From IMG/VR virus record IMGVR_UViG_3300021431_000092, positions 1 through 64,000 of that record: 64,000 nt of DNA; one strand, given 5' to 3'. This document shows, in pieces, positions 1 to 64,000 of this stretch. The DNA comes from a virus. Its lineage: Duplodnaviria > Caudoviricetes. How positions within the stretch are numbered: the first letter of the stretch is position 1; every line of letters starts with the position of its first letter. Under the pieces are notes generated by a model, which worked only from the letters and a program-made list of their open reading frames with translations, was not told where the DNA came from and made no database searches. Made by a program: the position numbers and the translations under genes.

Positions 1-109
1 TCTGGATGCACGTCCGGCGCTCTGGATGCACGTCCGGCGCTCTGGATGCACGTCCGGCGCTCTGGATGCACGTCCGGCGCTCTGGATGCACGTCCGGCGC
101 TCTGGATGC
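1..109. repeat. Perfect 20-bp tandem repeat (TCTGGATGCACGTCCGGCGC) x5 plus a partial copy; truncated by the window edge
   Basis: Identical units start at 1, 21, 41, 61 and 81; partial unit at 101-109; no spacers. Confidence 0.97.
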
Positions 110-235
110 GCCTGCAGCCGTTCACTGACACAAGCCCAGAGCGTTCACTTTCACCAGATCTGCGTTCACAATCACAACGGAAGCGGCGAAAACATCCAAA
201 AAAAATTGTGTTCATTTTCTTATCAAGATCTTGAC

Positions 236-272
236 AACAAAAAAACGTCCGGCGAAAAATCGCCGGACGTTT
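236..272 (-). terminator. Intrinsic terminator of the 293..1474 gene
   Basis: 13-bp perfect stem AAACGTCCGGCGA/TCGCCGGACGTTT (243-272) followed by a T-run on the - strand, 20 nt after the stop. Confidence 0.8.
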
Positions 273-292
273 ACTATCACAATCCGAAATTT

Positions 293-1474
293 TCAGTAAT
301 CAATCATAATTCTGTCAAGCTCATACGCCGTTTCTTCAACTTCCGAAAACTTCCGGAAAATTTCGTGATATTCAGACTCTTTTCTTTTCGCCGTTTCGAC
401 TCTTCCGATAAATTCGATGTATGCAGCACGCGCCCTATCTGTCATTTCTGCAAGTCGTTTTCTTGTTTCATCCGCTTTCTGCTTTCTGATTCTCACAAGT
501 TCTACCCTATCAGATGCCTTGAAGTATACCGAAGGAATATCAATAGTTTTGATATGCGGAACGGTTGCAAACTGTTTCCGGATAATTTCGCCGGATTTGG
601 TATCCGTCCGGATAACGTCAGCATAGCCGGAAGTACCAAAAAGAGAAACAGAGGATACACCGTCCGGACGGAAAACGTCCGCAATAGTTTCACTAAGTGC
701 AAATTCAGCGCCGGACGTTCCGACAACAGCAAGTGTCTTTGCCTGAATTTGTTTCAGTGTTTTTGCAACAGCTTGTTTACTACGTCCAAAATAACTAGCA
801 ATTGCTTGAATGCCGTAACCTTTAAGCCGCAATTTCAGGACTTGACTTTGTGTATCTGTCAAATTGAGACTTGCAACAAGTTCATTCATATTATGAACCA
901 TTGCATTTTTAGCCGTTCCGTCATCATCAATTACTGTATTATCTCTATCAATTCGATAATACAGCCCGTCCGTGTTTTCGTCTGCAATATAGCAATATTT
1001 CAGACTTGCAGCTTGCACACTGCGATTGCTTGCAACGCCGTCACGAATTGCACGGTATACTTGAGTAATGGGTGCAATTTCAATCTGTTTCATTTTCGCT
1101 GATTTTTCGGAATTGATAACTACACGTTTATCCAGTGTTTCAACGGTATACGGCAATTCAAACCAATTCGCTGGAAGTGTTTCGCCATGTCGACCATGGG
1201 CTTTCTCAATCTCTTCAAGGATTGCAACACAACCACAAGATACAAGCTCAAACCCGTCGCCCGTTCCGGTTGCAACGTCAATTCGCAGTTGTCGGATAAT
1301 TTCGACATGACTTCCGGTTTTTTCAAGTTTGCTAAGGACAGAAAAAGCAAGCATCTTTGCGGTATCGGTCACGATATGACCAAAGCAAATAGGGCGTGTT
1401 CTCTCTGCATGTTCAAAGCCTTGCAGACGACGTGCAAAAGACGTCAATTTGTTTGTGTTTTCGTGTTTTTTCAT
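293..1474 (-). CDS. Protein with a sigma-70 region 4/LuxR-like HTH (putative phage transcription factor)
   Basis: 393-aa ORF with AAAGGA RBS; LTDTQSQVLKLRLKGYGIQAIASYFGRSKQAVAKTL HTH pattern. Confidence 0.65.
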   Translation of the reverse strand: MKKHENTNKLTSFARRLQGFEHAERTRPICFGHIVTDTAKMLAFSVLSKLEKTGSHVEIIRQLRIDVATGTGDGFELVSCGCVAILEEIEKAHGRHGETLPANWFELPYTVETLDKRVVINSEKSAKMKQIEIAPITQVYRAIRDGVASNRSVQAASLKYCYIADENTDGLYYRIDRDNTVIDDDGTAKNAMVHNMNELVASLNLTDTQSQVLKLRLKGYGIQAIASYFGRSKQAVAKTLKQIQAKTLAVVGTSGAEFALSETIADVFRPDGVSSVSLFGTSGYADVIRTDTKSGEIIRKQFATVPHIKTIDIPSVYFKASDRVELVRIRKQKADETRKRLAEMTDRARAAYIEFIGRVETAKRKESEYHEIFRKFSEVEETAYELDRIMIDY

Positions 1475-2451
1475 GGTTTTTTCCTTTCTCCAAATAGGCG
1501 GAACGTGTTGTTATCAGCACTTTTTATTTGTGCTGTCAACCCTATAATAAAGGATTTTCAGCAAAAATGCAATGCATGATTAAACACTTAAAGCGTAAAA
1601 TGTTAGCAAATGCGGAGATTCCGGAAGTTTATTAAATTTTGGTTACAGATTGTAACTTAATTTAATTTCAATCCGTTTATTATCACAACCGGATAGCTTA
1701 ATTCGATTTTAGGTTATATTTTAACCTGATTTTTCAGCTATCTTTTAACGTCTTAAATTATAGCTTTAAGACTTTATTTAAGCCCATATTATCATATTTG
1801 GCAAGAAAGACCGGAATCCGGGTACCCATGTCACTCCCTCTCCCAAGCCGTCTCCCCAAATCTCCTCTCTCCACATTTTCAACAATCCAAAAGTGCAACA
1901 GGGTGAATTAAAATGTGACAAATATATCATACTTTCTATTTAGAGATTGTTCTAAATAGATATGCTTTTCTTTGGCTTTTGTTAATTATGGGGAGACTTT
2001 TGACAGTTTTAATCATCCTTTCTTTTACAGTCTCACCACACCCTCAACTGTCTCCGCTCTCGTGTCGTCTGATAACCGGTAGCCACTTGCCAACAACATC
2101 ACAGTTTGACTACTGGCTACGACGACATTCGAGCTCTGAACTTTTTTGTATTTTCTTGTCCAACTTTGATCTTCTCTTGGATATTATGTAGTAGATGGTG
2201 TTGAGTATGAGAGATAACCAGAGAAAAAGAAAGGAAGATTTACTACTTTGAGGGAGTGTTCTTGGTGAGAAAATCATGCTTTTTGTACCTCTCCGAGAAC
2301 GTCATTTTTAAGTTTATTCTTTGCACCTTTTTCCTCTTAAGGGAGCGTTTTTGAAAAGCTAGCTGTTAGGTCGTTTTTAGGGTGCATTTTTTCAATTTTA
2401 CCAGATTTGTTCTGGTAAAATCATCACGATTTTTTGGAGGATTGTAAGTTT

Positions 2452-3690
2452 ATGATTAAGGTTTGCGATGCGATTATGGGCAGTGGGAAATCCTCTGCCG
2501 CGATACGTTATATGAACGAGAATCCGACTGAGCGGTTCATCTATATAACACCGTACATTAAGGAAGCTGATCGCATACAGCGTGCATGTACACACTGTAA
2601 CTTTGCTCGTCCTTCTGATAAGATCCCTGAATACGGGTTTAGCATTTGCGGTCATACAGCGGCTCTCATAAAGGATGGGCGCAATATCTCAACAACACAT
2701 CAGGCTTTCCGGTTTTACACAAAGGAGATGCTTCACGATATTAAGGAACAGGGCTACATTCTTCTGGTTGATGAGAATATTGATATGATGGAAGAGATGA
2801 AGCTTAACCTTGGAGACCTTGAGATGTGTATAGCGGCTGGGTACGTAAAGAGAGACGGAGATAGGATTACGCTTGCGCGAGACGACTATGCAGGCGGCAT
2901 GAAGGAACTCAAGCAATTCTTCGGGCTTCTGAGGAGCAGGGATCTTATGTGTTTGAGCGATACGGATTCGAGCATGCTTTACTACTGGGTGCTCCCAAAG
3001 GATCTGTTCACAGCATTTAAGGATGTTATTATTATGACGTATTTGTTCGACGGGCAGGAGATACATCACTTCTTAAGACTGAACGAGCTCCAGTATACGT
3101 TCATCCATGTTGATAGGGATGAACGCGGGTTCTTCTTTACAAACAGCAAGGGTTATGTTCCAGAGTACACAAAGTCGCTTCGCAAGAAGATTCATATTTT
3201 GGATAACGAGAAGCTGAACGCTATTGGAAAACATACGCACTCGCTATCACACTCTTGGTGTAGCAAGTCGGGTGGTAACGCTGCGATAACACAGCTTAAG
3301 AAGAATATATATAACTTCTTCCACAACTACACAAAAGCAAAGGGTTCTGAGCGTATGTGGGGAAGTTTCGCAAACGCAAGAGGTAAGCTTCGCGGAGAGG
3401 GGTATACGAAGTCGTTCGTCTCGTTCAACGAGCGGGCAACTAACGAGTATAGCTCACGCACAACGCTTGTGTACGCAGTAAATGTTTACATGAATGTTCC
3501 GAAGAAGCTTTACTTCCAGTCGCATGGGATCGATGTGAATGAGGATGTGTATGCATTATCAACAATGGTTCAGTGGATATGGCGTTCTGCGATTCGTAAC
3601 GGCAATGATATTGAGATCTACATCCCAAGCAGAAGAATGAGAACTCTGCTTATTAATTGGATGGATGAACTCGCGAGAGGAGGTGTTTAA
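2452..3690 (+). CDS. P-loop NTPase / helicase-like protein (SPbeta YonV-like)
   Basis: GGAGG RBS; N-terminal DAIMGSGKS Walker A, LLVDE Walker B, C-terminal QWIWRSAIR motif; lies upstream of the YonO-like gene. Confidence 0.75.
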   Translation: MIKVCDAIMGSGKSSAAIRYMNENPTERFIYITPYIKEADRIQRACTHCNFARPSDKIPEYGFSICGHTAALIKDGRNISTTHQAFRFYTKEMLHDIKEQGYILLVDENIDMMEEMKLNLGDLEMCIAAGYVKRDGDRITLARDDYAGGMKELKQFFGLLRSRDLMCLSDTDSSMLYYWVLPKDLFTAFKDVIIMTYLFDGQEIHHFLRLNELQYTFIHVDRDERGFFFTNSKGYVPEYTKSLRKKIHILDNEKLNAIGKHTHSLSHSWCSKSGGNAAITQLKKNIYNFFHNYTKAKGSERMWGSFANARGKLRGEGYTKSFVSFNERATNEYSSRTTLVYAVNVYMNVPKKLYFQSHGIDVNEDVYALSTMVQWIWRSAIRNGNDIEIYIPSRRMRTLLINWMDELARGGV

Positions 3691-3692
3691 TA

Positions 3693-3866
3693 GTGAACGC
3701 TTGTGAGGAATGTTATTTTTATAATGAGTGCGGTGGCAATAGGCCGTGCAACACTTTTATTGACGGGGTTGAGCTGTTGATTCAGGCAGATGATATTGAC
3801 GCTGCTCGGAATGAGTACGAGGAGTACGCAGTAGCTTATTGGGATTATATCTCAGATGGTATGTAA
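3693..3866 (+). CDS. Small Cys-rich hypothetical protein (57 aa; below ORF-track cutoff)
   Basis: GGAGGTG RBS then GTG; MNACEECYFYNECGGNRPC...DYISDGM*; fills the gap between neighbouring genes. Confidence 0.7.
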   Translation: MNACEECYFYNECGGNRPCNTFIDGVELLIQADDIDAARNEYEEYAVAYWDYISDGM

Positions 3867-3898
3867 TCTGATATGGATGTTAAAATGAGGGTGGTATT

Positions 3899-6625
3899 AT
3901 TTCTAAACAGTTTGAATGTCAGAGGTTCGTGTTCAAAATACACAGTTCAAGATTGCGGAGCAGTAAGTGGAATCTTACGCTCCCTCTCGCTGAGGCCAGA
4001 AAGAATGATGAGATAATCTCTCTTGCTTCGTCTCAGGTGCTTCGATGGATAGACGAACTGAACGGAGTTACTGATGCAGACGCAAGAGCTCGTGAGATTA
4101 AGACTGAAATCAAAAGGTTAAGAAGAGAAGAACAGTCTCAGGGTGTTGCGAGATCCATCAAGAAGCTATACGCAGATCTTGATAGGCTTCAGTTCAAGCC
4201 AGACTACATGTGTCTGGTTATTGATAAGAACAGCGATTACATACGAGCCTGTAGGGGGTTTAGCATTAACGGAGTAAAGTATACAAGATTGTTAGGAACC
4301 CCCGGCGGCATTAAAATGTCAACCATAGTTTTCGTGAGCGAACGGCTATCTAGCGAATTAAGACGGCGTATCTCGAACGATCGTAACCAAGAGAAGGCGT
4401 TTATACCTGCGAAGCTTGAAGCGTATAGGGCATTGACGTGCAGTGCGTCAACTCCAGTTCGTATGCCTCGCGGAGTTCTCGTTGTGAACGATATTGAGCT
4501 GACGTTTGATGACAATGTTATTAGCCTATCCAATGAGGGTGGTGTACCCGTAATCTCAGAGCCTCATATTGAGCCGGTAACGGTAACTGCATCGGACGGG
4601 TGTGGCATGATACTTCCTTCTCTCGCGGAGTTGTGGAGTGAGGACTTGAGACTATCGTACACACTTTCTGGTTGTTGTATTCGTATGGCTTGGACAAAAG
4701 GTATGGTTTACACGTTTCCTTTTGATGAGTTTGCGGAACACGTAGCTGGACGGTATGTTGTAAAAGATGCGTGGGGAGACGACGTTGATATCAGAGACGT
4801 TGATCTTGTGCTTCCTGTGTCGATGGTGAAGCTTTGGGACAGCTATAGTAGCTGTGCTGAGTGGCTGGATGCATCCAAAAGAAATGGGTATACGTTTGCT
4901 GTTACAAAGGTCTGCGCGAAAGAGCTCGAATCTGAGCGTGCGCTCAACTATCAGTTTGAGCAGGTGTTTGATTTGACCGAAGAAGATGTTGACGAGCTTG
5001 TCGCCCCAACAATTGATGAGATAAACGGGGCGTTGTGTGGTGATTGGGCTAAGACAGTTTTGTATCTAAAAGGAACTGGGCTCAATGAGCAGAACGTACT
5101 TAATCTGGATAATGACTGGCAAAAGGCTCTTATGGTTGAACCAAGGCTGATTGACGATCCGTTTGTTAGGTCGAGCATATACAGCTTAATAAAGAAGCGA
5201 ATAGACGAAGCAAAGGTTGGTGTACTTAAAGTTCATGGCAACTACTCAACGGCCAGTGGAGATCTATACGCTTTGTGTCAAGGAATGTTTGGTATGGAAA
5301 TCACAGGGCTTCTCAAGGCCGGAGAGATATACAATCATTTCTGGGCGGATACGGACGCAGAAGAGTTACTCGCATTTAGAGCACCTATGAGTTGTGCGGA
5401 GAACGCAAGGCGTGTCATACCATCCAGAGATGAAGATGTGCTTCGATGGTTTAGATATATGACTGCGTGTACCGTTGTGAGTGCTCATGATAATATGATG
5501 GGCGCGTTAAATGGAATGGATTTCGACGGGGATTTGGTCATGCTAACAGATAATCCGGTTCTTTTGCGTAGACAAATTCCACTACCGACGCTGATGTGTG
5601 CGCAGAAGAAAGGAGAAAAGAAGATACCAACAGAAGAAGACTTTATTCGTTCAAATATAGCAAGCTTTGGAAATGATGTTGGTTCTATTACAAATAAGGG
5701 AACTTCGATGTATGAGGTTGCTTCGAAGTTCGATAAATCCTCCGAAGAGTATGCTGAACTGCGGTACAGGATTCGCGGAATTCAGGCGATACAGCAGGAG
5801 GCCATAGACAAAGCAAAAGGCATCGTAGCAACACCGATGCCGAGATGCTGGTATGATAGACACGCGATAGGCGGAGATATGACAGAAGAGAATAAGAAGT
5901 TCCTTAGGTCGATCGTTGCGGATCGTAAGCCATACTTCATGAGATATATTTATCCTAGTCTTTCTAAAGAGTATACTAAATATATCAGAGACACAAATAA
6001 AAATGCGATGCGCAGGTTTAGAATGTCTGTTGATGAATTGATGTCTATGCCAAGTAAAGATCTGACGGATCAACAGTTGGAGTTTCTCCAGAGATATAGA
6101 TATTATATGCCGGTCGGTACTGGGGATTGCACGATGAATCGTATATGCAGAAGAGTAGAGAGAGAGTATGATAAGGTGTTATCCAAGAAGAGGGATGAGG
6201 TTCCGTTTGATTATACGATTCTTAGAGGTGATTCTGATTATTCTGTTTCTCATATGAGAGCTATAAAAAGACTTATGGAGGAGTACGATAAGATAGTGAG
6301 AGATCGAGTAATAGCTGCCGAGAGAACCAGAGTAAAGAAAGAAGACAGGATTGCTAACGCTCAATTGCTCGACGACATTTTTAGAGAAGCGTGTACATCT
6401 GCGTGTCCAAACAAAGAGGAGCTGTGTGAAATACTTATCGACCTATGTTATACAAAAGAAAAGTCAAAACAATTTGTGTGGAGAATGTGTGGAGATGATA
6501 TCGTGAAAAAACTCATGAAGAAAAATAAATCGATCCAGTTCCCGACAAAGAGCGATGGCGGCGGCGTCGAGTGGATGTCTGAAAGTTTTGAGGTTGCTTC
6601 TGTGCAAGTGGATGTGGTAGAGTGA
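3899..6625 (+). CDS. yonO: YonO-like single-subunit (RdRP-fold, double-psi beta-barrel) DNA-dependent RNA polymerase; start probably ATT 3899 (ORF track: GTG 3929)
   Basis: About 900 aa; catalytic NGMDFDGD motif; ASDGCGMI, FRAPMS and QEAIDKAKG motifs typical of the RdRP/YonO family; upstream of the late genes. Confidence 0.88.
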   Translation: MSKQFECQRFVFKIHSSRLRSSKWNLTLPLAEARKNDEIISLASSQVLRWIDELNGVTDADARAREIKTEIKRLRREEQSQGVARSIKKLYADLDRLQFKPDYMCLVIDKNSDYIRACRGFSINGVKYTRLLGTPGGIKMSTIVFVSERLSSELRRRISNDRNQEKAFIPAKLEAYRALTCSASTPVRMPRGVLVVNDIELTFDDNVISLSNEGGVPVISEPHIEPVTVTASDGCGMILPSLAELWSEDLRLSYTLSGCCIRMAWTKGMVYTFPFDEFAEHVAGRYVVKDAWGDDVDIRDVDLVLPVSMVKLWDSYSSCAEWLDASKRNGYTFAVTKVCAKELESERALNYQFEQVFDLTEEDVDELVAPTIDEINGALCGDWAKTVLYLKGTGLNEQNVLNLDNDWQKALMVEPRLIDDPFVRSSIYSLIKKRIDEAKVGVLKVHGNYSTASGDLYALCQGMFGMEITGLLKAGEIYNHFWADTDAEELLAFRAPMSCAENARRVIPSRDEDVLRWFRYMTACTVVSAHDNMMGALNGMDFDGDLVMLTDNPVLLRRQIPLPTLMCAQKKGEKKIPTEEDFIRSNIASFGNDVGSITNKGTSMYEVASKFDKSSEEYAELRYRIRGIQAIQQEAIDKAKGIVATPMPRCWYDRHAIGGDMTEENKKFLRSIVADRKPYFMRYIYPSLSKEYTKYIRDTNKNAMRRFRMSVDELMSMPSKDLTDQQLEFLQRYRYYMPVGTGDCTMNRICRRVEREYDKVLSKKRDEVPFDYTILRGDSDYSVSHMRAIKRLMEEYDKIVRDRVIAAERTRVKKEDRIANAQLLDDIFREACTSACPNKEELCEILIDLCYTKEKSKQFVWRMCGDDIVKKLMKKNKSIQFPTKSDGGGVEWMSESFEVASVQVDVVE

Positions 6626-7389
6626 GTATTATCCTTAACGAAACCCGGTGGGCAAAAGACGCCATCGATAATAGTGATCTTGGAAAGGATCCATATGAAA
6701 CACTCAAGAGGGTGGCTAGATACTATTTTGACGAGGGACACTCTCGTGAACAGGTTAAACTTCTTTTGGATGGTTTTTTGATTTCGTGCGATCCGTCTGT
6801 GTCTACTGTAAAGTGGACACAGACAATCGGGAGCGCAATATCATACGCAAACAAACATAATGCAATAAATATTGGATCAATAGCCATCACCGAATCCGAA
6901 CTCAACAAGATCAAGTCTGCTGGCGTTGGTCGTATGGCAGAAAGGCTTGCGTTCGCATTGTTGTGTCTGGCAAAGTATTGGTGCTTAGTTTCTTCCGGAG
7001 ATACCGGATGGGTATATAATAATGATTCGGATATTATGAAGATGGCGAATATTAAGACATCCATAAAGAGGCAGTGTATGTTATATAACGACTTAGTGGA
7101 ATGCGGCTTAATATCTTTGCCTCATAAGATAGATTGTATGAATGTAAAAGTGAACTTTATAGATAATGAATCGCCTACTGCGATTGAAATATGCGACTTT
7201 CGCAATCTCGGCAATCAATACCTTATGTATATAGGAGAGCCGTTTTTTAGATGCGCAGAGTGCGGTACCGTAGAGAAGAGAAATGCTGTTTCAAGAGGAA
7301 GAAAGCAAAAGTATTGCATGAAGTGCGCCGCTCAAGTGAAGACTAGGCAGAGCGTTGAGGCCGTGATTCGAGGAAGACTTCGCGTATAG
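6622..7389 (+). CDS. Phage hypothetical protein with C-terminal Zn ribbon (CAEC...CMKC), coupled to the RNAP gene
   Basis: 255 aa; GTGA overlap with the RNAP stop codon. Confidence 0.75.
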   Translation: MSIILNETRWAKDAIDNSDLGKDPYETLKRVARYYFDEGHSREQVKLLLDGFLISCDPSVSTVKWTQTIGSAISYANKHNAINIGSIAITESELNKIKSAGVGRMAERLAFALLCLAKYWCLVSSGDTGWVYNNDSDIMKMANIKTSIKRQCMLYNDLVECGLISLPHKIDCMNVKVNFIDNESPTAIEICDFRNLGNQYLMYIGEPFFRCAECGTVEKRNAVSRGRKQKYCMKCAAQVKTRQSVEAVIRGRLRV

Positions 7390-7620
7390 CATATCGATAT
7401 ATGTGACGTAGATACGTGTTAAACAATGAAATGTTGGAAAAAATAAATGCGTTTTCTTCATCAAATCATGTGTATAAAAGCGCGTATCTACGTCATTTTC
7501 GGACGCACGAATTTGAACAAAACGTCCTCGTTAGGCGTGCTATTATTAGGTAGGAAGAGTGGGCTCATAACGCTCTTGATTTCCCACCATAATCATTTAT
7601 TTGAAAGGTTGTATGTTTTA

Positions 7621-7797
7621 ATGTTGGCTATTACAAAATTTGAGGCTTCCGAACTTCGCCGTCGTTGTCCGAATGTTCATATCGTCCGGACTATGAGACA
7701 GAAGTCGCGTCGTGGCAATTATTTTTGCGAAGAGACAGTTGCGGCGATTCGCGTTATTAAGGAGCTGCGGTCTGGCGAGATCAGTGACGTTGAATGA
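7621..7797 (+). CDS. Small basic hypothetical protein (58 aa)
   Basis: GAAAGGT RBS before ATG 7621 (MLAITKFE...); overlaps the start of the next gene. Confidence 0.6.
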   Translation: MLAITKFEASELRRRCPNVHIVRTMRQKSRRGNYFCEETVAAIRVIKELRSGEISDVE

Positions 7798-9008
7798 ATA
7801 TAATGCTTGCTCGTCAGCAAGGGGAAACAGATCTGCAATATCATCGTCGTCTTGTGTACGGTAAGCTTGTTGATAAAACGCTTTCCGATGTAGACTATAC
7901 AGAGTTGGCAGAGGCTATCTACGGGCAACCATACGCTCCTGATGTTGCAAGAAGAATGGCATATGGTAGTCGAAGAACTCTTGATCTTATAGCAAAAGAA
8001 GGTCTTGCTCCTGCTCAGGTGAACGATATTGACGATCGTATCGCTGAGCTTAAGATTGAGCGGCAGAAGCTTATGGATCAGAGAACAGCGTTTAATAAAT
8101 CTATCAGAGAGGTTGCGCGACAGCAGGAGTTGACTGAGATCATTGAGAGTGCTGTGAATAATGGTGCCCTTCCAAAACTTGAACCAAAAGAGCGTATTAT
8201 CTACGCATCTGATGGAACAAGGGATCTTCTTGTTAGTTTGAACGATTTGCATTTCGGTGCTGTTGTCGATAATAAATGGCGTAAGTACAATCCTGATATT
8301 TGTCGCCAAATGCTTATCGAGTATGCAGAAAAAGTTGAGCGCATCGCCGTTGAGACGGGTGCTATCAATTGTTATGTATGGAACGCCGGAGATAGTATAT
8401 CCGGATCAATTCACAAGAGTATTCAGGTGACTAACAAGGAGAATGTAATCAAACAAACATGTGGAGTGTCTGAACTTATTGCAGAGTTTCTGACGTCTAT
8501 TTCTCCGTTATTTGAAACGGTATCATATGTTTCTGTGGCCGGGAATCATAGTCGCATTGAAGCCAATAAAAAAGATGCACTTATATCGGAGCGACTTGAT
8601 AATATCACAGGTTGGTATCTTGATGCGCGTATGCGTGATGTTGCGAACGTAAGAATTATGAACGAAGCAACAATCGACGACACAATGTTTTTACTGGATA
8701 TTCGAGGAAAGAAATATTGTGGTGTTCATGGCGATTTTGATACGAGTATATCTAGTGTACAGTCGCTGAAGTCTATGTGCGAGCGCATCGGAGAATGCGA
8801 CGGGTTATACGCTGTGTTATCTGGGCACCTGCATCATAATAAGATAGACAGTGTGAACGGCGTAAAGTCAATAATGGCAGGGTCTTTCTTGGGTATGGAT
8901 GATTATTGTATTCAGCGCCGTATTTGCGGCAGACCGGAGCAGATAGTTTGTGTCTGTGATAATTCCGGTATTGTGTGCTCATACGACATTCAATTTTCTG
9001 AATCATAA
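7794..9008 (+). CDS. Calcineurin-like metallophosphoesterase (YonJ-like) with N-terminal coiled coil
   Basis: Motifs DLH, GD, GNH, HGD and GHLHH in canonical order. Confidence 0.85.
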   Translation: MNIMLARQQGETDLQYHRRLVYGKLVDKTLSDVDYTELAEAIYGQPYAPDVARRMAYGSRRTLDLIAKEGLAPAQVNDIDDRIAELKIERQKLMDQRTAFNKSIREVARQQELTEIIESAVNNGALPKLEPKERIIYASDGTRDLLVSLNDLHFGAVVDNKWRKYNPDICRQMLIEYAEKVERIAVETGAINCYVWNAGDSISGSIHKSIQVTNKENVIKQTCGVSELIAEFLTSISPLFETVSYVSVAGNHSRIEANKKDALISERLDNITGWYLDARMRDVANVRIMNEATIDDTMFLLDIRGKKYCGVHGDFDTSISSVQSLKSMCERIGECDGLYAVLSGHLHHNKIDSVNGVKSIMAGSFLGMDDYCIQRRICGRPEQIVCVCDNSGIVCSYDIQFSES

Positions 9009-9040
9009 TTCAGTGAATTGTAATTCAGAGATGATGATGT

Positions 9041-10186
9041 ATGACACGCACCGAGTATTATTTCATCCTTAAAGATAAATATCAAGATGTTGATACGTTT
9101 TCTGAGATTGAAAGGACGTTTCGAAAGGTCGAGGAGTATTTTTCTCAACACGAAAGAATAGCAATATCCGTGTCTGGCGGAAGCGATTCTGACTGCATCG
9201 TACATTTGGTATGCACTTATTTTCCTGAGTATCTTGATAAATGCAGGTTTGTCTTTTGTAACACAGGGCTTGAATATGATGCAACAAAACGACATCTTGA
9301 TGATATTGAGGAAAAATACGGGATCAAGATAGATAGAGTTAGAGGAACAAGTGTTGTTACTTCTGTGAGAAAATATGGCGTACCAATACTTAACAAATAT
9401 AAATCAAACGTCATAGATGCATATCAAAGAGGAAAGCGGTATGCGGAAAGGTATATTTTTGAGGACGGCGCTGTAAGGTATCATGTAATGACGTTTACAG
9501 AGAAGCAGAGAGAAATGGTCAGATACGCAACAAAAAATGGAATTAAGATATCGGATAAGTGCTGTGATATAAGCAAGAAGAAACCCCTTCATGATTATGA
9601 AAGGTTGCACAATATAGACCTCAACATAACCGGAGAACGGAAGGCTGAGGGTGGGCGAAGAGCAATGGCTCACAAGTCTTGCTTTGAAGAACAAAAAGGT
9701 GGAAGACATAAATTCATGCCACTTTGGTGGTGGAGCGACGACGTCAAGGAAGCTTTCAAACAGGCAGAGGGGATTAGATACTCAGACTGTTATGAAGTGT
9801 GGGGGATGTCTCGTACCGGATGTGTTGGATGTCCTTTCTCTCTTGAAATAAAACAAGATCTTGAACGAATGCAGAAGTATGAGCCAAGAATGTATAAGGC
9901 TTGTATGAATGTGTTTGGGAAATCGTATGAATTAATGGATATGTTCAGATGTCACTCGCCCGCAAGAAGAGATGGTGAGAACAATACTATGTACGGAAGA
10001 ACATACGAAGATTCACCTCTCAAGAAGAGCGTTCTTTGTGTCGAAACTGGTAAAGTGTATACTTGCATGAAAGTTGCAGCCGAAGATACCGGATGTTTTG
10101 CTACAGCAATAACTGCTGTATGTAGGGGGAAGCGAAAGACAACAGGCGGTTATCATTGGAAGTATGTAGATGCCGATTCGGAATAA
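9041..10186 (+). CDS. PAPS-reductase-family (PP-loop) protein with C-terminal NUMOD1-like DNA-binding domain
   Basis: SVSGGSDS PP-loop, CC motif, RTGCVGCP; C-terminus VLCVETGKVY...AITAVCRGKRKTTGGYHWKY. Confidence 0.8.
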   Translation: MTRTEYYFILKDKYQDVDTFSEIERTFRKVEEYFSQHERIAISVSGGSDSDCIVHLVCTYFPEYLDKCRFVFCNTGLEYDATKRHLDDIEEKYGIKIDRVRGTSVVTSVRKYGVPILNKYKSNVIDAYQRGKRYAERYIFEDGAVRYHVMTFTEKQREMVRYATKNGIKISDKCCDISKKKPLHDYERLHNIDLNITGERKAEGGRRAMAHKSCFEEQKGGRHKFMPLWWWSDDVKEAFKQAEGIRYSDCYEVWGMSRTGCVGCPFSLEIKQDLERMQKYEPRMYKACMNVFGKSYELMDMFRCHSPARRDGENNTMYGRTYEDSPLKKSVLCVETGKVYTCMKVAAEDTGCFATAITAVCRGKRKTTGGYHWKYVDADSE

Positions 10187-10336
10187 GCTAACGGAGCTAC
10201 GCACGCCTCTGTGCCGTTGCATGCGTACCAAGCGTAGCCATTTAATGCACATCACAGCGGCATCATTATTCTCCTAAAATGATACATAAATTAGGAGAAT
10301 AAGAGTGTTTAGGAGTATTTTTAGGAGGTGGGAACG

Positions 10337-11362
10337 ATGCCTAGAAAAACGAAAATGAATAGGGGGCTTACTTCCCCCGATTTGATAGCAAAAGTAAATC
10401 CTGATAATATTCAATTAAAAGAAGATTTTCTTGAATATTTGAAGTCAATCCAGCGTAGTCCACTCACAATAAACGGATACGCAAATGACCTCGACATCTT
10501 CTTTTGCTGGGTTCTTGAGAACGCAGACAATAAGGCGTTCGTAAAGATTACTAAAAGAGAGCTCGTCAGGTTTCAGAACTGGCTATGTAATGACAATGAA
10601 AACGGCTCCGCAAGAGTTCGTAGAATCAAATCTGCAATAAGTAGTCTAAGCAATTATGTTGAGAATATTCTTGATACAGAAGAGGAGTTCAAAGATTTTC
10701 GATCAATAGTTAGGAAGATTGAGAGCCCTGCGATGCAGCCTGTCAGAGAAAAAACTATCCTGACAGACGATCAGGTTGATATGTTGCTGAGCACCCTTAC
10801 TGAAAAGGGAAGGTATGAGCAGGCGTGTCTCGTTGCGCTTGAAATGTTCTCTGGTAGACGAAAAGCAGAGCTTCCGAGATTTAGAGTTAGCGATTTTGAT
10901 GACGACAAACTCGTGTGCGATGGAGCGCTTTATAAGAGCGATCCTATAAAAACAAAAGGTCGCGGACTCGGTAAATATATCCCATGCTATACATTAGCTA
11001 AGAACTTCAAGCCGTATCTCGATAAGTGGATGTCGTATCGAGCGGAACATAATATCGAGAGCGAATGGCTGTTTCCTGACATTAATAATCCTAGTGAGCC
11101 GATTAGTATAACAACAATGAATTCATGGGCGAATACGTTTAGTAGAATTCTTGGTGTCAATTTTTACCACCATGCCGCAAGACACAGATTTACAACTTAT
11201 CTTGTTAAATCAGGAATCCCTGATAGCGTGATAGCGGAAATTGTTGGATGGTCTTCTGTTGATCTTGTAAAAGTATATACAGACATCGACGCTGACGAGC
11301 AGATCGGAGCGTATTTTAAGAACGGTGAGATAAACACTGAAAAGAAAGACTCACTGTTCTAA
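10337..11362 (+). CDS. Tyrosine recombinase (Xer/integrase family)
   Basis: SAM-like N-domain; SGRRKAEL (R), KTKG (K), HHAARH (HxxR), VGW, VY catalytic Tyr. Confidence 0.9.
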   Translation: MPRKTKMNRGLTSPDLIAKVNPDNIQLKEDFLEYLKSIQRSPLTINGYANDLDIFFCWVLENADNKAFVKITKRELVRFQNWLCNDNENGSARVRRIKSAISSLSNYVENILDTEEEFKDFRSIVRKIESPAMQPVREKTILTDDQVDMLLSTLTEKGRYEQACLVALEMFSGRRKAELPRFRVSDFDDDKLVCDGALYKSDPIKTKGRGLGKYIPCYTLAKNFKPYLDKWMSYRAEHNIESEWLFPDINNPSEPISITTMNSWANTFSRILGVNFYHHAARHRFTTYLVKSGIPDSVIAEIVGWSSVDLVKVYTDIDADEQIGAYFKNGEINTEKKDSLF

Positions 11363-11387
11363 TATTTTGTGATAAAGGAGAATTTTT

Positions 11388-12107
11388 GTGAATAAGGCAG
11401 AACTAATTAAGCGGACATTTGATTATATGATTAAAAATGATATCCGTAAGCCAGTTGTTATGCCAAAACACTCATTCACCATTACAGACGATGAAGGTCA
11501 CAGTAAGGTGTTTTCCGTAAAAAGAAAAGATAAGGAGATGCACTACACACTTAACGATATTAAGAATGTGCTCACTGTGGCGGTTGATGTTATGGTTGAT
11601 GCTGTTGCTAGAGGCGAAGAAGTTGCTGTTCCTAAGCTTGGAGTAATCAGTGCAAAGTATAGGGCAGAGCATAAGGTTCGTATTCAGGGGTCTATGAAAT
11701 GGCGTACAATTCCGGGGCATTATCTCCCAAAAATCAACTTTTCTAAAGCTATGAAGGACGCAGCCAGAATATACGAGGCTTTTCTAATAGATATCGGAGA
11801 GGATCTCAAACCTGAGAAACCTAAGTATTCAGGAAAAGGCAGGCCGCCAAAAGATCAGCGCCCGAAGAGAACAATCAACGAGCTTATGGATGCTGAGGAG
11901 GCTAGAAAGAATGCACCTATCGCGGAGCTTCTGGAAGATCCTGATGATTTCTTTGACGTGCCGGATGAGTTTGATGAAGACGAGGATTTTGGTATGGATG
12001 ATGATTGCGAAGACGATCTGGTTTCGTCGGATGGTTCGCAAGAAGATATTGTTATTGAGGGGGAAGTCGACGAAGATTCGGATAAGGTGATGTCTGATGA
12101 GTATTGA
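11388..12107 (+). CDS. HU/IHF-like DNA-binding protein with AT-hook-like motif and long acidic tail
   Basis: MNKAELIK...DAVARGEEVAVPKLG...PKINFSKAMKDA HU pattern; GRPPK; D/E-rich C-terminus. Confidence 0.7.
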   Translation: MNKAELIKRTFDYMIKNDIRKPVVMPKHSFTITDDEGHSKVFSVKRKDKEMHYTLNDIKNVLTVAVDVMVDAVARGEEVAVPKLGVISAKYRAEHKVRIQGSMKWRTIPGHYLPKINFSKAMKDAARIYEAFLIDIGEDLKPEKPKYSGKGRPPKDQRPKRTINELMDAEEARKNAPIAELLEDPDDFFDVPDEFDEDEDFGMDDDCEDDLVSSDGSQEDIVIEGEVDEDSDKVMSDEY

Positions 12108-13158
12108 TATTGCATCTGCTGCTATTATATGTCCGAGATGCGGAACAGAGTATTCTACTCGTCGTGGTCACTTTCATGTATGTTACGCTCAGAATTATAA
12201 AGGTGTTGGCTTCTTACCGATATGTCATAAGTGTGTACAAACTATGTTCGATAAATACTTAGTTAAATGTACAGACCCAAAGATTGCGATGAGGCAAGTT
12301 TGCAGAAAGCTTGATTTGTACTGGGATGATGATATATACGAATATGTAAAGCGTAGAAGCGCAGCAAAGACGTTGGTTGTAGCATACTTAAAGAGGCTTA
12401 CGAATACAACATATGTTGGAAAGTCTTATGACGATACGTTGGAAATAGACGGTACTTTGTGGGATTTTACAACAGACGACGAGCGTAACGCAAGAAGACA
12501 ACAGGCGGAAGCGGATGCTGCTGCGGCTGCTGAGAATCCAGATGGTAACATCCCGCAAGAGACAATTGACTTTTGGGGGCCGAGTTACACGACGGACATG
12601 TACATTGAACTTGAGAAAAGAAGAATCTACTGGATGCGAAAGCTTAAATTTGATGACGGTGCTGAGCTTGATGCTGGAACGGAGGCTCTTATCAGACAGA
12701 TTTGTAGTCTTGAGATTGATATTAACAAGGAGAGAGCCGAAGGAAAGACGCCTGATAAGCTGATTACTGCATTAAATACGCTTCTTGGAAGCGCCCAATT
12801 GAAGCCGGATCAGAGAAAGGACGATATTTCCAAAGCCGACGCAAGCACACCGTTTGGTGTATGGATAAAGCGTTGGGAGAATGAACGTCCAATTCCGGAA
12901 GTGGATCCTTCTATGAAGGATGTTGATGGAATCAAGAAATATATTGCAACGTGGTTTCATGGGCACCTTGCGAAGATGCTCGGCCTGAAAAAAGCTGAGC
13001 TTAAGTTGTACGAGGATGAAATTGCTCGTCTTAGAGTCGAGCGTCCGGAGTATGATGATGAGGACGATGAAGATCTTATAAACGACTTCTTCTCAGAGTT
13101 CGATTCGGCAGATCAACCGCCAGTTGGTGGTGATGAGGATGACGCAGACGAAGAATGA
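12097..13158 (+). CDS. YonG-like protein upstream of terL (candidate terminase small subunit), with N-terminal Cys motifs
   Basis: 353 aa; CPRC and CHKC motifs; overlaps the terL start. Confidence 0.55.
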   Translation: MSIDIASAAIICPRCGTEYSTRRGHFHVCYAQNYKGVGFLPICHKCVQTMFDKYLVKCTDPKIAMRQVCRKLDLYWDDDIYEYVKRRSAAKTLVVAYLKRLTNTTYVGKSYDDTLEIDGTLWDFTTDDERNARRQQAEADAAAAAENPDGNIPQETIDFWGPSYTTDMYIELEKRRIYWMRKLKFDDGAELDAGTEALIRQICSLEIDINKERAEGKTPDKLITALNTLLGSAQLKPDQRKDDISKADASTPFGVWIKRWENERPIPEVDPSMKDVDGIKKYIATWFHGHLAKMLGLKKAELKLYEDEIARLRVERPEYDDEDDEDLINDFFSEFDSADQPPVGGDEDDADEE

Positions 13159-13318
13159 AAAGATGATGCGCGGCGTAGCTGAATGGTGTGCATTTTATCG
13201 GGAGAACATTCATAGGTTTGTCGCTGATTATCTACATGTAGAGCTAAAGCTTTTTCAAAAAATAATTTTGGTAGCAATGAATGTGTGTACAATAACAGTT
13301 TTTATTGCTACGAGAGGT
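13139..13318 (+). CDS. terL: Terminase large subunit, exon 1
   Basis: Ends FIATRG, the first half of Walker A; joining to exon 2 gives ATRG|IGKS and a 595-aa product. Confidence 0.88.
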
Positions 13319-13664
13319 TAATATATAGGGTTTGACGGATAGACACCGTCCACCTCTATTCATACAACGCCCCAGAACTAAAACGGGAAAGGTTTATCTA
13401 TGAAGACTTTTACGGCCTCTCCTCTCAGAAATGAGTGTCAATAAAACCGGGCAAAATCGGTGAACCCTAAACGTGTGTAGCATGGCAACACCGAGATAAC
13501 AAGCATAATTGCGCAAGGTATGCTTGCATTGTAACGCATAGTGGGTGAATAAATATAATCCCGCCACGAGTGTCCGGCTCCGTAGCTACGGATGAAAATA
13601 TATGCTGAACTTATAGGAAACTATAAGAACTGTAGGATAAAAAGCCTACAGGGTAACAAGATTG
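13319..13664 (+). mobile_element. Group I intron (346 nt, no ORF) in the terL Walker A
   Basis: Exon ends in U (AGAGGU) pairing with IGS GCCUCU near 13415; P7 GCAUA/UAUGC (gtaacgcata...atatgctga); P3 ccgggc/gtccgg; terminal G at 13664; splicing restores the frame. Confidence 0.9.
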
Positions 13665-15272
13665 ATCGGAAAGTCATATCTAAGCGCGATATTTTGTGTT
13701 TGCAGATGTATTCTATATCCGGGAACAAAGATATGTATTGCCTCTGGAACAAGAGGGCAGAGTTTGAATGTTTTTGAAAAAATAGACATGGAACTCAAAC
13801 AAAACTCTCCAGAACTAAGAGCAGAAATAGACGAGCGTCAGTCGAAGATCAATGGTACTGACGCTCGAATTGTATTCAAAAACGGATCGTTCATCAAGGT
13901 CGTAACTGCCGGTGATAGCGCCAGAGGTTCGAGAGCAAACATCCTTCTTTTGGATGAAGCTAGAATGATTCGCAAAGATGTTATCGATGCCGTCCTGAGA
14001 AAATTTCTCACGCAGAGACGAATGCCGAGATATGCAGAGCTATCAATGGAGCAGAGAATGGCAGAGTACGATAAGGAAAAGAATATGACGCTTTATCTTA
14101 CCTCAGCGTACTGGTCTGATTCTTGGATCTATCAAAAGTGTGTTGATACGTTCAAGGCGATGATGGTTGGCGGAAAGAACCAGTTTGTGTGCGGACTTCC
14201 GTATCAACTGTCTATCAAGGAGGGTCTTCTTGATAGAAATGCCGTAGAGGACGATATGGCCGAAAGTGACTTTAGCGAGATATTATTCTCGATGGAGTAT
14301 GAGGCATGTTTCTTCGGGGCTGGCGATGATTCGTTCTTTGATTACGCCACCGTATCAAAGTCGAGACATATCAAGTACCCAATGTTGCCGAATGAGACTG
14401 CTGCGTTACTTAATAACGCACAGCAAGTCAAGATTGAGGATAAGCATCCGGGTGAAATACGAATTTTATCTGCGGATATAGCTCTTATGTCTAGCAAGAA
14501 AAACGACAACGACGCAACAGCGTTGTTTGTTAATTCGATGCAGCCAACAAAGTCTGGCCGGTATATGAGAAATATTGTATACACAGAGGCTTTTGAAGGA
14601 GCACGAACCGAAGATCAGGCCTTGAAGATTAGAAAATATTTTGATGAATTCCTCTGTGATTATATCGTTCTTGATGCTCAGGGCGTTGGTGCTGGTGTAT
14701 ATGACGCTTTGTCAAGAGATATACTTGATCCTGAGACTGGCGAAATATATCCTGCGCTGTCATGTTGTAATAACGCAGAAATGGCGGCAAGATGTGTGAA
14801 TCCAAATGCACAAAAGGTAATATGGGCTATTAAGGCTAGTGCGCAGTTCAATTCGGAGTGCGCATTTTTGTTGCGCGATGGATTTAAGAGTGGAAGAATT
14901 CGTCTTCTTCAAAATGAGTACGACGCAGAGGAGCTTCTTGATTCTATCAAAGGTTATAAGAATTTATCACAGATGGCAAAGGTCAAAATACTTATGCCGT
15001 ATGTTGGCACAACATTACTGATTGACGAAATAGTCAAGTTGCAGTATGAAGATGCTGGCGGAGGAAAGGTTCGAGTGTTCGAGAGGTCGAACATGAGAAA
15101 AGATAGATACTCTAGTTTGTCATATAACTACTGGGTTTCTATACAGATTGAACAGCAGCAGGCGAAAAAGCAGGCGCTATATATCAGTAATGATATTGAT
15201 ATGTTTGCATTTCGTCAGCCGTCTGTGGGAAGGATGGTGAGTAGTGGATATGGATCAGAGAGATTTGGCTAA
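13665..15272 (+). CDS. terL: Terminase large subunit, exon 2 (YonF-like)
   Basis: IGKSYL, LLLDEAR Walker B, RNase H-like ILSADIA, and KDRYSS nuclease motif. Confidence 0.92.
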   Translation: MGKSYLSAIFCVCRCILYPGTKICIASGTRGQSLNVFEKIDMELKQNSPELRAEIDERQSKINGTDARIVFKNGSFIKVVTAGDSARGSRANILLLDEARMIRKDVIDAVLRKFLTQRRMPRYAELSMEQRMAEYDKEKNMTLYLTSAYWSDSWIYQKCVDTFKAMMVGGKNQFVCGLPYQLSIKEGLLDRNAVEDDMAESDFSEILFSMEYEACFFGAGDDSFFDYATVSKSRHIKYPMLPNETAALLNNAQQVKIEDKHPGEIRILSADIALMSSKKNDNDATALFVNSMQPTKSGRYMRNIVYTEAFEGARTEDQALKIRKYFDEFLCDYIVLDAQGVGAGVYDALSRDILDPETGEIYPALSCCNNAEMAARCVNPNAQKVIWAIKASAQFNSECAFLLRDGFKSGRIRLLQNEYDAEELLDSIKGYKNLSQMAKVKILMPYVGTTLLIDEIVKLQYEDAGGGKVRVFERSNMRKDRYSSLSYNYWVSIQIEQQQAKKQALYISNDIDMFAFRQPSVGRMVSSGYGSERFG

Positions 15273-16779
15273 TGCTAAGACAATTGATACTCCGAGTTCA
15301 GGGAGAATACTTCCTGTTGAGACGTTTTCTGTAGATCAGTATGCGAAAATGGCAAAGTTGGTCATGAGGGATCTAAATAACAAGTATGGTCAGTATATAT
15401 CTAATTTCTGCGGAAAGTACAGCAAGTGTGATATTGTTAAATTTATAGCTCATCCTGCGCAGTACGAAAAGGAACTCCGTCATGCAATTAGATATGTTTA
15501 TAATGCCAGCCCTCATTTTAGACGACTGGTAAAATACTTTGTCGGATTAAATGATCTTGCATATGTTGTTTCTCCATACAGAATTGACCCGAAGAAAGCC
15601 AGTAAGAGAATCGTAAGTATTAACTATCGAAACACACTTAACCAGCTTTCTATTATGTCAATTAAAACACAGTTCCCTAGAATCCTATCTGTATGTTTGC
15701 TTGAGGATGTTTTTTATGGAACAATGTGGATTAGCGAAGACACAATAACGATTCAACAGTTGCCAGCCGACTTTTGCGCGATTTCATCTATAGAAGGTAA
15801 TGTATGTAATGTGTCGTTTGATTTTAGTTACTTTGATACGAGAAAGGGGCGCTTAGTAAACTACCCGCCTGAGTTCGCAAGAAAGTACGACGAATACAGA
15901 GCAGACAAGAGGCATAACAGATGGATCGAGCTTGATTGCCCAACCTCGTTTGCGATTAAGTGCAATACGGATTGTCTTGAATATCCGATTCCGCCGTTTG
16001 CTGGAATTCTTCCTGAAATCTTTGATATTGATAGCTATAAGAAGCTGAAGATGGATGGAACTGAGCTTGATAATTATGCGATGATGGCGATGTTTATTCC
16101 ATACAAAGACGGCGTATGGGGGCTTGACTATCAGAAGGCCTATGAAATCTGGAAGAATCTTGATGATGTGCTTCCGGAACAGATTGGCTCTGTTCTTACT
16201 CCGATGGAACTTCAGAAGTTTAGTTTTGAGAAGTCTAGTACATCAGAAGCCGACACTGTTGCAGAGGCGGAAAAGAGTTTGTTTACTGCGGCTGGTGTGT
16301 CTAGTTTGCTCTTCAACAACGACAGAGCTTCAGCAAATGCGCTTCTTTTGTCAATTAAGGCAGATCAAGCGATAACATTTGAAGTTGTTAAGAGTATTGA
16401 AGATATGGTGAATAGATACATACACTCTCTGAAGTATGGAGAGAAATTTAAGGTAACATTCCTAGACTGTTCTCGTTTTAATCAAAAGGAACTTGGAGAT
16501 GCATACCTTAAGGCCGCTTCATACGGCCTCCCCACAATCTCTATGTACGCTGCGTCGCAAGGGCTTGGACAGGCGGAGCTTGATGCCATGAGCTATCTTG
16601 AAACAGAGGTTCTTGGTCTTCAGGATATGTTTAAGCCGATTGTAAGTTCCGCTCAGATGAGTAGCGATGAACGCGACGGGTCTGATCCAGATAGCGATGG
16701 AGAAAGTGGCGCACCAGAAAAGGACATCGGAGATCTTAGTGATTCCGGAGAACAGTCGCGTGAGCGACCCGGAGCATAA
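15250..16779 (+). CDS. Portal protein (YonE-like)
   Basis: About 510 aa directly after terL; acidic tail ending GAPEKD...; synteny. Confidence 0.75.
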   Translation: MDQRDLANAKTIDTPSSGRILPVETFSVDQYAKMAKLVMRDLNNKYGQYISNFCGKYSKCDIVKFIAHPAQYEKELRHAIRYVYNASPHFRRLVKYFVGLNDLAYVVSPYRIDPKKASKRIVSINYRNTLNQLSIMSIKTQFPRILSVCLLEDVFYGTMWISEDTITIQQLPADFCAISSIEGNVCNVSFDFSYFDTRKGRLVNYPPEFARKYDEYRADKRHNRWIELDCPTSFAIKCNTDCLEYPIPPFAGILPEIFDIDSYKKLKMDGTELDNYAMMAMFIPYKDGVWGLDYQKAYEIWKNLDDVLPEQIGSVLTPMELQKFSFEKSSTSEADTVAEAEKSLFTAAGVSSLLFNNDRASANALLLSIKADQAITFEVVKSIEDMVNRYIHSLKYGEKFKVTFLDCSRFNQKELGDAYLKAASYGLPTISMYAASQGLGQAELDAMSYLETEVLGLQDMFKPIVSSAQMSSDERDGSDPDSDGESGAPEKDIGDLSDSGEQSRERPGA

Positions 16780-16792
16780 AGAGGTGATAGTA

Positions 16793-16987
16793 ATGGATGA
16801 AAGATTTATTTATGTGTTCGACGAAGATTCTAAGGACAAGCTAGAACGATCCGGATATAAACTTATCGCCTCTCACAAAAAGGAAAGCACATATGTGTTC
16901 GCGAACAAACATTTCGACGACGAGAAGCAAATGAACTTTTCTTTGGATGGAATTTCGTACTTCCCGTCTAACAAGCTGACGTTTTAA
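16793..16987 (+). CDS. Small hypothetical phage protein (64 aa)
   Basis: GAGGTG RBS; MDERFIYVF...SNKLTF. Confidence 0.7.
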   Translation: MDERFIYVFDEDSKDKLERSGYKLIASHKKESTYVFANKHFDDEKQMNFSLDGISYFPSNKLTF

Positions 16988-16999
16988 GGTGGTGGTACT

Positions 17000-18625
17000 A
17001 TGGGCAAAACTATGAGTTTGTATTTCGATGCTGTTGGTTCCACCATCACAAATATCAAAGAGGTGAACCATTCATTTGCAACAGCGTCTTTGAAAGTGAT
17101 GTATACAGGAAAGAATCGCAACACATCCAACCTTGAGCATGACGTTGTGGTGGACGCTCTTCCGACACTGTATAACGTCCCGATCGTATGTAACTACGAT
17201 CCTGAAAATAGAGAGATTGGCGGTCACGATCTTGAAGTTTTTAAGGATGCAGACGGTAATCTGAGAGTGAGAAATAAGACTGTCCCGTGTGGTGTTGTTA
17301 CAGATCATACGAAGTTTTCTTTTGTGACGGAGAAAGATGAGAATGGCGTTGAGCACGAATATCTTGTTGCAGATGGCGTCGTTCTTTGGAAGCGTCAGGA
17401 TGTTTATGAGTATATTGTAAACGATCTTAATGGCGTGATCGCTCACTCTATGGAAATTGATGTAACGAGCGGCGATGAGAACGAAGAGACCGGTTATTAT
17501 GATGTGAAGTCATTTGAGTTCACGGCTCTTTGTCTACTCGGAGATGGACACACACCTTGTTTTGAAGGAAGTCAGCTACAGGTGTACTCCGACAAGTCTA
17601 TCAAGAGTGAAATATCTGAAATGATGGAAGAGCTCAAAGAATGTTATTCACTGATTGCATCCGCCGATAATGCGGTTGACAATAATAAAACAACAATGGA
17701 AGGAGGAGAAACGATGCACGACGAGAAACTGAAACTGCTTGAGGAGTATGGTCTCACAGAAGACTCTCTCGATTTCGAGATTGATGCCCTCACTGTTGAC
17801 GAGCTTCGTGCGAAGTTTGAAGAGATGAAATCTGCTGACACAGAGAATGTCTCCGAAGACTCTGCTGTTGCTGAGCCTGAAACTGCGGGCGAAACTGCTG
17901 CCGAAGGCGAAACGGCTGAGAATTTCGATCTGAATTCCAATGTTCGTGAAGCACTGCATGAAGCTGTATCTTCTGAGGTTGTCCATCACGAGTGGGGAGA
18001 TTGCCCGAAGTATTGGCTCACAGATTATGATGCCGAAAAGTCTGAGGTGTATGTAGAAGCAACGGAAGATTGGAAGCTGTATGGGTTCAAGTACAACATG
18101 GACGGCGACAATGCTGTTATTGATTGGGGTACAAAGACAAGAAAGAAGTATGCAATCGTAGATTACGAAGAAGGCGCAGATATGGCGTCTAGCGCTGGCG
18201 GCGTATTCTCTGTTATGTCGTCTGTTATTGAGGCGGCTACTAAAGAGAAGACAGAAGCTTCTGAAAAGTATGAGGAAATTTCCGCAAAGTACGACGAAAT
18301 GGAAGCTGAAATTTGTTCTCTGAGAGAATTCAAACTTCAGGCAGAAAGCGCAGAGCGCACAGAAAAGGCAAACGCAGTATTTGCACAGTTCACAGATCTT
18401 GCTGGTAATGAGGCTTTTGAAGCACTCAGAACTGCAATTGAAGAGGACAATCTGAAGTTCGACGCAGAAACAATCGAGGAAAAGTGTTATGCGATTAGAG
18501 GAAGACTTGGCACACATGCAAGCTTCTCTATGGAAAAGACGTCTCCGAAGATTGTAGTCGAAAAGGACACAGACGAAGCCGATATGCCCTATGGCGGCGT
18601 TGTAGAAAAGTATAAGGGCAGATAA
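17000..18625 (+). CDS. Prohead protease-scaffold protein (YonD-like)
   Basis: N-terminal protease-like domain (IGGH, HSMEI, FTALCLLG) followed by an acidic coiled coil; between portal and capsid genes. Confidence 0.75.
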   Translation: MGKTMSLYFDAVGSTITNIKEVNHSFATASLKVMYTGKNRNTSNLEHDVVVDALPTLYNVPIVCNYDPENREIGGHDLEVFKDADGNLRVRNKTVPCGVVTDHTKFSFVTEKDENGVEHEYLVADGVVLWKRQDVYEYIVNDLNGVIAHSMEIDVTSGDENEETGYYDVKSFEFTALCLLGDGHTPCFEGSQLQVYSDKSIKSEISEMMEELKECYSLIASADNAVDNNKTTMEGGETMHDEKLKLLEEYGLTEDSLDFEIDALTVDELRAKFEEMKSADTENVSEDSAVAEPETAGETAAEGETAENFDLNSNVREALHEAVSSEVVHHEWGDCPKYWLTDYDAEKSEVYVEATEDWKLYGFKYNMDGDNAVIDWGTKTRKKYAIVDYEEGADMASSAGGVFSVMSSVIEAATKEKTEASEKYEEISAKYDEMEAEICSLREFKLQAESAERTEKANAVFAQFTDLAGNEAFEALRTAIEEDNLKFDAETIEEKCYAIRGRLGTHASFSMEKTSPKIVVEKDTDEADMPYGGVVEKYKGR

Positions 18626-18648
18626 ATATTTGATAAGGAGGATTATAT

Positions 18649-19149
18649 ATGGCACACGCAGTAGTTCGTACCGACAAGATGTTCGGCACTGATAACCGTA
18701 CCGGCCTTGCTTCGGTAGAGTATTTTGTTTCTACCACTGCAACCGACATTGATAATGGTAATGTCGTTGTTGTTGGCGATCTGATTGATGGTGAACGCGA
18801 GATTTATAAGGCAACGGCTCCGGCTGCTAATACAGCAATCGAAAAGGTTGTTCTTATTGCAACTCCGGAGGTTAATTATTGCCCGAAGGAGTATCCGATT
18901 GAGAACTTCTACAACAAAGCAGGTAAGCCCGCACGCGGTTATTACCTCACCCATAACGCTATCTTCTCCGTCACTAAGGACGCACTTGATGGCGCTGCAA
19001 CACCGGCTGTTGGCAATATCGTTGAACTTAAGGCTGGCACAAAGCTGAACGTCGTTGCTTCCGCAACTTCTGGTTCTACCGTTGTTGGTAAGATCATCGC
19101 TATTGATACAGTTGGCCGCTTCACATTCTATGTGATTCAGGTAGACTAA
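18649..19149 (+). CDS. Head decoration / capsid-associated protein (YonC-like)
   Basis: Strong AAGGAGG RBS, highly biased codons, beta-rich 166 aa immediately before the capsid gene. Confidence 0.65.
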   Translation: MAHAVVRTDKMFGTDNRTGLASVEYFVSTTATDIDNGNVVVVGDLIDGEREIYKATAPAANTAIEKVVLIATPEVNYCPKEYPIENFYNKAGKPARGYYLTHNAIFSVTKDALDGAATPAVGNIVELKAGTKLNVVASATSGSTVVGKIIAIDTVGRFTFYVIQVD

Positions 19150-19179
19150 TTGAATCCAAAATGAAAGGTGGTAAAAATA

Positions 19180-20149
19180 ATGGCTATTGAGAATGTAAAT
19201 GAAATCATCAAGCTCGGCGTTGATTCCTATGTTGGTAAGGTCGAGAAGTATTCTAATGACGAAGCTCAGGACACTCTCCGTAAGGCTCTGATTGAGGCTA
19301 ACGGTGGTTCCACTATTATGGACGCTCGCGCACTCCGTGATGGCAAGTGCAATGGTGTATTCTCTATCGTTGAGCAGATCCTCGCAGCAACAGTCATCGA
19401 CTCCCTTGCGCAGTCTGACTTCTTCAATGCTCTGGTTGATTACCGTAATGTCGCCGCTGGCGATCAGATGCAGTTCGATGTTGAGGACGCAAACCTGTTT
19501 GTTGTTAGCAAGGCTGCTGATGGCACTCAGGCAATTCGTCGTCAGCGTCTTGTCGGCGAGCAGGTCGTTCCGATCGAAACATCCGTTCATATCATTCGTA
19601 TCTACGAAGAGCTGAGCAGAGTTCTTGCAGGTCGTGTTGATTTCAACAAGATGATCGACACTGTTACCCGCTCCTTTAATCAGGACATTCTGAATCAGGT
19701 TTATGATCTGTGGATTAATGCTACTCAGGCAGATCTTGGCGGCGCTGCATACTTCCCGGCAACCGGTAATACATACAGCGAAGCTACTCTGCTTACTCTG
19801 ATCGAGCATGTTGAAGCTGCTGCTGGCGGCGCTAAGTCCACAATCATCGGTACTAAGATGGCTCTCCGCAATCTTATTCCGAGCATTCAGGGTTGGGATC
19901 AGAAGAACGTCGTCGATGCTCAGGGTTACGTTGGTAAGTTCTATGGCTCTGACGTTATCGTCATCCCGCAGCGTCACAGAGTTGGCACCACAAACTTCGT
20001 GTTTGATGACAAGACTCTGCACATCGTTGCTGGCGCAGGCGCAGATTCCAAGCCGATTAAGTTCGTATACGAGGGCAATCCGCTCATCATCCATCGTGAC
20101 GCATCCCAGAACATGGATCTCACGCAGGAATTCGTATATGCTGAGAAGT
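19180..20149 (+). CDS. Major capsid protein, exon 1 (YonB-like)
   Basis: High-expression codon bias and position; spliced product 342 aa. Confidence 0.8.
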
Positions 20150-21211
20150 TAAATAGTCGCTTAGTTGCGGCATGACCTAGCTTCCTTGCACCGAAAGGTG
20201 CTCGAATATAAACCCATTGAATTGCTGGAAAATCCTAAAGCGTACTTCACTAAAGCGTTGTCATGAAATATAGACGTGCGCGAATGTTGCGAAAGCAGAA
20301 AAAAGAAAGTACGATGGCGTATGGGTAATACCTAAGCGTTTTATTAATGGACAATCAGCAGCCAAGCCTCGAACAGAGGAAGGTTCAACGACTATCCAGA
20401 AATGGAGTAGGCTACAAGCTATTGGTGGCCGAAGTGGTGGGCTCCACATTTGTGGATGAAGATATAGTCTGCTCTCGTACCGAAAGGTCGAGGACGCATT
20501 GCGTCAAGATGGCTTAGCGAGCCATAGTGTGTGTGAAATAAATATAGGGATGTGATTCATATAAGTTCGAAAAAAGATCTGGTCGGACAAAAATATGGAT
20601 ATTGGACTGTTCTTGAAAGAAAAGATATTATCCGGGCAAATGGCAAACACAGAGGAGCATGACTGTGCAGATGTGAGTGTGGCAAAGAGGAAATAGTAGA
20701 TTAACAGAATCTTATTTCAGGGAAGAGCAGGTCATGCGGATGTTTGCGACAAAGGTTACAATCTGAAAGACAGGCTACTCATGGTGATTCTAATACAAAG
20801 TTATACAATGTTTGGTGCGGTATAAAGAGACGATGTTATAACAAAAACAATATCGCATATCAAAGATATGGCGGGAGAGGTATAACTATGTGCGAAGAGT
20901 GGCTACAATCATATGAGTCATTTAGACAATGGTGCGCGGATAATGGATATTGCAATGGATTAACTATAGATAGGATAGATAATAACAAAGGCTATTCTCC
21001 AGACAATTGCAGACTCGCAACAACAAAAGAACAGAACAATAATAAGAGGTCAAATAGAGAATACACATTTAACGGAGAAACTCACAATGTTACAGAATGG
21101 GCTAATATTGTTGGTATTAATCCGAAGACATTATTTAACAGATTATATAGCGGATGGTCTTTTGAGAGAGCCATCACAAAAGAACTCACACACAATTCTT
21201 AAACACACAGG
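20150..21211 (+). mobile_element. Group I intron (1062 nt) in the major capsid gene, carrying a degenerate HNH endonuclease gene
   Basis: Core elements aattgctggaa (P), aatcagcagcc (Q), ttcaacgacta (R), aagatatagtc (S); IGS GCUUC pairs with exon GAAGU; terminal G at 21211. Confidence 0.92.
20552..21202 (+). pseudogene. Intron-encoded HNH homing endonuclease with two in-frame stops
   Basis: DLVGQKYG..A*LCRCECG..D*QNLISG..SCGC..KLYNVWCGIKRRCYN..YGGRG..LTIDRIDNNKGYSPDNCR; TGA at 20660, TAA at 20702. Confidence 0.85.
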
Positions 21212-21270
21212 ACGGTCTTGGTCTGGTTACTTCTGGTAACGCAGGTATCGGTAAGTATCAGTTTATCTAA
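21212..21270 (+). CDS. Major capsid protein, exon 2 (last 19 aa)
   Basis: Splice T|AC gives ...AEKYGLGLVTSGNAGIGKYQFI*, with the same codon bias as exon 1. Confidence 0.85.
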
Positions 21271-21282
21271 TTAGATTTATTT

Positions 21283-21312
21283 TCAACGGGTCGCTATTGT
21301 GCGGCCCGTTGA
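21283..21312 (+). terminator. Strong stem-loop after the capsid gene (terminator or mRNA-stabilising hairpin)
   Basis: TCAACGGGTCGC/GCGGCCCGTTGA stem; no clear U-tract. Confidence 0.55.
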
Positions 21313-21336
21313 TATAAGGTAAGAAAGGATGTTTTT

Positions 21337-21903
21337 ATGGCAACGAGAAAGGCAAAACCCGAAGCAGGAGCGACTGAAGTTAAGATGGGTCTCGATAAAG
21401 AAAGTTCTAACGAAACAAATGTAGATCAGAAGAAAGAAGATCGTATTAAACCTAGTGATATCGATATGCACCAGTATATCGCGGTTATTAATGGGTTTAA
21501 CGGGATGCTTGATTATTGGTCGAAGAGAACCGGTGAGATCATTCACTGGGATAGTTTTGGAGAAGAGCAGTATGTCGAGCTTATTGATCTTCAGATGGCG
21601 AAGGGCACGGCAAGAAAGTTTTTCGAGAATAACTGGTTTCAGTTCAAAGAGGAAGATGAGTGGGTTATTGATTTCATCGGTGTAAGACAGTATTATAAGA
21701 ATTCTATCACTAAAGAAGAGTTCGATCAGATTGTTGCACGTCCGGCGGATGAGGTTGAGCAGATTATTTCCAAACTTCCGAAAGGCCAGAAAGATATTTA
21801 CGCAGTGTACGCTCGCGAAAGAATCGAAGATGGCACAATTGATTCCAGAAAGGTAATTGCTGCGCTTGAACGGGCTCTCGAAGTTCAGTTTAATGAAAGA
21901 TGA
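21337..21903 (+). CDS. Hypothetical virion-cluster protein (YonA-like)
   Basis: AAAGGA RBS, 188 aa, C-terminal IDSRKVIAALE; follows the capsid gene. Confidence 0.7.
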   Translation: MATRKAKPEAGATEVKMGLDKESSNETNVDQKKEDRIKPSDIDMHQYIAVINGFNGMLDYWSKRTGEIIHWDSFGEEQYVELIDLQMAKGTARKFFENNWFQFKEEDEWVIDFIGVRQYYKNSITKEEFDQIVARPADEVEQIISKLPKGQKDIYAVYARERIEDGTIDSRKVIAALERALEVQFNER

Positions 21904-21913
21904 GGTGTCGGCT

Positions 21914-22363
21914 ATGGTCGTCTCCTATGATACTTTCACCGGAGGTTTTCTCTCCAAAATTTCAGAGTATGATCTTCTTGATCTTAAAGAAGAAACTCGT
22001 ACTCAGATTATTGACGGATATATGAAAAAGGCTATTAGTCAGTTTCAGCATGTCTGTAAAGTAAATCTTGTTTCAACCGCGAACGATGAAAACAGGGAGT
22101 TCGAAATCGATCTTGAAGACGACGACCTGACAGAAATCGTTGATATCGTGACAGATGGCATGGTTGTGTATTGGCTTAAGCCGTACACGCATAAGCAGGA
22201 ATTGCTCGAACTCGTACTTAACACACGAGACTATACGACATACTCCCCTGCTGAAATGCTTCGTCGTGTTGGAGAGGCTCACACAAAGGCTCAGAGTGAT
22301 TTTACATCAGCGATGCGGGAGTATTCGTATAATCATAATGACCTTACGAGGTTACATTTATGA
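21914..22363 (+). CDS. Putative head-tail adaptor/connector (YomZ-like)
   Basis: GAGGTG RBS; helical 149 aa with YTTYSPAEML; synteny. Confidence 0.6.
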   Translation: MVVSYDTFTGGFLSKISEYDLLDLKEETRTQIIDGYMKKAISQFQHVCKVNLVSTANDENREFEIDLEDDDLTEIVDIVTDGMVVYWLKPYTHKQELLELVLNTRDYTTYSPAEMLRRVGEAHTKAQSDFTSAMREYSYNHNDLTRLHL

Positions 22364-22686
22364 GTGACTACAGCGAAGTTTACGAGATGACTCTGCCAAA
22401 TTATTTCCAATATCTGGTGAATCACTTCTTCAAAATACTCCCTATGAAGGAGTCCGGCGAGGAAACTCTGAACCAATATATGCGTAGTCTTAAATTTGAG
22501 ATAGACGGTTTTAATCGTTTGTATGTTGAAACAAATTATAACGCCTATGTTATAACCCTGTTGTCAATTCTTCAGGGGTTGATTGACAAGCCGGAGCTCG
22601 ATATCTCCGTGTATAGGCGTGAGGTTTTCCACGCAATAAGCATCTGTAACAAACTCCGTGCGATCTGCGGAAGGGCTGGTGAATGA
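22360..22686 (+). CDS. Hypothetical virion-cluster protein
   Basis: ATGA overlap with the previous gene; 108 aa. Confidence 0.7.
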   Translation: MSDYSEVYEMTLPNYFQYLVNHFFKILPMKESGEETLNQYMRSLKFEIDGFNRLYVETNYNAYVITLLSILQGLIDKPELDISVYRREVFHAISICNKLRAICGRAGE

Positions 22687-22687
22687 T

Positions 22688-23104
22688 ATGGGTGTTTGGG
22701 ATATTTATGACGAGCGAATAGCCGCAAGAGGATCGACCAAGCGCAATTCGTTCATCAAGCGTGAGAAGCGTTATATTTATGACCATCTTGTTGACAATCC
22801 GTCATATAGCGAGTGTATCGTAGACGGTGAAACTAGATTGTGCGGGATTATGAACACAGATAACCTCGACAGGAAGACTATTATTTCTATGCCAGACGAA
22901 GACCTTAGACATGGCGCTCTCGTTGAGTGGATGGACAATAAGTGGCTGATTGTAGAGAGAGACGCGAATACGACACTGTACACAAAGTGTGTTATGCAAC
23001 AGTGTAACTACTTCCTCCAATGGGTGGATAAGGATGGAAACATTTGTGGGCAGTGGGCGTATATTAACGACTCGACAAAGTATCTAACTGGTGAACTTGA
23101 GGAT
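22688..23104 (+). CDS. Putative head-closure/neck protein (YomX-like), exon 1
   Basis: Ends KYLTGELED; spliced product 252 aa. Confidence 0.7.
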
Positions 23105-23451
23105 GAACCTATTTGGTCTTGTCCGCTTGCGCAGAAATGCGCTTGAATAATAACCTATTGAATTGCTGGAACGCCCTTAGAGATATAGACACCACAGCGT
23201 AATCATGAAACACGGGTATGTGCGAAGGTTTGAAAAGAGCTATATATTGGGTAATCAGCAGCCAAGCTCCGAACAGGAGAAGGTTCAGAGACTAAGATTC
23301 GGCAAGCGTTTGGTCGAACAGTGGTAGGCACCCGCAAGGGTGAAGATATAGTCCGTGCTCTGTCGAAAGATAGAGGCCGATAAGTCGGCGGCATGGCGTA
23401 GCGAGCCTAAATAAAGTAAAGGGGAACCTTCGCTTTATGCTAAACATATAG
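23105..23451 (+). mobile_element. Group I intron (347 nt, no ORF) in the head-tail gene
   Basis: aattgctggaa, aatcagcagcc, ttcagagacta and aagatatagtc core elements; IGS GUCU-U-GUCC pairs with 3' exon AGAC (P10) and 5' exon GGAU (P1); terminal G at 23451. Confidence 0.92.
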
Positions 23452-23793
23452 AGACACTTTATAGTCACCAGAGGCGATACAAGACTTTCTGTCACGATCG
23501 CCAGAACGCCAGATGCACTTCGTTTGGATAGAACTACGAGGTTTATCATCGACGATCCTGACTGCCACGAGCATTTGGCTTATGTACTTACGAAGCCACT
23601 TCGTATGGGTCAGGTATTTAATGGTAATGGTGTTTTCTCATTTATTATGCAGGAAGTCGAGACTACAGATGATGACAACCTCGACCTTCTTATTGCGGAT
23701 TACTATAAGCACTTTCCAAGACGCGCAGATGATGAGCGGCCTGTATTTCACGGCGGCACAAATCCTAGCGCGGATAAGGAGGTGTGGATCTGA
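23452..23793 (+). CDS. Putative head-closure/neck protein, exon 2
   Basis: Open frame RHFIVTRGDTRLSVTIAR... continues into ORF 23524..23793. Confidence 0.75.
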   Translation, partial: RHFIVTRGDTRLSVTIARTPDALRLDRTTRFIIDDPDCHEHLAYVLTKPLRMGQVFNGNGVFSFIMQEVETTDDDNLDLLIADYYKHFPRRADDERPVFHGGTNPSADKEVWI

Positions 23794-24311
23794 TGAATCT
23801 TAAGGAGCTATTTGATTATAAGAATCAATTATTCAAAGATCTTCTCACAAATGAAACAATCGTTAAGTTGATTAATGAAGAAAAAGATCTTTCGACAGCA
23901 AGAGATCTTGCATACACTCAGGTATTTCCGTATGAGTATATTCCTGAAACGATTGAGCACGGACATACATATATATGCTGTGATGTTGATGTACAGTCGG
24001 TACAGACACGGGTGCAGACATCGACACGGCTGTATTACAAACCGATCCTTTATATCTGGATTCTTTGTCATAAAAGCAGTCTTCGGTTATCGGGCGGCGG
24101 CGTCAGATATGACGTCCTGAGTTCTGAAATAGCAGAAACGATAAATGAAAGTCTGTTCTATGGTATCAAGGGGCTTGAGCTGTATTCGGTAAAGAGGTTC
24201 TCCCCTCTTACAGACTATCAGGGAAAGGTTCTCACGTTCAGTACCGATGATGTTAATTATATGTATAACCCTCATCGGAAGATACCCTCGAACAGAAAGA
24301 GTGGTGCTTGA
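23784..24311 (+). CDS. Putative tail terminator/completion protein
   Basis: 175 aa; QVFPYEYIP and GVRYDVLSSEI; position before the tail tube gene. Confidence 0.55.
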   Translation: MDLMNLKELFDYKNQLFKDLLTNETIVKLINEEKDLSTARDLAYTQVFPYEYIPETIEHGHTYICCDVDVQSVQTRVQTSTRLYYKPILYIWILCHKSSLRLSGGGVRYDVLSSEIAETINESLFYGIKGLELYSVKRFSPLTDYQGKVLTFSTDDVNYMYNPHRKIPSNRKSGA

Positions 24312-25024
24312 TGCCCGTTTTGAATTTACTGTACGAGGATCATATTTTAGTCGATGAAAAAATCAGAATAAAGATCCCTACGGTTGGAGAAATTCTTCAA
24401 AAAGAAGATGATTACTATTCTGTGATCTCGATTTTGACAGCGATGCCAATTGATTTTATGGTACAACTAGACGATCTTGGTATAGATTTTTCACAGATAA
24501 CTGAATACGAATTGTTCCTACGACTATTTCCATGTCTACAAACAATGGACACATCTCTTGTGTTTGATGGCATGGATCTAAAGAATTTTCAGTATGCTCA
24601 GGATGAAAGTGGAGGATCGATTGTTCTTGTCGATAGAATAAACGATATTGTGATTGACAAGAAAATATATCTCAAGATTGCATCAATTCTAAGAAGTATT
24701 CATGGAATCAAAAGGGACATACGCACTCCTGCAAATAAAGAAGCAAGAGATTATATGGTTGAAATTGCAAGAAGGCGACAAAAGCGAAAGCGTGGAAGAT
24801 CTGAAAAGTCTCATCTTGAGATTAAAATAGTTGCTCTTGTTAATACAGAGCAATTTAAGTATGACTTTGAGTCAACAAAAGGTTTGACTATCTATCAGTT
24901 TAATGAAAGTATGAAGCAAATCGTTAAAAAGATAGATTATGAAAACAGAATGTATGGTGTCTATTCTGGTACCATAAAGGTCAGTGATCTGAATGATTCT
25001 GACTTAAATTGGATGATTCATTGA
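24308..25024 (+). CDS. Hypothetical tail-cluster protein (YomV-like)
   Basis: 238 aa; IPTVGEI and LTIYQFN; overlaps the previous gene. Confidence 0.65.
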   Translation: MMPVLNLLYEDHILVDEKIRIKIPTVGEILQKEDDYYSVISILTAMPIDFMVQLDDLGIDFSQITEYELFLRLFPCLQTMDTSLVFDGMDLKNFQYAQDESGGSIVLVDRINDIVIDKKIYLKIASILRSIHGIKRDIRTPANKEARDYMVEIARRRQKRKRGRSEKSHLEIKIVALVNTEQFKYDFESTKGLTIYQFNESMKQIVKKIDYENRMYGVYSGTIKVSDLNDSDLNWMIH

Positions 25025-25041
25025 GAATAGGAGGATTTGAA

Positions 25042-25842
25042 ATGAATATCGGTAAGGATTTGATTTTTAAGGAAATCGATACGATTGATGTATTCGATCC
25101 GGCCACTGGCGACTATCTCTTCTCTCTGGACGAGCTTACTGCCTCTGCGATTAACCAGACGGAAGAGACTAAGGATATTACTGGTAAAGGCGGCAGACTG
25201 CTGTCCAGAACCAAGACGAACAAGGGTGTCACAGTCACAGGTACAAACGGTGTGGTGTCCTACGGCCTTATGGCTCTTCAGACGGGCGGCGACTTTGTGA
25301 CCGGCGAGGCAACCATCCTGTGGACTGACTATCTTACTGTTGGCGCATCTAACACAGCGGCGACAAAGTATGTTGCAGTTGGTACTGCTGGTGCTGAAAT
25401 CGTTGAGCTGTATGTGAAGGATGCTAATGGCAATGTTACGGCAGAGCTTACTCAGGCATCCTCGGTAGCTTCCGGCAAGTTTACTTATGATCCGTCTACT
25501 AAAGCCCTCACATTCCATACGGATATTACAGAGGGTACTGAGGTTGTTGCGATTTACAAGAGAACGATCGCAACTGGAGATGTTCTGACTAATGAGTCCG
25601 ATAAGTACGCAGGCAAGGCGATGCTGTATATCAACGGTCTTGCAGAAGATAGATGCTCTAAGACATACCGTGTACAGTTCTTCTTCCCGAAGGTCGACTT
25701 CAGCGGTCAGTTCAATCTTGAGTTCGGTGATAATCCGACCGTACATACATTCGAAGCTACGGCGATGGCTGGGGCATGTGGTGCTGGCTCTAAATATTAC
25801 ACATATACGGTGTTTGGCGTAGATGTTGATGACGCTAATTGA
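25042..25842 (+). CDS. Major tail (tube) protein (YomU-like)
   Basis: AGGAGG RBS, biased codons, T/G/A-rich beta protein of 266 aa. Confidence 0.75.
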   Translation: MNIGKDLIFKEIDTIDVFDPATGDYLFSLDELTASAINQTEETKDITGKGGRLLSRTKTNKGVTVTGTNGVVSYGLMALQTGGDFVTGEATILWTDYLTVGASNTAATKYVAVGTAGAEIVELYVKDANGNVTAELTQASSVASGKFTYDPSTKALTFHTDITEGTEVVAIYKRTIATGDVLTNESDKYAGKAMLYINGLAEDRCSKTYRVQFFFPKVDFSGQFNLEFGDNPTVHTFEATAMAGACGAGSKYYTYTVFGVDVDDAN

Positions 25843-26097
25843 AGGAACCCTAGCATCACATTGAATGAACACGAGTTGAATTTAACTGTTAATCAGACGC
25901 GAACATTAGTGGCAACAGTACGCGACATCATGTCGTCTCAGCAATGGACATCGAGCGATCCGGAAGTTGCAACCGTTAATGGCGGCTATGTTAGAGCTAT
26001 TTCTCCCGGAACTGCTACAATCACAGTTAGTGTTATGAATAGGGAGCACGGTGCATTTGTTCGTTATGAAGATTCGTGCATAGTAAATGTGACCTAG
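25843..26097 (+). CDS. Ig-like (Big_2) domain in frame after the major tail protein TGA
   Basis: PSITLNEHELNLTVNQTRTLVATV..WTSSDPEVATVNGGYVRAISPGTATITV..SCIVNVT. Confidence 0.8.
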   Translation, partial: RNPSITLNEHELNLTVNQTRTLVATVRDIMSSQQWTSSDPEVATVNGGYVRAISPGTATITVSVMNREHGAFVRYEDSCIVNVT

Positions 26098-26107
26098 TAA
26101 AAAGACG

Positions 26108-26422
26108 ATGGTGAATGATATGACTAATAGAATGAAAGTGTGTAAGATTTGCGGCGCAGAATATCTTCCTTGCGCTAATCCGCTTGTGCGTGTTGGCGAG
26201 AAGAATAGATGGCAGGATGTAGCCTGCTGTGTTGAACATGGCGCAGAGTATTTCGCTCAGATTGCGAAGTCCCGTGATAAGTTCACTGCCGCCGTAAAGA
26301 AAGCGAAGGCTCCTGTGGTACAGAATGATGTCATTGCAGAAGATACAAAGTGTGATGAGGTTGACGAAACGACAGATGTAGTAGAGGTAGCCGAAAGCAA
26401 GCCTTCGAAGAAAAAGAAATAA
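26108..26422 (+). CDS. Hypothetical protein with Cys motifs (CKICG..C..CC)
   Basis: 104-aa ORF ending just before a terminator. Confidence 0.7.
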   Translation: MVNDMTNRMKVCKICGAEYLPCANPLVRVGEKNRWQDVACCVEHGAEYFAQIAKSRDKFTAAVKKAKAPVVQNDVIAEDTKCDEVDETTDVVEVAESKPSKKKK

Positions 26423-26444
26423 GAGTCTGACTGGCTCTATGTGT

Positions 26445-26480
26445 ATAGGCCACATCTGACTTAGGTGTGGCCTATTTTTT
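26445..26480 (+). terminator. Intrinsic terminator
   Basis: ATAGGCCACATCT/AGGTGTGGCCTAT stem plus T-run. Confidence 0.8.
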
Positions 26481-26488
26481 ACAGGACG

Positions 26489-27079
26489 GTGTTGTTATTG
26501 GGAGATCGTTTGAAATTAACATCGCCTATGCCGCCTAGCGTGAACCACTATCTTGGCCAACGAGTTGTAATGAAAAATGGAAGGCCGATATCAATAACAT
26601 ATTGCACAAACGAGGCAAAGAAGTATAAGCGAGAGTTCTCGGAGTATGTGTTGCAGCAAGTAGAAGAACAGGGCTTTGATTTAATTCCAGATAAGATGCG
26701 ACACTTCTACATCGACGCAGTATTTTATTTTCCATCGATAGACCTAGATTGCAACAATTACTTCAAATGCATGTTAGACGCAATAACAGATACGCAGGCA
26801 ATATGGATTGATGATAACATTACATGTGAAAGGGTTCAGAAAATAATGTACGATAGAGATAATCCGCGAATAGAATTAGAGATTTATCCTGTCGATTATA
26901 TAGGTGTATTTGATAACAAAGACCAGATGCGATCATTTATATCAAATAACTGCGAGACGTGTAGGCGAAACAAGACGAATTGTAGTGTGCTTAGAAAGGC
27001 GAAGGAAGGTAGAATACAGGATTGTATTGAAGATAATTCCGTTTGCCAAAAATACGTAAAACGTAAATCTGGGAAATAA
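26489..27079 (+). CDS. rusA: RusA-family Holliday junction resolvase with C-terminal Cys-rich domain (start uncertain)
   Basis: PPSVNHY; DCNNYFKCMLDAIT..IWIDDN; NPRIELEI. Confidence 0.8.
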   Translation: MLLLGDRLKLTSPMPPSVNHYLGQRVVMKNGRPISITYCTNEAKKYKREFSEYVLQQVEEQGFDLIPDKMRHFYIDAVFYFPSIDLDCNNYFKCMLDAITDTQAIWIDDNITCERVQKIMYDRDNPRIELEIYPVDYIGVFDNKDQMRSFISNNCETCRRNKTNCSVLRKAKEGRIQDCIEDNSVCQKYVKRKSGK

Positions 27080-27085
27080 AGGAGA

Positions 27086-27676
27086 ATGAATATGAAAATT
27101 ACTAAGGAAGTATCGAAGTCGATTGTTGACGAAATGGTCAACTCTAACACGAATGTAATTAACTGGAACGGTTATGAGATTCATGTTCAGAGTCTTGTTG
27201 ATCTTGTGACGGCGATCGCTATCGTAAGCAAGGTTGCTGACACTTGTTTTGATGGTGATGGAAATTATAATCCTGATATGAAAGAATTCATCACAAAAGT
27301 GTCGATCCTTTCTTTATATACCGATATTGAATTGCCGGAATCTGCGGAAGAGCAGTACGCTTTTGTATATGCAACAGATATTTATCAGTCTGTTATTGAA
27401 TACATCAATGAGGTACAGCTTTCCGAGATCTTCGATAACATCGACAAAGTAATTGATTACAGAATCCGTGTCAATAGTGATTCCATGATGAGCGGTGTTT
27501 CTAGGGTATATGCAAGAGTCGAACACATGGTCGATGAATTCGAGGAGGTTTTCAAGGGAACTGATAGTGGAGATATCGCTATGCTTATTAGATCTATGTC
27601 TAATCTAAAGATCGACGAAGGGAAGCTCGTAAAGGAAATCATCTCGCAGCAGGGAGAAAAAGAAGAAAGTAAGTAA
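27086..27676 (+). CDS. Hypothetical protein (possible tail assembly chaperone)
   Basis: AAGGAG RBS; acidic 196 aa upstream of the tape measure gene. Confidence 0.6.
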   Translation: MNMKITKEVSKSIVDEMVNSNTNVINWNGYEIHVQSLVDLVTAIAIVSKVADTCFDGDGNYNPDMKEFITKVSILSLYTDIELPESAEEQYAFVYATDIYQSVIEYINEVQLSEIFDNIDKVIDYRIRVNSDSMMSGVSRVYARVEHMVDEFEEVFKGTDSGDIAMLIRSMSNLKIDEGKLVKEIISQQGEKEESK

Positions 27677-27698
27677 TTGACGACTGGTGGTGTGAACT

Positions 27699-28307
27699 AT
27701 GGCTGAGATCAATGTTTTATCAATTAGCAGCAAACTTAAAAATTATGCTAATTCTACTGTCGGGAAGAACGAAATGAAGGATACACTAAGGGCTTATAGG
27801 GATGCTGGAGTCGAGAAAACGAACGCTGGTAGTAGTATCCATACTATTGATGATATGCATGCGATTGCACTTGATTTAATCAGGCAGCTTAAGATAATGG
27901 CAAGACAGCTTGAGACAGGAGGAGTATTTCCTCAGAGTGTCGCAGATCATTTTGATTCACTTTCGGTATTATCTATCGAAGAACGTCCAGACGGAAGTTA
28001 TGTGGCCTATATTGCATTCGACGATGATCTCAGCAGGGATTCGTTGCTTTGTGTCAGAAGTAACCAGAGTGGATCTGGGCACGATGCTTGGGTTGACAGA
28101 ACTGGAAGCGGAGTAGATAATATTGTTGCATTGTTCGATAACGGCTATAGTGCAAAACAGGTTTTCGGTTTCTGGGAGAACGCAGGGATATTCACACCAA
28201 GCAGAGCGTCTCGCCCGCATCTTGGATTCATGCAGGCGGAACTTGATGACTTTAAGATTAAGTATGGAAATATTGTTAAAGAAGCAGAACTCATGTGGGG
28301 TTATTAA
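27699..28307 (+). CDS. Hypothetical tail-cluster protein
   Basis: 202 aa; GVDNIVALFDNGY..RPHLGFM. Confidence 0.65.
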   Translation: MAEINVLSISSKLKNYANSTVGKNEMKDTLRAYRDAGVEKTNAGSSIHTIDDMHAIALDLIRQLKIMARQLETGGVFPQSVADHFDSLSVLSIEERPDGSYVAYIAFDDDLSRDSLLCVRSNQSGSGHDAWVDRTGSGVDNIVALFDNGYSAKQVFGFWENAGIFTPSRASRPHLGFMQAELDDFKIKYGNIVKEAELMWGY

Positions 28308-28321
28308 GAAAGGGGGATATT

Positions 28322-31300
28322 ATGGCACATCAGAGTCCCGATATTAGATTGTTATTTGGTGTTCTTGGCGACGGAGCTGTTGACGGAGCTAGCGGTAAGC
28401 TTATATCGGAGTGTTTACAGCAGATAGCAAATAATCTTGAACCTATTAAGGTTAAAGTTTCTATAGACGAAAATACATTGTCTGATTTTAAGGCGAGACT
28501 TGAATCGATCAGAATAATTACATTTGATATTGCAAATAATCTGAGTAAAAATGGTGTAAAACTTGACGCTAATACGAAGGGGGCAACTGTAGGAGAGGAA
28601 GAAGTATCGTTTCTTAAGGACGATATTACTAAGATGCTTTCTGCGCTTAAACAGATAGAGAGTATCAGACACACTCTTACAGAAACAATGAGAAGCGCCA
28701 CCCCGTTTTCCGGAGATAGCACGGTTGGTGAATATACAAGACAGATAGATAGTATGGTATTTGCTCTTGATAAACTCAGAACGTCCGTTATGATTGATGA
28801 TCTTACGTTTGAAAAATTTGACATGATGATTAAATCTATCGGATGGGATATGCAGGAGACAAAGAATCATCTTAATGAATATATAAGCAGTGCAAAAGAA
28901 GCTTCTGTTTCTTTTGACGTTGACGGTATGACAAAGGCGCTTACTTCGATTGAGAGTCTCTCTCATACATTGCATAACGCAAAGATATCATCCTTTCCGT
29001 TTGGAGAAGTTGGGGAAAATGATAAAGTAGTCTCTGGGTTTGTTATTGAGATTGATAAGTTGAATAAAAGTCTTGATGTTTTACGGGAACGAGTTCGTGA
29101 TGGATCTATTTCGACTTCTGAATTCAAGTCTGAAATGGCAAGAATTAATCTTGAAACAAAGCAAGTGACAAACAGCTTAAGTGAGTATATTAGGGCGTCG
29201 AAACAAACAGATGCATCTTTTGATGAAAGCAAGATATGGCCATCGCTCGACAAGATCGAATCTATAAGGCACGGACTTGAGACTATTAAGATTTCTACCG
29301 CACAATTCAAGGACGACTCTGGTGTACAGAAATATACGGCAGATATTAACGCCTTGAACGAACGCATGACCGATCTCTTACAGCGATTGCTCGACGGTAA
29401 TGTCACAACAAGAGACTTTCAGCTTACTCTTGCGGAGATTGGTAGTGAAGCGAAGAGGACAAAGAATGAGTTGAGCGAGTATGTCGCGGTGCTAAAGCAG
29501 ACATCTACAAGCTATGTTAGAGATGATTCAGCAACATTCGCAGCATCTCTCACCCAAATAGAAACGCTAAGACACACATTAACAAATACGTTGTCGAAAA
29601 CTGTTGGGCTGACAGACGATTCAACTATAGCCGGTTATGAATCTGATATAAACAGACTTATCGGAACTTTAGAGGAATTGAAGAATCACATTACAGTCGA
29701 CAATGTGACAACCGAGCAGTTTAGAACTGTTATTAAAAATGTGGGACTTCAGACAAAAGAGACCAAGAATCGCCTCGAAGAGTACATTCTGGCTAAAAAG
29801 AGAGATGCTGAGTCGAACACGCTTATATTGAAAGACACAAAAGAATATACAGATGCATCTAAACAGATGTCTGATGCAATGAAGAAAATAGTCGATGCTC
29901 AAAAGATGTATAAAGATTCTTTTATGAGCGCGACGAGATCTTCGGATCTTAATGCGCTTAGGCAATACAAACGAGAGATTGACCAGTTATATATTAGTCT
30001 ACAAAACGGTACATTGAGTCAGGAAGAATTTGCAAGTACAATGAAGGCGATATCGTCCAGTGTAGACTCTACGGTTGGATCTCTGTCGACGTATCAGACA
30101 TTTACAGAGAAGCTAAGTTCTCAGATCGGCTCTCTCACTAAAACATTCCTTACTTTCTACACGACACATAGAATACTTATGACCGGAATAAGAGTCATTA
30201 GGGATCTTATCAATCAGTCGATCGAGCTTGAGTCTGCATTTGCTGACGTCAGAATAGTTACTCATGCAACTAATGACGAGCTTGAGAGATATTCAAGAGA
30301 TATTGCTCAGGCGGCGCAAGAGACGAGCACACCGATCGCAGACCTTGTGAGTGCGGCGACCACGTTCTCACGTCTTGGCTATAATCTTGATGAGTCTGCA
30401 ACGCTTGCAAAGTTTACGGGTATGCTTGAGAAGGTCGGTAATGTTGATACGCAGCAAGCGGAAGACGCTGTTACTGCGATTATGAAAGCATTCCCTAAAG
30501 AGGCAGATGTCAATAGCATCGAAAGCATAATGGATAAATTGGTTACAACTGGTAACAATTTCCCAATTTCCGTCCAGCAGATTGCAGAGGGCATGACGAA
30601 CGCATCGTCCGCTATGGCTGCTGCCGGTAACACTTTCGATCAAACGGTTGCTCTTTTGACTGCGGCTAATGCTACCGTTCAGAACGCCTCTAAGTCTTCG
30701 ACAGCACTTCGCACGATTTCCGCTAGAATCAGAAAGACAAAGACTGAACTTGATGATCTTGGAGAGTCGATGACTGAATCGACGTATGACGAGCTCGTTA
30801 GCGCTCTTACTCAGCATCATGTTGCTCTCACGACAATTAATGGGGAGTTTAGATCTACATATGACATTATGAAGGATATCGCCACTCAATGGGACGATAT
30901 GACAAGTATGGAGCAGGCGGCTATTGCAGAGGCTATTGCAGGCACAAGACAACAGACTGTTTTCTACTCTATTGTTGAAAACTTCAAGGAAGCATCCGGC
31001 GCGATGGATTCTATGGCTACGAGTGCTGGAGCGCTATCTGAATCATATGACATTTATTTAGGGACGACACAGGCACATATCCAGCAGTTCCATACGGCGT
31101 GGCAAACTCTTGCAAGAGATGCGGTTGATAGCGACACGACGAAACTTTTTGTTGACACCGGTACTGCACTTCTTAAGGTAGCAGACGGGTTGCAAAGAGT
31201 TCACATGTTAATCCCGACAATTGTATCTGGTTTTAACACGATCAAGGCGATTCAATTCGCAAGAACAATTGCTTCGTCTCAGAAAGCCGTAACTCAGTTT

Positions 31301-34300
31301 GTAACATCTCTTACGGCTCAGCAAACAATCACAAAGAGTCTGGAGCAGGAGTATCTGGCACTTACAGCCGTTGAGCAGAGAGAAACGCTCGCACAACTTT
31401 CCTCTGCCGCTGCTGCCGGAGACGCGGCCGCGCAGCACGCCCTAGAAGCAATGTCTGTTGCGGGTCTTACTACGGCAGAAGAGGTTGCGACCGTTGCAAC
31501 GAACGGGCTCACAGTATCGATCAAAGGTCTCCTTTCGTCTAATCCTCTTGGCTGGATTATGCTTGCGGTGTCTGGTCTTATCATGCTTATTCAGAATATT
31601 AAGGATGCGCAGACTGAAGTTGAGACTTCAGAAGAAACGCTGAGTAGAGTGCATGATGAAATGTCTAAACTTGTATCGGACGCAAATAACGTAGCAAATA
31701 GTTATAGGGATCTGAAGAAGAATGCTGATGATATTATTCCAAGATTTACGGAGCTTGCAAGTGGCGTAGATAACCTTAGAGGGAATGTCAGTTTAACAGA
31801 TGATGAATACGAGGAGTTCTTGGATCTTAATAATCAGATAGCAGATATGCTTCCTAACATTAAAGCAGGATTTGACAATAATGGAGATGCAATCCTTAAT
31901 CTGTCGTATAATGCGGAGGATCTGTCTGATTCACTATGGGAGGCCGTAGAAGCACAGAGGGAACTTGCGAATATTAGCATAGCTGAAAATATGGGCGAGG
32001 CCATTAAGCTTGCGACTGATTCTAGTAATGCATATAAGCAACAGGAAAAAGATGCAATGGAATCTCTTGCTTATATGATAAAGCTTCAAGAATCAATTAA
32101 AAGCGGGTCTGCGTCGTTCGATTTTGACGACGGTCAGTATAAGAGGTTCATCGAGAAAATCAGTAAATTTGCTCCTGACATAGAGAGTTTCGACAAGAGC
32201 ATGCGCGATGTCTTCGGAAATTATATGCAAGGCCTTCAGTCTGGCTATATCAATCATATGAACGAAGAAGAGGTAGCGAGGGAGTTTGATAAGCTAGAGA
32301 ATAGCTTTGACTCTGTTATTAAGAGAATTCAGGCAGAACTCCATAATGTTAGACAGCAATCTGATAACGACAGTAATTGGGATTTCGTATCTCAGACGGC
32401 AATGGCATATGTGCAGACACAGCTTGCATATTTAAGATCCGACGATACAATACAGAAGGCCATTGACGAAATAGTATCTGGCATTAATTTCTCAGAAATC
32501 GGAGCAGAGACCTCTGGCGATGTTACTGCATACCTGACTGATAATGTTTTAAGCCCTATCGAAAGCATGGGCAAGGAAGCAAAAGATATACTATCATCTA
32601 CGCTTAATATTAAGAATCTCTTTTATTCTGGTTCTTCGAGTGTCTCCATGATGACAACGGCTATAAACGAACTTAATGATGGTCTTCATAAGGCCGGTGT
32701 AGAATCAAACACAATAAAAACAATTATGTCTCTGTTTGGATTTGACAGCATCACGACTAAACTCGACGACATCCGTAGGCTTCTTATTGACGACACAGAC
32801 GAGGCCGAAGAATTTCTTCTCACTCTTACCGGACAAGATATAGAACTTGTGTACAAAATTCTTAATGAAAATGGAAGCATGAGTTTCGAAGATCTGAAGT
32901 TAGCTCTTGATGAGATGAAGAAGTCCGTAAGTGAAATTGGTGAAGAGATTGACGAGTCATTTGTTATCCCAGATGATTTCTCAGAATTTTTCGACAATAT
33001 TGGTAAGGCAACTAAGAAAATTGACTCTATTACATCTGCGATGGAAAAGCTTCAGAAGGGTACAAATTTGACAACAAAAGAACTTATCAATATGGCAGAA
33101 CAGTACCCAGAACTTCTTCGACAGGCCAACTTGTTTACAGATAAAAGTGCAGAGGGTAGAAAAAGGCTCTTAAATGTGATGCTCGAAGCGTCCCGTAAGG
33201 AATATGAGGATCAGATTAATAAAAAGGTAGCAGAACTTAACCTTGACCTCGAAGCTGTAAAGAAACAGATTGAGCTTGAAAAGAGTAAGCAGAAGTTACG
33301 AATGGAGATATATACAAAATATATTGCCGGAGAAATTGATCTTACTACAAAGGGTGTCAGGCAGGTTCAATATCTTCAGGCGCTTGCTAGCCAAGATTAC
33401 GCTCGTCTAAAAGAGGGCGAAGTCGAGGTCAACAGAGGAGCTCTTAAGAGATCTAACGAAAACACATATGGTCTCTTACAGACTGCTGTTGAAAGAATCT
33501 GGAGCCCATACGCAACTGATGTCGGTCAGTTGTATATAGCGATGGGTCGAGCCGGAATCCAGTCAACAGGAGAATATGTGTCGGCTACAAATCAGATGCT
33601 CCAAGCGCTCGGATGGAATATGACGCAATCAATTTATAACAACATTACCGATCCGAATGTAAGAAGTGCCATTGAAAGCGCGGCTATATCTGCATATGCG
33701 AATCTAAACGACATATCTGTCATTGACTGGATGAATAATTATAACTCTGTTTATAATCAAAACAGTGTTATACTCCGTAATTTTTCAGGATCGCTTTCAG
33801 ATCTAACAAGCGGATATTCGTCTGTTGGTGACTGGTATACTCAATCTTCCATTGACTCAGGAAGGATAATTGAAGATCTTGAAAGAGAAGCCGATTACAT
33901 TAAGAATCAGATTAATAATCTGAACGGTATGAAGGATTCTATCGACCAAGATATTAGTGACATCGAAAAGATCCAGAATAAATCTGAAAGCGAATTGAAC
34001 AATAAATCGAACAATAACGCCAGCGATCCAACAAACAATAAAAAAGAATCGAATCCTCTTCTGGACGAATTCAATGCGTGGTATAAACTTCAGAAACACC
34101 TTCAGGAGATGGGAGACCCAAGTTTTGATATCGCAAGATTTATTGCCGAGCTTGAGGCGAGAGTCAACAGTCTTAAAGCAAAGCAGGCAATGACCGCAGA
34201 GGACGCTTATAAGTACGAGGAAGAAATCGCGAAGGCCGCAAAGAAGTTTGAAGACGATGCAAAAGACGCTCTCGACAATGTTGTTAAGTATAGAATGAAG

Positions 34301-35293
34301 ATCATCGAAGAACAACGTAAGAAGGAACGAGACATCCTCAATGACAGACTTGAAGAGCTTCGTAAGTTCTATGATGAGCAAAAAAAGATGCTCAGAGAAC
34401 AATATGAAGAAGAACAATATTTGAAAGAGCAGTCGGAAAAGAGAAAGGCAGCTTCTGATATTCAAACTCAAATTGACCAACTTAGAAGCGATAACTCTGC
34501 TTGGGCTCTTAAGAAGATCGAAGAACTTAAGGTTAAGTTGAGAGATGCGAATGAAGACCTTGATGAATTTGAGAGAGAGCACGCTCTTGATGAGACGGAA
34601 AAATTCTTAGACGATGAGTATGAGAGTCAGGCAAAAGAAATACAGGACGCCATAGACAAAATCGATAAGACATTAAACGACCCTAAGGCGATTTACAATA
34701 TTGCGCTTGCTGAAATTAAGAGCAACTCTTCGGATATTTATGACGAGATGCGTGAGTACGGAGAGAAGAACGGTGACGGCATCACAAATGAGGCTGCGGA
34801 GCTTATTAAAGAGCTTGCAGACGCCATTAGGGATTACGAGAATTATCAACATGATCGTATGCTCATAGTCAACGGAAAAGACACTTCGTATGGCGGGTAC
34901 GACGGTATGTCTCCACCAAAAGGATACGCATCTGGTACGAAGAATGCAATTCCGGGTCTTCACCTTGTCAATGAATTTGGCGACGAGGCGATATTCAAAT
35001 CTTCCAACGGCAACAAATACAGAATGTTTTCTGGTGGAGAAAAGGTATTAAATGCGAGGGCAACAGACTTCTTGTATGCGTTTGCGGACGCTGGTAGCAA
35101 GTTGTCTGGCTCTGATATGGCCGGTGCAAATACTGTTCGCGGAATTATAAACCCGTTTAGTACAGGCGCTATTCATATGGGCGATATCATCATAAATGGA
35201 AACGCAGATAATGCAACCGTTTCTGAGATAAGAAGAGCTCAGCGTGAGAGCATAAATATCTTGCTCAAGGAGTTTAGAAAACTCAAAATATAA
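28322..35293 (+). CDS. Tail tape measure protein (TP901-family core)
   Basis: About 2320 aa; core IELESAFADVRIV..ATTFSRLGY..GNNFPIS..STALRTISARI; NPLGWIMLAV hydrophobic segment; coiled coil; C-terminal GYASGT and IHMGDIIINGNAD. Confidence 0.92.
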   Translation: MAHQSPDIRLLFGVLGDGAVDGASGKLISECLQQIANNLEPIKVKVSIDENTLSDFKARLESIRIITFDIANNLSKNGVKLDANTKGATVGEEEVSFLKDDITKMLSALKQIESIRHTLTETMRSATPFSGDSTVGEYTRQIDSMVFALDKLRTSVMIDDLTFEKFDMMIKSIGWDMQETKNHLNEYISSAKEASVSFDVDGMTKALTSIESLSHTLHNAKISSFPFGEVGENDKVVSGFVIEIDKLNKSLDVLRERVRDGSISTSEFKSEMARINLETKQVTNSLSEYIRASKQTDASFDESKIWPSLDKIESIRHGLETIKISTAQFKDDSGVQKYTADINALNERMTDLLQRLLDGNVTTRDFQLTLAEIGSEAKRTKNELSEYVAVLKQTSTSYVRDDSATFAASLTQIETLRHTLTNTLSKTVGLTDDSTIAGYESDINRLIGTLEELKNHITVDNVTTEQFRTVIKNVGLQTKETKNRLEEYILAKKRDAESNTLILKDTKEYTDASKQMSDAMKKIVDAQKMYKDSFMSATRSSDLNALRQYKREIDQLYISLQNGTLSQEEFASTMKAISSSVDSTVGSLSTYQTFTEKLSSQIGSLTKTFLTFYTTHRILMTGIRVIRDLINQSIELESAFADVRIVTHATNDELERYSRDIAQAAQETSTPIADLVSAATTFSRLGYNLDESATLAKFTGMLEKVGNVDTQQAEDAVTAIMKAFPKEADVNSIESIMDKLVTTGNNFPISVQQIAEGMTNASSAMAAAGNTFDQTVALLTAANATVQNASKSSTALRTISARIRKTKTELDDLGESMTESTYDELVSALTQHHVALTTINGEFRSTYDIMKDIATQWDDMTSMEQAAIAEAIAGTRQQTVFYSIVENFKEASGAMDSMATSAGALSESYDIYLGTTQAHIQQFHTAWQTLARDAVDSDTTKLFVDTGTALLKVADGLQRVHMLIPTIVSGFNTIKAIQFARTIASSQKAVTQFVTSLTAQQTITKSLEQEYLALTAVEQRETLAQLSSAAAAGDAAAQHALEAMSVAGLTTAEEVATVATNGLTVSIKGLLSSNPLGWIMLAVSGLIMLIQNIKDAQTEVETSEETLSRVHDEMSKLVSDANNVANSYRDLKKNADDIIPRFTELASGVDNLRGNVSLTDDEYEEFLDLNNQIADMLPNIKAGFDNNGDAILNLSYNAEDLSDSLWEAVEAQRELANISIAENMGEAIKLATDSSNAYKQQEKDAMESLAYMIKLQESIKSGSASFDFDDGQYKRFIEKISKFAPDIESFDKSMRDVFGNYMQGLQSGYINHMNEEEVAREFDKLENSFDSVIKRIQAELHNVRQQSDNDSNWDFVSQTAMAYVQTQLAYLRSDDTIQKAIDEIVSGINFSEIGAETSGDVTAYLTDNVLSPIESMGKEAKDILSSTLNIKNLFYSGSSSVSMMTTAINELNDGLHKAGVESNTIKTIMSLFGFDSITTKLDDIRRLLIDDTDEAEEFLLTLTGQDIELVYKILNENGSMSFEDLKLALDEMKKSVSEIGEEIDESFVIPDDFSEFFDNIGKATKKIDSITSAMEKLQKGTNLTTKELINMAEQYPELLRQANLFTDKSAEGRKRLLNVMLEASRKEYEDQINKKVAELNLDLEAVKKQIELEKSKQKLRMEIYTKYIAGEIDLTTKGVRQVQYLQALASQDYARLKEGEVEVNRGALKRSNENTYGLLQTAVERIWSPYATDVGQLYIAMGRAGIQSTGEYVSATNQMLQALGWNMTQSIYNNITDPNVRSAIESAAISAYANLNDISVIDWMNNYNSVYNQNSVILRNFSGSLSDLTSGYSSVGDWYTQSSIDSGRIIEDLEREADYIKNQINNLNGMKDSIDQDISDIEKIQNKSESELNNKSNNNASDPTNNKKESNPLLDEFNAWYKLQKHLQEMGDPSFDIARFIAELEARVNSLKAKQAMTAEDAYKYEEEIAKAAKKFEDDAKDALDNVVKYRMKIIEEQRKKERDILNDRLEELRKFYDEQKKMLREQYEEEQYLKEQSEKRKAASDIQTQIDQLRSDNSAWALKKIEELKVKLRDANEDLDEFEREHALDETEKFLDDEYESQAKEIQDAIDKIDKTLNDPKAIYNIALAEIKSNSSDIYDEMREYGEKNGDGITNEAAELIKELADAIRDYENYQHDRMLIVNGKDTSYGGYDGMSPPKGYASGTKNAIPGLHLVNEFGDEAIFKSSNGNKYRMFSGGEKVLNARATDFLYAFADAGSKLSGSDMAGANTVRGIINPFSTGAIHMGDIIINGNADNATVSEIRRAQRESINILLKEFRKLKI

Positions 35294-35297
35294 ATTC

Positions 35298-35321
35298 GTG
35301 CTGCGGTGAAAGCCGCAGCAC
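35298..35321 (+). terminator. GC-rich stem-loop between the tape measure and Dit genes
   Basis: GTGCTGCGG-TGAAAG-CCGCAGCAC; no U-tract. Confidence 0.45.
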
Positions 35322-35338
35322 ACAATGAGGTGATATGA

Positions 35339-36538
35339 ATGAATTTGTGCGAATGCCATTTTACATATAATAACACCGATTCTCGTAAGTATAACCTGAT
35401 AATTGCGAACATAGAAACAGAAATGTTCAGACCTATTGTTGGAGTGAAAAAGGGGAATTATTATTATAATAAAGCGAGCAAATCAAGATGCCTTATTGGC
35501 GACGACTATAGCGATACGTCTCTTGAGATCGAGATAGAGATAGTAACGTGTGATGCGTTGCCGCTCAAACAAAAGGAAATAAGAGAGGTTGAACGGTGGT
35601 TATTCACAAATAGTATTTTTAGAAAGCTGTATATTGACATGGATGACGATTATTTCGGCGAAATGTATGAACTTGTATACGGCGTTCAAAAAAGACTTTA
35701 TTTCAATTGCAGGTTTATGTCTCCGACAAAAATATATGGAAATGGCGGAATCATTGGGTTCAAATGTACATTAGAAACCGATAGCATGATGCTTTGGCAA
35801 GATCCTATCATCCATGCGTTTGACGTAAATAAGGATCCAATCACTATAAACGATGGTGGAGAGACTAGAAAAATACTTCTCGGAGATATTAATATGAACG
35901 GTCGTATTGAGGCAATCGACGCGCAGAACATCCTTACGGTATATTTGTATATAATGATGCATGAAGGAGAACCGGATTATGATCCGTGGGTAACACCAAG
36001 ATATGCGTTCGATCCGCCACTAAGTAAATATCAGTTGATAGCGTGTGATATGGATTATACATCCGAAGACTATGATAATGATACTCCGCCAAACGTACAG
36101 GCAAGCGACGCTCAAAGAGCATTGAGTTTATTCCTTTGCGACGTACTATCAGATCCGGTTCCAATGAGCACAATTATTATACTGGATGATGGTAGCATTG
36201 TGATTGTCGATGAGGGCACGAAGGTGATTGATATACCTGTCGATACGGATCTTGATGGGTATACATATCCTGAAATTACGCTCATCACAGGAAAGACTGG
36301 TGGAGATATAGAGATTACAAATCTCAATGATAACAGGGATAGGGTTACTAAATTTGTAAATATTCCACCGTATTCCAGAGTTGTTATTGATAGTTCTATA
36401 AGCAGGGTCTCGGATGGTCTTTATGAACAAATGACAAAGAAGAATTTTCCGAGACTGATATCTGGAGAAAATAAATTTGCAATCAACGGGGATGTAACAA
36501 CGATGAGTGTGTCGTGGCAAAATAGAAGATTCTTATGA
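35339..36538 (+). CDS. Distal tail protein (Dit) with an inserted dockerin-like domain
   Basis: Follows the tape measure gene; Dit-type FTYNNTDS..YNLII, REVERWL, YPEITL, NFPRLISGENKF; insert GDINMNGRIEAIDAQNIL...QLIACDMD...VQASDAQRAL. Confidence 0.82.
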   Translation: MNLCECHFTYNNTDSRKYNLIIANIETEMFRPIVGVKKGNYYYNKASKSRCLIGDDYSDTSLEIEIEIVTCDALPLKQKEIREVERWLFTNSIFRKLYIDMDDDYFGEMYELVYGVQKRLYFNCRFMSPTKIYGNGGIIGFKCTLETDSMMLWQDPIIHAFDVNKDPITINDGGETRKILLGDINMNGRIEAIDAQNILTVYLYIMMHEGEPDYDPWVTPRYAFDPPLSKYQLIACDMDYTSEDYDNDTPPNVQASDAQRALSLFLCDVLSDPVPMSTIIILDDGSIVIVDEGTKVIDIPVDTDLDGYTYPEITLITGKTGGDIEITNLNDNRDRVTKFVNIPPYSRVVIDSSISRVSDGLYEQMTKKNFPRLISGENKFAINGDVTTMSVSWQNRRFL

Positions 36539-38256
36539 TAGGAGGTGTTCCCGTGAAAATTGCTTTTGACAAGTTTGATAATTACGAAACTCCGGAATTA
36601 ATATTATGTAATCCCGGATCAACGTATTCCGAAACGGGAATATCTCATGCTCTTTACACAATTAGTCAGGTTTCAGACCTTGAGGTTATCTTGAACTTCA
36701 ACTCTATTAGCACTGTATCTTTTCGTGTGTACTTAACAAAAACAGACAATGCTGATAATAATAATTACGTAGAGGAAGTATTTAACAGCATCCAGAAACG
36801 TAGATATATATTCATTCAAGATATAGGTTATTTTCAAATATCTGATGTATCTGAAGAAATAGATTTTGAAAACGCATCCTATAAGGACGTTACCGCCACA
36901 TCTTGTGAGGTTGAGTTTTCAAACAGATCAGCTCCGTACATCCCTGTACCACCTGATATTGGATTTGTAACCGTACCGCTTGTGACAGACACAGATACAC
37001 AAACGAGAGGTCTGGTAGACATCATTCTGGATAAACTTCCTATGTGGAGCTTAGGGTATGTTGATGAGGATCTGAATGGCTTATATAGATCATTTGAAGA
37101 TATTGACATAGAACAAAGCGCATATGATTTCATGACAGATGAACTACAAGAAGCATATGAGTGTGTGTTTGTGTTTGATATATTAAATCGTGTTGTAGAC
37201 ATTTATTCAATGAAAAATTACAACAACAAAACGGATATACATCTGACAATAAACGATGTCGTTTCTCATATTAAAATAACAGAAAGTGCTGATGGAATAT
37301 ACACAGCGCTTTCCGTAAGAGGAGAAGATGATATAGCAATATCAGCAATAAACCCTCTTGGCGGCAGTGTTATATATAGATTCGATTATTATACAGACTG
37401 GATGTCTGATGGTCTCGGAGAAAAGGTGCTGCAATGGGAAGACGATGTAAGGTCTAACGCCGAAGCATATTATCAGGCGAGAGTTGAATATACAAAGGCG
37501 AGGATGAAAGTAATTGAACACCAACAGGAACTTAGTAGACTTAATATCCAGCTCGGCCTTTACAACGAATGCAGGCAGAATATCGTAGAGACACAAGATA
37601 CGTCTTGTGTAATTGCATATGATGAGGAGATATCTACGGCGGGCGGAGAGCTTATAATAATATCAAGTAATGTACAGCAGACCCTTAATGATATTGACAG
37701 AATAGTATCGGAGTTACAAGATGATATAAGCGACACTCAGGCTCTTATCGCTGGTTCGTTTGCGGATGCTACCAGATACAATAACGAGATGACATACATC
37801 AGCGATCTGGTATCTATGGCTAATTACTTCACAGAGAGCGAGTACAACGAACTGTCGAATTATATTTTCGAGGGCGTTTATACAGATGAAAATGCGATCA
37901 TTACAGACTTGATGAATCACGAAGAACAGCTTGCTGTAATGTATGATATGTATTCTCGTGGGCTTAATAAATTGACGAATATTTCAGAGCCTGTATATGA
38001 GTTTACAGTTGATACAAACAGTTTCATTTTTTCAAAAGTATTTGAAGAGCTAACAGAACAACTTGAGACAGGTTGCCTAATTAATGTCGAAATAAAGAGA
38101 GATAAAATCGAACTTTTATTCCTCACATCTATTGAGGTGAACTACGAAGAGGGCACCTCATCACTGACATTTGGCAACCACCTGAGTAAATTCGATCCGA
38201 GAACACTGTTCAAAAGCGTTTTCGAAGGAGTCTCAGGTTCTGTTGCAACAATATAA
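36535..38256 (+). CDS. Baseplate hub / Tal-like tail protein with coiled coil
   Basis: Follows Dit; WSLGYVD, YECVFVFD, INPLGGSVIYRFDYY; C-terminal LTFGN. Confidence 0.7.
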   Translation: MIGGVPVKIAFDKFDNYETPELILCNPGSTYSETGISHALYTISQVSDLEVILNFNSISTVSFRVYLTKTDNADNNNYVEEVFNSIQKRRYIFIQDIGYFQISDVSEEIDFENASYKDVTATSCEVEFSNRSAPYIPVPPDIGFVTVPLVTDTDTQTRGLVDIILDKLPMWSLGYVDEDLNGLYRSFEDIDIEQSAYDFMTDELQEAYECVFVFDILNRVVDIYSMKNYNNKTDIHLTINDVVSHIKITESADGIYTALSVRGEDDIAISAINPLGGSVIYRFDYYTDWMSDGLGEKVLQWEDDVRSNAEAYYQARVEYTKARMKVIEHQQELSRLNIQLGLYNECRQNIVETQDTSCVIAYDEEISTAGGELIIISSNVQQTLNDIDRIVSELQDDISDTQALIAGSFADATRYNNEMTYISDLVSMANYFTESEYNELSNYIFEGVYTDENAIITDLMNHEEQLAVMYDMYSRGLNKLTNISEPVYEFTVDTNSFIFSKVFEELTEQLETGCLINVEIKRDKIELLFLTSIEVNYEEGTSSLTFGNHLSKFDPRTLFKSVFEGVSGSVATI

Positions 38257-38265
38257 AGAATCGAG

Positions 38266-38820
38266 GTGTGTGTTTTGGCTAAGTACACTTTATATGATAA
38301 GAATGGAGATTTACTTGAGCGTCTTTATCAGTGGGATTTAGACAGGGTTGTGGCAGTGTCAAATGTAACTGCATGGAGTGGCGCGACTGTATTTATCCAG
38401 TTTGGAAACAGAAAGGTAGACGAAACTATTATAGTAGAACCTACATTGTCAGATGGTAAATACATTGCGAACATCCCGAACTCTCTTTTATCCTATGCCG
38501 AAAATCTTAATGTGTATATTTCTCAAAGAACACAATCGGGAGAAACGCTCGTCATTGATGAGATCAGAATTCCTGTTGTGCCGAAGAATATGCCAAGTGA
38601 TTATATTTATGTCCCGAATACAGAGGATATCTCAGTTCCCAATGGTCTTATTCTTGACGGGGAAATGTTGTATCTTTCTCGTAACGGCAGAAGAATTGGC
38701 GATGGGGTTTCGATTTCCGGTGGAGAGTCTGGCGGAATAGGCATTGGCTCTGCAATCTTGGTGGCAGCAGGAAGCGGTAACCATGACACGGGAGTAATTT
38801 CAAGTTGGGAGAGTGTTTAA
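38266..38820 (+). CDS. Putative upper baseplate (BppU-like) protein
   Basis: LYQWDLDR..ANIPNSLL..IPVVPKNMPSDY pattern; position. Confidence 0.55.
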   Translation: MCVLAKYTLYDKNGDLLERLYQWDLDRVVAVSNVTAWSGATVFIQFGNRKVDETIIVEPTLSDGKYIANIPNSLLSYAENLNVYISQRTQSGETLVIDEIRIPVVPKNMPSDYIYVPNTEDISVPNGLILDGEMLYLSRNGRRIGDGVSISGGESGGIGIGSAILVAAGSGNHDTGVISSWESV

Positions 38821-39463
38821 CATGGCAATCACAAAAACATTTATCGGTATGGATTTCGATTTGTGGAAAGCGTTTCTGGATGACTCCGGTATGTTTTCAT
38901 CGGTCGCAAAAGTTGATTCAGGCGGGGTTGTAACTCTAACATGCAATGACGAAAACGGTAACGCCGTTCTGACTATCTCAAAAACTGCTGCTGCAACTGT
39001 GGCTTTCAAAGCACGCACAACAGGCGGGCACGAAGTAACGCCGGCATCGTATACCCTATCTGCTAACTATGATACTAATTACGGATATAAGTGCGCGAAC
39101 GGAATTATGATCGGGATGAAGTCAAACAATGCCGAATTGTTTTCTGTTCTCATTGTTCGAAATAACAGCGGCGCATTGACGTTCGTCCTGCCCAATTCAA
39201 CTGCAAGCAGAACTTCTTTTTACTGTGTGACATACGAAGACACTTATCCGGTTCATTCATATGTAATCGGTAATAATAATTCAAACCAAACACAGATCGT
39301 TTCGTTCGTTACAAATGCGCCTGCTGGAACGATATCTTATACGCCGGATGCGTTCTATATTCCGTTTAGAGAGTATGCGGGAGGAGGTTATGCTAAGTTT
39401 ACAATGAACGGCAAGATGTATATGACAGACGGGTATTGGGCTGTAAGAGATTCGGATACATAA
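38813..39463 (+). CDS. Hypothetical tail/baseplate protein
   Basis: Beta-rich 216-aa ORF in the tail module. Confidence 0.6.
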   Translation: MFNMAITKTFIGMDFDLWKAFLDDSGMFSSVAKVDSGGVVTLTCNDENGNAVLTISKTAAATVAFKARTTGGHEVTPASYTLSANYDTNYGYKCANGIMIGMKSNNAELFSVLIVRNNSGALTFVLPNSTASRTSFYCVTYEDTYPVHSYVIGNNNSNQTQIVSFVTNAPAGTISYTPDAFYIPFREYAGGGYAKFTMNGKMYMTDGYWAVRDSDT

Positions 39464-39488
39464 CAACTAATGGGATGGAGTTGATATC

Positions 39489-39683
39489 ATGGCTGTAACA
39501 ATTAATGATTATGGCAACGTGGCTAACAAGCCTACGGCTGTTTTGTACGGGCTGTCAACAGATACTAAGCCTGTAAGAGAAATAAACGATACGCCGATTG
39601 TAAACGGAAGTGTTTTTATTGAGATGGACACCGGAGACGCTTTCTTTTATGACGAAGAGAATGAGCTTTGGAAGGAAGTTTGA
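39489..39683 (+). CDS. Small hypothetical tail-module protein
   Basis: GGAG RBS; GLSTDTKP..NGSVFIEMDTG..FFYDEENELW. Confidence 0.7.
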   Translation: MAVTINDYGNVANKPTAVLYGLSTDTKPVREINDTPIVNGSVFIEMDTGDAFFYDEENELWKEV

Positions 39684-39694
39684 GGTGAGTATAT

Positions 39695-40717
39695 ATGGAT
39701 GCAGCAACATATGTACTGTGTAGAGGATATGTTAAAAAGACCGCAGAGGCGTTGGGCGCTGTAAAAGGCGCCCCATGCACTATTAAGTCCATAGTCGATG
39801 GTAACGGCGGGCACACCGTAACATTCGAATGGGTTGGTGACAATGATGTTAAACAGACAACAACAATGTTTGTAAAAGATGGGACAGACGGTGTTTCTGT
39901 TGTTGGCGTAACAGTTGATGCAAACAATCATATCATTTGCACTATGTCTGATGGTACAACGATTGACGCTGGTGGTATCTCTGTTTCTGCTGAGACAACG
40001 TCTCCGATTACAACGACAACTTCTGTTGGTGGAATAAAAAGTGACACAACGTATCCTGCCGGAACCGGTATCGAAGATATTATAACTGATATGCTTGTTG
40101 AATATAAAATGCCAACGGTATCTATCAGTCTCGACCCGGGCAGGCTTGTATACGACGTTGTAAATGAAAGCATCTCTGAAATAACGATTACTGGTAACGT
40201 GGTAAAGGGCACAAAAGATATTGTTGAAGTTGTTTTCAGAGTCAATGGTGTAGTTTGGGAGACCGTAACGAATAATGTTAAAGATGGTGGCACGTTTAGT
40301 TATACGTGGGTTCCATCCTCTCCTGTTAATACAACGACATCGTTCTCTGTGTCAGCTTTTGACGGCGATAAGGTTGCTGTTGCACCGTCGCAGATTAACT
40401 TTTATGCAAAAAGTTATTATGGCGTTGTGAGTAGCGATGTTGCGTCTCCGGACGAGGCTCATATTAAAGAACTTTACGGCATCCTGAAGTCTACAAAAGA
40501 ATATGCCGCAAGTCCTATATCCGCTGCTTATGCTAGAATCGTATATGCATACCCGAAAAGCTTCGGAACTATTTCAAGTATTATAGACACATCTTACGGT
40601 CTTAACTACGAGGATAGTTTTACTTTGACAGAAGTAAAAGTAGATAACATCGACTACTATGTCTACACACAGACAGATCCGTCGTCAATCGAAAACATAA
40701 AACTTAGATTCGCGTAA
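39695..40717 (+). CDS. Putative tail fibre / structural protein
   Basis: 340 aa; DGTDGVSVVGVTVDANNHIICTMSDGTTIDAG segment followed by an Ig-like beta region. Confidence 0.6.
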   Translation: MDAATYVLCRGYVKKTAEALGAVKGAPCTIKSIVDGNGGHTVTFEWVGDNDVKQTTTMFVKDGTDGVSVVGVTVDANNHIICTMSDGTTIDAGGISVSAETTSPITTTTSVGGIKSDTTYPAGTGIEDIITDMLVEYKMPTVSISLDPGRLVYDVVNESISEITITGNVVKGTKDIVEVVFRVNGVVWETVTNNVKDGGTFSYTWVPSSPVNTTTSFSVSAFDGDKVAVAPSQINFYAKSYYGVVSSDVASPDEAHIKELYGILKSTKEYAASPISAAYARIVYAYPKSFGTISSIIDTSYGLNYEDSFTLTEVKVDNIDYYVYTQTDPSSIENIKLRFA

Positions 40718-40736
40718 GAAAGGAGAGTGAGTATGT

Positions 40737-42515
40737 ATGTCAATTAACATTTTGGATTCTTTTAATTATAAAGGAAGACGCCCTGATTTTGTGAGACAAC
40801 AGTTCGGAACCATAGAGGCAATGAGAACATTCTCTGAAAACTACCTTCCTGATATGTATCTGTGTTACTGCCTTGAAGACGGAAAGGTATACCTGTACAA
40901 CAAGGATAATGCAGTCGATCAAACAACTGGTCGGTGGAGACAGCTTGAGTCTGGTGGCGGCGGCGGAGATATGACAAATTATTACACCAAGACAGAGACA
41001 AACACGCTGCTCAACGGTAAACAGGACGTACTTGAGTACGACAGTGTGCCTACGTTTGGAAGCACTAAGGTTATGACGTCTAATGCTATTGCAACTGCTC
41101 TTACTGGTAAACAGGATGCGCTGACGGTTGACAGTACGCCTACTAGCGGAAGTAGTAACCCAGTTACATCTGGCGGCGTATATACCGCTCTTAGCGGTAA
41201 GCAGGCAACCCTGACATTCGATAGCGCTCCGACCGCAAACAGCGATAACCCTGTCAAATCAAATGGCATCAAGTCGTATGTTGATACTGCTGAAACAAAT
41301 GCAAAAGCTGATTGGTTCTTAAGAGGCCCGATGATTGCAAGAGATACAGACTTTAATACACTTACAACTCAGGGACATTACTATGTTAATTCTAATGATT
41401 CCGCAAGTACCATGACAAATATACCAGTACCTTACGGCGGAAGACTTGAAATTACAACAATTATCGGTGATACAGCTTACCTTAGACAAACTTACTATGC
41501 GAATACAGACAGAACAGGTCTTATTTGCATCAGAAGACAGAAGACCTCTACATCTGGTTGGTCTGACTGGGTAATATTATCAACTCATGAAGAGTGTGGC
41601 GCAATCGCAAACTTAGGCGCAAAGAATTTAAGTAGAGCGACATTTACATCTAATGATAACATTTATGGCATCGCTGTTACTGCTAATGCTGATGGCACTG
41701 TTACAGCAAATGGAACTGCTACTGCTCCTGCGATTTTACAGAGTTCAACTTTTACACTTAAAGCAGGAACATATATTTTTAGCTGTTCAGAAAACCCACA
41801 AAGAGACTCTACTTATGATGCTTATGTTTATAACGTAGACGCTTCTACAACTATTGCCAGAGACAATCCTAATGATAGCCCCGGAACAACATTTACATTG
41901 GCACAAGATACTACTGTTCGTATCAATTTAAGAGTTGCAAATGGTTATACTGCAAATAATGTTGTATTTAAGCCTATGATTATGGATGCCGCAATTGTTG
42001 ATGCGACTTATCAACCGCCTACTCCAACTAACGCAGAACTTAATGATAGCAAAATTACAATGCTTAACATTCTTGGCGCTGGAACACGTATTACAGCAAC
42101 ATCTGAGGCTCCTCTTAACTTTGATGACGCACCTTTTACTACTGTTGGTCGTTTCAACTGGTTAAGTGCTTCTGCCGCTTATATTACAAATTGTCCTTCA
42201 TACATTAATGGAGAAGCAAAGGGTGGTTCGCTTGAGGTCTCTTATGTACAAGGCCCGGCTAGTGTTCTTCAAACTGTTTATCCTTCTGCGGGTGCTGATA
42301 GCCCTAGCATTTTCTGGCGGCGTTTCCGCTACGGTGGAGGAACAACATCAAATCCTTACAGATGGACAAACTGGTTTGCTTTCGCTGGAACAGAAGTTGT
42401 GCCGCCTAACGCACAAACAACAAATCTTGTTGGTGAAATGAGAAGCGTTGCACCAAGCCTTGAAGAGTCTGATGTTGAAAATCCTGTTGAACTTCAAGAA
42501 GACGAAATGAGATAA
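40737..42515 (+). CDS. Tail fibre / receptor-binding protein with 30-aa repeats and two pyocin-knob-like domains
   Basis: KQD.L..DS.PT.GS..P..S repeat x3; DFNTLTTQGHYYV..QTYY..WSDW and a second knob ..QTVY..WTNW. Confidence 0.75.
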   Translation: MSINILDSFNYKGRRPDFVRQQFGTIEAMRTFSENYLPDMYLCYCLEDGKVYLYNKDNAVDQTTGRWRQLESGGGGGDMTNYYTKTETNTLLNGKQDVLEYDSVPTFGSTKVMTSNAIATALTGKQDALTVDSTPTSGSSNPVTSGGVYTALSGKQATLTFDSAPTANSDNPVKSNGIKSYVDTAETNAKADWFLRGPMIARDTDFNTLTTQGHYYVNSNDSASTMTNIPVPYGGRLEITTIIGDTAYLRQTYYANTDRTGLICIRRQKTSTSGWSDWVILSTHEECGAIANLGAKNLSRATFTSNDNIYGIAVTANADGTVTANGTATAPAILQSSTFTLKAGTYIFSCSENPQRDSTYDAYVYNVDASTTIARDNPNDSPGTTFTLAQDTTVRINLRVANGYTANNVVFKPMIMDAAIVDATYQPPTPTNAELNDSKITMLNILGAGTRITATSEAPLNFDDAPFTTVGRFNWLSASAAYITNCPSYINGEAKGGSLEVSYVQGPASVLQTVYPSAGADSPSIFWRRFRYGGGTTSNPYRWTNWFAFAGTEVVPPNAQTTNLVGEMRSVAPSLEESDVENPVELQEDEMR

Positions 42516-42582
42516 CAACGAAATCGCGACAGTATCTAATGTGCTGTCGTAGTTATTTATTACTATGTTAGGGGGTGCAACA

Positions 42583-42924
42583 ATGGATAAGGAGACTATT
42601 ATTTCTATTATTGGATCAAGCGGAATTATGGGCATTTTTACAAGTATTATTTTTTCAAAAATGAGAAAGTCTGCGGAAGATAGCAAGGCTCTTCGGCGTG
42701 GCGTACAGGCTTTACTCAGACACGAACTGTATGAAATATACTATGAGTACGCTCAGAACAGAAAATATGCACCAGTGTCTGTAAAAGAGGATTTTGAAAA
42801 TATGTATGAACAGTACCATTCGCTCGGCGCGAACGGCGTTATGGATGGTATTCATGAGGAGTTCAAACTTCTTCCGACTGCGCCGCCGCAGGAAGGTGTG
42901 ATGCCTAATGAACATCAAGGATAA
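42583..42924 (+). CDS. Holin-like protein (one N-terminal TM segment)
   Basis: TM segment then GVQALLR..YEQYHSLGANG; upstream of the endolysin. Confidence 0.65.
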   Translation: MDKETIISIIGSSGIMGIFTSIIFSKMRKSAEDSKALRRGVQALLRHELYEIYYEYAQNRKYAPVSVKEDFENMYEQYHSLGANGVMDGIHEEFKLLPTAPPQEGVMPNEHQG

Positions 42925-43099
42925 ATTTGTAAAACTCGTCGACGTTAAGTCGATCATGACAATTATTTTGACCGTCATGTTTTGCATTCTTGCAGGAATG
43001 AAAGTAGTGTCTGGCGAACAATTCCTGACTGTTTATACTGTTGTCGTCTCTTTTTTCTTTGGAGTAAAGAGCGGACAGGATCAGGGCAAGAAAGAATAA
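42908..43099 (+). CDS. Small holin (two TM segments)
   Basis: 63 aa; VKSIMTIILT..VVVSFFFG; basic tail. Confidence 0.7.
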   Translation: MNIKDKFVKLVDVKSIMTIILTVMFCILAGMKVVSGEQFLTVYTVVVSFFFGVKSGQDQGKKE

Positions 43100-43102
43100 A
43101 TC

Positions 43103-43137
43103 AAAAGTGCCCGATTTAATAGTCGGGCACTTTTTTT
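43103..43137 (+). terminator. Intrinsic terminator between the holins and the endolysin
   Basis: AAAAGTGCCCGATT/AGTCGGGCACTTTT stem with a T7 run. Confidence 0.8.
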
Positions 43138-43154
43138 ATGAAAGGATGAATGTT

Positions 43155-44672
43155 ATGTCTGATTATTCACGTATGATTGACGTGTCTGCGCATCAGGCTA
43201 ATATAGATTGGGGCGCTGTAAAGAATAGCGGCTCTGTTGATGCTGTTATTATGAGATGCGGAATTAGCACAAGAAAGAACGGAAATCTTGTACTTAATAA
43301 GGATAGTTGTTTTGATAAGAATTATAGAGGGGCAAAAGAAAACTTTATTCCTGTCGGAGTGTATTACTATTCACATGCGCTCAATACTAATGAAGCTGTA
43401 AAAGAGGCTGAATTTGTAATTGACATTTTGAAAAACGGACACTATGAATTTCCAGTGTATTATGACGTAGAAGAGAAAGAACAGCTCGGACTCGGAAAGA
43501 CTGTCGTTTCAAACATTGTTCGCGCATTCTTATCCAAAGTCGAATCGGCCGGATATTGGGTTGGCATCTATGGTTCAAGGTACCCTCTCGTGGATTATAT
43601 TGACGAAGATATAAGAAATAGATATGCAGTATGGGTTGCGCATATCGGAGTGCAGAAAACTTCTTATCCCGGCGCGTATGGCATGTGGCAGTATAGTTGG
43701 ACTGGAAGAATCTCCGGCATCAATGGAGACGTTGATCTGGATCGTTGTTATGTAGATTATCCGAGCAAGATTAGATCTAAGGGACTGAATGGATTCACAG
43801 CGACCACACCAGCCTCTCAGGGAGAGCATAGGCAGAATTATACTAATCCATATTCTATCCCAACGAGAACCTTGAGAAAGGGAGATAGCGGAGATGATGT
43901 TAGATGGATGCAGAATAGCCTTATTTATCTTGGTTATAATTGTGGTAATTCTGGAGCTGACGGAAGTTTTGGGAATAATACAGATAGGGCGCTGAGGGCG
44001 TTTCAGTCTAATATGGGTCTTTCTGTCGATGGTGTGTGCGGCCCCGCAACAAGAGCCGCTATTATAAGCGCTACTGGTCAGTCTCAGCGGGAAGTAAAGC
44101 ACAATACATTTACTCAGAGACTTACACGTCCAGAAGCTGGAAATAAGTTCTTTATCACTAGATCGGCAGGCGGATGGAGCACAGCAATTATTGGCAAGCC
44201 TACTGATAGCAAATGTAATGTCCTGTCTAATTGTGTGGGATATGCGTTCGGCAGATTCAATGAGATTTTGTATCAGACTCTTGATGCTAATAGTATTAGT
44301 AAGCTCTTTAAGGATAACGGTGGTAGTCTCGTAGATCTTCATCTTAATAAGGATATGCCGTTGCTTGCGCCTAGAAACGCTGAGAACTTCTATGACGTTG
44401 CTATCCAGCAGGGGCTTACTGTTTCTCAGACACCAAAGGTCGGCGCTATTATGTGCTGGCAGAAGGGCGCTACTAGGACAAGTTCAGATGGCGCAGGGCA
44501 TGTCGCTGTTGTTGAAAGAGTTGTTTCGTCGACAGAGGTCGTCACAAGTGAATCTGGATATAACTGCTCCAACCCGTTCTGGACTCAAAACAGAAAGAAG
44601 AGTGGCGGTAATTGGGGTCAGTCAAGCGCATATAGATTTCTTGGCTTCATTCTAAATCCTGCCGTAAAATAA
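43155..44672 (+). CDS. Endolysin: GH25 muramidase + PG_binding_1 + CHAP
   Basis: IDVSAHQ, YYDVE, WQYS..GDVDLD; LRKGDSGDDVRWMQ..DGSFG..DGVCGPAT; NCVGYA..GHVAVVE..SES. Confidence 0.9.
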   Translation: MSDYSRMIDVSAHQANIDWGAVKNSGSVDAVIMRCGISTRKNGNLVLNKDSCFDKNYRGAKENFIPVGVYYYSHALNTNEAVKEAEFVIDILKNGHYEFPVYYDVEEKEQLGLGKTVVSNIVRAFLSKVESAGYWVGIYGSRYPLVDYIDEDIRNRYAVWVAHIGVQKTSYPGAYGMWQYSWTGRISGINGDVDLDRCYVDYPSKIRSKGLNGFTATTPASQGEHRQNYTNPYSIPTRTLRKGDSGDDVRWMQNSLIYLGYNCGNSGADGSFGNNTDRALRAFQSNMGLSVDGVCGPATRAAIISATGQSQREVKHNTFTQRLTRPEAGNKFFITRSAGGWSTAIIGKPTDSKCNVLSNCVGYAFGRFNEILYQTLDANSISKLFKDNGGSLVDLHLNKDMPLLAPRNAENFYDVAIQQGLTVSQTPKVGAIMCWQKGATRTSSDGAGHVAVVERVVSSTEVVTSESGYNCSNPFWTQNRKKSGGNWGQSSAYRFLGFILNPAVK

Positions 44673-44773
44673 TAACTTCGATTTGTATTGTACCCATAAA
44701 TAGGTTATAGGGTTACCCATTTACCACAACTTGGATAGGCGAAAGCCGAAAGAAAATGATTTGAAATAAAAAA

Positions 44774-44817
44774 ACGGGATGCATACAGCCTATCTGACTG
44801 TGCATCCCGTACTTTTT
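44774..44817 (+). terminator. Terminator ending the late operon (possibly bidirectional)
   Basis: ACGGGATGCA/TGCATCCCGT stem with upstream A-run and downstream T-run. Confidence 0.75.
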
Positions 44818-44889
44818 CTGTATTAATGAGCGTACATACCGGTGTTTACGTGCCATTTCCCACTTCTGAATAACCATTAGTTATTGGAA

Positions 44890-45118
44890 ATATGACGCAA
44901 CATATGACGCTGCGTTTATAAACATACGTATCTACGTTCATTTCATTTGATTGTAGGCGGGTTCGATTCCCCTCACCTGCTTATATGTATAAGTCACGTA
45001 TTTGCGCGTTTTTCGCGTAGGTGCGTGACTTTTCTTTTTGTCAAAACCGCTCATATCTCATAATATCTGGTGATAAATCACCATATTTAGTGATCGCATA
45101 TGACGCGAGATATGACGC
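44890..45118. other. Putative attP: tRNA 3'-end core (44959-44981) flanked by paired integrase arm repeats ATATGACGC
   Basis: GGGTTCGATTCCCCTCACCTGCT is a T-loop plus acceptor 3' strand (tRNA-Gly-like); ATATGACGC at 44890, 44902, 45098 and 45110; adjacent to the integrase 3' end. Confidence 0.8.
44991..45040 (+). terminator. Terminator-like hairpin downstream of the att core
   Basis: AAGTCACGTATTTGCGCG/CGCGTAGGTGCGTGACTT stem plus T-rich tail. Confidence 0.65.
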
Positions 45119-45165
45119 AAAATTCTAAAACGTCATAAAAAGTAGTCTAAAAAAGTAAGTTTATT

Positions 45166-46206
45166 TCATACGAGACTGTCGTCCGTATCCTCTAATGTCA
45201 TATTAAACAGTTTCGTGTAGTAATCGTTCACTATATTTTCTGCGACGTCTCTGTCTGGCGTGAACGAATGTTGGTAGACATTTCGCATAGTTGTCGTAGT
45301 AGACCATCCACCTCTATCAGCCGCAACTCTATCCGTTATTCCTAGACGGTTCATGTCTGACGCGGCTATATGTCTTAGGTCGTGGAATCTAATGTTTTTG
45401 TATCCTGCCTTTTCCATTAATCTTGTGAATTGAGAATAAATTGCTTTGCCAGTAAGCTTCGTTGCATACTCTCCATCCTGAGCCAAGATCATCTCCTTGA
45501 GTTGCTTCGGGAGCTTTACAATGCGTCTGGTTGAATCTGTCTTGGTCAACTGCTTCTCTACGTGTTCTCTATTAATAGTAACGATCACGTTCTCTATATA
45601 CAGCTCATCGCCATGTATGGCAGACTTTTTTATACCACGAACCTCAGACAATCTTAGGCACAGCCAAAGCGCAAGCAACACTGGAAGCTCAACAGGCTTT
45701 CCGTGAACCGCCTTAAACACTTCCTCCGATGTCGGGAGATCTCTCTTCAACTTACGAGCTTTTCTCGGCAGTCTGATATTAAACACGAAGTCCGGTCTGT
45801 ACATTGATATCGTCGATCTGAGCAGCCCATATACGTTGCATACGGTCTTTGCGCTTACTATAGCGCACTCAGAGTTTACCCACTTCTGTATGTCCTCTCT
45901 TGTTACACAGTCAATCTTGATACGCTCTATTCTAACGATGTGGTTTCTGCGTATCTTCTGATAGCTGTCGATTGTGGACGGAGACAAGACATTTGACTTA
46001 CTTTTGATGTATCTGTCAACGGCCTCGCCTATCGTCATACATTGTTTTGACGCATGCTTCTGTGTCATGAATGCGAGTGCCAGATACTCTGCATTCTTTT
46101 TCGTGTCAGCCGTAATCGACTTGTATGACGGGTGTCCGAACTCGTCACGGCCTACATACACTCGCACTCTCCACTTTCCTGATGGCGTTTTCTTAGCTTT
46201 TGGCAT
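45166..46206 (-). CDS. int: Phage integrase (tyrosine recombinase with arm-binding N-domain)
   Basis: GKWRVRVY arm domain; LRLSEVRG, TKT, FHDLRH, GGW, VYQH. Confidence 0.93.
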   Translation of the reverse strand: MPKAKKTPSGKWRVRVYVGRDEFGHPSYKSITADTKKNAEYLALAFMTQKHASKQCMTIGEAVDRYIKSKSNVLSPSTIDSYQKIRRNHIVRIERIKIDCVTREDIQKWVNSECAIVSAKTVCNVYGLLRSTISMYRPDFVFNIRLPRKARKLKRDLPTSEEVFKAVHGKPVELPVLLALWLCLRLSEVRGIKKSAIHGDELYIENVIVTINREHVEKQLTKTDSTRRIVKLPKQLKEMILAQDGEYATKLTGKAIYSQFTRLMEKAGYKNIRFHDLRHIAASDMNRLGITDRVAADRGGWSTTTTMRNVYQHSFTPDRDVAENIVNDYYTKLFNMTLEDTDDSLV

Positions 46207-46265
46207 AAGAATTCCTCCTTATAAATAGTATGCCGCAGACACGCTATGTTGCCTGCGGCTATGTA

Positions 46266-46502
46266 TCAGTCACAGGTGTAGGATGAGATTGCGCTTATCA
46301 CTTTCTCTACTGGAAGATTAAGAGCCCGAAAGTATATCCACATTCTGCCAATAGGCATTTGTTCCGGATGCGCTGCGTCTCTCGACACAGTGTTTGGATG
46401 CACACCAGCGATCTTTGCGAGATCTTTCTTGTGCATTCTATTCTTATAAAGAGAACTTTCGATCATACCCCATACTTCTGCCGACGGAGTTTGCATTCTC
46501 AT
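46266..46502 (-). CDS. Small HTH (Cro/XRE-like) protein; possible excisionase or regulator
   Basis: KKDLAKIAGVHPNTVSR; next to the integrase. Confidence 0.65.
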   Translation of the reverse strand: MRMQTPSAEVWGMIESSLYKNRMHKKDLAKIAGVHPNTVSRDAAHPEQMPIGRMWIYFRALNLPVEKVISAISSYTCD

Positions 46503-46514
46503 ACGCTCATCACC

Positions 46515-46958
46515 TTAATAAAAGCACACTTTTATTTCTATAGAGGTGTCTTCGAACACGCGGAATATAATTCCTTTTACGATACCCCATTCAAGCTTAT
46601 CAAGGCCGCAACCAATCTTTGGCATTGCAACCTTATTGATTCCATGAAGCAGGCACTCGACCTTCATATCCTCAAGAGCGCCCTCTATAGAGTCGTATGT
46701 AGGCTTATGCCAATAGCGTTCCTTTGTGACAAGGTTGAACACACCGTCTTTATACAGACATGCATGTGTCTTACATAGCCTCTTCCACTCATCGTGAAAG
46801 TTAGGATACTCGCTAATCATCTTGTTCTTCATATCGAAGTGTTTGTTGAACTCAACCGCGATACCATTACCCATTCCGAAGTCCGCGCTTATACACTGTG
46901 CGAGAGAATAACCTCTGCCAACATCAAATAGGTTCATTTTCTCTTCTGAATAAGTCAT
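46515..46958 (-). CDS. Macrodomain protein (Poa1p/TARG1/DarG-like ADP-ribosylhydrolase)
   Basis: AQCISAD.GMG.GIA; FNLVTK; AMPKIGCGLD.LEW. Confidence 0.85.
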   Translation of the reverse strand: MTYSEEKMNLFDVGRGYSLAQCISADFGMGNGIAVEFNKHFDMKNKMISEYPNFHDEWKRLCKTHACLYKDGVFNLVTKERYWHKPTYDSIEGALEDMKVECLLHGINKVAMPKIGCGLDKLEWGIVKGIIFRVFEDTSIEIKVCFY

Positions 46959-46961
46959 ACG

Positions 46962-47180
46962 TTACCTCCATTCAATTTGTGGCACTAGATTGACCACTGC
47001 TTTTTTAGACCAGTCGAAAAATGTTCCGCATTCATCGCACGCTATATCTCTTTCGTTGATAATATTAGAGCACGTTGGACATATATACCGCACCTTATAT
47101 CTTGCGTCCCATCCGTCATTGCCTTCGCTCCATACCGCTCTTGCCGAAGGTCTTACTTTTACAGGCTTATTATACCCCAT
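46962..47180 (-). CDS. Zn-ribbon hypothetical protein
   Basis: CPTC..CDECG..FDW. Confidence 0.7.
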   Translation of the reverse strand: MGYNKPVKVRPSARAVWSEGNDGWDARYKVRYICPTCSNIINERDIACDECGTFFDWSKKAVVNLVPQIEWR

Positions 47181-47181
47181 A

Positions 47182-47337
47182 TTACCACCACCTATGCTTC
47201 GGTTTTCTTTTTCGTTTGTAGCGTTTCGGTTTATACTTATTGGATGGTCTTATCTCAGAATAAATCAATCCTATTAGAATACAGATTAAAATCCATAAGC
47301 TCACGACTATACATATGTCGAATATCAATCCTGCCAC
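47182..47337 (-). CDS. Small membrane protein with very basic C-terminus (51 aa; not in ORF track)
   Basis: AAGGAG upstream of GTG; MAGLIFDICIVVSLWILICILIGLIYSEIRPSNKYKPKRYKRKRKPKHRWW*; abuts the next gene. Confidence 0.6.
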   Translation of the reverse strand: MAGLIFDICIVVSLWILICILIGLIYSEIRPSNKYKPKRYKRKRKPKHRWW

Positions 47338-47477
47338 TCAACATTCATCTCCTTTTATCGCCTTTTTATCGCCTTTTATCTCCTTTTAGGGTGCAAATCA
47401 GTGTTTAATACGCTGAAATGCACCCTATTTTTTTATGATTTTGTATATAAAATCACCGTTTTATTATTCGCAACTTA

Positions 47478-47957
47478 TTACTTAGTTCCAGTGCTTCCAA
47501 ACCCTCCGTCACCGCGCTCTGTCTGTTCAAGTTCGTCGACCTCGTTGAACTCAACCGGAAGGAACGGAATTACAACAAGCTGTGCGATACGCTCGCCATT
47601 CTGAATGGTTTGATATTCTTCGCTATCGTTATGGAGAGCAACGATTATCTCCCCCGTAAAATCTGCGTCCACAACGCCTACAGAATTGGCAGGGCGAAGA
47701 CTTCTCTTGATAGCAATTCCGCTGCGTGCAAAAATAGCACCAAAGTAGCCACGAGGAATGCTCGCACAAATACCAGTTCCAATCTTGACAGTTTCATGAG
47801 GCATAATAGTGAGTTCTTCCATATCAAGGTGCGCATAAAGATCATAGCCTGCTGCCTCAGCAGATCCTCTTGTCGGTATCTTTGCATTCTTATCGAGAAG
47901 CTTGATGTCAATTATTGCTGTATACCCGCCATCAATATTATCAATTCCAACTCTCAT
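47478..47957 (-). CDS. dut: dUTPase (trimeric)
   Basis: AAGYDL, ARSG, GVVDADFTG, RIAQL, RGDGGFGSTG. Confidence 0.95.
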   Translation of the reverse strand: MRVGIDNIDGGYTAIIDIKLLDKNAKIPTRGSAEAAGYDLYAHLDMEELTIMPHETVKIGTGICASIPRGYFGAIFARSGIAIKRSLRPANSVGVVDADFTGEIIVALHNDSEEYQTIQNGERIAQLVVIPFLPVEFNEVDELEQTERGDGGFGSTGTK

Positions 47958-47959
47958 TA

Positions 47960-48469
47960 TTATTTCCCTCCATTGATACGTTTTTTTGCTGCCTCATAAT
48001 CTTCAACCAAGAACTCATAGAAGACAACATCGTGATATTTTCCATCGAAGTAAGCACTTCTTGTCAGTCTGCCGACTATCTTACCGCCATATCGTTCAGC
48101 AAATTTGTCGTACACCTTACATACTGGATTGTCTGTAAATGCCCAGAACTCACATCTCTGTGCTCCGTTCTCAAACATATACTTCACTCGATCGAGTGCA
48201 TCGGCAATGAGCGGGAATGCGTAGTCTCTAAACGATATCAGACCGAATTGCGTCATAGACTTGCTGCCGTCATTGTAGTTATAGGAGAAAAACCCGTCTA
48301 CCTCTCCGTTGCTATCAAGATGTACAAAGTCGTGTCTCCAATCAGTATTTTCAGGAACCGAGAATTCGTTATGTTCTCCGCCGAAATACCAGCGATATTT
48401 TGGATCATACCAGCATGAAATGAGCTTTCTTTTAAGCTCTTCTCTGTAGAGTTGTGCTGGATAAAGCAT
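47960..48469 (-). CDS. GNAT/RimJ-fold-like hypothetical protein
   Basis: DNPVCKVYDKF..YGGKIVGRLT..FDGKYHDVVFYE C-terminal pattern. Confidence 0.55.
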   Translation of the reverse strand: MLYPAQLYREELKRKLISCWYDPKYRWYFGGEHNEFSVPENTDWRHDFVHLDSNGEVDGFFSYNYNDGSKSMTQFGLISFRDYAFPLIADALDRVKYMFENGAQRCEFWAFTDNPVCKVYDKFAERYGGKIVGRLTRSAYFDGKYHDVVFYEFLVEDYEAAKKRINGGK

Positions 48470-48485
48470 TCAAAACAACCTTTCT

Positions 48486-48773
48486 TTATATTTGTACTGT
48501 GAACGTGAATCTTGCATCAGACGTTCCGTCTTCATTATAAATTCTAATGGAACTAGACGCTAATTTATCGTCGTTCCATTTTTGAATGGCGCCGTTTTTT
48601 GTTGTATCACCTACAGAATGCGGTCTGATTTTGCACCCCTTGTTCTCACATGACACGAAGTACGATGTAGCGTTGCAACTGTTAATCACGTTTGTAAAAT
48701 CAAATTCAAGGATTGTAGGCATCTTGCCGCAATATCTACACGGTTTTGGTTCGATAAAACAGCCCATTGTCAC
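48486..48773 (-). CDS. Lar (restriction alleviation)-like Zn-finger protein
   Basis: KPCRYCG..VSCENKGC..AIQKWN. Confidence 0.6.
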   Translation of the reverse strand: MTMGCFIEPKPCRYCGKMPTILEFDFTNVINSCNATSYFVSCENKGCKIRPHSVGDTTKNGAIQKWNDDKLASSSIRIYNEDGTSDARFTFTVQI

Positions 48774-49084
48774 ACCTCAGCATTCCGCATATGTTTACCG
48801 CAATTCGGACAGTATCTTGTTTTGGATTCATTCTTTTTATGACACGCAGAACATTCTTCTCTGTGTTCATGACCATCATGTGTCATTGAGCCACCAAGTA
48901 TTACTGTTTTCCACTCTGCTTCTTCTCGTTCGACCTTCGGTGCGTTTTCAATATCATCCATAATAGCATCGCGCATTCTTTTCATGCCATCGTATTCTTC
49001 TTTGCTAAGGCATACACTCATTGATACACAATGGTCAAACACAGCTTCAATGAGGGCTTCTCTGCTTATCAAATCCTGATCCAA
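48770..49084 (-). CDS. Hypothetical phage protein with C-terminal Zn ribbon
   Basis: DLISREAL..ECSAC..YCPNCG.HM. Confidence 0.75.
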   Translation of the reverse strand: MDQDLISREALIEAVFDHCVSMSVCLSKEEYDGMKRMRDAIMDDIENAPKVEREEAEWKTVILGGSMTHDGHEHREECSACHKKNESKTRYCPNCGKHMRNAEV

Positions 49085-49090
49085 TCATCT

Positions 49091-49285
49091 TCACTCCCCT
49101 GCAATCCATAAACCGCAGTGACACGCGCCTGCTTCTCCAGACGCAATCTGATCTCTGAAGTCTTTGCATTTACATTTTGTATCCTTTGTTTTCACAAGTT
49201 TACACGGACAGTAACCATTGTTCTCTTTAATACGCTTTTTTACCTCAGCGGCATACTCCTCATCTGGATTCTGATAAACTCTCAT
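49091..49285 (-). CDS. Ferredoxin-thioredoxin reductase catalytic-subunit-like protein
   Basis: GYCPC..KCKC..CHCGL motifs. Confidence 0.7.
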   Translation of the reverse strand: MRVYQNPDEEYAAEVKKRIKENNGYCPCKLVKTKDTKCKCKDFRDQIASGEAGACHCGLWIAGE

Positions 49286-49470
49286 TATGTATCCGACTCC
49301 TCTCGACAATCAGAGTTCTCAATCTTCTTCATTGTAATATCATGCAGGAACGAATCGATTCCATTGACTTCGATAAATTGAAAGAAGTAGTCGGTATCCA
49401 CATAATACATACATCTAGCGTCACAAAAATCGCATCTTCCTTCTTCAAGGCATTTTCTATTAAGACACAT
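49285..49470 (-). CDS. Small Cys-rich hypothetical protein
   Basis: 61 aa; tightly packed between neighbouring genes. Confidence 0.5.
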   Translation of the reverse strand: MCLNRKCLEEGRCDFCDARCMYYVDTDYFFQFIEVNGIDSFLHDITMKKIENSDCREESDT

Positions 49471-50551
49471 TTTTATAATCCTCCAAACACTGTTTTATAA
49501 TATGTGTAATAACATCACAAGTCCATCCATTACCAAGCATCTTATACGCCTGAGTATTAGACACACACGAGAAGTCATACCACTCTGGGACTGTCTGAAG
49601 CCTCTTACACTCACTAACAGTAAGCTTTCGTATAGTGTATTTCCCGTCGTCAAGCTTAATAGGATACATACGTCCGTTTGCTTCGACCTGCCCGTTTATA
49701 ACCGTATACACTCTTTTGTCAGACGGCGATGCACTAACCGCATACAAACCAGTTTTACCACCAGATCCTCCGGCATTTGCTTTTATCCCACAAGCCTTTC
49801 CATTGACATCATATACTCTAAATGCTTGTCCATTTGTTTGAACCCCGTCGTTCTCGCGTGGAAGAACCCAAACTTTTATGGGTTCCGCGACAAGAGTTCT
49901 TCTAGCCTTTCCTAAAAACCCCTGAATGGACTGCCCTTTATATTCAGTTGCCGTTATAGCGTGTGATTTACTTGCTAACGGTATCGCCTGATCTATAATG
50001 TCTTTTAGCATAATTCCCTTATCTTCCGGCTGTGTTATGTTTGCAGTTTTATACGTTCCGTCTACCTGTCTTACGCCAGCCCAATATAATCTATTTCTGT
50101 TTTGAGCCGACAGGAGAGCGCTGTTAATACATATAGGCTCAAAACCGAATGTCTTAGAGATGCTGTCCCTTATATCTTGGCTCATGCTTTTATTGTTCTC
50201 ATAGATAAACATCTTTGGCTTGCATTCTTTGAGAGCTCTCACGTATTGCGAGAACAACTCCCATCCAATGCCTGATGCTATCATTTCTCTTCTGTCTGCG
50301 TGTTGAGCTATAGACCAATGAGTGCACGGCGAACCACCAATAAGAAAATCATAACCACAAAATTCGCTAAAATCGGCAGTAAATACATCGCCATGTTCTT
50401 TAATTTCTGGAAAGTTGTGTGTTGCGGTTTTAATTGCATACTTGTCAATTTCAAACGCATCATATTCATCAACCTGAACTCCTGCGTTTTTCATAGCAAT
50501 CATGCCACAAGCCATGCCGTCGAATAAACTTAATATTCTCAAGCATATCAC
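49460..50551 (-). CDS. DNA (cytosine-5) methyltransferase
   Basis: LSLFDG, GGSPC, YENN, QNRNRLYW, RKLTVSECKRLQ, LGNGW. Confidence 0.92.
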   Translation of the reverse strand: MICLRILSLFDGMACGMIAMKNAGVQVDEYDAFEIDKYAIKTATHNFPEIKEHGDVFTADFSEFCGYDFLIGGSPCTHWSIAQHADRREMIASGIGWELFSQYVRALKECKPKMFIYENNKSMSQDIRDSISKTFGFEPICINSALLSAQNRNRLYWAGVRQVDGTYKTANITQPEDKGIMLKDIIDQAIPLASKSHAITATEYKGQSIQGFLGKARRTLVAEPIKVWVLPRENDGVQTNGQAFRVYDVNGKACGIKANAGGSGGKTGLYAVSASPSDKRVYTVINGQVEANGRMYPIKLDDGKYTIRKLTVSECKRLQTVPEWYDFSCVSNTQAYKMLGNGWTCDVITHIIKQCLEDYKNVS

Positions 50552-50646
50552 TTACTTCCGCCGTCAGAACCGCCATCGATGGTATTCATCAAAATGGCAA
50601 GCACAACAATCATGGCAATGACAAGTACGATAGTTTTTGCATCCAC
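50548..50646 (-). CDS. Tiny membrane peptide (32 aa)
   Basis: MDAKTIVLVIAMIVVLAILMNTIDGGSDGGSK*; exactly fills the gap, abutting the upstream stop and overlapping the downstream start. Confidence 0.5.
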   Translation of the reverse strand: MDAKTIVLVIAMIVVLAILMNTIDGGSDGGSK

Positions 50647-50883
50647 TCAGGCATCATCCTTAACAGAAATGACTTCCATAATCTGTTCCCAGTTGTTGAC
50701 ATCCGCTTCAAGTTTAAGCCATTCTTGAAAACCCGTGATACAATCAGGTTTGTATTCTGTATCTGCACACGACTTTTTTATACAAGCGAGACATCTTGCA
50801 ACAGTCGTGAGTTTACGAAGTCTCTCCGGAGACAATGTTTTTACAACGTCATAATTCGTAGCTTTTCTTCCCAAAAATATCAC
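50647..50883 (-). CDS. Hypothetical protein
   Basis: 78-aa ORF in the operon. Confidence 0.55.
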   Translation of the reverse strand: MIFLGRKATNYDVVKTLSPERLRKLTTVARCLACIKKSCADTEYKPDCITGFQEWLKLEADVNNWEQIMEVISVKDDA

Positions 50884-50889
50884 CTCTTA

Positions 50890-51375
50890 TTAACAGATCC
50901 TCTTCGCATATTGGTTGTCGCTTGCTAAATGCACACCAAGAACTTCATCGAAACGCCCTTCTTGGTTTGGAATAAAGCGTCCAAATTTTATTACTATATT
51001 GCCAAACCGTGATAGTTCGTACAATTTATCAGCAACTTCTTCTTCTTTGTATCCAGTGTAGATTACTACATCATCATTACACGCAAACTCATTTCTTAGA
51101 ATGTATATGAAGTTCTTCATCTCTTCGTATTGCAGAAACGGTTCAAGCAAACCGAACACGATCGCGTGTGTAATTGTATTGGATAAATACTTTTTTATCA
51201 CTGCTCGGTCGTCTACCGTGGAAACTTTTGTAGTATGCCATACATTGTTTATGCACACCGATGGGGAGAATCCCCCATCGGTGCAGCATTTTCCATCGCA
51301 GTCGACACAACCAATAAACATTGATGACTTTTTGTAGTTTGTAAAGTCTTCAGTTACGATTGTTCGAACTCGCAT
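50890..51375 (-). CDS. nrdG: Anaerobic RNR activase (radical SAM, NrdG-like)
   Basis: CVDCDGKCC; VVIYTGY; KFGRF; LASDNQY; follows nrdD. Confidence 0.8.
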   Translation of the reverse strand: MRVRTIVTEDFTNYKKSSMFIGCVDCDGKCCTDGGFSPSVCINNVWHTTKVSTVDDRAVIKKYLSNTITHAIVFGLLEPFLQYEEMKNFIYILRNEFACNDDVVIYTGYKEEEVADKLYELSRFGNIVIKFGRFIPNQEGRFDEVLGVHLASDNQYAKRIC

Positions 51376-53147
51376 TCGATATCACCAACTGTAATCTGTG
51401 CTCTATCTTCAAACTCGGCTCTCTTTCCTTTGTTGAAGTTATCAATGCATCTGAGATAGCCTGTGATTCTCTGATAAAGCTTGAGTCTCTTCTTGCAGAT
51501 AGGGCATTTATCGACGATTTCTTTGACGTAACCATGCTCTTCACAATATCTTGAGATCGGTGAGAGACTCATGTACGGCACACGATACTTAGTGAACATG
51601 CCGCGAACAATTTCCTTTGCCTTTTCGCCGCTAATTGCACCCTCAAGATAGCAATGAATGACCGTTCCGCCGGTAAACTGTGTCTGAAGATCGTCCTGAT
51701 GTGCGAAAGTTGAGTCGATATCCTTGATGAGAGACACCGGAATGTGACAACTGTTCGTGTAATACACGTCAGAACCACTTCCCTGAGTGAAAATATCTGG
51801 ATATGTGCGCTTATCAATGAGTGCGAGACGATAACATGTCGATTCAGCGGGTGTTGCTTCATAATTGTAGAGGTGTCCTGTCTCTTCCTGATATGTGATA
51901 AGCCGATTTCTGATAAATTCACCGACTTCTACGCAGAATTTATGCGCCTCGTCGTCCAAAATGTTCTTGTGCATGAAGTTTTCGCACATTTCATTCATTC
52001 CGACAATGCCGATCGTTGAAAAATGGTTGTTGATCGATCCAACATACTCCATGTATGCTGGAATCAGGCTCGTTCCGATCACGTTTTTCTCAAGCCACGC
52101 CCGTTTGAGCTCAAGACTGTCCTTTGCAATGTCAAGGTACTTGCTGAGTTCTTCGAAAAACCGCTCTTTATTGCCGCTTGACTCGTATGCAATACGCGGA
52201 AGGTTAATTGTGACAACTCCGATAGACCCGGTTGAGTCTCCAGAACCAAACAGACCGCCGTTTCTGTGTCTAAGTTCGCTCAGGTCGAGTCTGAGACGGC
52301 AGCACATGGATCTCACGTCGCTAATATCGAGCTCACTGTTGATGAAATTAGCGAAGTATGGAGTGCCGTACTTACCTGCGAGCTCCCAGAGGAGCTTGTT
52401 ATTCGGATTATCCCAGTCGAAACGACTGTGGATATTATATGTGGGAATTGGATAAGCAAAGAGTTTGCCCTCCGCGTCTCCCTCAAGCATAATCTCAAAG
52501 AAGATTCTGTTGAGGAGATCCATTTCCTGCTGACAAGAACCGTATGTGAAGCTCACCATGTCTCCGCCGATAATACAATACTCATCCATCATATCATCAG
52601 GAGGCGTGAGATCGAATGTGAGATTAAAGAATGCCGGTTCTGCGCCAGCTCTGCTATTAGAATTTACGCTGTAAATAAAGTTTTGAAGTGCCTGATACAC
52701 CTCATCGTATGTAAGGCGATCCTGTTTAATAAACGGAGCCAGAAGTGTATCAAAACCATTGAATGCAACTGCGCCCATTATCTCGTTTTGATAGATAGTA
52801 ACCAGATTTGCACACTGGTTCAGAACGCTATCAAAGTGTTTCGCTGGAGAAGACACAGGTACATTCTGAATACCCCTCACACCCTTGAGAAGAATCTCTT
52901 TAAGGGAATACCCACAACAGTATAGCGTCATTCCTCCGAGATCGTGGATATGAATATGACCATCAATGTATGCCTGAGCGATATTCTCGTCTGCGGAATA
53001 CACTTCTCTTAGCCAATAATCCTTACTCACTTCTGCTGTGATATACTTATTCATTGCTCCAAAGCTAAACGGTGCGTTTGAATTCTCTTTTACGCGCCAA
53101 TCTGCCTGCTTAAGATAAGGTTCAATAATACTCTTACTACTTTTCAT
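51354..53147 (-). CDS. nrdD: Class III anaerobic ribonucleotide reductase (no ATP cone)
   Basis: IHIHDL..YCC, RSMCCRL, TPAES, YTNS, FTGG, CEEH..CPIC, RITGYL glycyl-radical motif. Confidence 0.95.
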   Translation of the reverse strand: MKSSKSIIEPYLKQADWRVKENSNAPFSFGAMNKYITAEVSKDYWLREVYSADENIAQAYIDGHIHIHDLGGMTLYCCGYSLKEILLKGVRGIQNVPVSSPAKHFDSVLNQCANLVTIYQNEIMGAVAFNGFDTLLAPFIKQDRLTYDEVYQALQNFIYSVNSNSRAGAEPAFFNLTFDLTPPDDMMDEYCIIGGDMVSFTYGSCQQEMDLLNRIFFEIMLEGDAEGKLFAYPIPTYNIHSRFDWDNPNNKLLWELAGKYGTPYFANFINSELDISDVRSMCCRLRLDLSELRHRNGGLFGSGDSTGSIGVVTINLPRIAYESSGNKERFFEELSKYLDIAKDSLELKRAWLEKNVIGTSLIPAYMEYVGSINNHFSTIGIVGMNEMCENFMHKNILDDEAHKFCVEVGEFIRNRLITYQEETGHLYNYEATPAESTCYRLALIDKRTYPDIFTQGSGSDVYYTNSCHIPVSLIKDIDSTFAHQDDLQTQFTGGTVIHCYLEGAISGEKAKEIVRGMFTKYRVPYMSLSPISRYCEEHGYVKEIVDKCPICKKRLKLYQRITGYLRCIDNFNKGKRAEFEDRAQITVGDIECEFEQS

Positions 53148-53153
53148 ATCGAA

Positions 53154-53375
53154 TTACCGTCTTTCCCAATCAACAACCCACTTAACTGCGTTCTTAAAGT
53201 CCATAATTTCTCCATTTACTCCAAGAGCAGGAGCACTTTTCAGACCGAGCTTAAGCATTTCATCGACATCACTTACTGTCTCGTATGTGATTCCCGCCTG
53301 ATCGAGCTTACGCTTCAGCATCTTACACTGCGGACAACCTGTTGAATATAAAACCACGCTTTCATTTTCATTCAT
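53154..53375 (-). CDS. nrdH: Glutaredoxin-like protein NrdH
   Basis: LYSTGCPQC..SAPAL. Confidence 0.85.
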   Translation of the reverse strand: MNENESVVLYSTGCPQCKMLKRKLDQAGITYETVSDVDEMLKLGLKSAPALGVNGEIMDFKNAVKWVVDWERR

Positions 53376-53967
53376 TGCACTCACCTCCCATATGTCTTTC
53401 AATCAGCTTAATATATCTGTATACATCATCCCAATTTAACGCTCTTACGAATCGGAATATATCCCCATCTTCATCCGATCGAACGAAGCCACTGGATTCT
53501 TCGCCACGATTGTGCGGCGCGTCAAATAGGATGCAATAACAGTCAACACCGTCAAAATTAAACGGTGCATCATCTATAAGCACATCGCCTTTTATCATAT
53601 CTTTGCGCTGTGTTACGATGATGTTGTTGTGTTTAATCATCGGCAAATTTGGTAGTATTAATTCAGTCCACTTTTTGCCGATAGTTGTTAGCATCGACGA
53701 GGTTACTATAAACACCTCGTGCCCGTCTGCTATAATTTTCTCTAGTGTTTCCCGTGCACCGGGGATGATCGATGCACGAGACCACACTTCTCCGCTGTCC
53801 AGTGGTGAATATATCTCATCGCGAGAAAGCGTCGGGAAGAACTCTGAAACATCCCATTTGCTGACGTCATCGTACTTCACAGTAGTACCATAACGCTCAT
53901 TCAGCAAGTCCACCCACGCTCGTCCCGTGTTAATAAGAACGTCATCGAGGTCTACGAGTATTTTCAT
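53368..53967 (-). CDS. 5'(3')-deoxyribonucleotidase (HAD, NT5C-like)
   Basis: ILVDLDDVL, IVTS, DVLIDD, FDAPHN. Confidence 0.88.
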   Translation of the reverse strand: MKILVDLDDVLINTGRAWVDLLNERYGTTVKYDDVSKWDVSEFFPTLSRDEIYSPLDSGEVWSRASIIPGARETLEKIIADGHEVFIVTSSMLTTIGKKWTELILPNLPMIKHNNIIVTQRKDMIKGDVLIDDAPFNFDGVDCYCILFDAPHNRGEESSGFVRSDEDGDIFRFVRALNWDDVYRYIKLIERHMGGECNE

Positions 53968-53988
53968 TAAAACCAGTCCTATGTGATT

Positions 53989-54822
53989 TTAGTCAAGCAG
54001 TTCGGCCATCGCCGCAGTCTCACTTCTCTCAGGCTTAAGCAGTTTGACATAGCCAAAACGAGGATGGCCAGCTAGCTTTGTAACCGCGATATCCATACCA
54101 CTATTCTTTACGAAAATATCGGCGTCTCTCTGTTTAAGGTCGCCATCAAACCAGATTGCAGATCCTGTTCCGACTCGACTGATAAGGAGTTGCGTGTGTT
54201 CTTTTGTTAAATTCTCAGCCTCTGTTACAAAGATAATAGAGTTCTTAATATCTCGGCCTCTCATAAAACCAAGATGTGCGATCTCTACCTTTCTATCCCT
54301 AATAAGCATCTCAAGACCGTACTCTCCGCCTACATGATCGGCAAGCGGCATTGCGAAATTCCAAAGCTTCTCGTTCATCTCACCCGGAAGATATCCTATT
54401 GGTTTCGTGTTTTTAACCTCGATATTGTTTCGAACGAAGATAATCTTATCATATTTTCCGGACTCGACCATCTCAATGGCAGCGGCGCTAAACAGATACG
54501 TTTTGCCACTTCCGGTCTTTCCTGCTATGATTTTTACTGTAATGTCGTCATTGTAAATCATATCGACAGCAAGTTCTTGCTGTGTGTTTCTCGGAGAAAC
54601 CTTTTCTACAACATGATTGCGTTTAATACTTCTTCTCTTTACCTCGACGAATTTCTCTCCGTCCCATCTATACTTCGTATCGAGTTCTTCACCGTTGTGG
54701 TTGATAATGAGATATTCGTTTGTAAGGATTCCGAAGTTGTATGTCATTCCGTTTTCATAGAACTCAGCAAGCTCTTCGTCTGTCATATCGACAACCCTAT
54801 ATCCAGTGTATTCCTCACTCAT
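53989..54822 (-). CDS. phoH: PhoH-family ATPase
   Basis: GKTGSGKT, IGYLPG, FMRGRD, TEAEN, DGDLKQ.D, RSE.A. Confidence 0.9.
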   Translation of the reverse strand: MSEEYTGYRVVDMTDEELAEFYENGMTYNFGILTNEYLIINHNGEELDTKYRWDGEKFVEVKRRSIKRNHVVEKVSPRNTQQELAVDMIYNDDITVKIIAGKTGSGKTYLFSAAAIEMVESGKYDKIIFVRNNIEVKNTKPIGYLPGEMNEKLWNFAMPLADHVGGEYGLEMLIRDRKVEIAHLGFMRGRDIKNSIIFVTEAENLTKEHTQLLISRVGTGSAIWFDGDLKQRDADIFVKNSGMDIAVTKLAGHPRFGYVKLLKPERSETAAMAELLD

Positions 54823-54833
54823 TTTTTCACACC

Positions 54834-55499
54834 TCACATAATGTCTTCGATTTCGCAGTCGACCGACAAAATCTCATCGACCACACCGAGCTCCTTCGCC
54901 TCATCTGCAAACATATACCACTCAGTCCTGAACTTTGCATCGTACAGCTCAGAAGAAATCTTTGTGCAAGCAAGAACCATAGCTTTGAGTCTGTTGTCTA
55001 CGCGGTCATTAAACTCCATCAGATCTCTTGTCTTAGATGCGCTTCCAGAAGCGGAAACCGAGCCATCGTGCATAAGGAATGTAGCGTTTCTGCTTGCGAT
55101 TCTCTTATGCGCTACAATATAAATCATAAAACCCATAGAGTAGCATGTACCAAGATTAACTACATGGATCGGCGTCTTACTACACTGAATCAGATCGATA
55201 AGCTTCAAACCAGCACTAACATCTCCGCCGGGAGTGTCGAGGTAAATTGTAATCGGCTTGCGCTCATTCGGATCAATATCATTATCCTCTCTGTTATAAT
55301 GAATAATTGCCTTACAGAGATCCTCAATGCTAACAGCGTCAATCGCATCAGTGATGAAATGCTTTCTATCCTGATATTCCTTCAGGTAGAAGTAATCATC
55401 AATACCCATTCCCTTTTTGGCATTTGTGAATGCGTCGCTGATGTCGATTACGAAATCCGGATCGAACGTATTCTTAGTTTTGCCAGTATACTTACTCAT
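54834..55499 (-). CDS. clpP: ClpP-family protease
   Basis: LDTPGGDV..CYSMG (Ser)..FLMHD (His)..ADEAKELGVVDEI. Confidence 0.88.
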   Translation of the reverse strand: MSKYTGKTKNTFDPDFVIDISDAFTNAKKGMGIDDYFYLKEYQDRKHFITDAIDAVSIEDLCKAIIHYNREDNDIDPNERKPITIYLDTPGGDVSAGLKLIDLIQCSKTPIHVVNLGTCYSMGFMIYIVAHKRIASRNATFLMHDGSVSASGSASKTRDLMEFNDRVDNRLKAMVLACTKISSELYDAKFRTEWYMFADEAKELGVVDEILSVDCEIEDIM

Positions 55500-55520
55500 A
55501 ATTTTATCCTCCGTATGTAG

Positions 55521-56078
55521 TTATTTCTTCGAGCGGTATTCCGCAAGTCTTTTCTGGTATGCCTCTGTGTTGACATAACCACAACAAACCTTTTCATCTT
55601 CTGGACAAAAACCACGATAGATGCATTCAGGAACGCAGACCGATGCGAGAATCGGATCGTGCTTTTCAAGTTCTGCGATTACCTCTTTCCACGCATCTCT
55701 CGTTTCTTTTGAAGCTTGACTACACAGTCTCTTGCGACTTATGTTAATCAAGGCCTGTGCATTGGCGTCACACTCGTGATCTACCGGCGCACTCTGCGGG
55801 GAATCATTGCGGTTCACACCCGTTCTGTCTGATCTCTGCGTGCTTACATAATGCTCAATACCATACTTGTGCCGAACAAAATGAACAGAAACCCAGCTCA
55901 TGATGTTCTTCCACTTCCAACCGACCTTGATTTTGCGAATCGGGCTGTGCTCTGCAAGCAGAATCGTTTTCTTCCAAGAATCAGACGGATATGTACCTTC
56001 TCCATCTCTCCTTATTGTTGTTCGCGCTGCGGCCTTTACCTTTCCCCATACATCTTTGTAATCGAAAAACGCAAGCAT
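55521..56078 (-). CDS. thyX: Flavin-dependent thymidylate synthase-like protein
   Basis: AEHSPI, HFVRH..STQR, RKRLC..A..E.R, CPE. Confidence 0.8.
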   Translation of the reverse strand: MLAFFDYKDVWGKVKAAARTTIRRDGEGTYPSDSWKKTILLAEHSPIRKIKVGWKWKNIMSWVSVHFVRHKYGIEHYVSTQRSDRTGVNRNDSPQSAPVDHECDANAQALINISRKRLCSQASKETRDAWKEVIAELEKHDPILASVCVPECIYRGFCPEDEKVCCGYVNTEAYQKRLAEYRSKK

Positions 56079-56091
56079 AACTTCCTCCTTA

Positions 56092-56634
56092 CTATGTTGT
56101 AGGAAACAGTTTGAAAAACTCGTCAAGTTCATTGCTGTCAATCTTTTTTGTCGGATTATCTCTACAATGCCTGTAAACCTCTTTTGTAAACCACCCCACT
56201 TCTACTGTCATCCAGTCCGGACTGAGTATTTCCTTGCATTTCTTTTTTGCATACCCAACAACATCATCGTATATATCATCTTCTACGAAGATATTGCCAA
56301 CTCTTCCGACATGCCAATTCTTGGTAATAACACTATATGTGCTATAAAATCTGACTTTTATACACGTTTTATAACTACATATTGTGTCATCATAGTCATT
56401 GAGACACAATATATTGTATATAGGCCGATGCATCCAGTATATATGTTGAAACGCATTATCATTTGTTAGTTCTGTTCGAAACTCATCAAAATACCAATCA
56501 CATCTTCTCTGATTTGGTAATAACACGGCACACTCCGGTTTGTATAAAACATATTTATACTTACCATCACGGTGCATACGATCATTTAACTCGTAAACAA
56601 CAGTGGATAGTTCTGATAACCTGTGAATATTCAT
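56092..56634 (-). CDS. Hypothetical protein (paralog of 56645..57139)
   Basis: GAGG RBS; MNIHRLS..KVRFYS..FVEDDIYDD..ELDEFF. Confidence 0.7.
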   Translation of the reverse strand: MNIHRLSELSTVVYELNDRMHRDGKYKYVLYKPECAVLLPNQRRCDWYFDEFRTELTNDNAFQHIYWMHRPIYNILCLNDYDDTICSYKTCIKVRFYSTYSVITKNWHVGRVGNIFVEDDIYDDVVGYAKKKCKEILSPDWMTVEVGWFTKEVYRHCRDNPTKKIDSNELDEFFKLFPTT

Positions 56635-56644
56635 GATAAAAACC

Positions 56645-57139
56645 TCATACAAATGAATCAAAAAACTCATCCAGAGCAAGCGTATCTATCTTCTTTTCCT
56701 TTTCTGTTTTCTTTCTCCGCTTCCTATAAATATTTTGAACAAACCAATCTAATGATACGTATTTCTCCTCAAGCTGATAGGATTCGGCAAACCTAGAAAA
56801 TATATCATCGTACATGTCGTCAGGAACAAATACACAACTAGCAAGTTTAACAATATCTTCAGGCATTGATTTGGCACTGTAAAACCAAACTTTTACAGCC
56901 GGCGGCCCGTTATTAAAACCAAGTTGATATGCCCTAACAGAGTATGGATAATTAGATACTGCTACGTTCCCATAAACACTCCTGTAGATATGACTGCGAA
57001 TCATTTCATATCTTGCGTCAATCGCGGCACTATACGCAGCCTTCTTGCTATTCAAAAGTGCAAAATAGCTATTATCAATTCCCTGTTCAAAATCGCGACT
57101 TGTCTTTGCTTCGATGCATGAAATCCTGTGCAACTCCAT
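56645..57139 (-). CDS. Hypothetical protein (paralog of 56092..56634)
   Basis: MELHRIS..KVWFYS..FVPDDMYDD..ALDEFF. Confidence 0.7.
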   Translation of the reverse strand: MELHRISCIEAKTSRDFEQGIDNSYFALLNSKKAAYSAAIDARYEMIRSHIYRSVYGNVAVSNYPYSVRAYQLGFNNGPPAVKVWFYSAKSMPEDIVKLASCVFVPDDMYDDIFSRFAESYQLEEKYVSLDWFVQNIYRKRRKKTEKEKKIDTLALDEFFDSFV

Positions 57140-57534
57140 TACCCATCACCCCCAAACTCGTTAAAGAAATTATCAAGCTCTCCGTTGAGATCCTCGTTAG
57201 AGCCAAAGCATAGGGGTTCCTTTGGCATTTTTTCAAGCTCTCTTATAGTCTCTAGCGCTCTAAGATATTCGTCGTCAATTACATTACCACGAGAATCGTA
57301 CACCTGCTGTCCCATAAGCGATATACGATCTATACTAAAACTACTGTCAATTGGTATGCCGAGAAGCCTACGTTCCCATTCGCTGTATTCATACGTAGGA
57401 ATTTCGTATGAAACAACAGGGGTGTTTATTATCGCCTCCTGCTCTCTCAGTTCATCCCACATAACCCAATCATCGGTGCGTACTATCTTGTATTCTAATG
57501 GCTTATTGTCATGCAATCTCAACATATAAATCAC
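57139..57534 (-). CDS. Hypothetical protein ending ELDNFFNEF
   Basis: 131 aa; tightly packed after dnaE. Confidence 0.65.
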   Translation of the reverse strand: MIYMLRLHDNKPLEYKIVRTDDWVMWDELREQEAIINTPVVSYEIPTYEYSEWERRLLGIPIDSSFSIDRISLMGQQVYDSRGNVIDDEYLRALETIRELEKMPKEPLCFGSNEDLNGELDNFFNEFGGDG

Positions 57535-57535
57535 C

Positions 57536-58485
57536 TCACATAAGCTTTTGGTAAGATGTCATCCTGAAGTATTCGCCATCGCGTTCATAATGCAGACATA
57601 CAATCAGATCATCTTTGCTTATAGATCCACAAGATTCAACAGTCCTGTTAAAAACCGTGAACCGAGACTCCTTCCCGCTACCTATAGATCTCGTAACAAC
57701 TGAATAACCAAACTGTTTACCATCCTTTTTACGTTTCAAAGGATATATATTTGTCACATAAAGCTTCGGCCTATCCTCTTGTCTGCCTGAAACAAACCCC
57801 ATATACCCCATTATTTCTGTGAAGTTTCGCGCCTTCAAAACCACGCTCAAATCTTCCATGCCAGCCGCTTTAATTGCGTCTTCAGCCTCTTTCAGAATTG
57901 AATCGATATCCAGAAGCGTATAGCTCTTCGCTTCTGCTCCTGCCTTTGTGACTCCGACTGCATACTTCTTAACGATCGGCTCAAGCGGCGTTCCGTCAAC
58001 CTTTTCCCTCTGAACTTTCTTTGCCTCTCCCTGTTTGAAGACCTCGTAGAACAGCTCTGTAATTCTAAATAGCTCTCTTTGGTTGCCAAATTCAGAAAAG
58101 AAATCTATCTTAATCAGAATATCAAGCTGTCTTGAATCGATCGATGTCTCCGTTAATGCGTTCAACACGTCTACGAATCTGTCATATTTATGCTCTTTTG
58201 ATAACTCATACAACTCATCGGCCACTTTACTGCCGATGTACTTTACAGACGCAAGACCTTTTGAGATCATGTTTTCTTCTTTGTTAAAGAAGTATCCACT
58301 TCTCGACGTTCCCCACTTAGGCATCGTCACTCTGATCTTTCGCTTATGAGCATATGCCGTTCCGTTAATAATGTCATCATCGTTTGCCGCGTTATTTAGG
58401 AATGATGTTATAAACTCAAATGGATAGTAGTATCTGAAATACGCACAAAGATATCCGAGCAGACAATATGCGATACTATGATTGT
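57536..58485 (-). CDS. dnaE: DNA polymerase III alpha subunit, exon 2
   Basis: After splicing: YQFG-Y-NHSIAYCLLGYLCAYFRYYYP; GLASVKYIG HhH motif. Confidence 0.9.
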
Positions 58486-59463
58486 CGTCAATTCCGCCAT
58501 TTCTGACAGGACAGACTATATCTTCTATGGAATATCTATTACCAACATTCCACAGCCGCGCGCTTCGGGCAATGCCCTACTCTACTTGCTTCTTCTCATA
58601 GATATTTCTTCTATGATATGCTTTCGATAGTCGTTACACTTTTATCAATCAATTGCACTTGAATGGAATTCATATCCTTTGTATATCCGGTGTATGCGTC
58701 CGTGAATCGCTGCGCTTACATTACTAATATTCAGGTTGTTATCTCTTGCAAACTTTGATATATTTGTGATACTCTCTCTTGAACCGTCTGGTTTTATCAC
58801 ATATACATAACCTAATTTTGTATGAGCTTTAACCTTTCCAACGTCTCCGCGCCTTGCATTCTCTGACACCGTAACCCATTCACAGTTGCTTGGAGTATAA
58901 TCTCCATTAGAATCGAGTCTATCTATTGAAAGACCGTCTTTATATCCGTTCGAAATAGCCCACCTTTTGAACGCATCATATCCACCAAGTAGCCATTCGT
59001 CGCACATTACAACGCCTTTACCACCATAGCACTCATATCTCGGATTGTTTGGGTTATAACACCTTTGCTTTATACCATGATAAATATGATATAGTTTTTC
59101 ATTCCTAACTCCAGACTCCCTACATTTATTACAGAACTCAGTTTTTCTGCGCTTCAATGCATTCCTGTCGACCCACACTTCATTGCCGCAATCACACACA
59201 CATAGCCAACTCGTCTTCCTGTTCGGCAACTCTCCTGTTTGCTTGTATTTATCAGTGACAGTTAAACTCCCAAACTTCTTACCAACAATATCAAGCTTCA
59301 CATGCTTCACGATCATCACCCCCTTATTATTTTTTAATAATATGCTATTGATTGATACTTAGCACGGTATTACCATATCCACTTCGGACTTAGGCTCTCT
59401 TACCACCTTAACCTCTCGGTTTAGTTGACCGTTTTCACGCGGTTTTGATTGGGCAAATCAATC
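58486..59463 (-). mobile_element. Group I intron (978 nt) in dnaE with an intact HNH endonuclease gene
   Basis: Exon UUGGGU pairs with IGS GCCCAA; R gtaacgacta and S aagatatagtc on the - strand; terminal G at 58486; ORF looped out between tatcaatcaat/attgattgata. Confidence 0.92.
58645..59319 (-). CDS. Intron-encoded HNH homing endonuclease
   Basis: DIVGKKFGSLTV..WLCVCDCG..GIKQRCYN..YGGKG..SIDRLDSNGDYTPSNCEW..EN; C-terminal HTH. Confidence 0.88.
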   Translation of the reverse strand: MMIVKHVKLDIVGKKFGSLTVTDKYKQTGELPNRKTSWLCVCDCGNEVWVDRNALKRRKTEFCNKCRESGVRNEKLYHIYHGIKQRCYNPNNPRYECYGGKGVVMCDEWLLGGYDAFKRWAISNGYKDGLSIDRLDSNGDYTPSNCEWVTVSENARRGDVGKVKAHTKLGYVYVIKPDGSRESITNISKFARDNNLNISNVSAAIHGRIHRIYKGYEFHSSAID

Positions 59464-61651
59464 ACCCAAACTGATAACTTGCGCTATCTTCTATGACCTG
59501 TAAGAACTCCTTAGCTTCTTGCTCCGCCTGCTCTCTCGGCTTGTCTGATTTGCTACAATACCCTTCTAAGATTGATGGCATCGCCGCATCCAATCTGTCT
59601 CTTTGCTTACGCCCAATCGCTCTTCTTATGTTGTCAGCGGCGCTTCCTGATAGACCGCATATCTGTTGCAGGAATGCAATCGTGTCTTCTTGATAAACCA
59701 GATATCCGAGGTTGTTTTCAAGTAACTTATCGATTATAGGTGACGGATTTTTGTGAATCTTGCGAGACAATAAATCGTCTCTATATGAGGCTCCAGTCGG
59801 TCTGATACATGCTGTAACAAGACTCATGTCAAATATGTTTCTAGGTCGCATTTTCTTCAAGCAATCGAAAGCAAAGGGACTTTCAAACTGGAAAAGCATC
59901 GCATTACTTGTCATCATATCATCCCATACCGCTTCGTCATTCCAGTCTATCTCATTTGTTTTCGGGTATTTTATTCCTATCAGATCACACGCATCTCTTA
60001 TTCTTGTGACGGTTGATAAGATCAGGAAGTCGTACTTTGCAAGACCAGTATAGTCATGTATGTTTTCCATATCCAACATCAAGCACGGCTCCCCGTCTTT
60101 GTTGAAAACACCATAGTTATCTCTCAGCGTTATAGGGCTGATAACCATACCGGCCGGATGAACCGACTGCGAAATGATGACGTTGAGAAGCCCGTCGTAG
60201 TAGTAGAATAAGTCAGGGTATTTCTTCTTTGTTCCTTCAGGATCGGAGTCAAACTCCGCTTTTATTTCTGCAATATTCTTTAGGCTGTACGGATTGTCGC
60301 TGCTGTTTCCGCCCATCATATCTATCCATCTTGAAGAGAGGCATCTTCCGACTTCATCTATGACACCCTTCTCCTTGATAGTTCCGAACGAAGCTACGCG
60401 AGCTGTTTTCTCAATACCAAACCTATCTATAATGTGCTTGAAAATTGCTGGACGATCTGTCTCAACGCAATCGATATCGATATCTCCTATCTCCTCTCGA
60501 TCCTCATTACAAAACCGAGAAAAAACAGTATGCCATGTTTCTGGATTAAGGTCAATAATATCTGTTACATATGCGACTCGCGAACCACCGACAGAACCTC
60601 TTGCTGTTCCAATGGCCATTCCTTGATCCTTACACCATGAAATCAATTCGCTCATGGAAAGCATGAACCCATCCATCTTGAGCTTCTGAAAAACGCGCAT
60701 TTCCTCATCAATCGAAGCTCTGAATGCATTTTTCTGCGACTCCGAGATAACGCCGGAATCGAGTTTGTCTTGAAACTTTCTCTCAACAGTTTCAACAAAC
60801 TTCTTTGAATCCTCTTCTCTTGTACCGTACAATATTGGATACTTGATTGAGGTGTCTAAAATGATTTCATCTGTCATCTCAACGAGTCTATTCGTATTCT
60901 CAATTGCTTCAAGATACACAGCCTCTGGCAGAGCAGCTTGGCGAGAGAACATCTCAACTAGCTCAGGATACGTTTTGTATGTCAGGTCAAAAGAATCCTC
61001 GTCGCCGTAACTCTTTCTCTTTGCCTCAAGCAAAACCTGCCTACACTCTGCCATGTATTTCGAAGAGCTGTGTGTGTCAGTACCCGCTATCAGAGGGGTT
61101 CCAAGTTGTTTCGAGAGATCAAATAGTCGTTTATTAAACAATACCTGATCCTCATGTGAATGCCCCTGAATTTCAAGAAAATCATACTTTTGAGCAAGCT
61201 CCATATATCTTGGATGTGTAGTCGGTAGTCTGTTTAATGGAGAAGCGAGACATGCACTCGTTGAGATTATATTATCAGACATATTCAGGAACTCATCAAA
61301 ACTGATTCGATTTACATAATAGAAATGATCTTCATCGCATGATCTACTAACGAGCTCGTTCAGCTCTCTGAGACCATCCATATTTCTGGCCATCAATACA
61401 ACATGGTAGTTATCTCTTACTTTATTATCAAGAGATTCTGTCAGGTATAATTCTACGCTATGTATGTATTTAATACCGGCCTTTTTACATGCTCCCCATT
61501 TTTCAGTCCAGTTAAGTGGCTTGCCGTGCTCTGAAATAGATAATGCTTTTGCACCATCTCTTACGGCCAGCTCAATATAGTCCTGATATTTTGTTGCGCT
61601 ATCTAACAAGCTATAATATGAATGGCAATGATACATCGTGTAAGACTTCAT
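59464..61651 (-). CDS. dnaE: DNA polymerase III alpha subunit, exon 1 (spliced product 1045 aa)
   Basis: PHP HCHSYYSLLD, ARGSVGGS, GDIDID, SVHPAG, KYDFL, LVYQE. Confidence 0.95.
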
Positions 61652-61894
61652 TTAACCACCCCAATCGATATTGTCGAACACATCGTCAATTGTATCATCT
61701 CTTCTGATCCAATTTACCTCAATGTGTCCACATTTTCTACACCTCGATACTTCAACATCTACGTTTTTATGTACTTCAACCACATCATATATACACGGAT
61801 CAAGTTCGCTACGTCCGTCAGGCTTGATTGAAATGCCATTGTGATATTCACACTTACTCTTCTTCATATTTACCAGACGTTTCATCGACAACAA
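61652..61894 (-). CDS. Hypothetical protein with CRKCG (start uncertain)
   Basis: 80-aa ORF abutting dnaE. Confidence 0.6.
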   Translation of the reverse strand: MLSMKRLVNMKKSKCEYHNGISIKPDGRSELDPCIYDVVEVHKNVDVEVSRCRKCGHIEVNWIRRDDTIDDVFDNIDWGG

Positions 61895-62111
61895 CCATGC
61901 GAATATTAAAATTCGACACGACTTTTGTGTCCTTCAAACGCCTATTCACCTCTCTTTCGACTTCTCTATCGAACCTTCTGCTGTCTTTAGACCAAACCTT
62001 AGCAGAAATCCAAGCAAAAAAGCCAGAACAAGCTGCTGCAAAAGCCAAAATTTCAGCCGCCCACTTCAAAAATCCCACAAACAACATCTCCTTTACAGCC
62101 TGTAACGGCAT
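61854..62111 (-). CDS. Small membrane hypothetical protein (start uncertain)
   Basis: Hydrophobic N-terminal half, charged C-terminal half; fills the gap. Confidence 0.5.
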   Translation of the reverse strand: MPLQAVKEMLFVGFLKWAAEILAFAAACSGFFAWISAKVWSKDSRRFDREVEREVNRRLKDTKVVSNFNIRMVVVDETSGKYEEE

Positions 62112-63088
62112 TCATTATATAATTTTCTGAAAACAGACTCTCCTTTGTCGACAGGAGCATCTTTTGCAGATAAAAGTCGCTTAAAATCGTATAAGTACGA
62201 CACATTTACGTACTGTTTGAGCGTCTGGATGTTCTTGTCTGCCTTAACATCGATCTCTTCGTCGAGTGCAAACACAACAGGCACGCCGAGCCGCGCTAAA
62301 ATCTTCATTTGAGACGGGTTTAAGTGCGAAGTTAGTAGCGCTCCTGTATTTTTGAAGCCAAATCCCCGTGCTAGAAGCACCGATTTCATTCCTTCGAACA
62401 AAATCACCTCATGTTTGTCACGGATTGCGTCTTTATTTTCATAAAGACCGTACAAAACAGCCATTTGGCCACCCCAACCATGCCTGTAACCGTACTTTGA
62501 GATGCCCTTTGCCTTAAAATCAGGATCAAGAGTCCTCATTCCGACATTTACAAGCTGTCCGGCGTCATTTTTGATTGGGTAGACGATGCAGTTTGAAAAA
62601 CTATCGTATTTTACGCCGAAAAACTTCATCGCCTCGTCAGTAATACCCTCATCTCTCCAAATTTGAAGCTTCTCAGGTCTGTTCTCGTACCGATCCATGT
62701 AATTATCTGGCAGAGCGTGTATAAAACCCGTCTTTTGTTGTCGTTTTTTCGCCTTAAAAGCGCTACAAACCTTAGTTGCGCTCATTTTTTCAGCAAATTT
62801 GACTTCTCCATCGTCATCTTCTGAGATACCAGCGTACTTTTTCAGTATTTTCACTGCCTTCCACGCCGGTACATTGTGGTACTTCTGAATAAAGAACAAA
62901 ACCGATCCGCCTTGACCGCTTGAGAAGTCGTAGAACTTATTTGTCTCTCTTCTTACAGAAAACGACGGTGTGTTTTCGTCTTTGAACGGGGAGAGCCCCC
63001 AATATTCCCCGTTCTTTTCTTCAAGGTCGACATATTGACCGATGTACTCGACAATATCAACCGACTCGATAAGTTTCGTCAAGTCCAT
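62093..63088 (-). CDS. dnaG: DNA primase (degenerate CHC2 finger + TOPRIM)
   Basis: GLSPFKDENTPSF..FYDFSSG; IVYPI..GMR; LFEG; FALDEE; KDAPVD. Confidence 0.85.
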   Translation of the reverse strand: MDLTKLIESVDIVEYIGQYVDLEEKNGEYWGLSPFKDENTPSFSVRRETNKFYDFSSGQGGSVLFFIQKYHNVPAWKAVKILKKYAGISEDDDGEVKFAEKMSATKVCSAFKAKKRQQKTGFIHALPDNYMDRYENRPEKLQIWRDEGITDEAMKFFGVKYDSFSNCIVYPIKNDAGQLVNVGMRTLDPDFKAKGISKYGYRHGWGGQMAVLYGLYENKDAIRDKHEVILFEGMKSVLLARGFGFKNTGALLTSHLNPSQMKILARLGVPVVFALDEEIDVKADKNIQTLKQYVNVSYLYDFKRLLSAKDAPVDKGESVFRKLYNECRYRL

Positions 63089-63105
63089 CGAATCATCACC
63101 TCGCT

Positions 63106-63661
63106 TTAGACCTCATTCCCCCAGCAATCCCATCCGTCTCGCTCGCTCCGAGCATACATTTCGAGCTTGTTAAGATTGGGGTAGAGTCTTTCAATAATTT
63201 CATATGCAATCTGCGGCTTCTGACTATGTTTTTTAACCTGCTCTGTAAAGACTGTATGAATTTTGCCTCTTTCTTCTGTGGCTACAGGTGTAAGTTTACC
63301 TTTATACATATAGAGAAGATACTCATGACCAAATCTTACTGTAAACGCCGCAGGAATACCAGTTACCTTATTCCAAATCATCCTTGCATGAAGTTTATAA
63401 CCAAGATCCTCTGCTATTCGCTGTGCTTCGAATAGAAATTTATCGATTGTCCAAAGGAACATGACACTGTTGTCTGTTGTGTGCGAAACCGCAGTTGATA
63501 TGTGGCCTTTTATCTCGTCAATAGTACACGTACTATAGTCAAGGCCAGTTCCACTTGTGTTTGGCCTAACGGACTTCCGCCCCCTTATTTTGTTTCCACG
63601 GCGGGTCTATGTATAGTAGACCATACACGTTTTCAGTCCTACTAAGATCATCTATTACCAT
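63106..63661 (-). pseudogene. MT-A70-family adenine methyltransferase, frameshifted at a G5 run
   Basis: 5' part LYIDPPW; 3' part MFLWT..IWNK..EYLL..HSQKP..LEMYAR..GWDCWGNE; ATG 63661 is one nucleotide out of frame with the 63462 ORF and hits TAG at 63568-63566. Confidence 0.82.
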
Positions 63662-63676
63662 CTCAACACCCCGTAA

Positions 63677-64000
63677 TCAATATGGCTCTTCGATAACATG
63701 CTGTCTCTCAGCCTGCTTGTATCTACAAAAACTTCCCTCAAAATCCATGTCAATCCATTCATTTTCCGTCATTTGCGGGCCGTTTCTGTTGAATAAAACC
63801 CTTAACTTCTTTGTTGCGCCCGTTCCATCAGACTGCACCTGCTCAATTGGCTTATCCATAATAGAGATTACGGTCGACATCGATCGAGCTATTCTTGCCG
63901 AGTCTGCAATTCTTCCGGTTGCTGTTGTTTGCGCAGCGGTCAGACCACATATCCCCATCTCGCCCGCTATTTTGTTCTTCAAAATATCTGCGCAGTTTCC
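63677..64000 (-). CDS. Replicative DnaB-like helicase, C-terminal part (runs off the window)
   Basis: LKNKIA..LTAAQ..IADSARIAR..NRNG; upstream of the primase. Confidence 0.75.
   Translation of the reverse strand, partial: GNCADILKNKIAGEMGICGLTAAQTTATGRIADSARIARSMSTVISIMDKPIEQVQSDGTGATKKLRVLFNRNGPQMTENEWIDMDFEGSFCRYKQAERQHVIEEPY

Follow-up and report, generated by a model that had tools for sequence, protein, structure and literature searches.

The locus described here raises the question of whether the major capsid gene of a tailed phage ends at the stop codon that closes its open reading frame, or whether it is interrupted near its 3' end by a group I intron and completed by a short terminal exon. 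The window, meaning the whole stretch of DNA that was analyzed, is the first 64 kb of a 101,737-base IMG/VR virus record, which is a metagenomic assembly with an estimated completeness of 86%. Our reading, to which we assign a probability of about 90%, is that a mobile-type group I intron interrupts the major capsid gene, that the spliced mRNA would encode a 342-aa HK97-fold capsid protein, and that the HNH endonuclease gene of the intron has decayed. In what follows, database proteins carry P numbers, related loci carry L numbers, and splice sites are marked by a caret (^).

The capsid gene and its two readings

A typical head module surrounds the capsid gene on the + strand. The genes and exons concerned are as follows.

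17000-18625, + strand: gene for a 541-aa protein matching phrog_3313; the Bacillus phage Kirov counterpart carries the annotation putative prohead protease
18649-19149, + strand: gene for a 166-aa protein, between the 541-aa protein and the capsid ORF
19180-20175, + strand: capsid ORF in its unspliced reading, as it stands in the ORF list
19180-20149, + strand: major capsid gene exon 1, made up of 323 codons and T, the first base of a Tyr codon
21212-21270, + strand: exon 2, 59 nt, which completes the Tyr codon and encodes GLGLVTSGNAGIGKYQFI, with the stop TAA at 21268-21270

The gene order is the same as that of Bacillus phage Kirov, namely prohead protease, small protein and major capsid protein, and the capsid homologs lie close behind the prohead protease gene. 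In tblastn searches, homologs of the exon 1 ORF in the Bacillus phages Kirov, Thrax1/3 and PJN02 were annotated as major capsid protein, and structural proteins of the Lactococcus 949-like phages AM4 and AM5 matched the capsid ORF in the same gene order. The exon 1 product also matches phrog_4088 (E 8e-71). A Pfam scan of the capsid, endonuclease and neighboring proteins gave a sole match, on the 541-aa neighbor and below its cut-off; the Pfam copy scanned is apparently older than the precomputed family PF27364. No intrinsic terminator was called 3' of exon 2 by a consensus scan.

Without splicing, the capsid reading ends ...AEKLNSRLVAA at an in-frame TGA (20173-20175), just 5' of the guide sequence of the intron. 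The predicted ligated junction, GAGAAGT^ACGGTC, joins the end of exon 1, GCTGAGAAGT, to ACGGTCTTGG. Exon lengths of 970 and 59 nt keep the reading frame, and the spliced reading is a 342-aa protein with the C-terminus AEKYGLGLVTSGNAGIGKYQFI; the peptide YGLGLVTSGNAGIGK is part of this predicted product. The intron site is located inside the Tyr codon, 19 codons before the capsid stop. A preliminary description of this DNA had claimed a terminal exon of 59 nt and a change of the apparent end AEKLNSRLVAA into the spliced tail. The exon is present with the boundaries it gave, and the translations of both readings agree exactly with it.

Intron-less homologs carry the spliced C-terminus

A protein search with exon 1 returned 2743 relatives at E <= 1e-10. 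The best of them, P0001, is intron-less, 342 aa long and 98% identical over exon 1, and it ends AETYGLGLVTSGNAGIGKYQFI. All 19 residues after the junction are identical between this tail and the predicted spliced tail, which implies that exon 2 is still expressed. P0002 is likewise intron-less and 342 aa long, with 87% identity, and its end, AEKYGLGLVTAGNAGIGKYSFT, is near-identical to the exon 2 product. The more distant homologs from the cultured phages Kirov, Sundance and AM5 have a tail of the form x-G-[ILV]-[AG]...G-[IFVY], which is missing from the unspliced form, and intron-less homologs continue with YG.G...G.G.Y past the splice point. Viral and metagenome contigs supplied 162 related capsid loci, and in 150 of these the tail pattern is contiguous with the gene, with no intron. 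In the alignment with intron-less homologs, the junction reproduces their C-terminus, and these homologous capsids carry the spliced-type tail and not the unspliced end, as the preliminary description had anticipated.

The junction was set by protein comparison and the U/G rules; the nearest DNA relative of the capsid locus among the viral and metagenome contigs (L090) is only 70% identical. An intron at exactly the window's capsid site was present in none of the fetched related loci (viral and metagenome contigs), so it is the truncated protein calls that support this site. In public protein sets, P0003, P0013, P0021, P0059, P0066 and P0115 are 318-330 aa long, versus 336-343 aa, and they are probably truncated calls across unrecognized introns. 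The sequences of P0003, P0013, P0021 and P0059 were read, and all four end ...AA like the unspliced form, which bears out the suspicion that gene callers would mis-annotate the capsid. The ends of three are given here.

P0003: ends AERLLDSQIAA, 83% identical
P0013: ends GERLTVSCEAA
P0021: ends AEKLTDGRIAA

These three capsids are 68-83% identical to that of the window, and their sequences would fit an intron beginning UA at the window's site.

The ribozyme core and its covariation

The Rfam model RF00028 matched 20152-20492 (+) over its full length (1-253) with 70.8 bits and an E value of 6e-16, against a gathering score of 50; the search was also repeated on the whole record. The full group I core that had been claimed by inspection was thus recovered by a covariance model search well above threshold. 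Core elements P2 to P9 lie within 20152-20492 and include the following.

20188-20201, + strand: P2
20390-20394 and 20465-20469, + strand: P7, GACUA/UAGUC, which covaries in the family
20474-20492, + strand: P9

Covariation was evaluated in an alignment of 14 introns from related loci, with both window copies included. Compensatory changes on both sides were found in 53 of 79 consensus pairs, and the covarying consensus fold covers P2, P3, P4, P5 with its extension, P6, two hairpins between P7 and P3', P8, P9 and P9.1a. The strands of the P7 pseudoknot, which RNAalifold cannot draw, were checked separately; P7 forms five of five pairs in all 14 introns by way of GACUA/UAGUC, GAUCA/UGAUC or GACCA/UGGUC. 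The capsid intron of the window has 74 of its 84 consensus pairs canonical as aligned. Seven of the ten noncanonical pairs are alignment shifts in the P5 extension and P8, where direct reading gives perfect helices (GUACUU/AAGUAC and UCCACA/UGUGGA), and P2, the P5 extension and P9 account for the other three with single mismatched pairs.

Introns of subgroup IA are distinguished by extra helices, P7.1/P7.2, located between P7 and the 3' strand of P3. Two covarying hairpins lie at this place in the family alignment (columns 317-330 and 334-356) and may correspond to them. Introns of Thomasclavelia, Enterocloster, Bacillus, Alicyclobacillus and Staphylococcus phages, some annotated and some not, resemble the core with a nucleotide similarity of about 70-73% over 55-71% of its length.

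The 5' splice site and the guide sequence

The intron occupies 20150-21211 (1062 nt, + strand). U 20149 closes exon 1, whose end reads ...GCUGAGAAGU, and UAAAUAG from 20150 onward opens the intron, so that the 5' splice context reads GAGAAGU^UAAAUAG. The two strands of P1 are as follows.

20145-20151, + strand: 5' strand of P1, GAAGU^UA, spanning the 5' splice site, with U 20149 as the last exon base
20178-20184, + strand: internal guide sequence UAGCUUC, the 3' strand of P1, paired with 20145-20151 in the minimum-free-energy fold

The splice-site U 20149 stands opposite a G of the guide, and the U.G pair that had been proposed for P1 is therefore seen in the fold between GAAGU^UA and UAGCUUC. 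P10 is weak: GGUC of exon 2 can pair with GACC at 20174-20177, giving four pairs offset by 2 nt from the junction. The guides of the window's second intron and of capsid introns at two other sites, both described below, were read in the same way.

Site after KPIKF: P1 5' strand AGUU^UA, guide UAGACU
Site after TQE: P1 5' strand GAGU^UA, guide UAGCUC
Window's capsid site, after AEK+T: P1 5' strand GAAGU^UA, guide UAGCUUC
Window's second intron: P1 5' strand GGAU^GA, guide UUGUCC

The guide matches its own insertion site in all ten of the ten intron copies read. As the guide tracks the insertion site, it provides independent support for the 5' splice sites.

The 3' splice site

Past the end of the Rfam model, the intron continues with P9.1 and P9.1a, then with a loop of about 650 nt that holds the endonuclease ORF, and then with its 3' end.

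20493-20505, + strand: P9.1 hairpin of the fold, conserved and with compensatory changes in the family alignment
20509-20525, + strand: P9.1a hairpin of the fold, conserved and with compensatory changes in the family alignment
20527-20535, + strand: GU-repeat strand of the fold
20552-21202, + strand: remnant of an HNH homing-endonuclease gene, in the P9 loop
21187-21194 or 21203-21209, + strand: CA-repeat strands at the intron's 3' end, pairing with 20527-20535 and followed by the terminal G 21211

In the fold, the pairing of the GU repeat with the CA repeat closes the loop of about 650 nt and returns the 3' splice site to the core. The intron sequence runs up to ...AACACACAGG and finishes on G 21211 (context ...ACACAGG^ACGGUC), so the terminal G claimed earlier is in place. 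Its last nucleotides, AAACACACAGG^, resemble those of the site-B introns (AACAUCACG^ and AACAUAACAG^), and the second intron of the window has a similar end, AACAUAUAG^. The capsid intron, the site-B capsid introns and the second intron have the motif AACAYAnnAG^ at their 3' termini in common.

The Rfam alignment puts the terminal G at 20492, and an intron ending there would leave a capsid protein that stops directly after ...AEK, as the joining creates an immediate UGA; the match of 21212-21270 to capsid tails would then be irrelevant. We regard this as extremely improbable, since all intron-less homologs go on with the glycine-rich tail YG.G...G.G.Y, since ORF-less members of the family run about 75-110 nt beyond the model end through the conserved hairpins P9.1 and P9.1a, and since the 3' end at 21211 carries the family motif. 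The G at 20492 may be used as an occasional cryptic splice site.

The intron is of a type common in phages of Firmicutes, and with its 3' end at 21211, splicing would proceed as follows. After transcription, the RNA would fold into its P1-P9 core. Free guanosine would attack after U 20149, held by the guide in P1; exon 1, once released, would in turn attack after G 21211, so that ...GAGAAGU becomes joined to ACGGUC.... Ribosomes on unspliced RNA would stop at the UGA at 20173, ahead of the guide and the core. We infer from these sequence features that splicing takes place in this phage, and its efficiency is judged on the same basis.

The endonuclease gene has decayed

The ORF in the P9 loop matches phrog_3377 (HNH endonuclease, E 2e-56) and phrog_374 (E 4e-49), and it is 46-50% identical to ORFs of Staphylococcus myophages. 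Its orthologs begin with a Zn-ribbon-like motif, W.C.C.CG ... SCGC, and those in the capsid introns of L011, L071 and L145 are intact and open for about 213 aa. In the window, an in-frame TGA (20660-20662) replaces the invariant Trp of the W.C.C.CG motif, an in-frame TAA (20702-20704) stands where the orthologs have a variable residue, and the conserved CRW reads CRL. The longest open piece (20744-21202) gives 152 aa from a TTG, an N-terminally truncated protein at best. No frameshift was found in the remnant, so the decay looks recent. A reading of TGA as Trp was considered and rejected, since 14 of the 41 long + strand ORFs terminate in TGA, several of them tightly abutting their neighbors, and since the second stop is TAA. 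With TGA as an ordinary stop and TAA as the second one, the changes indicate decay and not recoding.

With two nonsense codons, this copy of the intron is probably immobile. The intron would once have been mobile by means of its own HNH homing endonuclease, encoded in the P9-domain loop, and the present copy would persist only because the ribozyme still works. Such a state is what one expects late in the history of a homing element, when selection acts on the ribozyme but not on the endonuclease.

The decay of the endonuclease gene would also suit a ribozyme that is itself dead or inefficient, in which case the capsid gene would be effectively truncated, the phage defective and exon 2 a recent relic; that the record is a metagenomic assembly of 86% estimated completeness points in the same direction. 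We consider this very unlikely, because all core helices are intact in the window copy, the model score is well over threshold, and exon 2 shows no change from the intron-less homolog with 98% identity. Calls truncated in the same manner are, in addition, found in the 68-83% identical capsids P0003, P0013 and P0021. An intron at the window's site would thus have persisted through considerable divergence of the capsid, which requires splicing.

The capsid fold and the unspliced product

The capsid profile gave only one, insignificant match (E 0.24) to the sequences of solved structures, so a fold search was needed. The AlphaFold2 model of P0001, made with 34 aligned homologs, has a mean pLDDT of 70.8 and a pTM of 0.67 and is of moderate confidence only. 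It matches 301 PDB chains at E<=0.001, and the top matches listed are phage HK97-fold capsid proteins or encapsulins; by this model, the protein whose gene hosts the intron is an HK97-fold capsid protein. The last two elements of the model are the strands 317-328 and 336-341. Residues 323 and 324 flank the splice point, which places it within the second-to-last beta strand (317-328); the unspliced product would therefore lack half of that strand and the whole last strand.

Every interrupted relative has an in-frame stop within the first few codons of its intron. The preliminary description had proposed that unspliced RNA makes an alternative C-terminus, and the in-frame stop does give a defined truncated reading. 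No evidence points to a functional isoform: the residues lost make up part of the last two HK97 strands in the model, and a function for the unspliced product is unsupported.

The same defined product could be taken to mean that splicing is a regulatory or competitive device and not the activity of a neutral parasite, serving to time the supply of capsid protein or to provide the truncated product as an assembly modulator. The precedent for this is of a general kind, in that condition-dependent splicing and intron-based competition between phages are discussed in PMC10914365 and PMC11620839. Such a device is a most improbable explanation here, as 93% of the related capsid genes are without any intron, and splicing is therefore not needed for regulation of the gene; moreover, the endonuclease is broken and the truncated product would be without part of the conserved terminal strands. 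A mobile-type intron with a decayed endonuclease gene remains our preferred reading.

A second intron and introns in related phages

The window contains another intron of the same family.

23105-23451, + strand: second group I intron, ORF-less; RF00028 85.6 bits; flanked by U 23104 and G 23451

It is situated 1.9 kb downstream of the capsid intron, in the next-but-two late gene (phrog_5251/16444), which it splits into exons at about 22688-23104 and 23452-23793. The joined exons read ...TGELED^RHFIVTRGD..., which is contiguous in intron-less homologs, and L023, L035 and L128 have an insertion of about 1 kb at the same site. The preliminary description mentioned neither this intron nor the broken state of the endonuclease gene. 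A search of the genome for further copies with a family-specific nhmmer profile found only the two known ones. A sub-threshold RF00028 hit at 58493-58621 (-), with 19.3 bits and an E value of 6e-4 for the genome, was not reproduced by nhmmer and is probably due to chance.

The capsid gene is interrupted in 11 of the 162 related loci (about 7%), at two sites other than that of the window.

L071-L073: site after KPIKF, about residue 295; Rfam-confirmed group I
L011, L039, L042, L074, L083, L094, L141 and L145: site after TQE, about residue 317; Rfam-confirmed group I

The unspliced readings at these sites end ...AA (or ...VA, ...YI), with a stop just 5' of the guide. The three capsid insertion sites, after KPIKF, TQE and AEK+T, are each in an invariant protein motif. 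Flanking genes contain introns as well, with up to three introns per 8-kb related locus, and the RF00028 matches in them are listed here.

L039: 6776-7061 and 7607-7920
L011: 7451-7782
L071: 5625-6014
L074: 6782-7082
L083: 2341-2729 and 6544-6771
L073: 89-389

In some genomes, the closest match of the capsid intron is the intron of a different late gene. In L039, it groups with the intron of another gene of the same genome with a support of 0.88 in a small FastTree analysis, which hints at intragenomic spread or gene conversion. We tentatively suggest, as a possibility with the odds against it, that one group I lineage is actively colonizing, in gut and rumen phages, the final ~50 codons of this capsid family. 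The three sites, the invariant motifs and the retuned guides might then reflect ongoing ectopic movement, by reverse splicing or retargeted endonucleases, and not simple homing.

Comparison with known phage introns

The preliminary description had confined phage group I introns largely to DNA-metabolism, terminase and lysin genes. That view is out of date, as capsid introns have been published for the phages Tuc2009 and LittleE. Group I introns in capsid genes are thus already known, and the present one, judged from its sequence, is a further, comparison-backed case.

The capsid intron of mycobacteriophage LittleE (Cluster J) splices efficiently according to RT-PCR and N-terminal protein sequencing, and an intron related to it sits in a tail gene (PMC3706429). 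Like the window's intron, it lies in the major capsid gene, follows an exon 1 with a final U, ends with G, has an endonuclease gene and was recognized by comparison with intron-less relatives. The two differ in position: in LittleE, the intron is close to the 5' part of the mature capsid sequence, and in the window it is 19 codons from the stop. The LittleE endonuclease is LAGLIDADG-like and encoded on the opposite strand, while that of the window is of the HNH type and on the same strand. The LittleE intron is only tentatively group I, whereas that of the window is a clear Rfam match.

Lactococcus phage Tuc2009 is listed in PMC2504315, and cited in PMC3706429, as a phage whose major head protein gene contains a group I intron. 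Judged by the interrupted gene, it resembles the window in that a siphophage with a low-GC Gram-positive host has its capsid (head) gene split by a group I intron; it differs in capsid family and in insertion site. Two group I introns in late genes are ascribed to Lactobacillus delbrueckii phage JCL1032 (Riipinen and Alatossava 2004, cited in PMC6669764). By that citation, the likeness to the window is that a single siphophage has several self-splicing introns in its late structural module, and the difference lies in the host genes.

An ORF looped out from a peripheral helix and an early in-frame stop are shared with introns of Staphylococcus Twort/Kayvirus phages, of Bacillus SPO1-like phages and Bastillevirinae (PMC11878797), and with T4 td, nrdB and nrdD. 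Intron-rich Bacillus phages are surveyed in the same paper (PMC11878797). Most introns of Firmicutes phages and T4 reside in DNA polymerase, ribonucleotide reductase, lysin, terminase or tape-measure genes, whereas that of the window is in a capsid gene.

As efficiently splicing introns in capsid genes are already documented (PMC3706429), current understanding is unchanged. The locus would be a clean case in which production of the most abundant protein of the virion depends on self-splicing RNA, and it illustrates the course that a homing intron is expected to take, in which the ribozyme is retained and the endonuclease decays.

Consequences for annotation and additional observations

When the intron is present, the capsid of this phage group is mis-called in public sets as a protein of 318-335 aa. 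Such truncated calls distort capsid-based phylogenies, clustering and structure prediction, and intron-aware annotation would fix this.

A related intron core was observed in Enterocloster phage CB457P1 (L170, OP172753.1) at ~8340-8600, followed by a gene named 'intron-associated endonuclease 1'. The record of this phage has no intron annotated, and the core lies between the hypothetical CDSs 7538-8296 and 9715-10155, which are probably two exons of one gene. Elsewhere in the window, positions 44683-44764 (+) match the Rfam 'drum' sRNA with 43.4 bits, barely over the gathering score of 43.

What the first reader, a model, noticed from the sequence alone, without database searches (positions are those of the whole stretch)
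35830..36225. Dockerin-like module inserted in the phage distal tail protein: possible adsorption to cellulosome cohesins
Seen: the Dit gene has a roughly 130-aa insertion with a duplicated F-hand pattern. Repeat 1 is LLGDINMNGRIEAIDAQNILTVYL (35876 onward), then a linker, LSKYQLIAC, and repeat 2 DMD(YTSEDYDNDTPP)NVQASDAQRALSLFL. Known: G-D-x-N-x-[DN]-G-x-[IV]-x-x-x-D-A repeated after an 'LS..Q..A.D' linker is the dockerin signature of cellulosomal Clostridia and Ruminococcus. 'Evolved' Dit proteins normally carry carbohydrate-binding inserts, and Dit is a hexamer at the baseplate. Inference: the virion displays six dockerins and binds cohesins of a cell-anchored scaffoldin as receptor or co-receptor, or rides on cellulosomes on plant fibre. 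I am not aware of this strategy having been described.
Basis: partly seen in the sequence, partly recalled or inferred. Interest (0 to 1): 0.95.

Follow-up and report, generated by a model that had tools for sequence, protein, structure and literature searches.

The report
Dockerin plug in phage tail hub
A roughly 100-kb uncultured phage from cattle and goat guts carries, inside the ring protein at its tail tip, a diverged copy of the calcium-binding "dockerin" plug that Ruminococcus-type bacteria use to clip proteins onto cell-surface "cohesin" sockets. The phage may therefore attach to its host through those sockets, but binding and host are both untested.

Summary
ORF 35339-36538 (399 aa) follows a 2332-aa tape measure protein and is a distal tail protein (Dit). 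Pfam finds DUF6558 N and C domains, and Foldseek's top hits are the Dits of 80alpha, SPP1 and p2.

About 130 aa (residues 163-296) are absent from 39 short homologues and fold as a dockerin. The top 13 structural hits are all dockerins. The best is the R. flavefaciens ScaH dockerin 8AJY (Z 8.7), which binds the wall-anchored ScaE cohesin.

The window's own insert misses the Pfam cut-off (14 vs 22.9 bits). It still finds true dockerins by phmmer (E 1e-9).

Forty-two Dit clusters carry the insert. On the core tree this fits one gain. Half are canonical dockerins, 39-58% identical to dockerins of cohesin-bearing genomes in one Ruminococcus-type family. The window belongs to a derived clade with an expanded second calcium loop.

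Cohesin binding, exposure on the hexamer and the host are not shown. The one complex prediction gave no answer.

I found no paper describing this. This scan had already noted dockerins on phage tail parts in other genomes, including one Dit of a Ruminococcus prophage (e1-2911994).

Verdict: a real and unusual evolved Dit. Cohesin-mediated adsorption is plausible (about 0.45).

The parts
28295..35293 (+). Tape measure protein (2332 aa), immediately upstream of the Dit gene
   Evidence: ORF list. Its length and its position before the Dit and Tal genes identify it.
35339..36538 (+). Distal tail protein (Dit), 399 aa, with an internal dockerin module
   Evidence: Pfam DUF6558 N (residues 7-149, 30.3 bits) and DUF6558_C (299-387, 27.0 bits), both above cut-off. 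The full-length AlphaFold model has pLDDT 83.4. Foldseek's top hits are 80alpha Dit 6v8i (E 5.7e-8), SPP1 Dit 2x8k and p2 Dit 2wzp.
35339..35824 (+). Dit N-terminal ring domain (residues 1-162)
   Evidence: Aligns with both short and long homologues. Pfam DUF6558.
35825..36226 (+). Insertion (residues 163-296) that short Dits lack: predicted beta-strand stalk plus dockerin
   Evidence: Gap in 39 short homologues. Insert-only model has pLDDT 88.5, with strands at 168-172, 175-179, 275-281 and 287-295 flanking five helices.
35876..36142 (+). Dockerin-fold module proper (residues 180-268)
   Evidence: VIA-align: 8ajy_D Z 8.7, rmsd 2.5 A, 71 aa, 27% identity; ranks 1-13 are all dockerins. Foldseek top hit 8ajy_B, probability 0.99. 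ESM Atlas structural neighbours are mostly dockerin proteins (6 of 10 rows named or annotated as dockerin, TM 0.51-0.62).
35885..35920 (+). Calcium loop 1, canonical 12 residues (D183-x-N-x-N-G-x-I-x-x-x-D194)
   Evidence: D183, G188 and D194 are invariant in 40 insert-bearing homologues. This is the Pfam Dockerin_1 partial match and the stretch that most phmmer dockerin hits align to.
36047..36109 (+). Calcium loop 2, expanded to 21 residues (D237-M-D-Y-TSEDYDNDTP-P-N-V-Q-A-S-D257)
   Evidence: Alignment with canonical relatives (ADMDxDGxIxxxD) places about 9-10 extra residues after loop position 4. C236 and D237 are invariant, and Y240, D244, Y245 and P251 are conserved in the 19 type-B sequences.
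36227..36535 (+). Dit C-terminal (galectin-type, peripheral) domain, residues 297-399
   Evidence: Pfam DUF6558_C. It aligns with the short homologues. The peripheral position is taken from solved Dits (PMC7291167).
36535..38256 (+). Tal-position minor tail protein (573 aa)
   Evidence: phrog_6211 minor tail protein, E 3.4e-35. Overlaps the Dit stop by 4 nt.
38266..42515 (+). Five further tail-tip ORFs (184, 216, 64, 340 and 592 aa), candidate receptor-binding proteins
   Evidence: ORF list. No Pfam or PHROG family. No likeness to a cohesin profile for the four ORFs compared (184, 216, 340 and 592 aa; the 64-aa ORF was not compared). The 216-aa ORF has only viral look-alikes.
43107..44672 (+). 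Endolysin (GH25 + PG_binding_1 + CHAP); marks the end of the tail module and points to a Gram-positive host
   Evidence: Pfam.

Best explanation
The gene encodes the distal tail protein of a roughly 100-kb siphovirus-type phage of ruminant guts. This protein forms the hexameric ring at the tail tip.

An ancestor of this Dit lineage acquired a dockerin from a Ruminococcus-type cohesin-dockerin system. The dockerin sits between the ring domain and the peripheral C-terminal domain, at the same general place where other 'evolved Dits' carry carbohydrate-binding modules. The module has been kept while the Dit core diverged to about 45% identity. In the window's clade its second calcium loop was enlarged.

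The most likely mechanism is as follows. Six dockerins project from the baseplate on short beta-strand stalks. In the presence of calcium they plug into cohesin modules on the host surface, such as sortase-anchored ScaE-type cohesins or free cohesins of scaffoldins. This gives multivalent first attachment, which the downstream receptor-binding proteins then complete.

Shown here: Dit identity, dockerin homology and fold, insertion site, distribution, and likeness to the dockerins of one Ruminococcus-type family.

Inferred: exposure on the virion, calcium binding, cohesin binding, a role in adsorption, and the host.
For: - Dit identity: position after the tape measure gene, Pfam and fold.
- Dockerin homology and fold.
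- Closest solved relative: the group-4 ScaH dockerin 8AJY, which binds the cell-wall-anchored ScaE cohesin (PMC5301203 and PMC12270676).
- Canonical dockerins in relatives: 13 of the 40 aligned insert-bearing homologues carry a Pfam Dockerin_1 hit. Examples are P0013 at 39.9 bits and P0020 at 35.9 bits.
- History: on a tree of the Dit core with insert columns removed, insert-bearing forms are one side of a branch (SH-aLRT 96) and the expanded type is one clade (98). Only two changes are needed, which implies long retention.
- Residue pattern: calcium-ligand positions are invariant or nearly so (D183, G188, D194, D237, D257). Positions 10/11 and 18 after each loop are the most variable, the pattern expected for a working dockerin with changing partners.
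- Likeness to bacterial dockerins: the phage dockerin profile hits dockerins in 31 of 401 genomes of the family that holds the MAG titled 'Ruminococcus sp. UMGS40', up to 41 bits. In 391 genomes of a Lachnospiraceae-labelled family it reaches only 24 bits.
- Canonical phage dockerins are 39-58% identical to those bacterial dockerins.
- The four best-matching genomes hold 2-12 cohesin matches, including an R. flavefaciens ScaC-like adaptor and an SPKTG-anchored single cohesin.
- Short Dits without the insert exist in the same family, so the insert is an accessory and not needed for ring assembly.
- Known evolved Dits use inserted modules at the ring periphery as host-binding anti-receptors (PMC7291167).
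- Between near-identical strains the insert changes 3.4 times faster than the core (25/402 vs 15/795 nt, p 2e-4).
Against: - No binding has been measured or convincingly modelled.
- The host is unknown. No relative of the insert-bearing Dit was found in 185,579 species genomes or in isolated phages. The presence of cohesins in the true host is therefore untested.
- The window's own module fails the Pfam threshold. Its second repeat is interrupted, and it lacks the Gly-Arg dyad of group-4 dockerins (A-I and A-S at those positions).
- The expanded type has no bacterial counterpart matching across both repeats, so it may have left classical cohesin recognition behind.
- The faster change of the insert disappears at greater divergence (P0002: odds ratio 1.4, p 0.21).
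- Many dockerins outside cellulosomes have no known cohesin partner (my own knowledge).
- Exposure on the hexamer was not modelled.
Confidence: 0.45

Rival explanations
1. The dockerin fold has been re-purposed as a scaffold. In the window's clade the enlarged and highly variable second loop would be the binding site for some other host surface molecule, either a protein or a polysaccharide. Alternatively the module acts only as a calcium-dependent structural or trigger element of the baseplate. In neither case is a cohesin involved.
For: - Loop 2 varies from about 16 to about 120 residues within the type-B clade. P0039 has a roughly 100-aa insertion there, and P0059 carries two such modules in tandem plus an extra domain.
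- No bacterial dockerin matching across both repeats was found among 1.84 billion representatives or in 401 genomes.
- The window's module is below the Pfam threshold.
- Calcium-triggered baseplate activation is known in phage p2 (PDB 4v5i title; PMC7291167).
Against: - Repeat 1 and both helices that form the cohesin-contact faces are intact and conserved in pattern.
- The sister clade keeps fully canonical dockerins up to 58% identical to bacterial ones.
- R. flavefaciens XDoc dockerins with large insertions (4IU2) still bind the ScaE cohesin, and they align over 88 residues with this model (PMC5301203).
Confidence: 0.25
2. The dockerin is an assembly plug. It would bind a cohesin-like domain on another phage protein, such as a receptor-binding protein or fibre, and hold it on the Dit ring, as the 'arm and hand' insertion of the phage p2 Dit holds its receptor-binding proteins.
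For: - The insertion lies at the junction where the p2 Dit carries its RBP-anchoring arm (PMC7291167).
- Five tail-tip ORFs downstream have no assigned family.
Against: - No cohesin (PF00963) match anywhere in the 101.7-kb record.
- No likeness between Tal or four downstream ORFs and a cohesin profile (probability under 1%). These were single-sequence comparisons and so a weak test.
- The Atlas structural neighbours of the 216-aa ORF are not cohesins.
- Closely related Dits work without the insert.
Confidence: 0.12
3. The dockerin does bind cohesins, but mainly those of cellulosomes on plant fibre or on non-host cells. This would keep virions in the fibre-attached biofilm where hosts live (retention), and the cohesin would not serve as the entry receptor.
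For: - The evidence for cohesin binding is the same as for the main explanation.
- Free and fibre-bound scaffoldins carry many unoccupied or exchangeable cohesins (my own knowledge).
- The phage has separate candidate receptor-binding proteins downstream.
Against: - Nothing here separates this reading from adsorption to the host.
- The closest solved relative binds a wall-anchored cohesin, not an enzyme-integrating one.
- The Dit sits at the very tail tip, next to the channel, where evolved-Dit modules are known to bind the host itself (PMC7291167).
Confidence: 0.1

Closest known systems
Evolved distal tail proteins (evoDit) of Lactobacillus, Lactococcus and Streptococcus siphophages (e.g. phage J-1; review PMC7291167)
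   Same: A classical Dit (ring domain plus peripheral C-terminal domain) with an extra adhesion-type module inserted at the periphery. It is present in some members of a phage group and absent from close relatives.
   Different: The inserted module is a protein-protein interaction module (dockerin), not a BppA-type carbohydrate-binding module. It sits at the junction of the two domains on a predicted beta stalk. The expected ligand is a protein socket, not a cell-wall polysaccharide.
R. flavefaciens group-4 dockerins, ScaH dockerin in complex with the ScaE cohesin (PDB 8AJY; PMC5301203, PMC12270676)
   Same: Best sequence match (E 9e-6 with the family profile) and best structural match (Z 8.7, 27% identity). 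Shares the two F-hand repeats and a 'DA' pair after each loop. Canonical sister phage modules share the linker pattern and an A-R/A-K pair where ScaH has G-R.
   Different: The window's module has A-I and A-S at the Gly-Arg positions, a longer linker and a 21-residue second loop. It is internal to a virion protein with no signal peptide, whereas the bacterial dockerin is C-terminal on a secreted protein.
XDoc dockerins of R. flavefaciens CttA and ScaB (PDB 4IU2/4IU3, 4WKZ)
   Same: These dockerins have large insertions yet still bind the anchored ScaE or ScaG cohesin. They give the longest structural alignment with this model (88 residues, Z 6.0).
   Different: Their insertions buttress an upstream X module, which is absent here. 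The insertion positions were not shown to correspond.
Phage p2 Dit 'arm and hand' insertion (PDB 2WZP/4V5I)
   Same: An insertion right after the start of the Dit C-terminal domain. The p2 baseplate also responds to calcium.
   Different: The p2 arm is an extended loop that anchors the phage's own RBPs. It is not an autonomous folded domain borrowed from the host.
Earlier notes of this scan on other DNA: dockerin on the Dit of a Ruminococcus prophage (e1-2911994) and dockerins inside jumbo-phage tail fibres of ruminant guts (e1-5689170, e1-5843861, e1-5929705, e1-5690025, e1-5843854)
   Same: The same idea: a Ruminococcus-type dockerin on a phage tail part, with 8AJY as the nearest solved structure and no binding data.
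   Different: There is no sequence likeness to this Dit by shared words. Here the module is internal to a DUF6558-type Dit of a roughly 100-kb SPbeta-like phage and belongs to a derived expanded subtype. Those notes are unchecked AI notes, not publications.

Membership tests
Siphovirus distal tail protein (Dit) | Gene lies directly after the tape measure gene and before the Tal gene | tested here: met
   TMP 28295-35293, Dit 35339-36538, Tal-position phrog_6211 36535-38256.
Siphovirus distal tail protein (Dit) | Dit fold (N-terminal ring domain plus peripheral C-terminal domain) | tested here: met
   Foldseek hits with probability 1.00 to the Dits of 80alpha, SPP1, p2, Douge and NF5 (E 5.7e-8 to 7e-5). 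Pfam DUF6558 N and C are above cut-off.
Siphovirus distal tail protein (Dit) | Forms a hexameric ring in the virion | not testable with these tools
   At most 4 copies or 1000 residues could be modelled. No virion data exist.
Dockerin (Pfam PF00404 Dockerin_1) | Score above the Pfam gathering threshold | tested here: not met
   Window insert: 14.0 bits, E 0.061, cut-off 22.9, loop 1 only. The threshold is met by 13 of the 40 aligned insert-bearing homologues, for example P0013 at 39.9 bits. The window's module is therefore filed as a diverged homologue, not as a Pfam-recognised member.
Dockerin (Pfam PF00404 Dockerin_1) | Significant sequence homology to bona fide dockerins | tested here: met
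   phmmer of the insert alone: best E 1.1e-9, and 8 of 10 checked hits carry Dockerin_1. The family profile against the PDB gives the ScaH dockerin at E 9e-6.
Dockerin (Pfam PF00404 Dockerin_1) | Dockerin fold: two loop-helix F-hand motifs packed with a connecting helix | tested here: met
   Model pLDDT is 94-98 in the core. VIA-align ranks 1-13 are all dockerins (Z 8.7-3.9), followed by unrelated chains at Z 3.8 or below.
Dockerin (Pfam PF00404 Dockerin_1) | Two 12-residue calcium-binding loops with D/N at positions 1, 3, 5, 9 and 12 | tested here: inconclusive
   Loop 1 is canonical (D183, N185, N187, G188, D194). Loop 2 keeps positions 1, 3 and 12 (D237, D239, D257) but has about 9-10 extra acidic residues and P in place of G6. 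Calcium binding itself was not testable.
Dockerin (Pfam PF00404 Dockerin_1) | Binds a cognate cohesin | not testable with these tools
   Needs ITC, ELISA or a cohesin microarray with candidate cohesins. The host is unknown.
R. flavefaciens group-4 (type III, ScaE-binding) dockerins | Symmetrical repeats with a Gly-Arg dyad at the cohesin-recognition positions 11/12 of both repeats (PMC5301203) | tested here: not met
   The window has A192-I193 and A255-S256. The repeats are asymmetrical because of the expanded loop 2. Canonical sister modules have A-R or A-K. This group is the nearest solved relative, not the module's own group.
Evolved Dit (evoDit) | An extra folded module inserted in an otherwise classical Dit and absent from close relatives | tested here: met
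   39 short and 42 long (window plus 41) homologues. The insert covers residues 163-296.
Evolved Dit (evoDit) | The inserted module is a carbohydrate-binding module (BppA-like) in a loop of the galectin domain | tested here: not met
   The module is a dockerin fold at the domain junction. This makes it a new variant of the evoDit idea, not a member of the CBM-bearing set.
Evolved Dit (evoDit) | The module binds the host cell | not testable with these tools
   Needs labelled protein and a host.

The most novel reading that the evidence does not exclude
A lineage of rumen phages has taken over the host's own cohesin-dockerin plug-and-socket system as an adsorption device. Six virion-borne dockerins at the tail tip would plug into wall-anchored or scaffoldin cohesins. 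In the window's clade the dockerin would have become a phage-specific scaffold whose second loop can be enlarged, from 16 to about 120 residues, to retune binding. This would be a protein-protein receptor strategy not described for any phage, and a natural source of new orthogonal cohesin-dockerin-type pairs.
Probability: 0.4. Interest if true: 0.85.

Novelty: new variant of a known kind. Interest (0 to 1): 0.72.

Why it matters
Phages of fibre-degrading rumen and gut Clostridia are almost unstudied, and their receptors are unknown. If the tail-tip dockerin binds host cohesins, three things follow.
- The cellulosome or amylosome anchoring system would also be a phage entry point. That would be a cost of displaying cohesins, could shape the well-known diversification of cohesin-dockerin specificities, and would link phage predation to fibre digestion in ruminants.
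- It would extend the 'evolved Dit' concept from sugar-binding to protein-socket-binding modules.
- It would give a direct handle for finding hosts of uncultured phages, using the labelled dockerin as bait.

The claim can be tested directly with a 134-residue recombinant domain and existing cohesin libraries.

Tried and rejected
- Complex prediction: the window dockerin (residues 170-280, with alignment) plus the SPKTG-anchored cohesin of genome G207 (P0125 residues 44-176, with alignment) and two Ca scored 0.00. The verdict was 'no answer', so it counts neither for nor against binding. That cohesin was a stand-in from a genome not shown to be the host.
- Host search:
  - The Dit alignment found no relative in 185,579 species genomes by pattern scan.
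  - It found none in 50,697 isolated phage records.
  - It found only short forms in IMG/VR and one short form in JGI metagenome contigs.
I could not fetch the contigs of the 41 insert-bearing homologues to compare their neighbouring genes.
- NrdD as a host marker: matches of 62-83% identity fall on MAG contigs labelled Faecalibacterium, Clostridia, Eubacteriales, Congzhengia, Erysipelothrix, Cyanobacteria, Gastranaerophilales, Bacteroidales and others. Two near-identical 95-kb contigs sit in MAGs of different phyla. I read these as related phage contigs binned into MAGs, so they are unusable for host assignment.
- Portal: the best match is 62% identity at the end of a 75-kb contig in G026. 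That genome shows no cohesin match and no Dit relative. Binning is weak evidence either way.
- The 'family of G010' search repeated the same genome sample as 'family of G011' and added nothing.
- Search for a phage-encoded cohesin: none by Pfam in the whole record. hhalign of Tal and four downstream ORFs against a cohesin alignment found none. The Atlas search of the 216-aa ORF found none. These are weak tests and do not exclude a diverged cohesin fold.
- Type-B profile against 401 genomes: only three weak hits (23 bits or less). I do not treat G207 as the host.
- Sequencing runs with a share below 0.5 that I did not lay are not used as evidence of habitat. Only X2 (bovine gut) and X11 (goat gut) are used, because each covers the whole gene in one contig.
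- No tRNA genes in the window.
Full report
**What is there**

The finding lies in ORF 35339-36538 (+ strand, 399 aa). It starts 46 nt after the stop of a 2332-aa ORF (28295-35293) and overlaps by 4 nt a 573-aa ORF that matches phrog_6211 'minor tail protein'. This is the tape measure-Dit-Tal order of siphovirus-type tails.

Pfam finds DUF6558 (phage tail protein N-terminal domain, residues 7-149, 30.3 bits) and DUF6558_C (299-387, 27.0 bits), both above their cut-offs. An AlphaFold2 model built on 40 homologues (pLDDT 83.4) gives solved Dits as its best Foldseek matches: 80alpha 6v8i (E 5.7e-8), SPP1 2x8k, p2 2wzp, and the monocin, Douge and NF5 baseplates. The gene is a Dit.

The record is an IMG/VR virus contig of 101,737 bp with GC 42.4%, estimated 86% complete. 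It carries an integrase, a GH25-PG_binding_1-CHAP endolysin, NrdD, a Pol III alpha-type polymerase and a portal (phrog_2739).

A search of 5.8 billion proteins returned 80 homologues in two length classes: 39 of 267-303 aa and 41 of 372-682 aa. In alignments the long forms, including the window, have an extra block between the two Dit domains. In the window this block is residues 163-296 (35825-36226).

Pfam Dockerin_1 on the window's own insert is below threshold (14.0 bits, E 0.061 against a cut-off of 22.9) and covers only the first loop. Other tests are clear:
- phmmer with the 113-aa insert alone against 1.84 billion representatives gives 21 hits. Besides the Dit family, 8 of the 10 I checked carry Dockerin_1 at 55-120 bits, fused to LRR_5, GDSL lipase or Big_2 domains (best E 1.1e-9).
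- The family profile finds the R. flavefaciens ScaH dockerin in the PDB at E 9e-6, and 8 of its 10 PDB hits are dockerins.
- An insert-only AlphaFold2 model (pLDDT 88.5 overall, 94-98 over the core) was aligned to 48,161 representative chains. Ranks 1-13 are all dockerins. The best is 8ajy_D (Z 8.7, rmsd 2.5 A, 71 residues, 27% identity), followed by 2ccl_B (7.0), 5n5p_D (6.9) and the CttA XDoc 4iu2_B (6.0 over 88 residues). The first unrelated chain scores Z 3.8.
- Foldseek agrees on 8ajy_B (probability 0.99, E 0.045).
- ESM Atlas structural neighbours of residues 168-282 are mostly dockerin proteins (6 of 10 rows named or annotated as dockerin, TM 0.51-0.62).

**Two subtypes and one origin**

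Twenty-one long forms carry a textbook dockerin (GDVDFDGxxxxxDAQ, an 8-residue linker, LTExQ, ADMDxDGxIxxxDAQ). Thirteen of these have a Pfam Dockerin_1 hit on record, for example P0013 at 39.9 bits.

The window and 20 others form 'type B'. Loop 1 is canonical, the linker is longer, and loop 2 reads C-D-M-D-Y-T-x-E-D-Y-D-x-x-x-x-P before rejoining the canonical x-I-x-x-x-D-A-Q. Loop 2 is 21 residues in the window. It is about 100 residues longer in P0039, and P0059 has two such modules in tandem.

I built a maximum-likelihood tree of the Dit core with the insert columns removed.
- Short forms and insert-bearing forms fall on opposite sides of one branch (SH-aLRT 96).
- Type B forms one clade (98).
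- Two changes of state suffice, against a shuffled mean of 35.5.

If the root lies among the short forms, the dockerin was gained once, was kept while the core diverged to about 45% identity, and was later remodelled once.

Calcium-ligand positions are invariant or nearly so (D183, G188, D194, D237, D257). Positions 10/11 and 18 after each loop, which are the cohesin-contact positions of studied dockerins, are the most variable (entropy 2.4-3.1 bits).

**Where the module probably came from**

Two runs each hold the whole gene, without indels, in one contig: a bovine-gut metagenome (5 differences) and a goat-gut metagenome (42 differences).

The nearest solved dockerin, ScaH of R. flavefaciens FD-1, is a group-4 dockerin. 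It binds the cohesin of ScaE, the sortase-anchored scaffoldin on the cell wall (PMC5301203, PMC12270676).

Through an NrdD locus I obtained a handle on a MAG titled 'uncultured Ruminococcus sp. UMGS40' (G011) and searched 401 genomes of its family with the Dit profile.
- Thirty-one genomes matched through the dockerin part, at up to 41 bits.
- One genome (G182) holds a short Dit in a tape measure-Dit-Tal row on a 593-kb contig, that is, an integrated prophage.
- Canonical phage dockerins are 39-58% identical to these bacterial dockerins (P0017 against a 437-aa protein of G274: 58% over 65 residues, E 7e-20). The window's type B reaches only 33% over 60 residues.

The four best-matching genomes hold 2-12 cohesin matches, and G182 holds none. 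A Coh-Doc adaptor of G274 is most like R. flavefaciens ScaC (5lxv, 62 bits). G207 has a 247-aa protein with a signal peptide, one cohesin, a Pro/Thr linker and an SPKTG sorting signal.

In a comparator family (391 genomes around a 'Lachnospiraceae bacterium' MAG) the best matches were short Dit prophages, and the dockerin part reached only 24 bits.

The Dit family is therefore widespread in prophages of Clostridia. Its dockerin resembles those of one cohesin-bearing, Ruminococcus-type family. This is evidence about the origin of the module. It is not proof of the host.

**What it most likely does**

In solved Dits the C-terminal domains lie at the periphery of the hexameric ring and do not touch each other. 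Evolved Dits carry carbohydrate-binding modules there that bind the host. The p2 Dit has its RBP-holding arm right after the first strand of that domain (PMC7291167).

The insert here is at that junction. It is predicted to consist of four beta strands (168-172, 175-179, 275-281, 287-295) that would form a stalk, with the dockerin at its tip.

I therefore think the most likely mechanism is multivalent, calcium-dependent docking of the tail tip onto host-surface cohesins as a first attachment step. The five unassigned tail-tip ORFs downstream (38266-42515) would be the further receptor-binding proteins. I put this at about 0.45.

The main reservations are these:
- The host is unknown.
- Nothing shows binding or exposure.
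- The window's subtype is remodelled. It has no bacterial counterpart matching across both repeats and lacks the Gly-Arg dyad of group-4 dockerins.

Between near-identical strains the insert accumulates changes 3.4 times faster than the core (25/402 against 15/795 nt, p 2e-4). Replacements occur at T200, S256, A261 and S263 on the helix faces. At 82% identity the excess is gone (odds ratio 1.4, p 0.21).

**Rivals**

- (a) The fold has been re-purposed, with the variable loop 2 as a new binding site or as a calcium trigger (0.25).
- (b) The dockerin holds a phage protein that has a cohesin-like domain (0.12). I found no cohesin in the record by Pfam, by profile comparison of Tal and four downstream ORFs, or in the Atlas neighbours of the 216-aa ORF. 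These tests are weak.
- (c) It binds cohesins of fibre-bound cellulosomes, for retention and not for entry (0.10).

**What failed**

The single complex prediction (window dockerin plus the G207 anchored cohesin) scored 0.00, which the tool defines as no answer. I therefore could not test co-variation with neighbouring genes in the 41 relatives. The host searches by Dit, NrdD and portal are described under Tried and rejected.

**Novelty**

Full-text searches for dockerin combined with phage tail terms, 'distal tail protein', rumen virome, bacteriophage/cohesin/receptor, and prophage/Ruminococcus found no description of a natural phage dockerin used for attachment. The nearest is a note on dockerin domains next to NosD-like genes on an ANME virus contig (PMC13452462). 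A 2026 survey of ruminococcal cellulosomes does not mention phages.

Within this scan the theme has come up before on other DNA. There is one note of a dockerin on the Dit of a Ruminococcus prophage (e1-2911994) and several of dockerins inside jumbo-phage tail fibres from ruminant guts. None of these shows sequence likeness to this Dit. They are unchecked AI notes. I used them as leads only, notably for the phage-encoded-cohesin rival.

I classify the finding as a new variant of a known kind: an evolved Dit whose accessory module is a protein-socket plug and not a sugar-binding module. Interest is 0.72.

Noticed in passing
window 35298-35321: A perfect 9-bp stem with a 6-nt loop (GTGCTGCGG-TGAAAG-CCGCAGCAC) sits 5 nt after the tape measure stop codon and just before the Dit ribosome-binding site. 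No T-run follows it. It may be an RNA stability or attenuation element between the two tail genes.
   Followed up: no
window 1-60: The record begins with three tandem copies of the 20-mer TCTGGATGCACGTCCGGCGC. The far end of the 101.7-kb record also shows a short direct repeat (CCGGCGGAATCTCTTCC). These may be an assembly artefact or a terminal feature.
   Followed up: no
G000:C1:89816-89892 (- strand), outside the window: ARAGORN calls an odd tRNA with an unassignable two-letter anticodon '(at)'. It lies among four ordinary phage tRNAs (Met, Asn, Pro, Gln at 83.9-91.7 kb).
   Followed up: no
proteins P0039 and P0059 (homologues): P0039 (486 aa) has a roughly 100-residue insertion inside the second dockerin loop. 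P0059 (682 aa) has two type-B dockerins in tandem with an extra module of about 150 aa between them. Loop 2 and the insertion site thus appear to be hot spots for growth.
   Followed up: partly
loci L046, L048, L049, L052, L053 (NrdD relatives): The tblastn match to the phage NrdD spans 2065-2475 nt in these loci, against 1746 nt in the others. This suggests an intein or intron inside nrdD of related phages.
   Followed up: no
loci L048 and L049: Near-identical 95.2-kb contigs carrying the NrdD relative are filed in MAGs labelled Lachnospiraceae and Paludibacteraceae. The same phage contig was probably binned into unrelated genomes, which is a warning against using MAG labels for host assignment.
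   Followed up: partly
L092:1276-2016 (- strand), protein P0125, genome G207: This belongs to a small family of 219-236-aa proteins with a signal peptide, one cohesin, a Pro/Thr linker and an [SA]PKTG sorting signal. They are wall-anchored single-cohesin proteins with no PDB relative by sequence.
   Followed up: partly
G182:C5:431344-440572 (L099 7345-16573): An integrated prophage on a 593-kb contig has a TMP (1180 aa), a short Dit (287 aa), and ORFs of 783 and 798 aa. The host genome shows no cohesin match. It is a dockerin-less relative of the window's Dit.
   Followed up: partly
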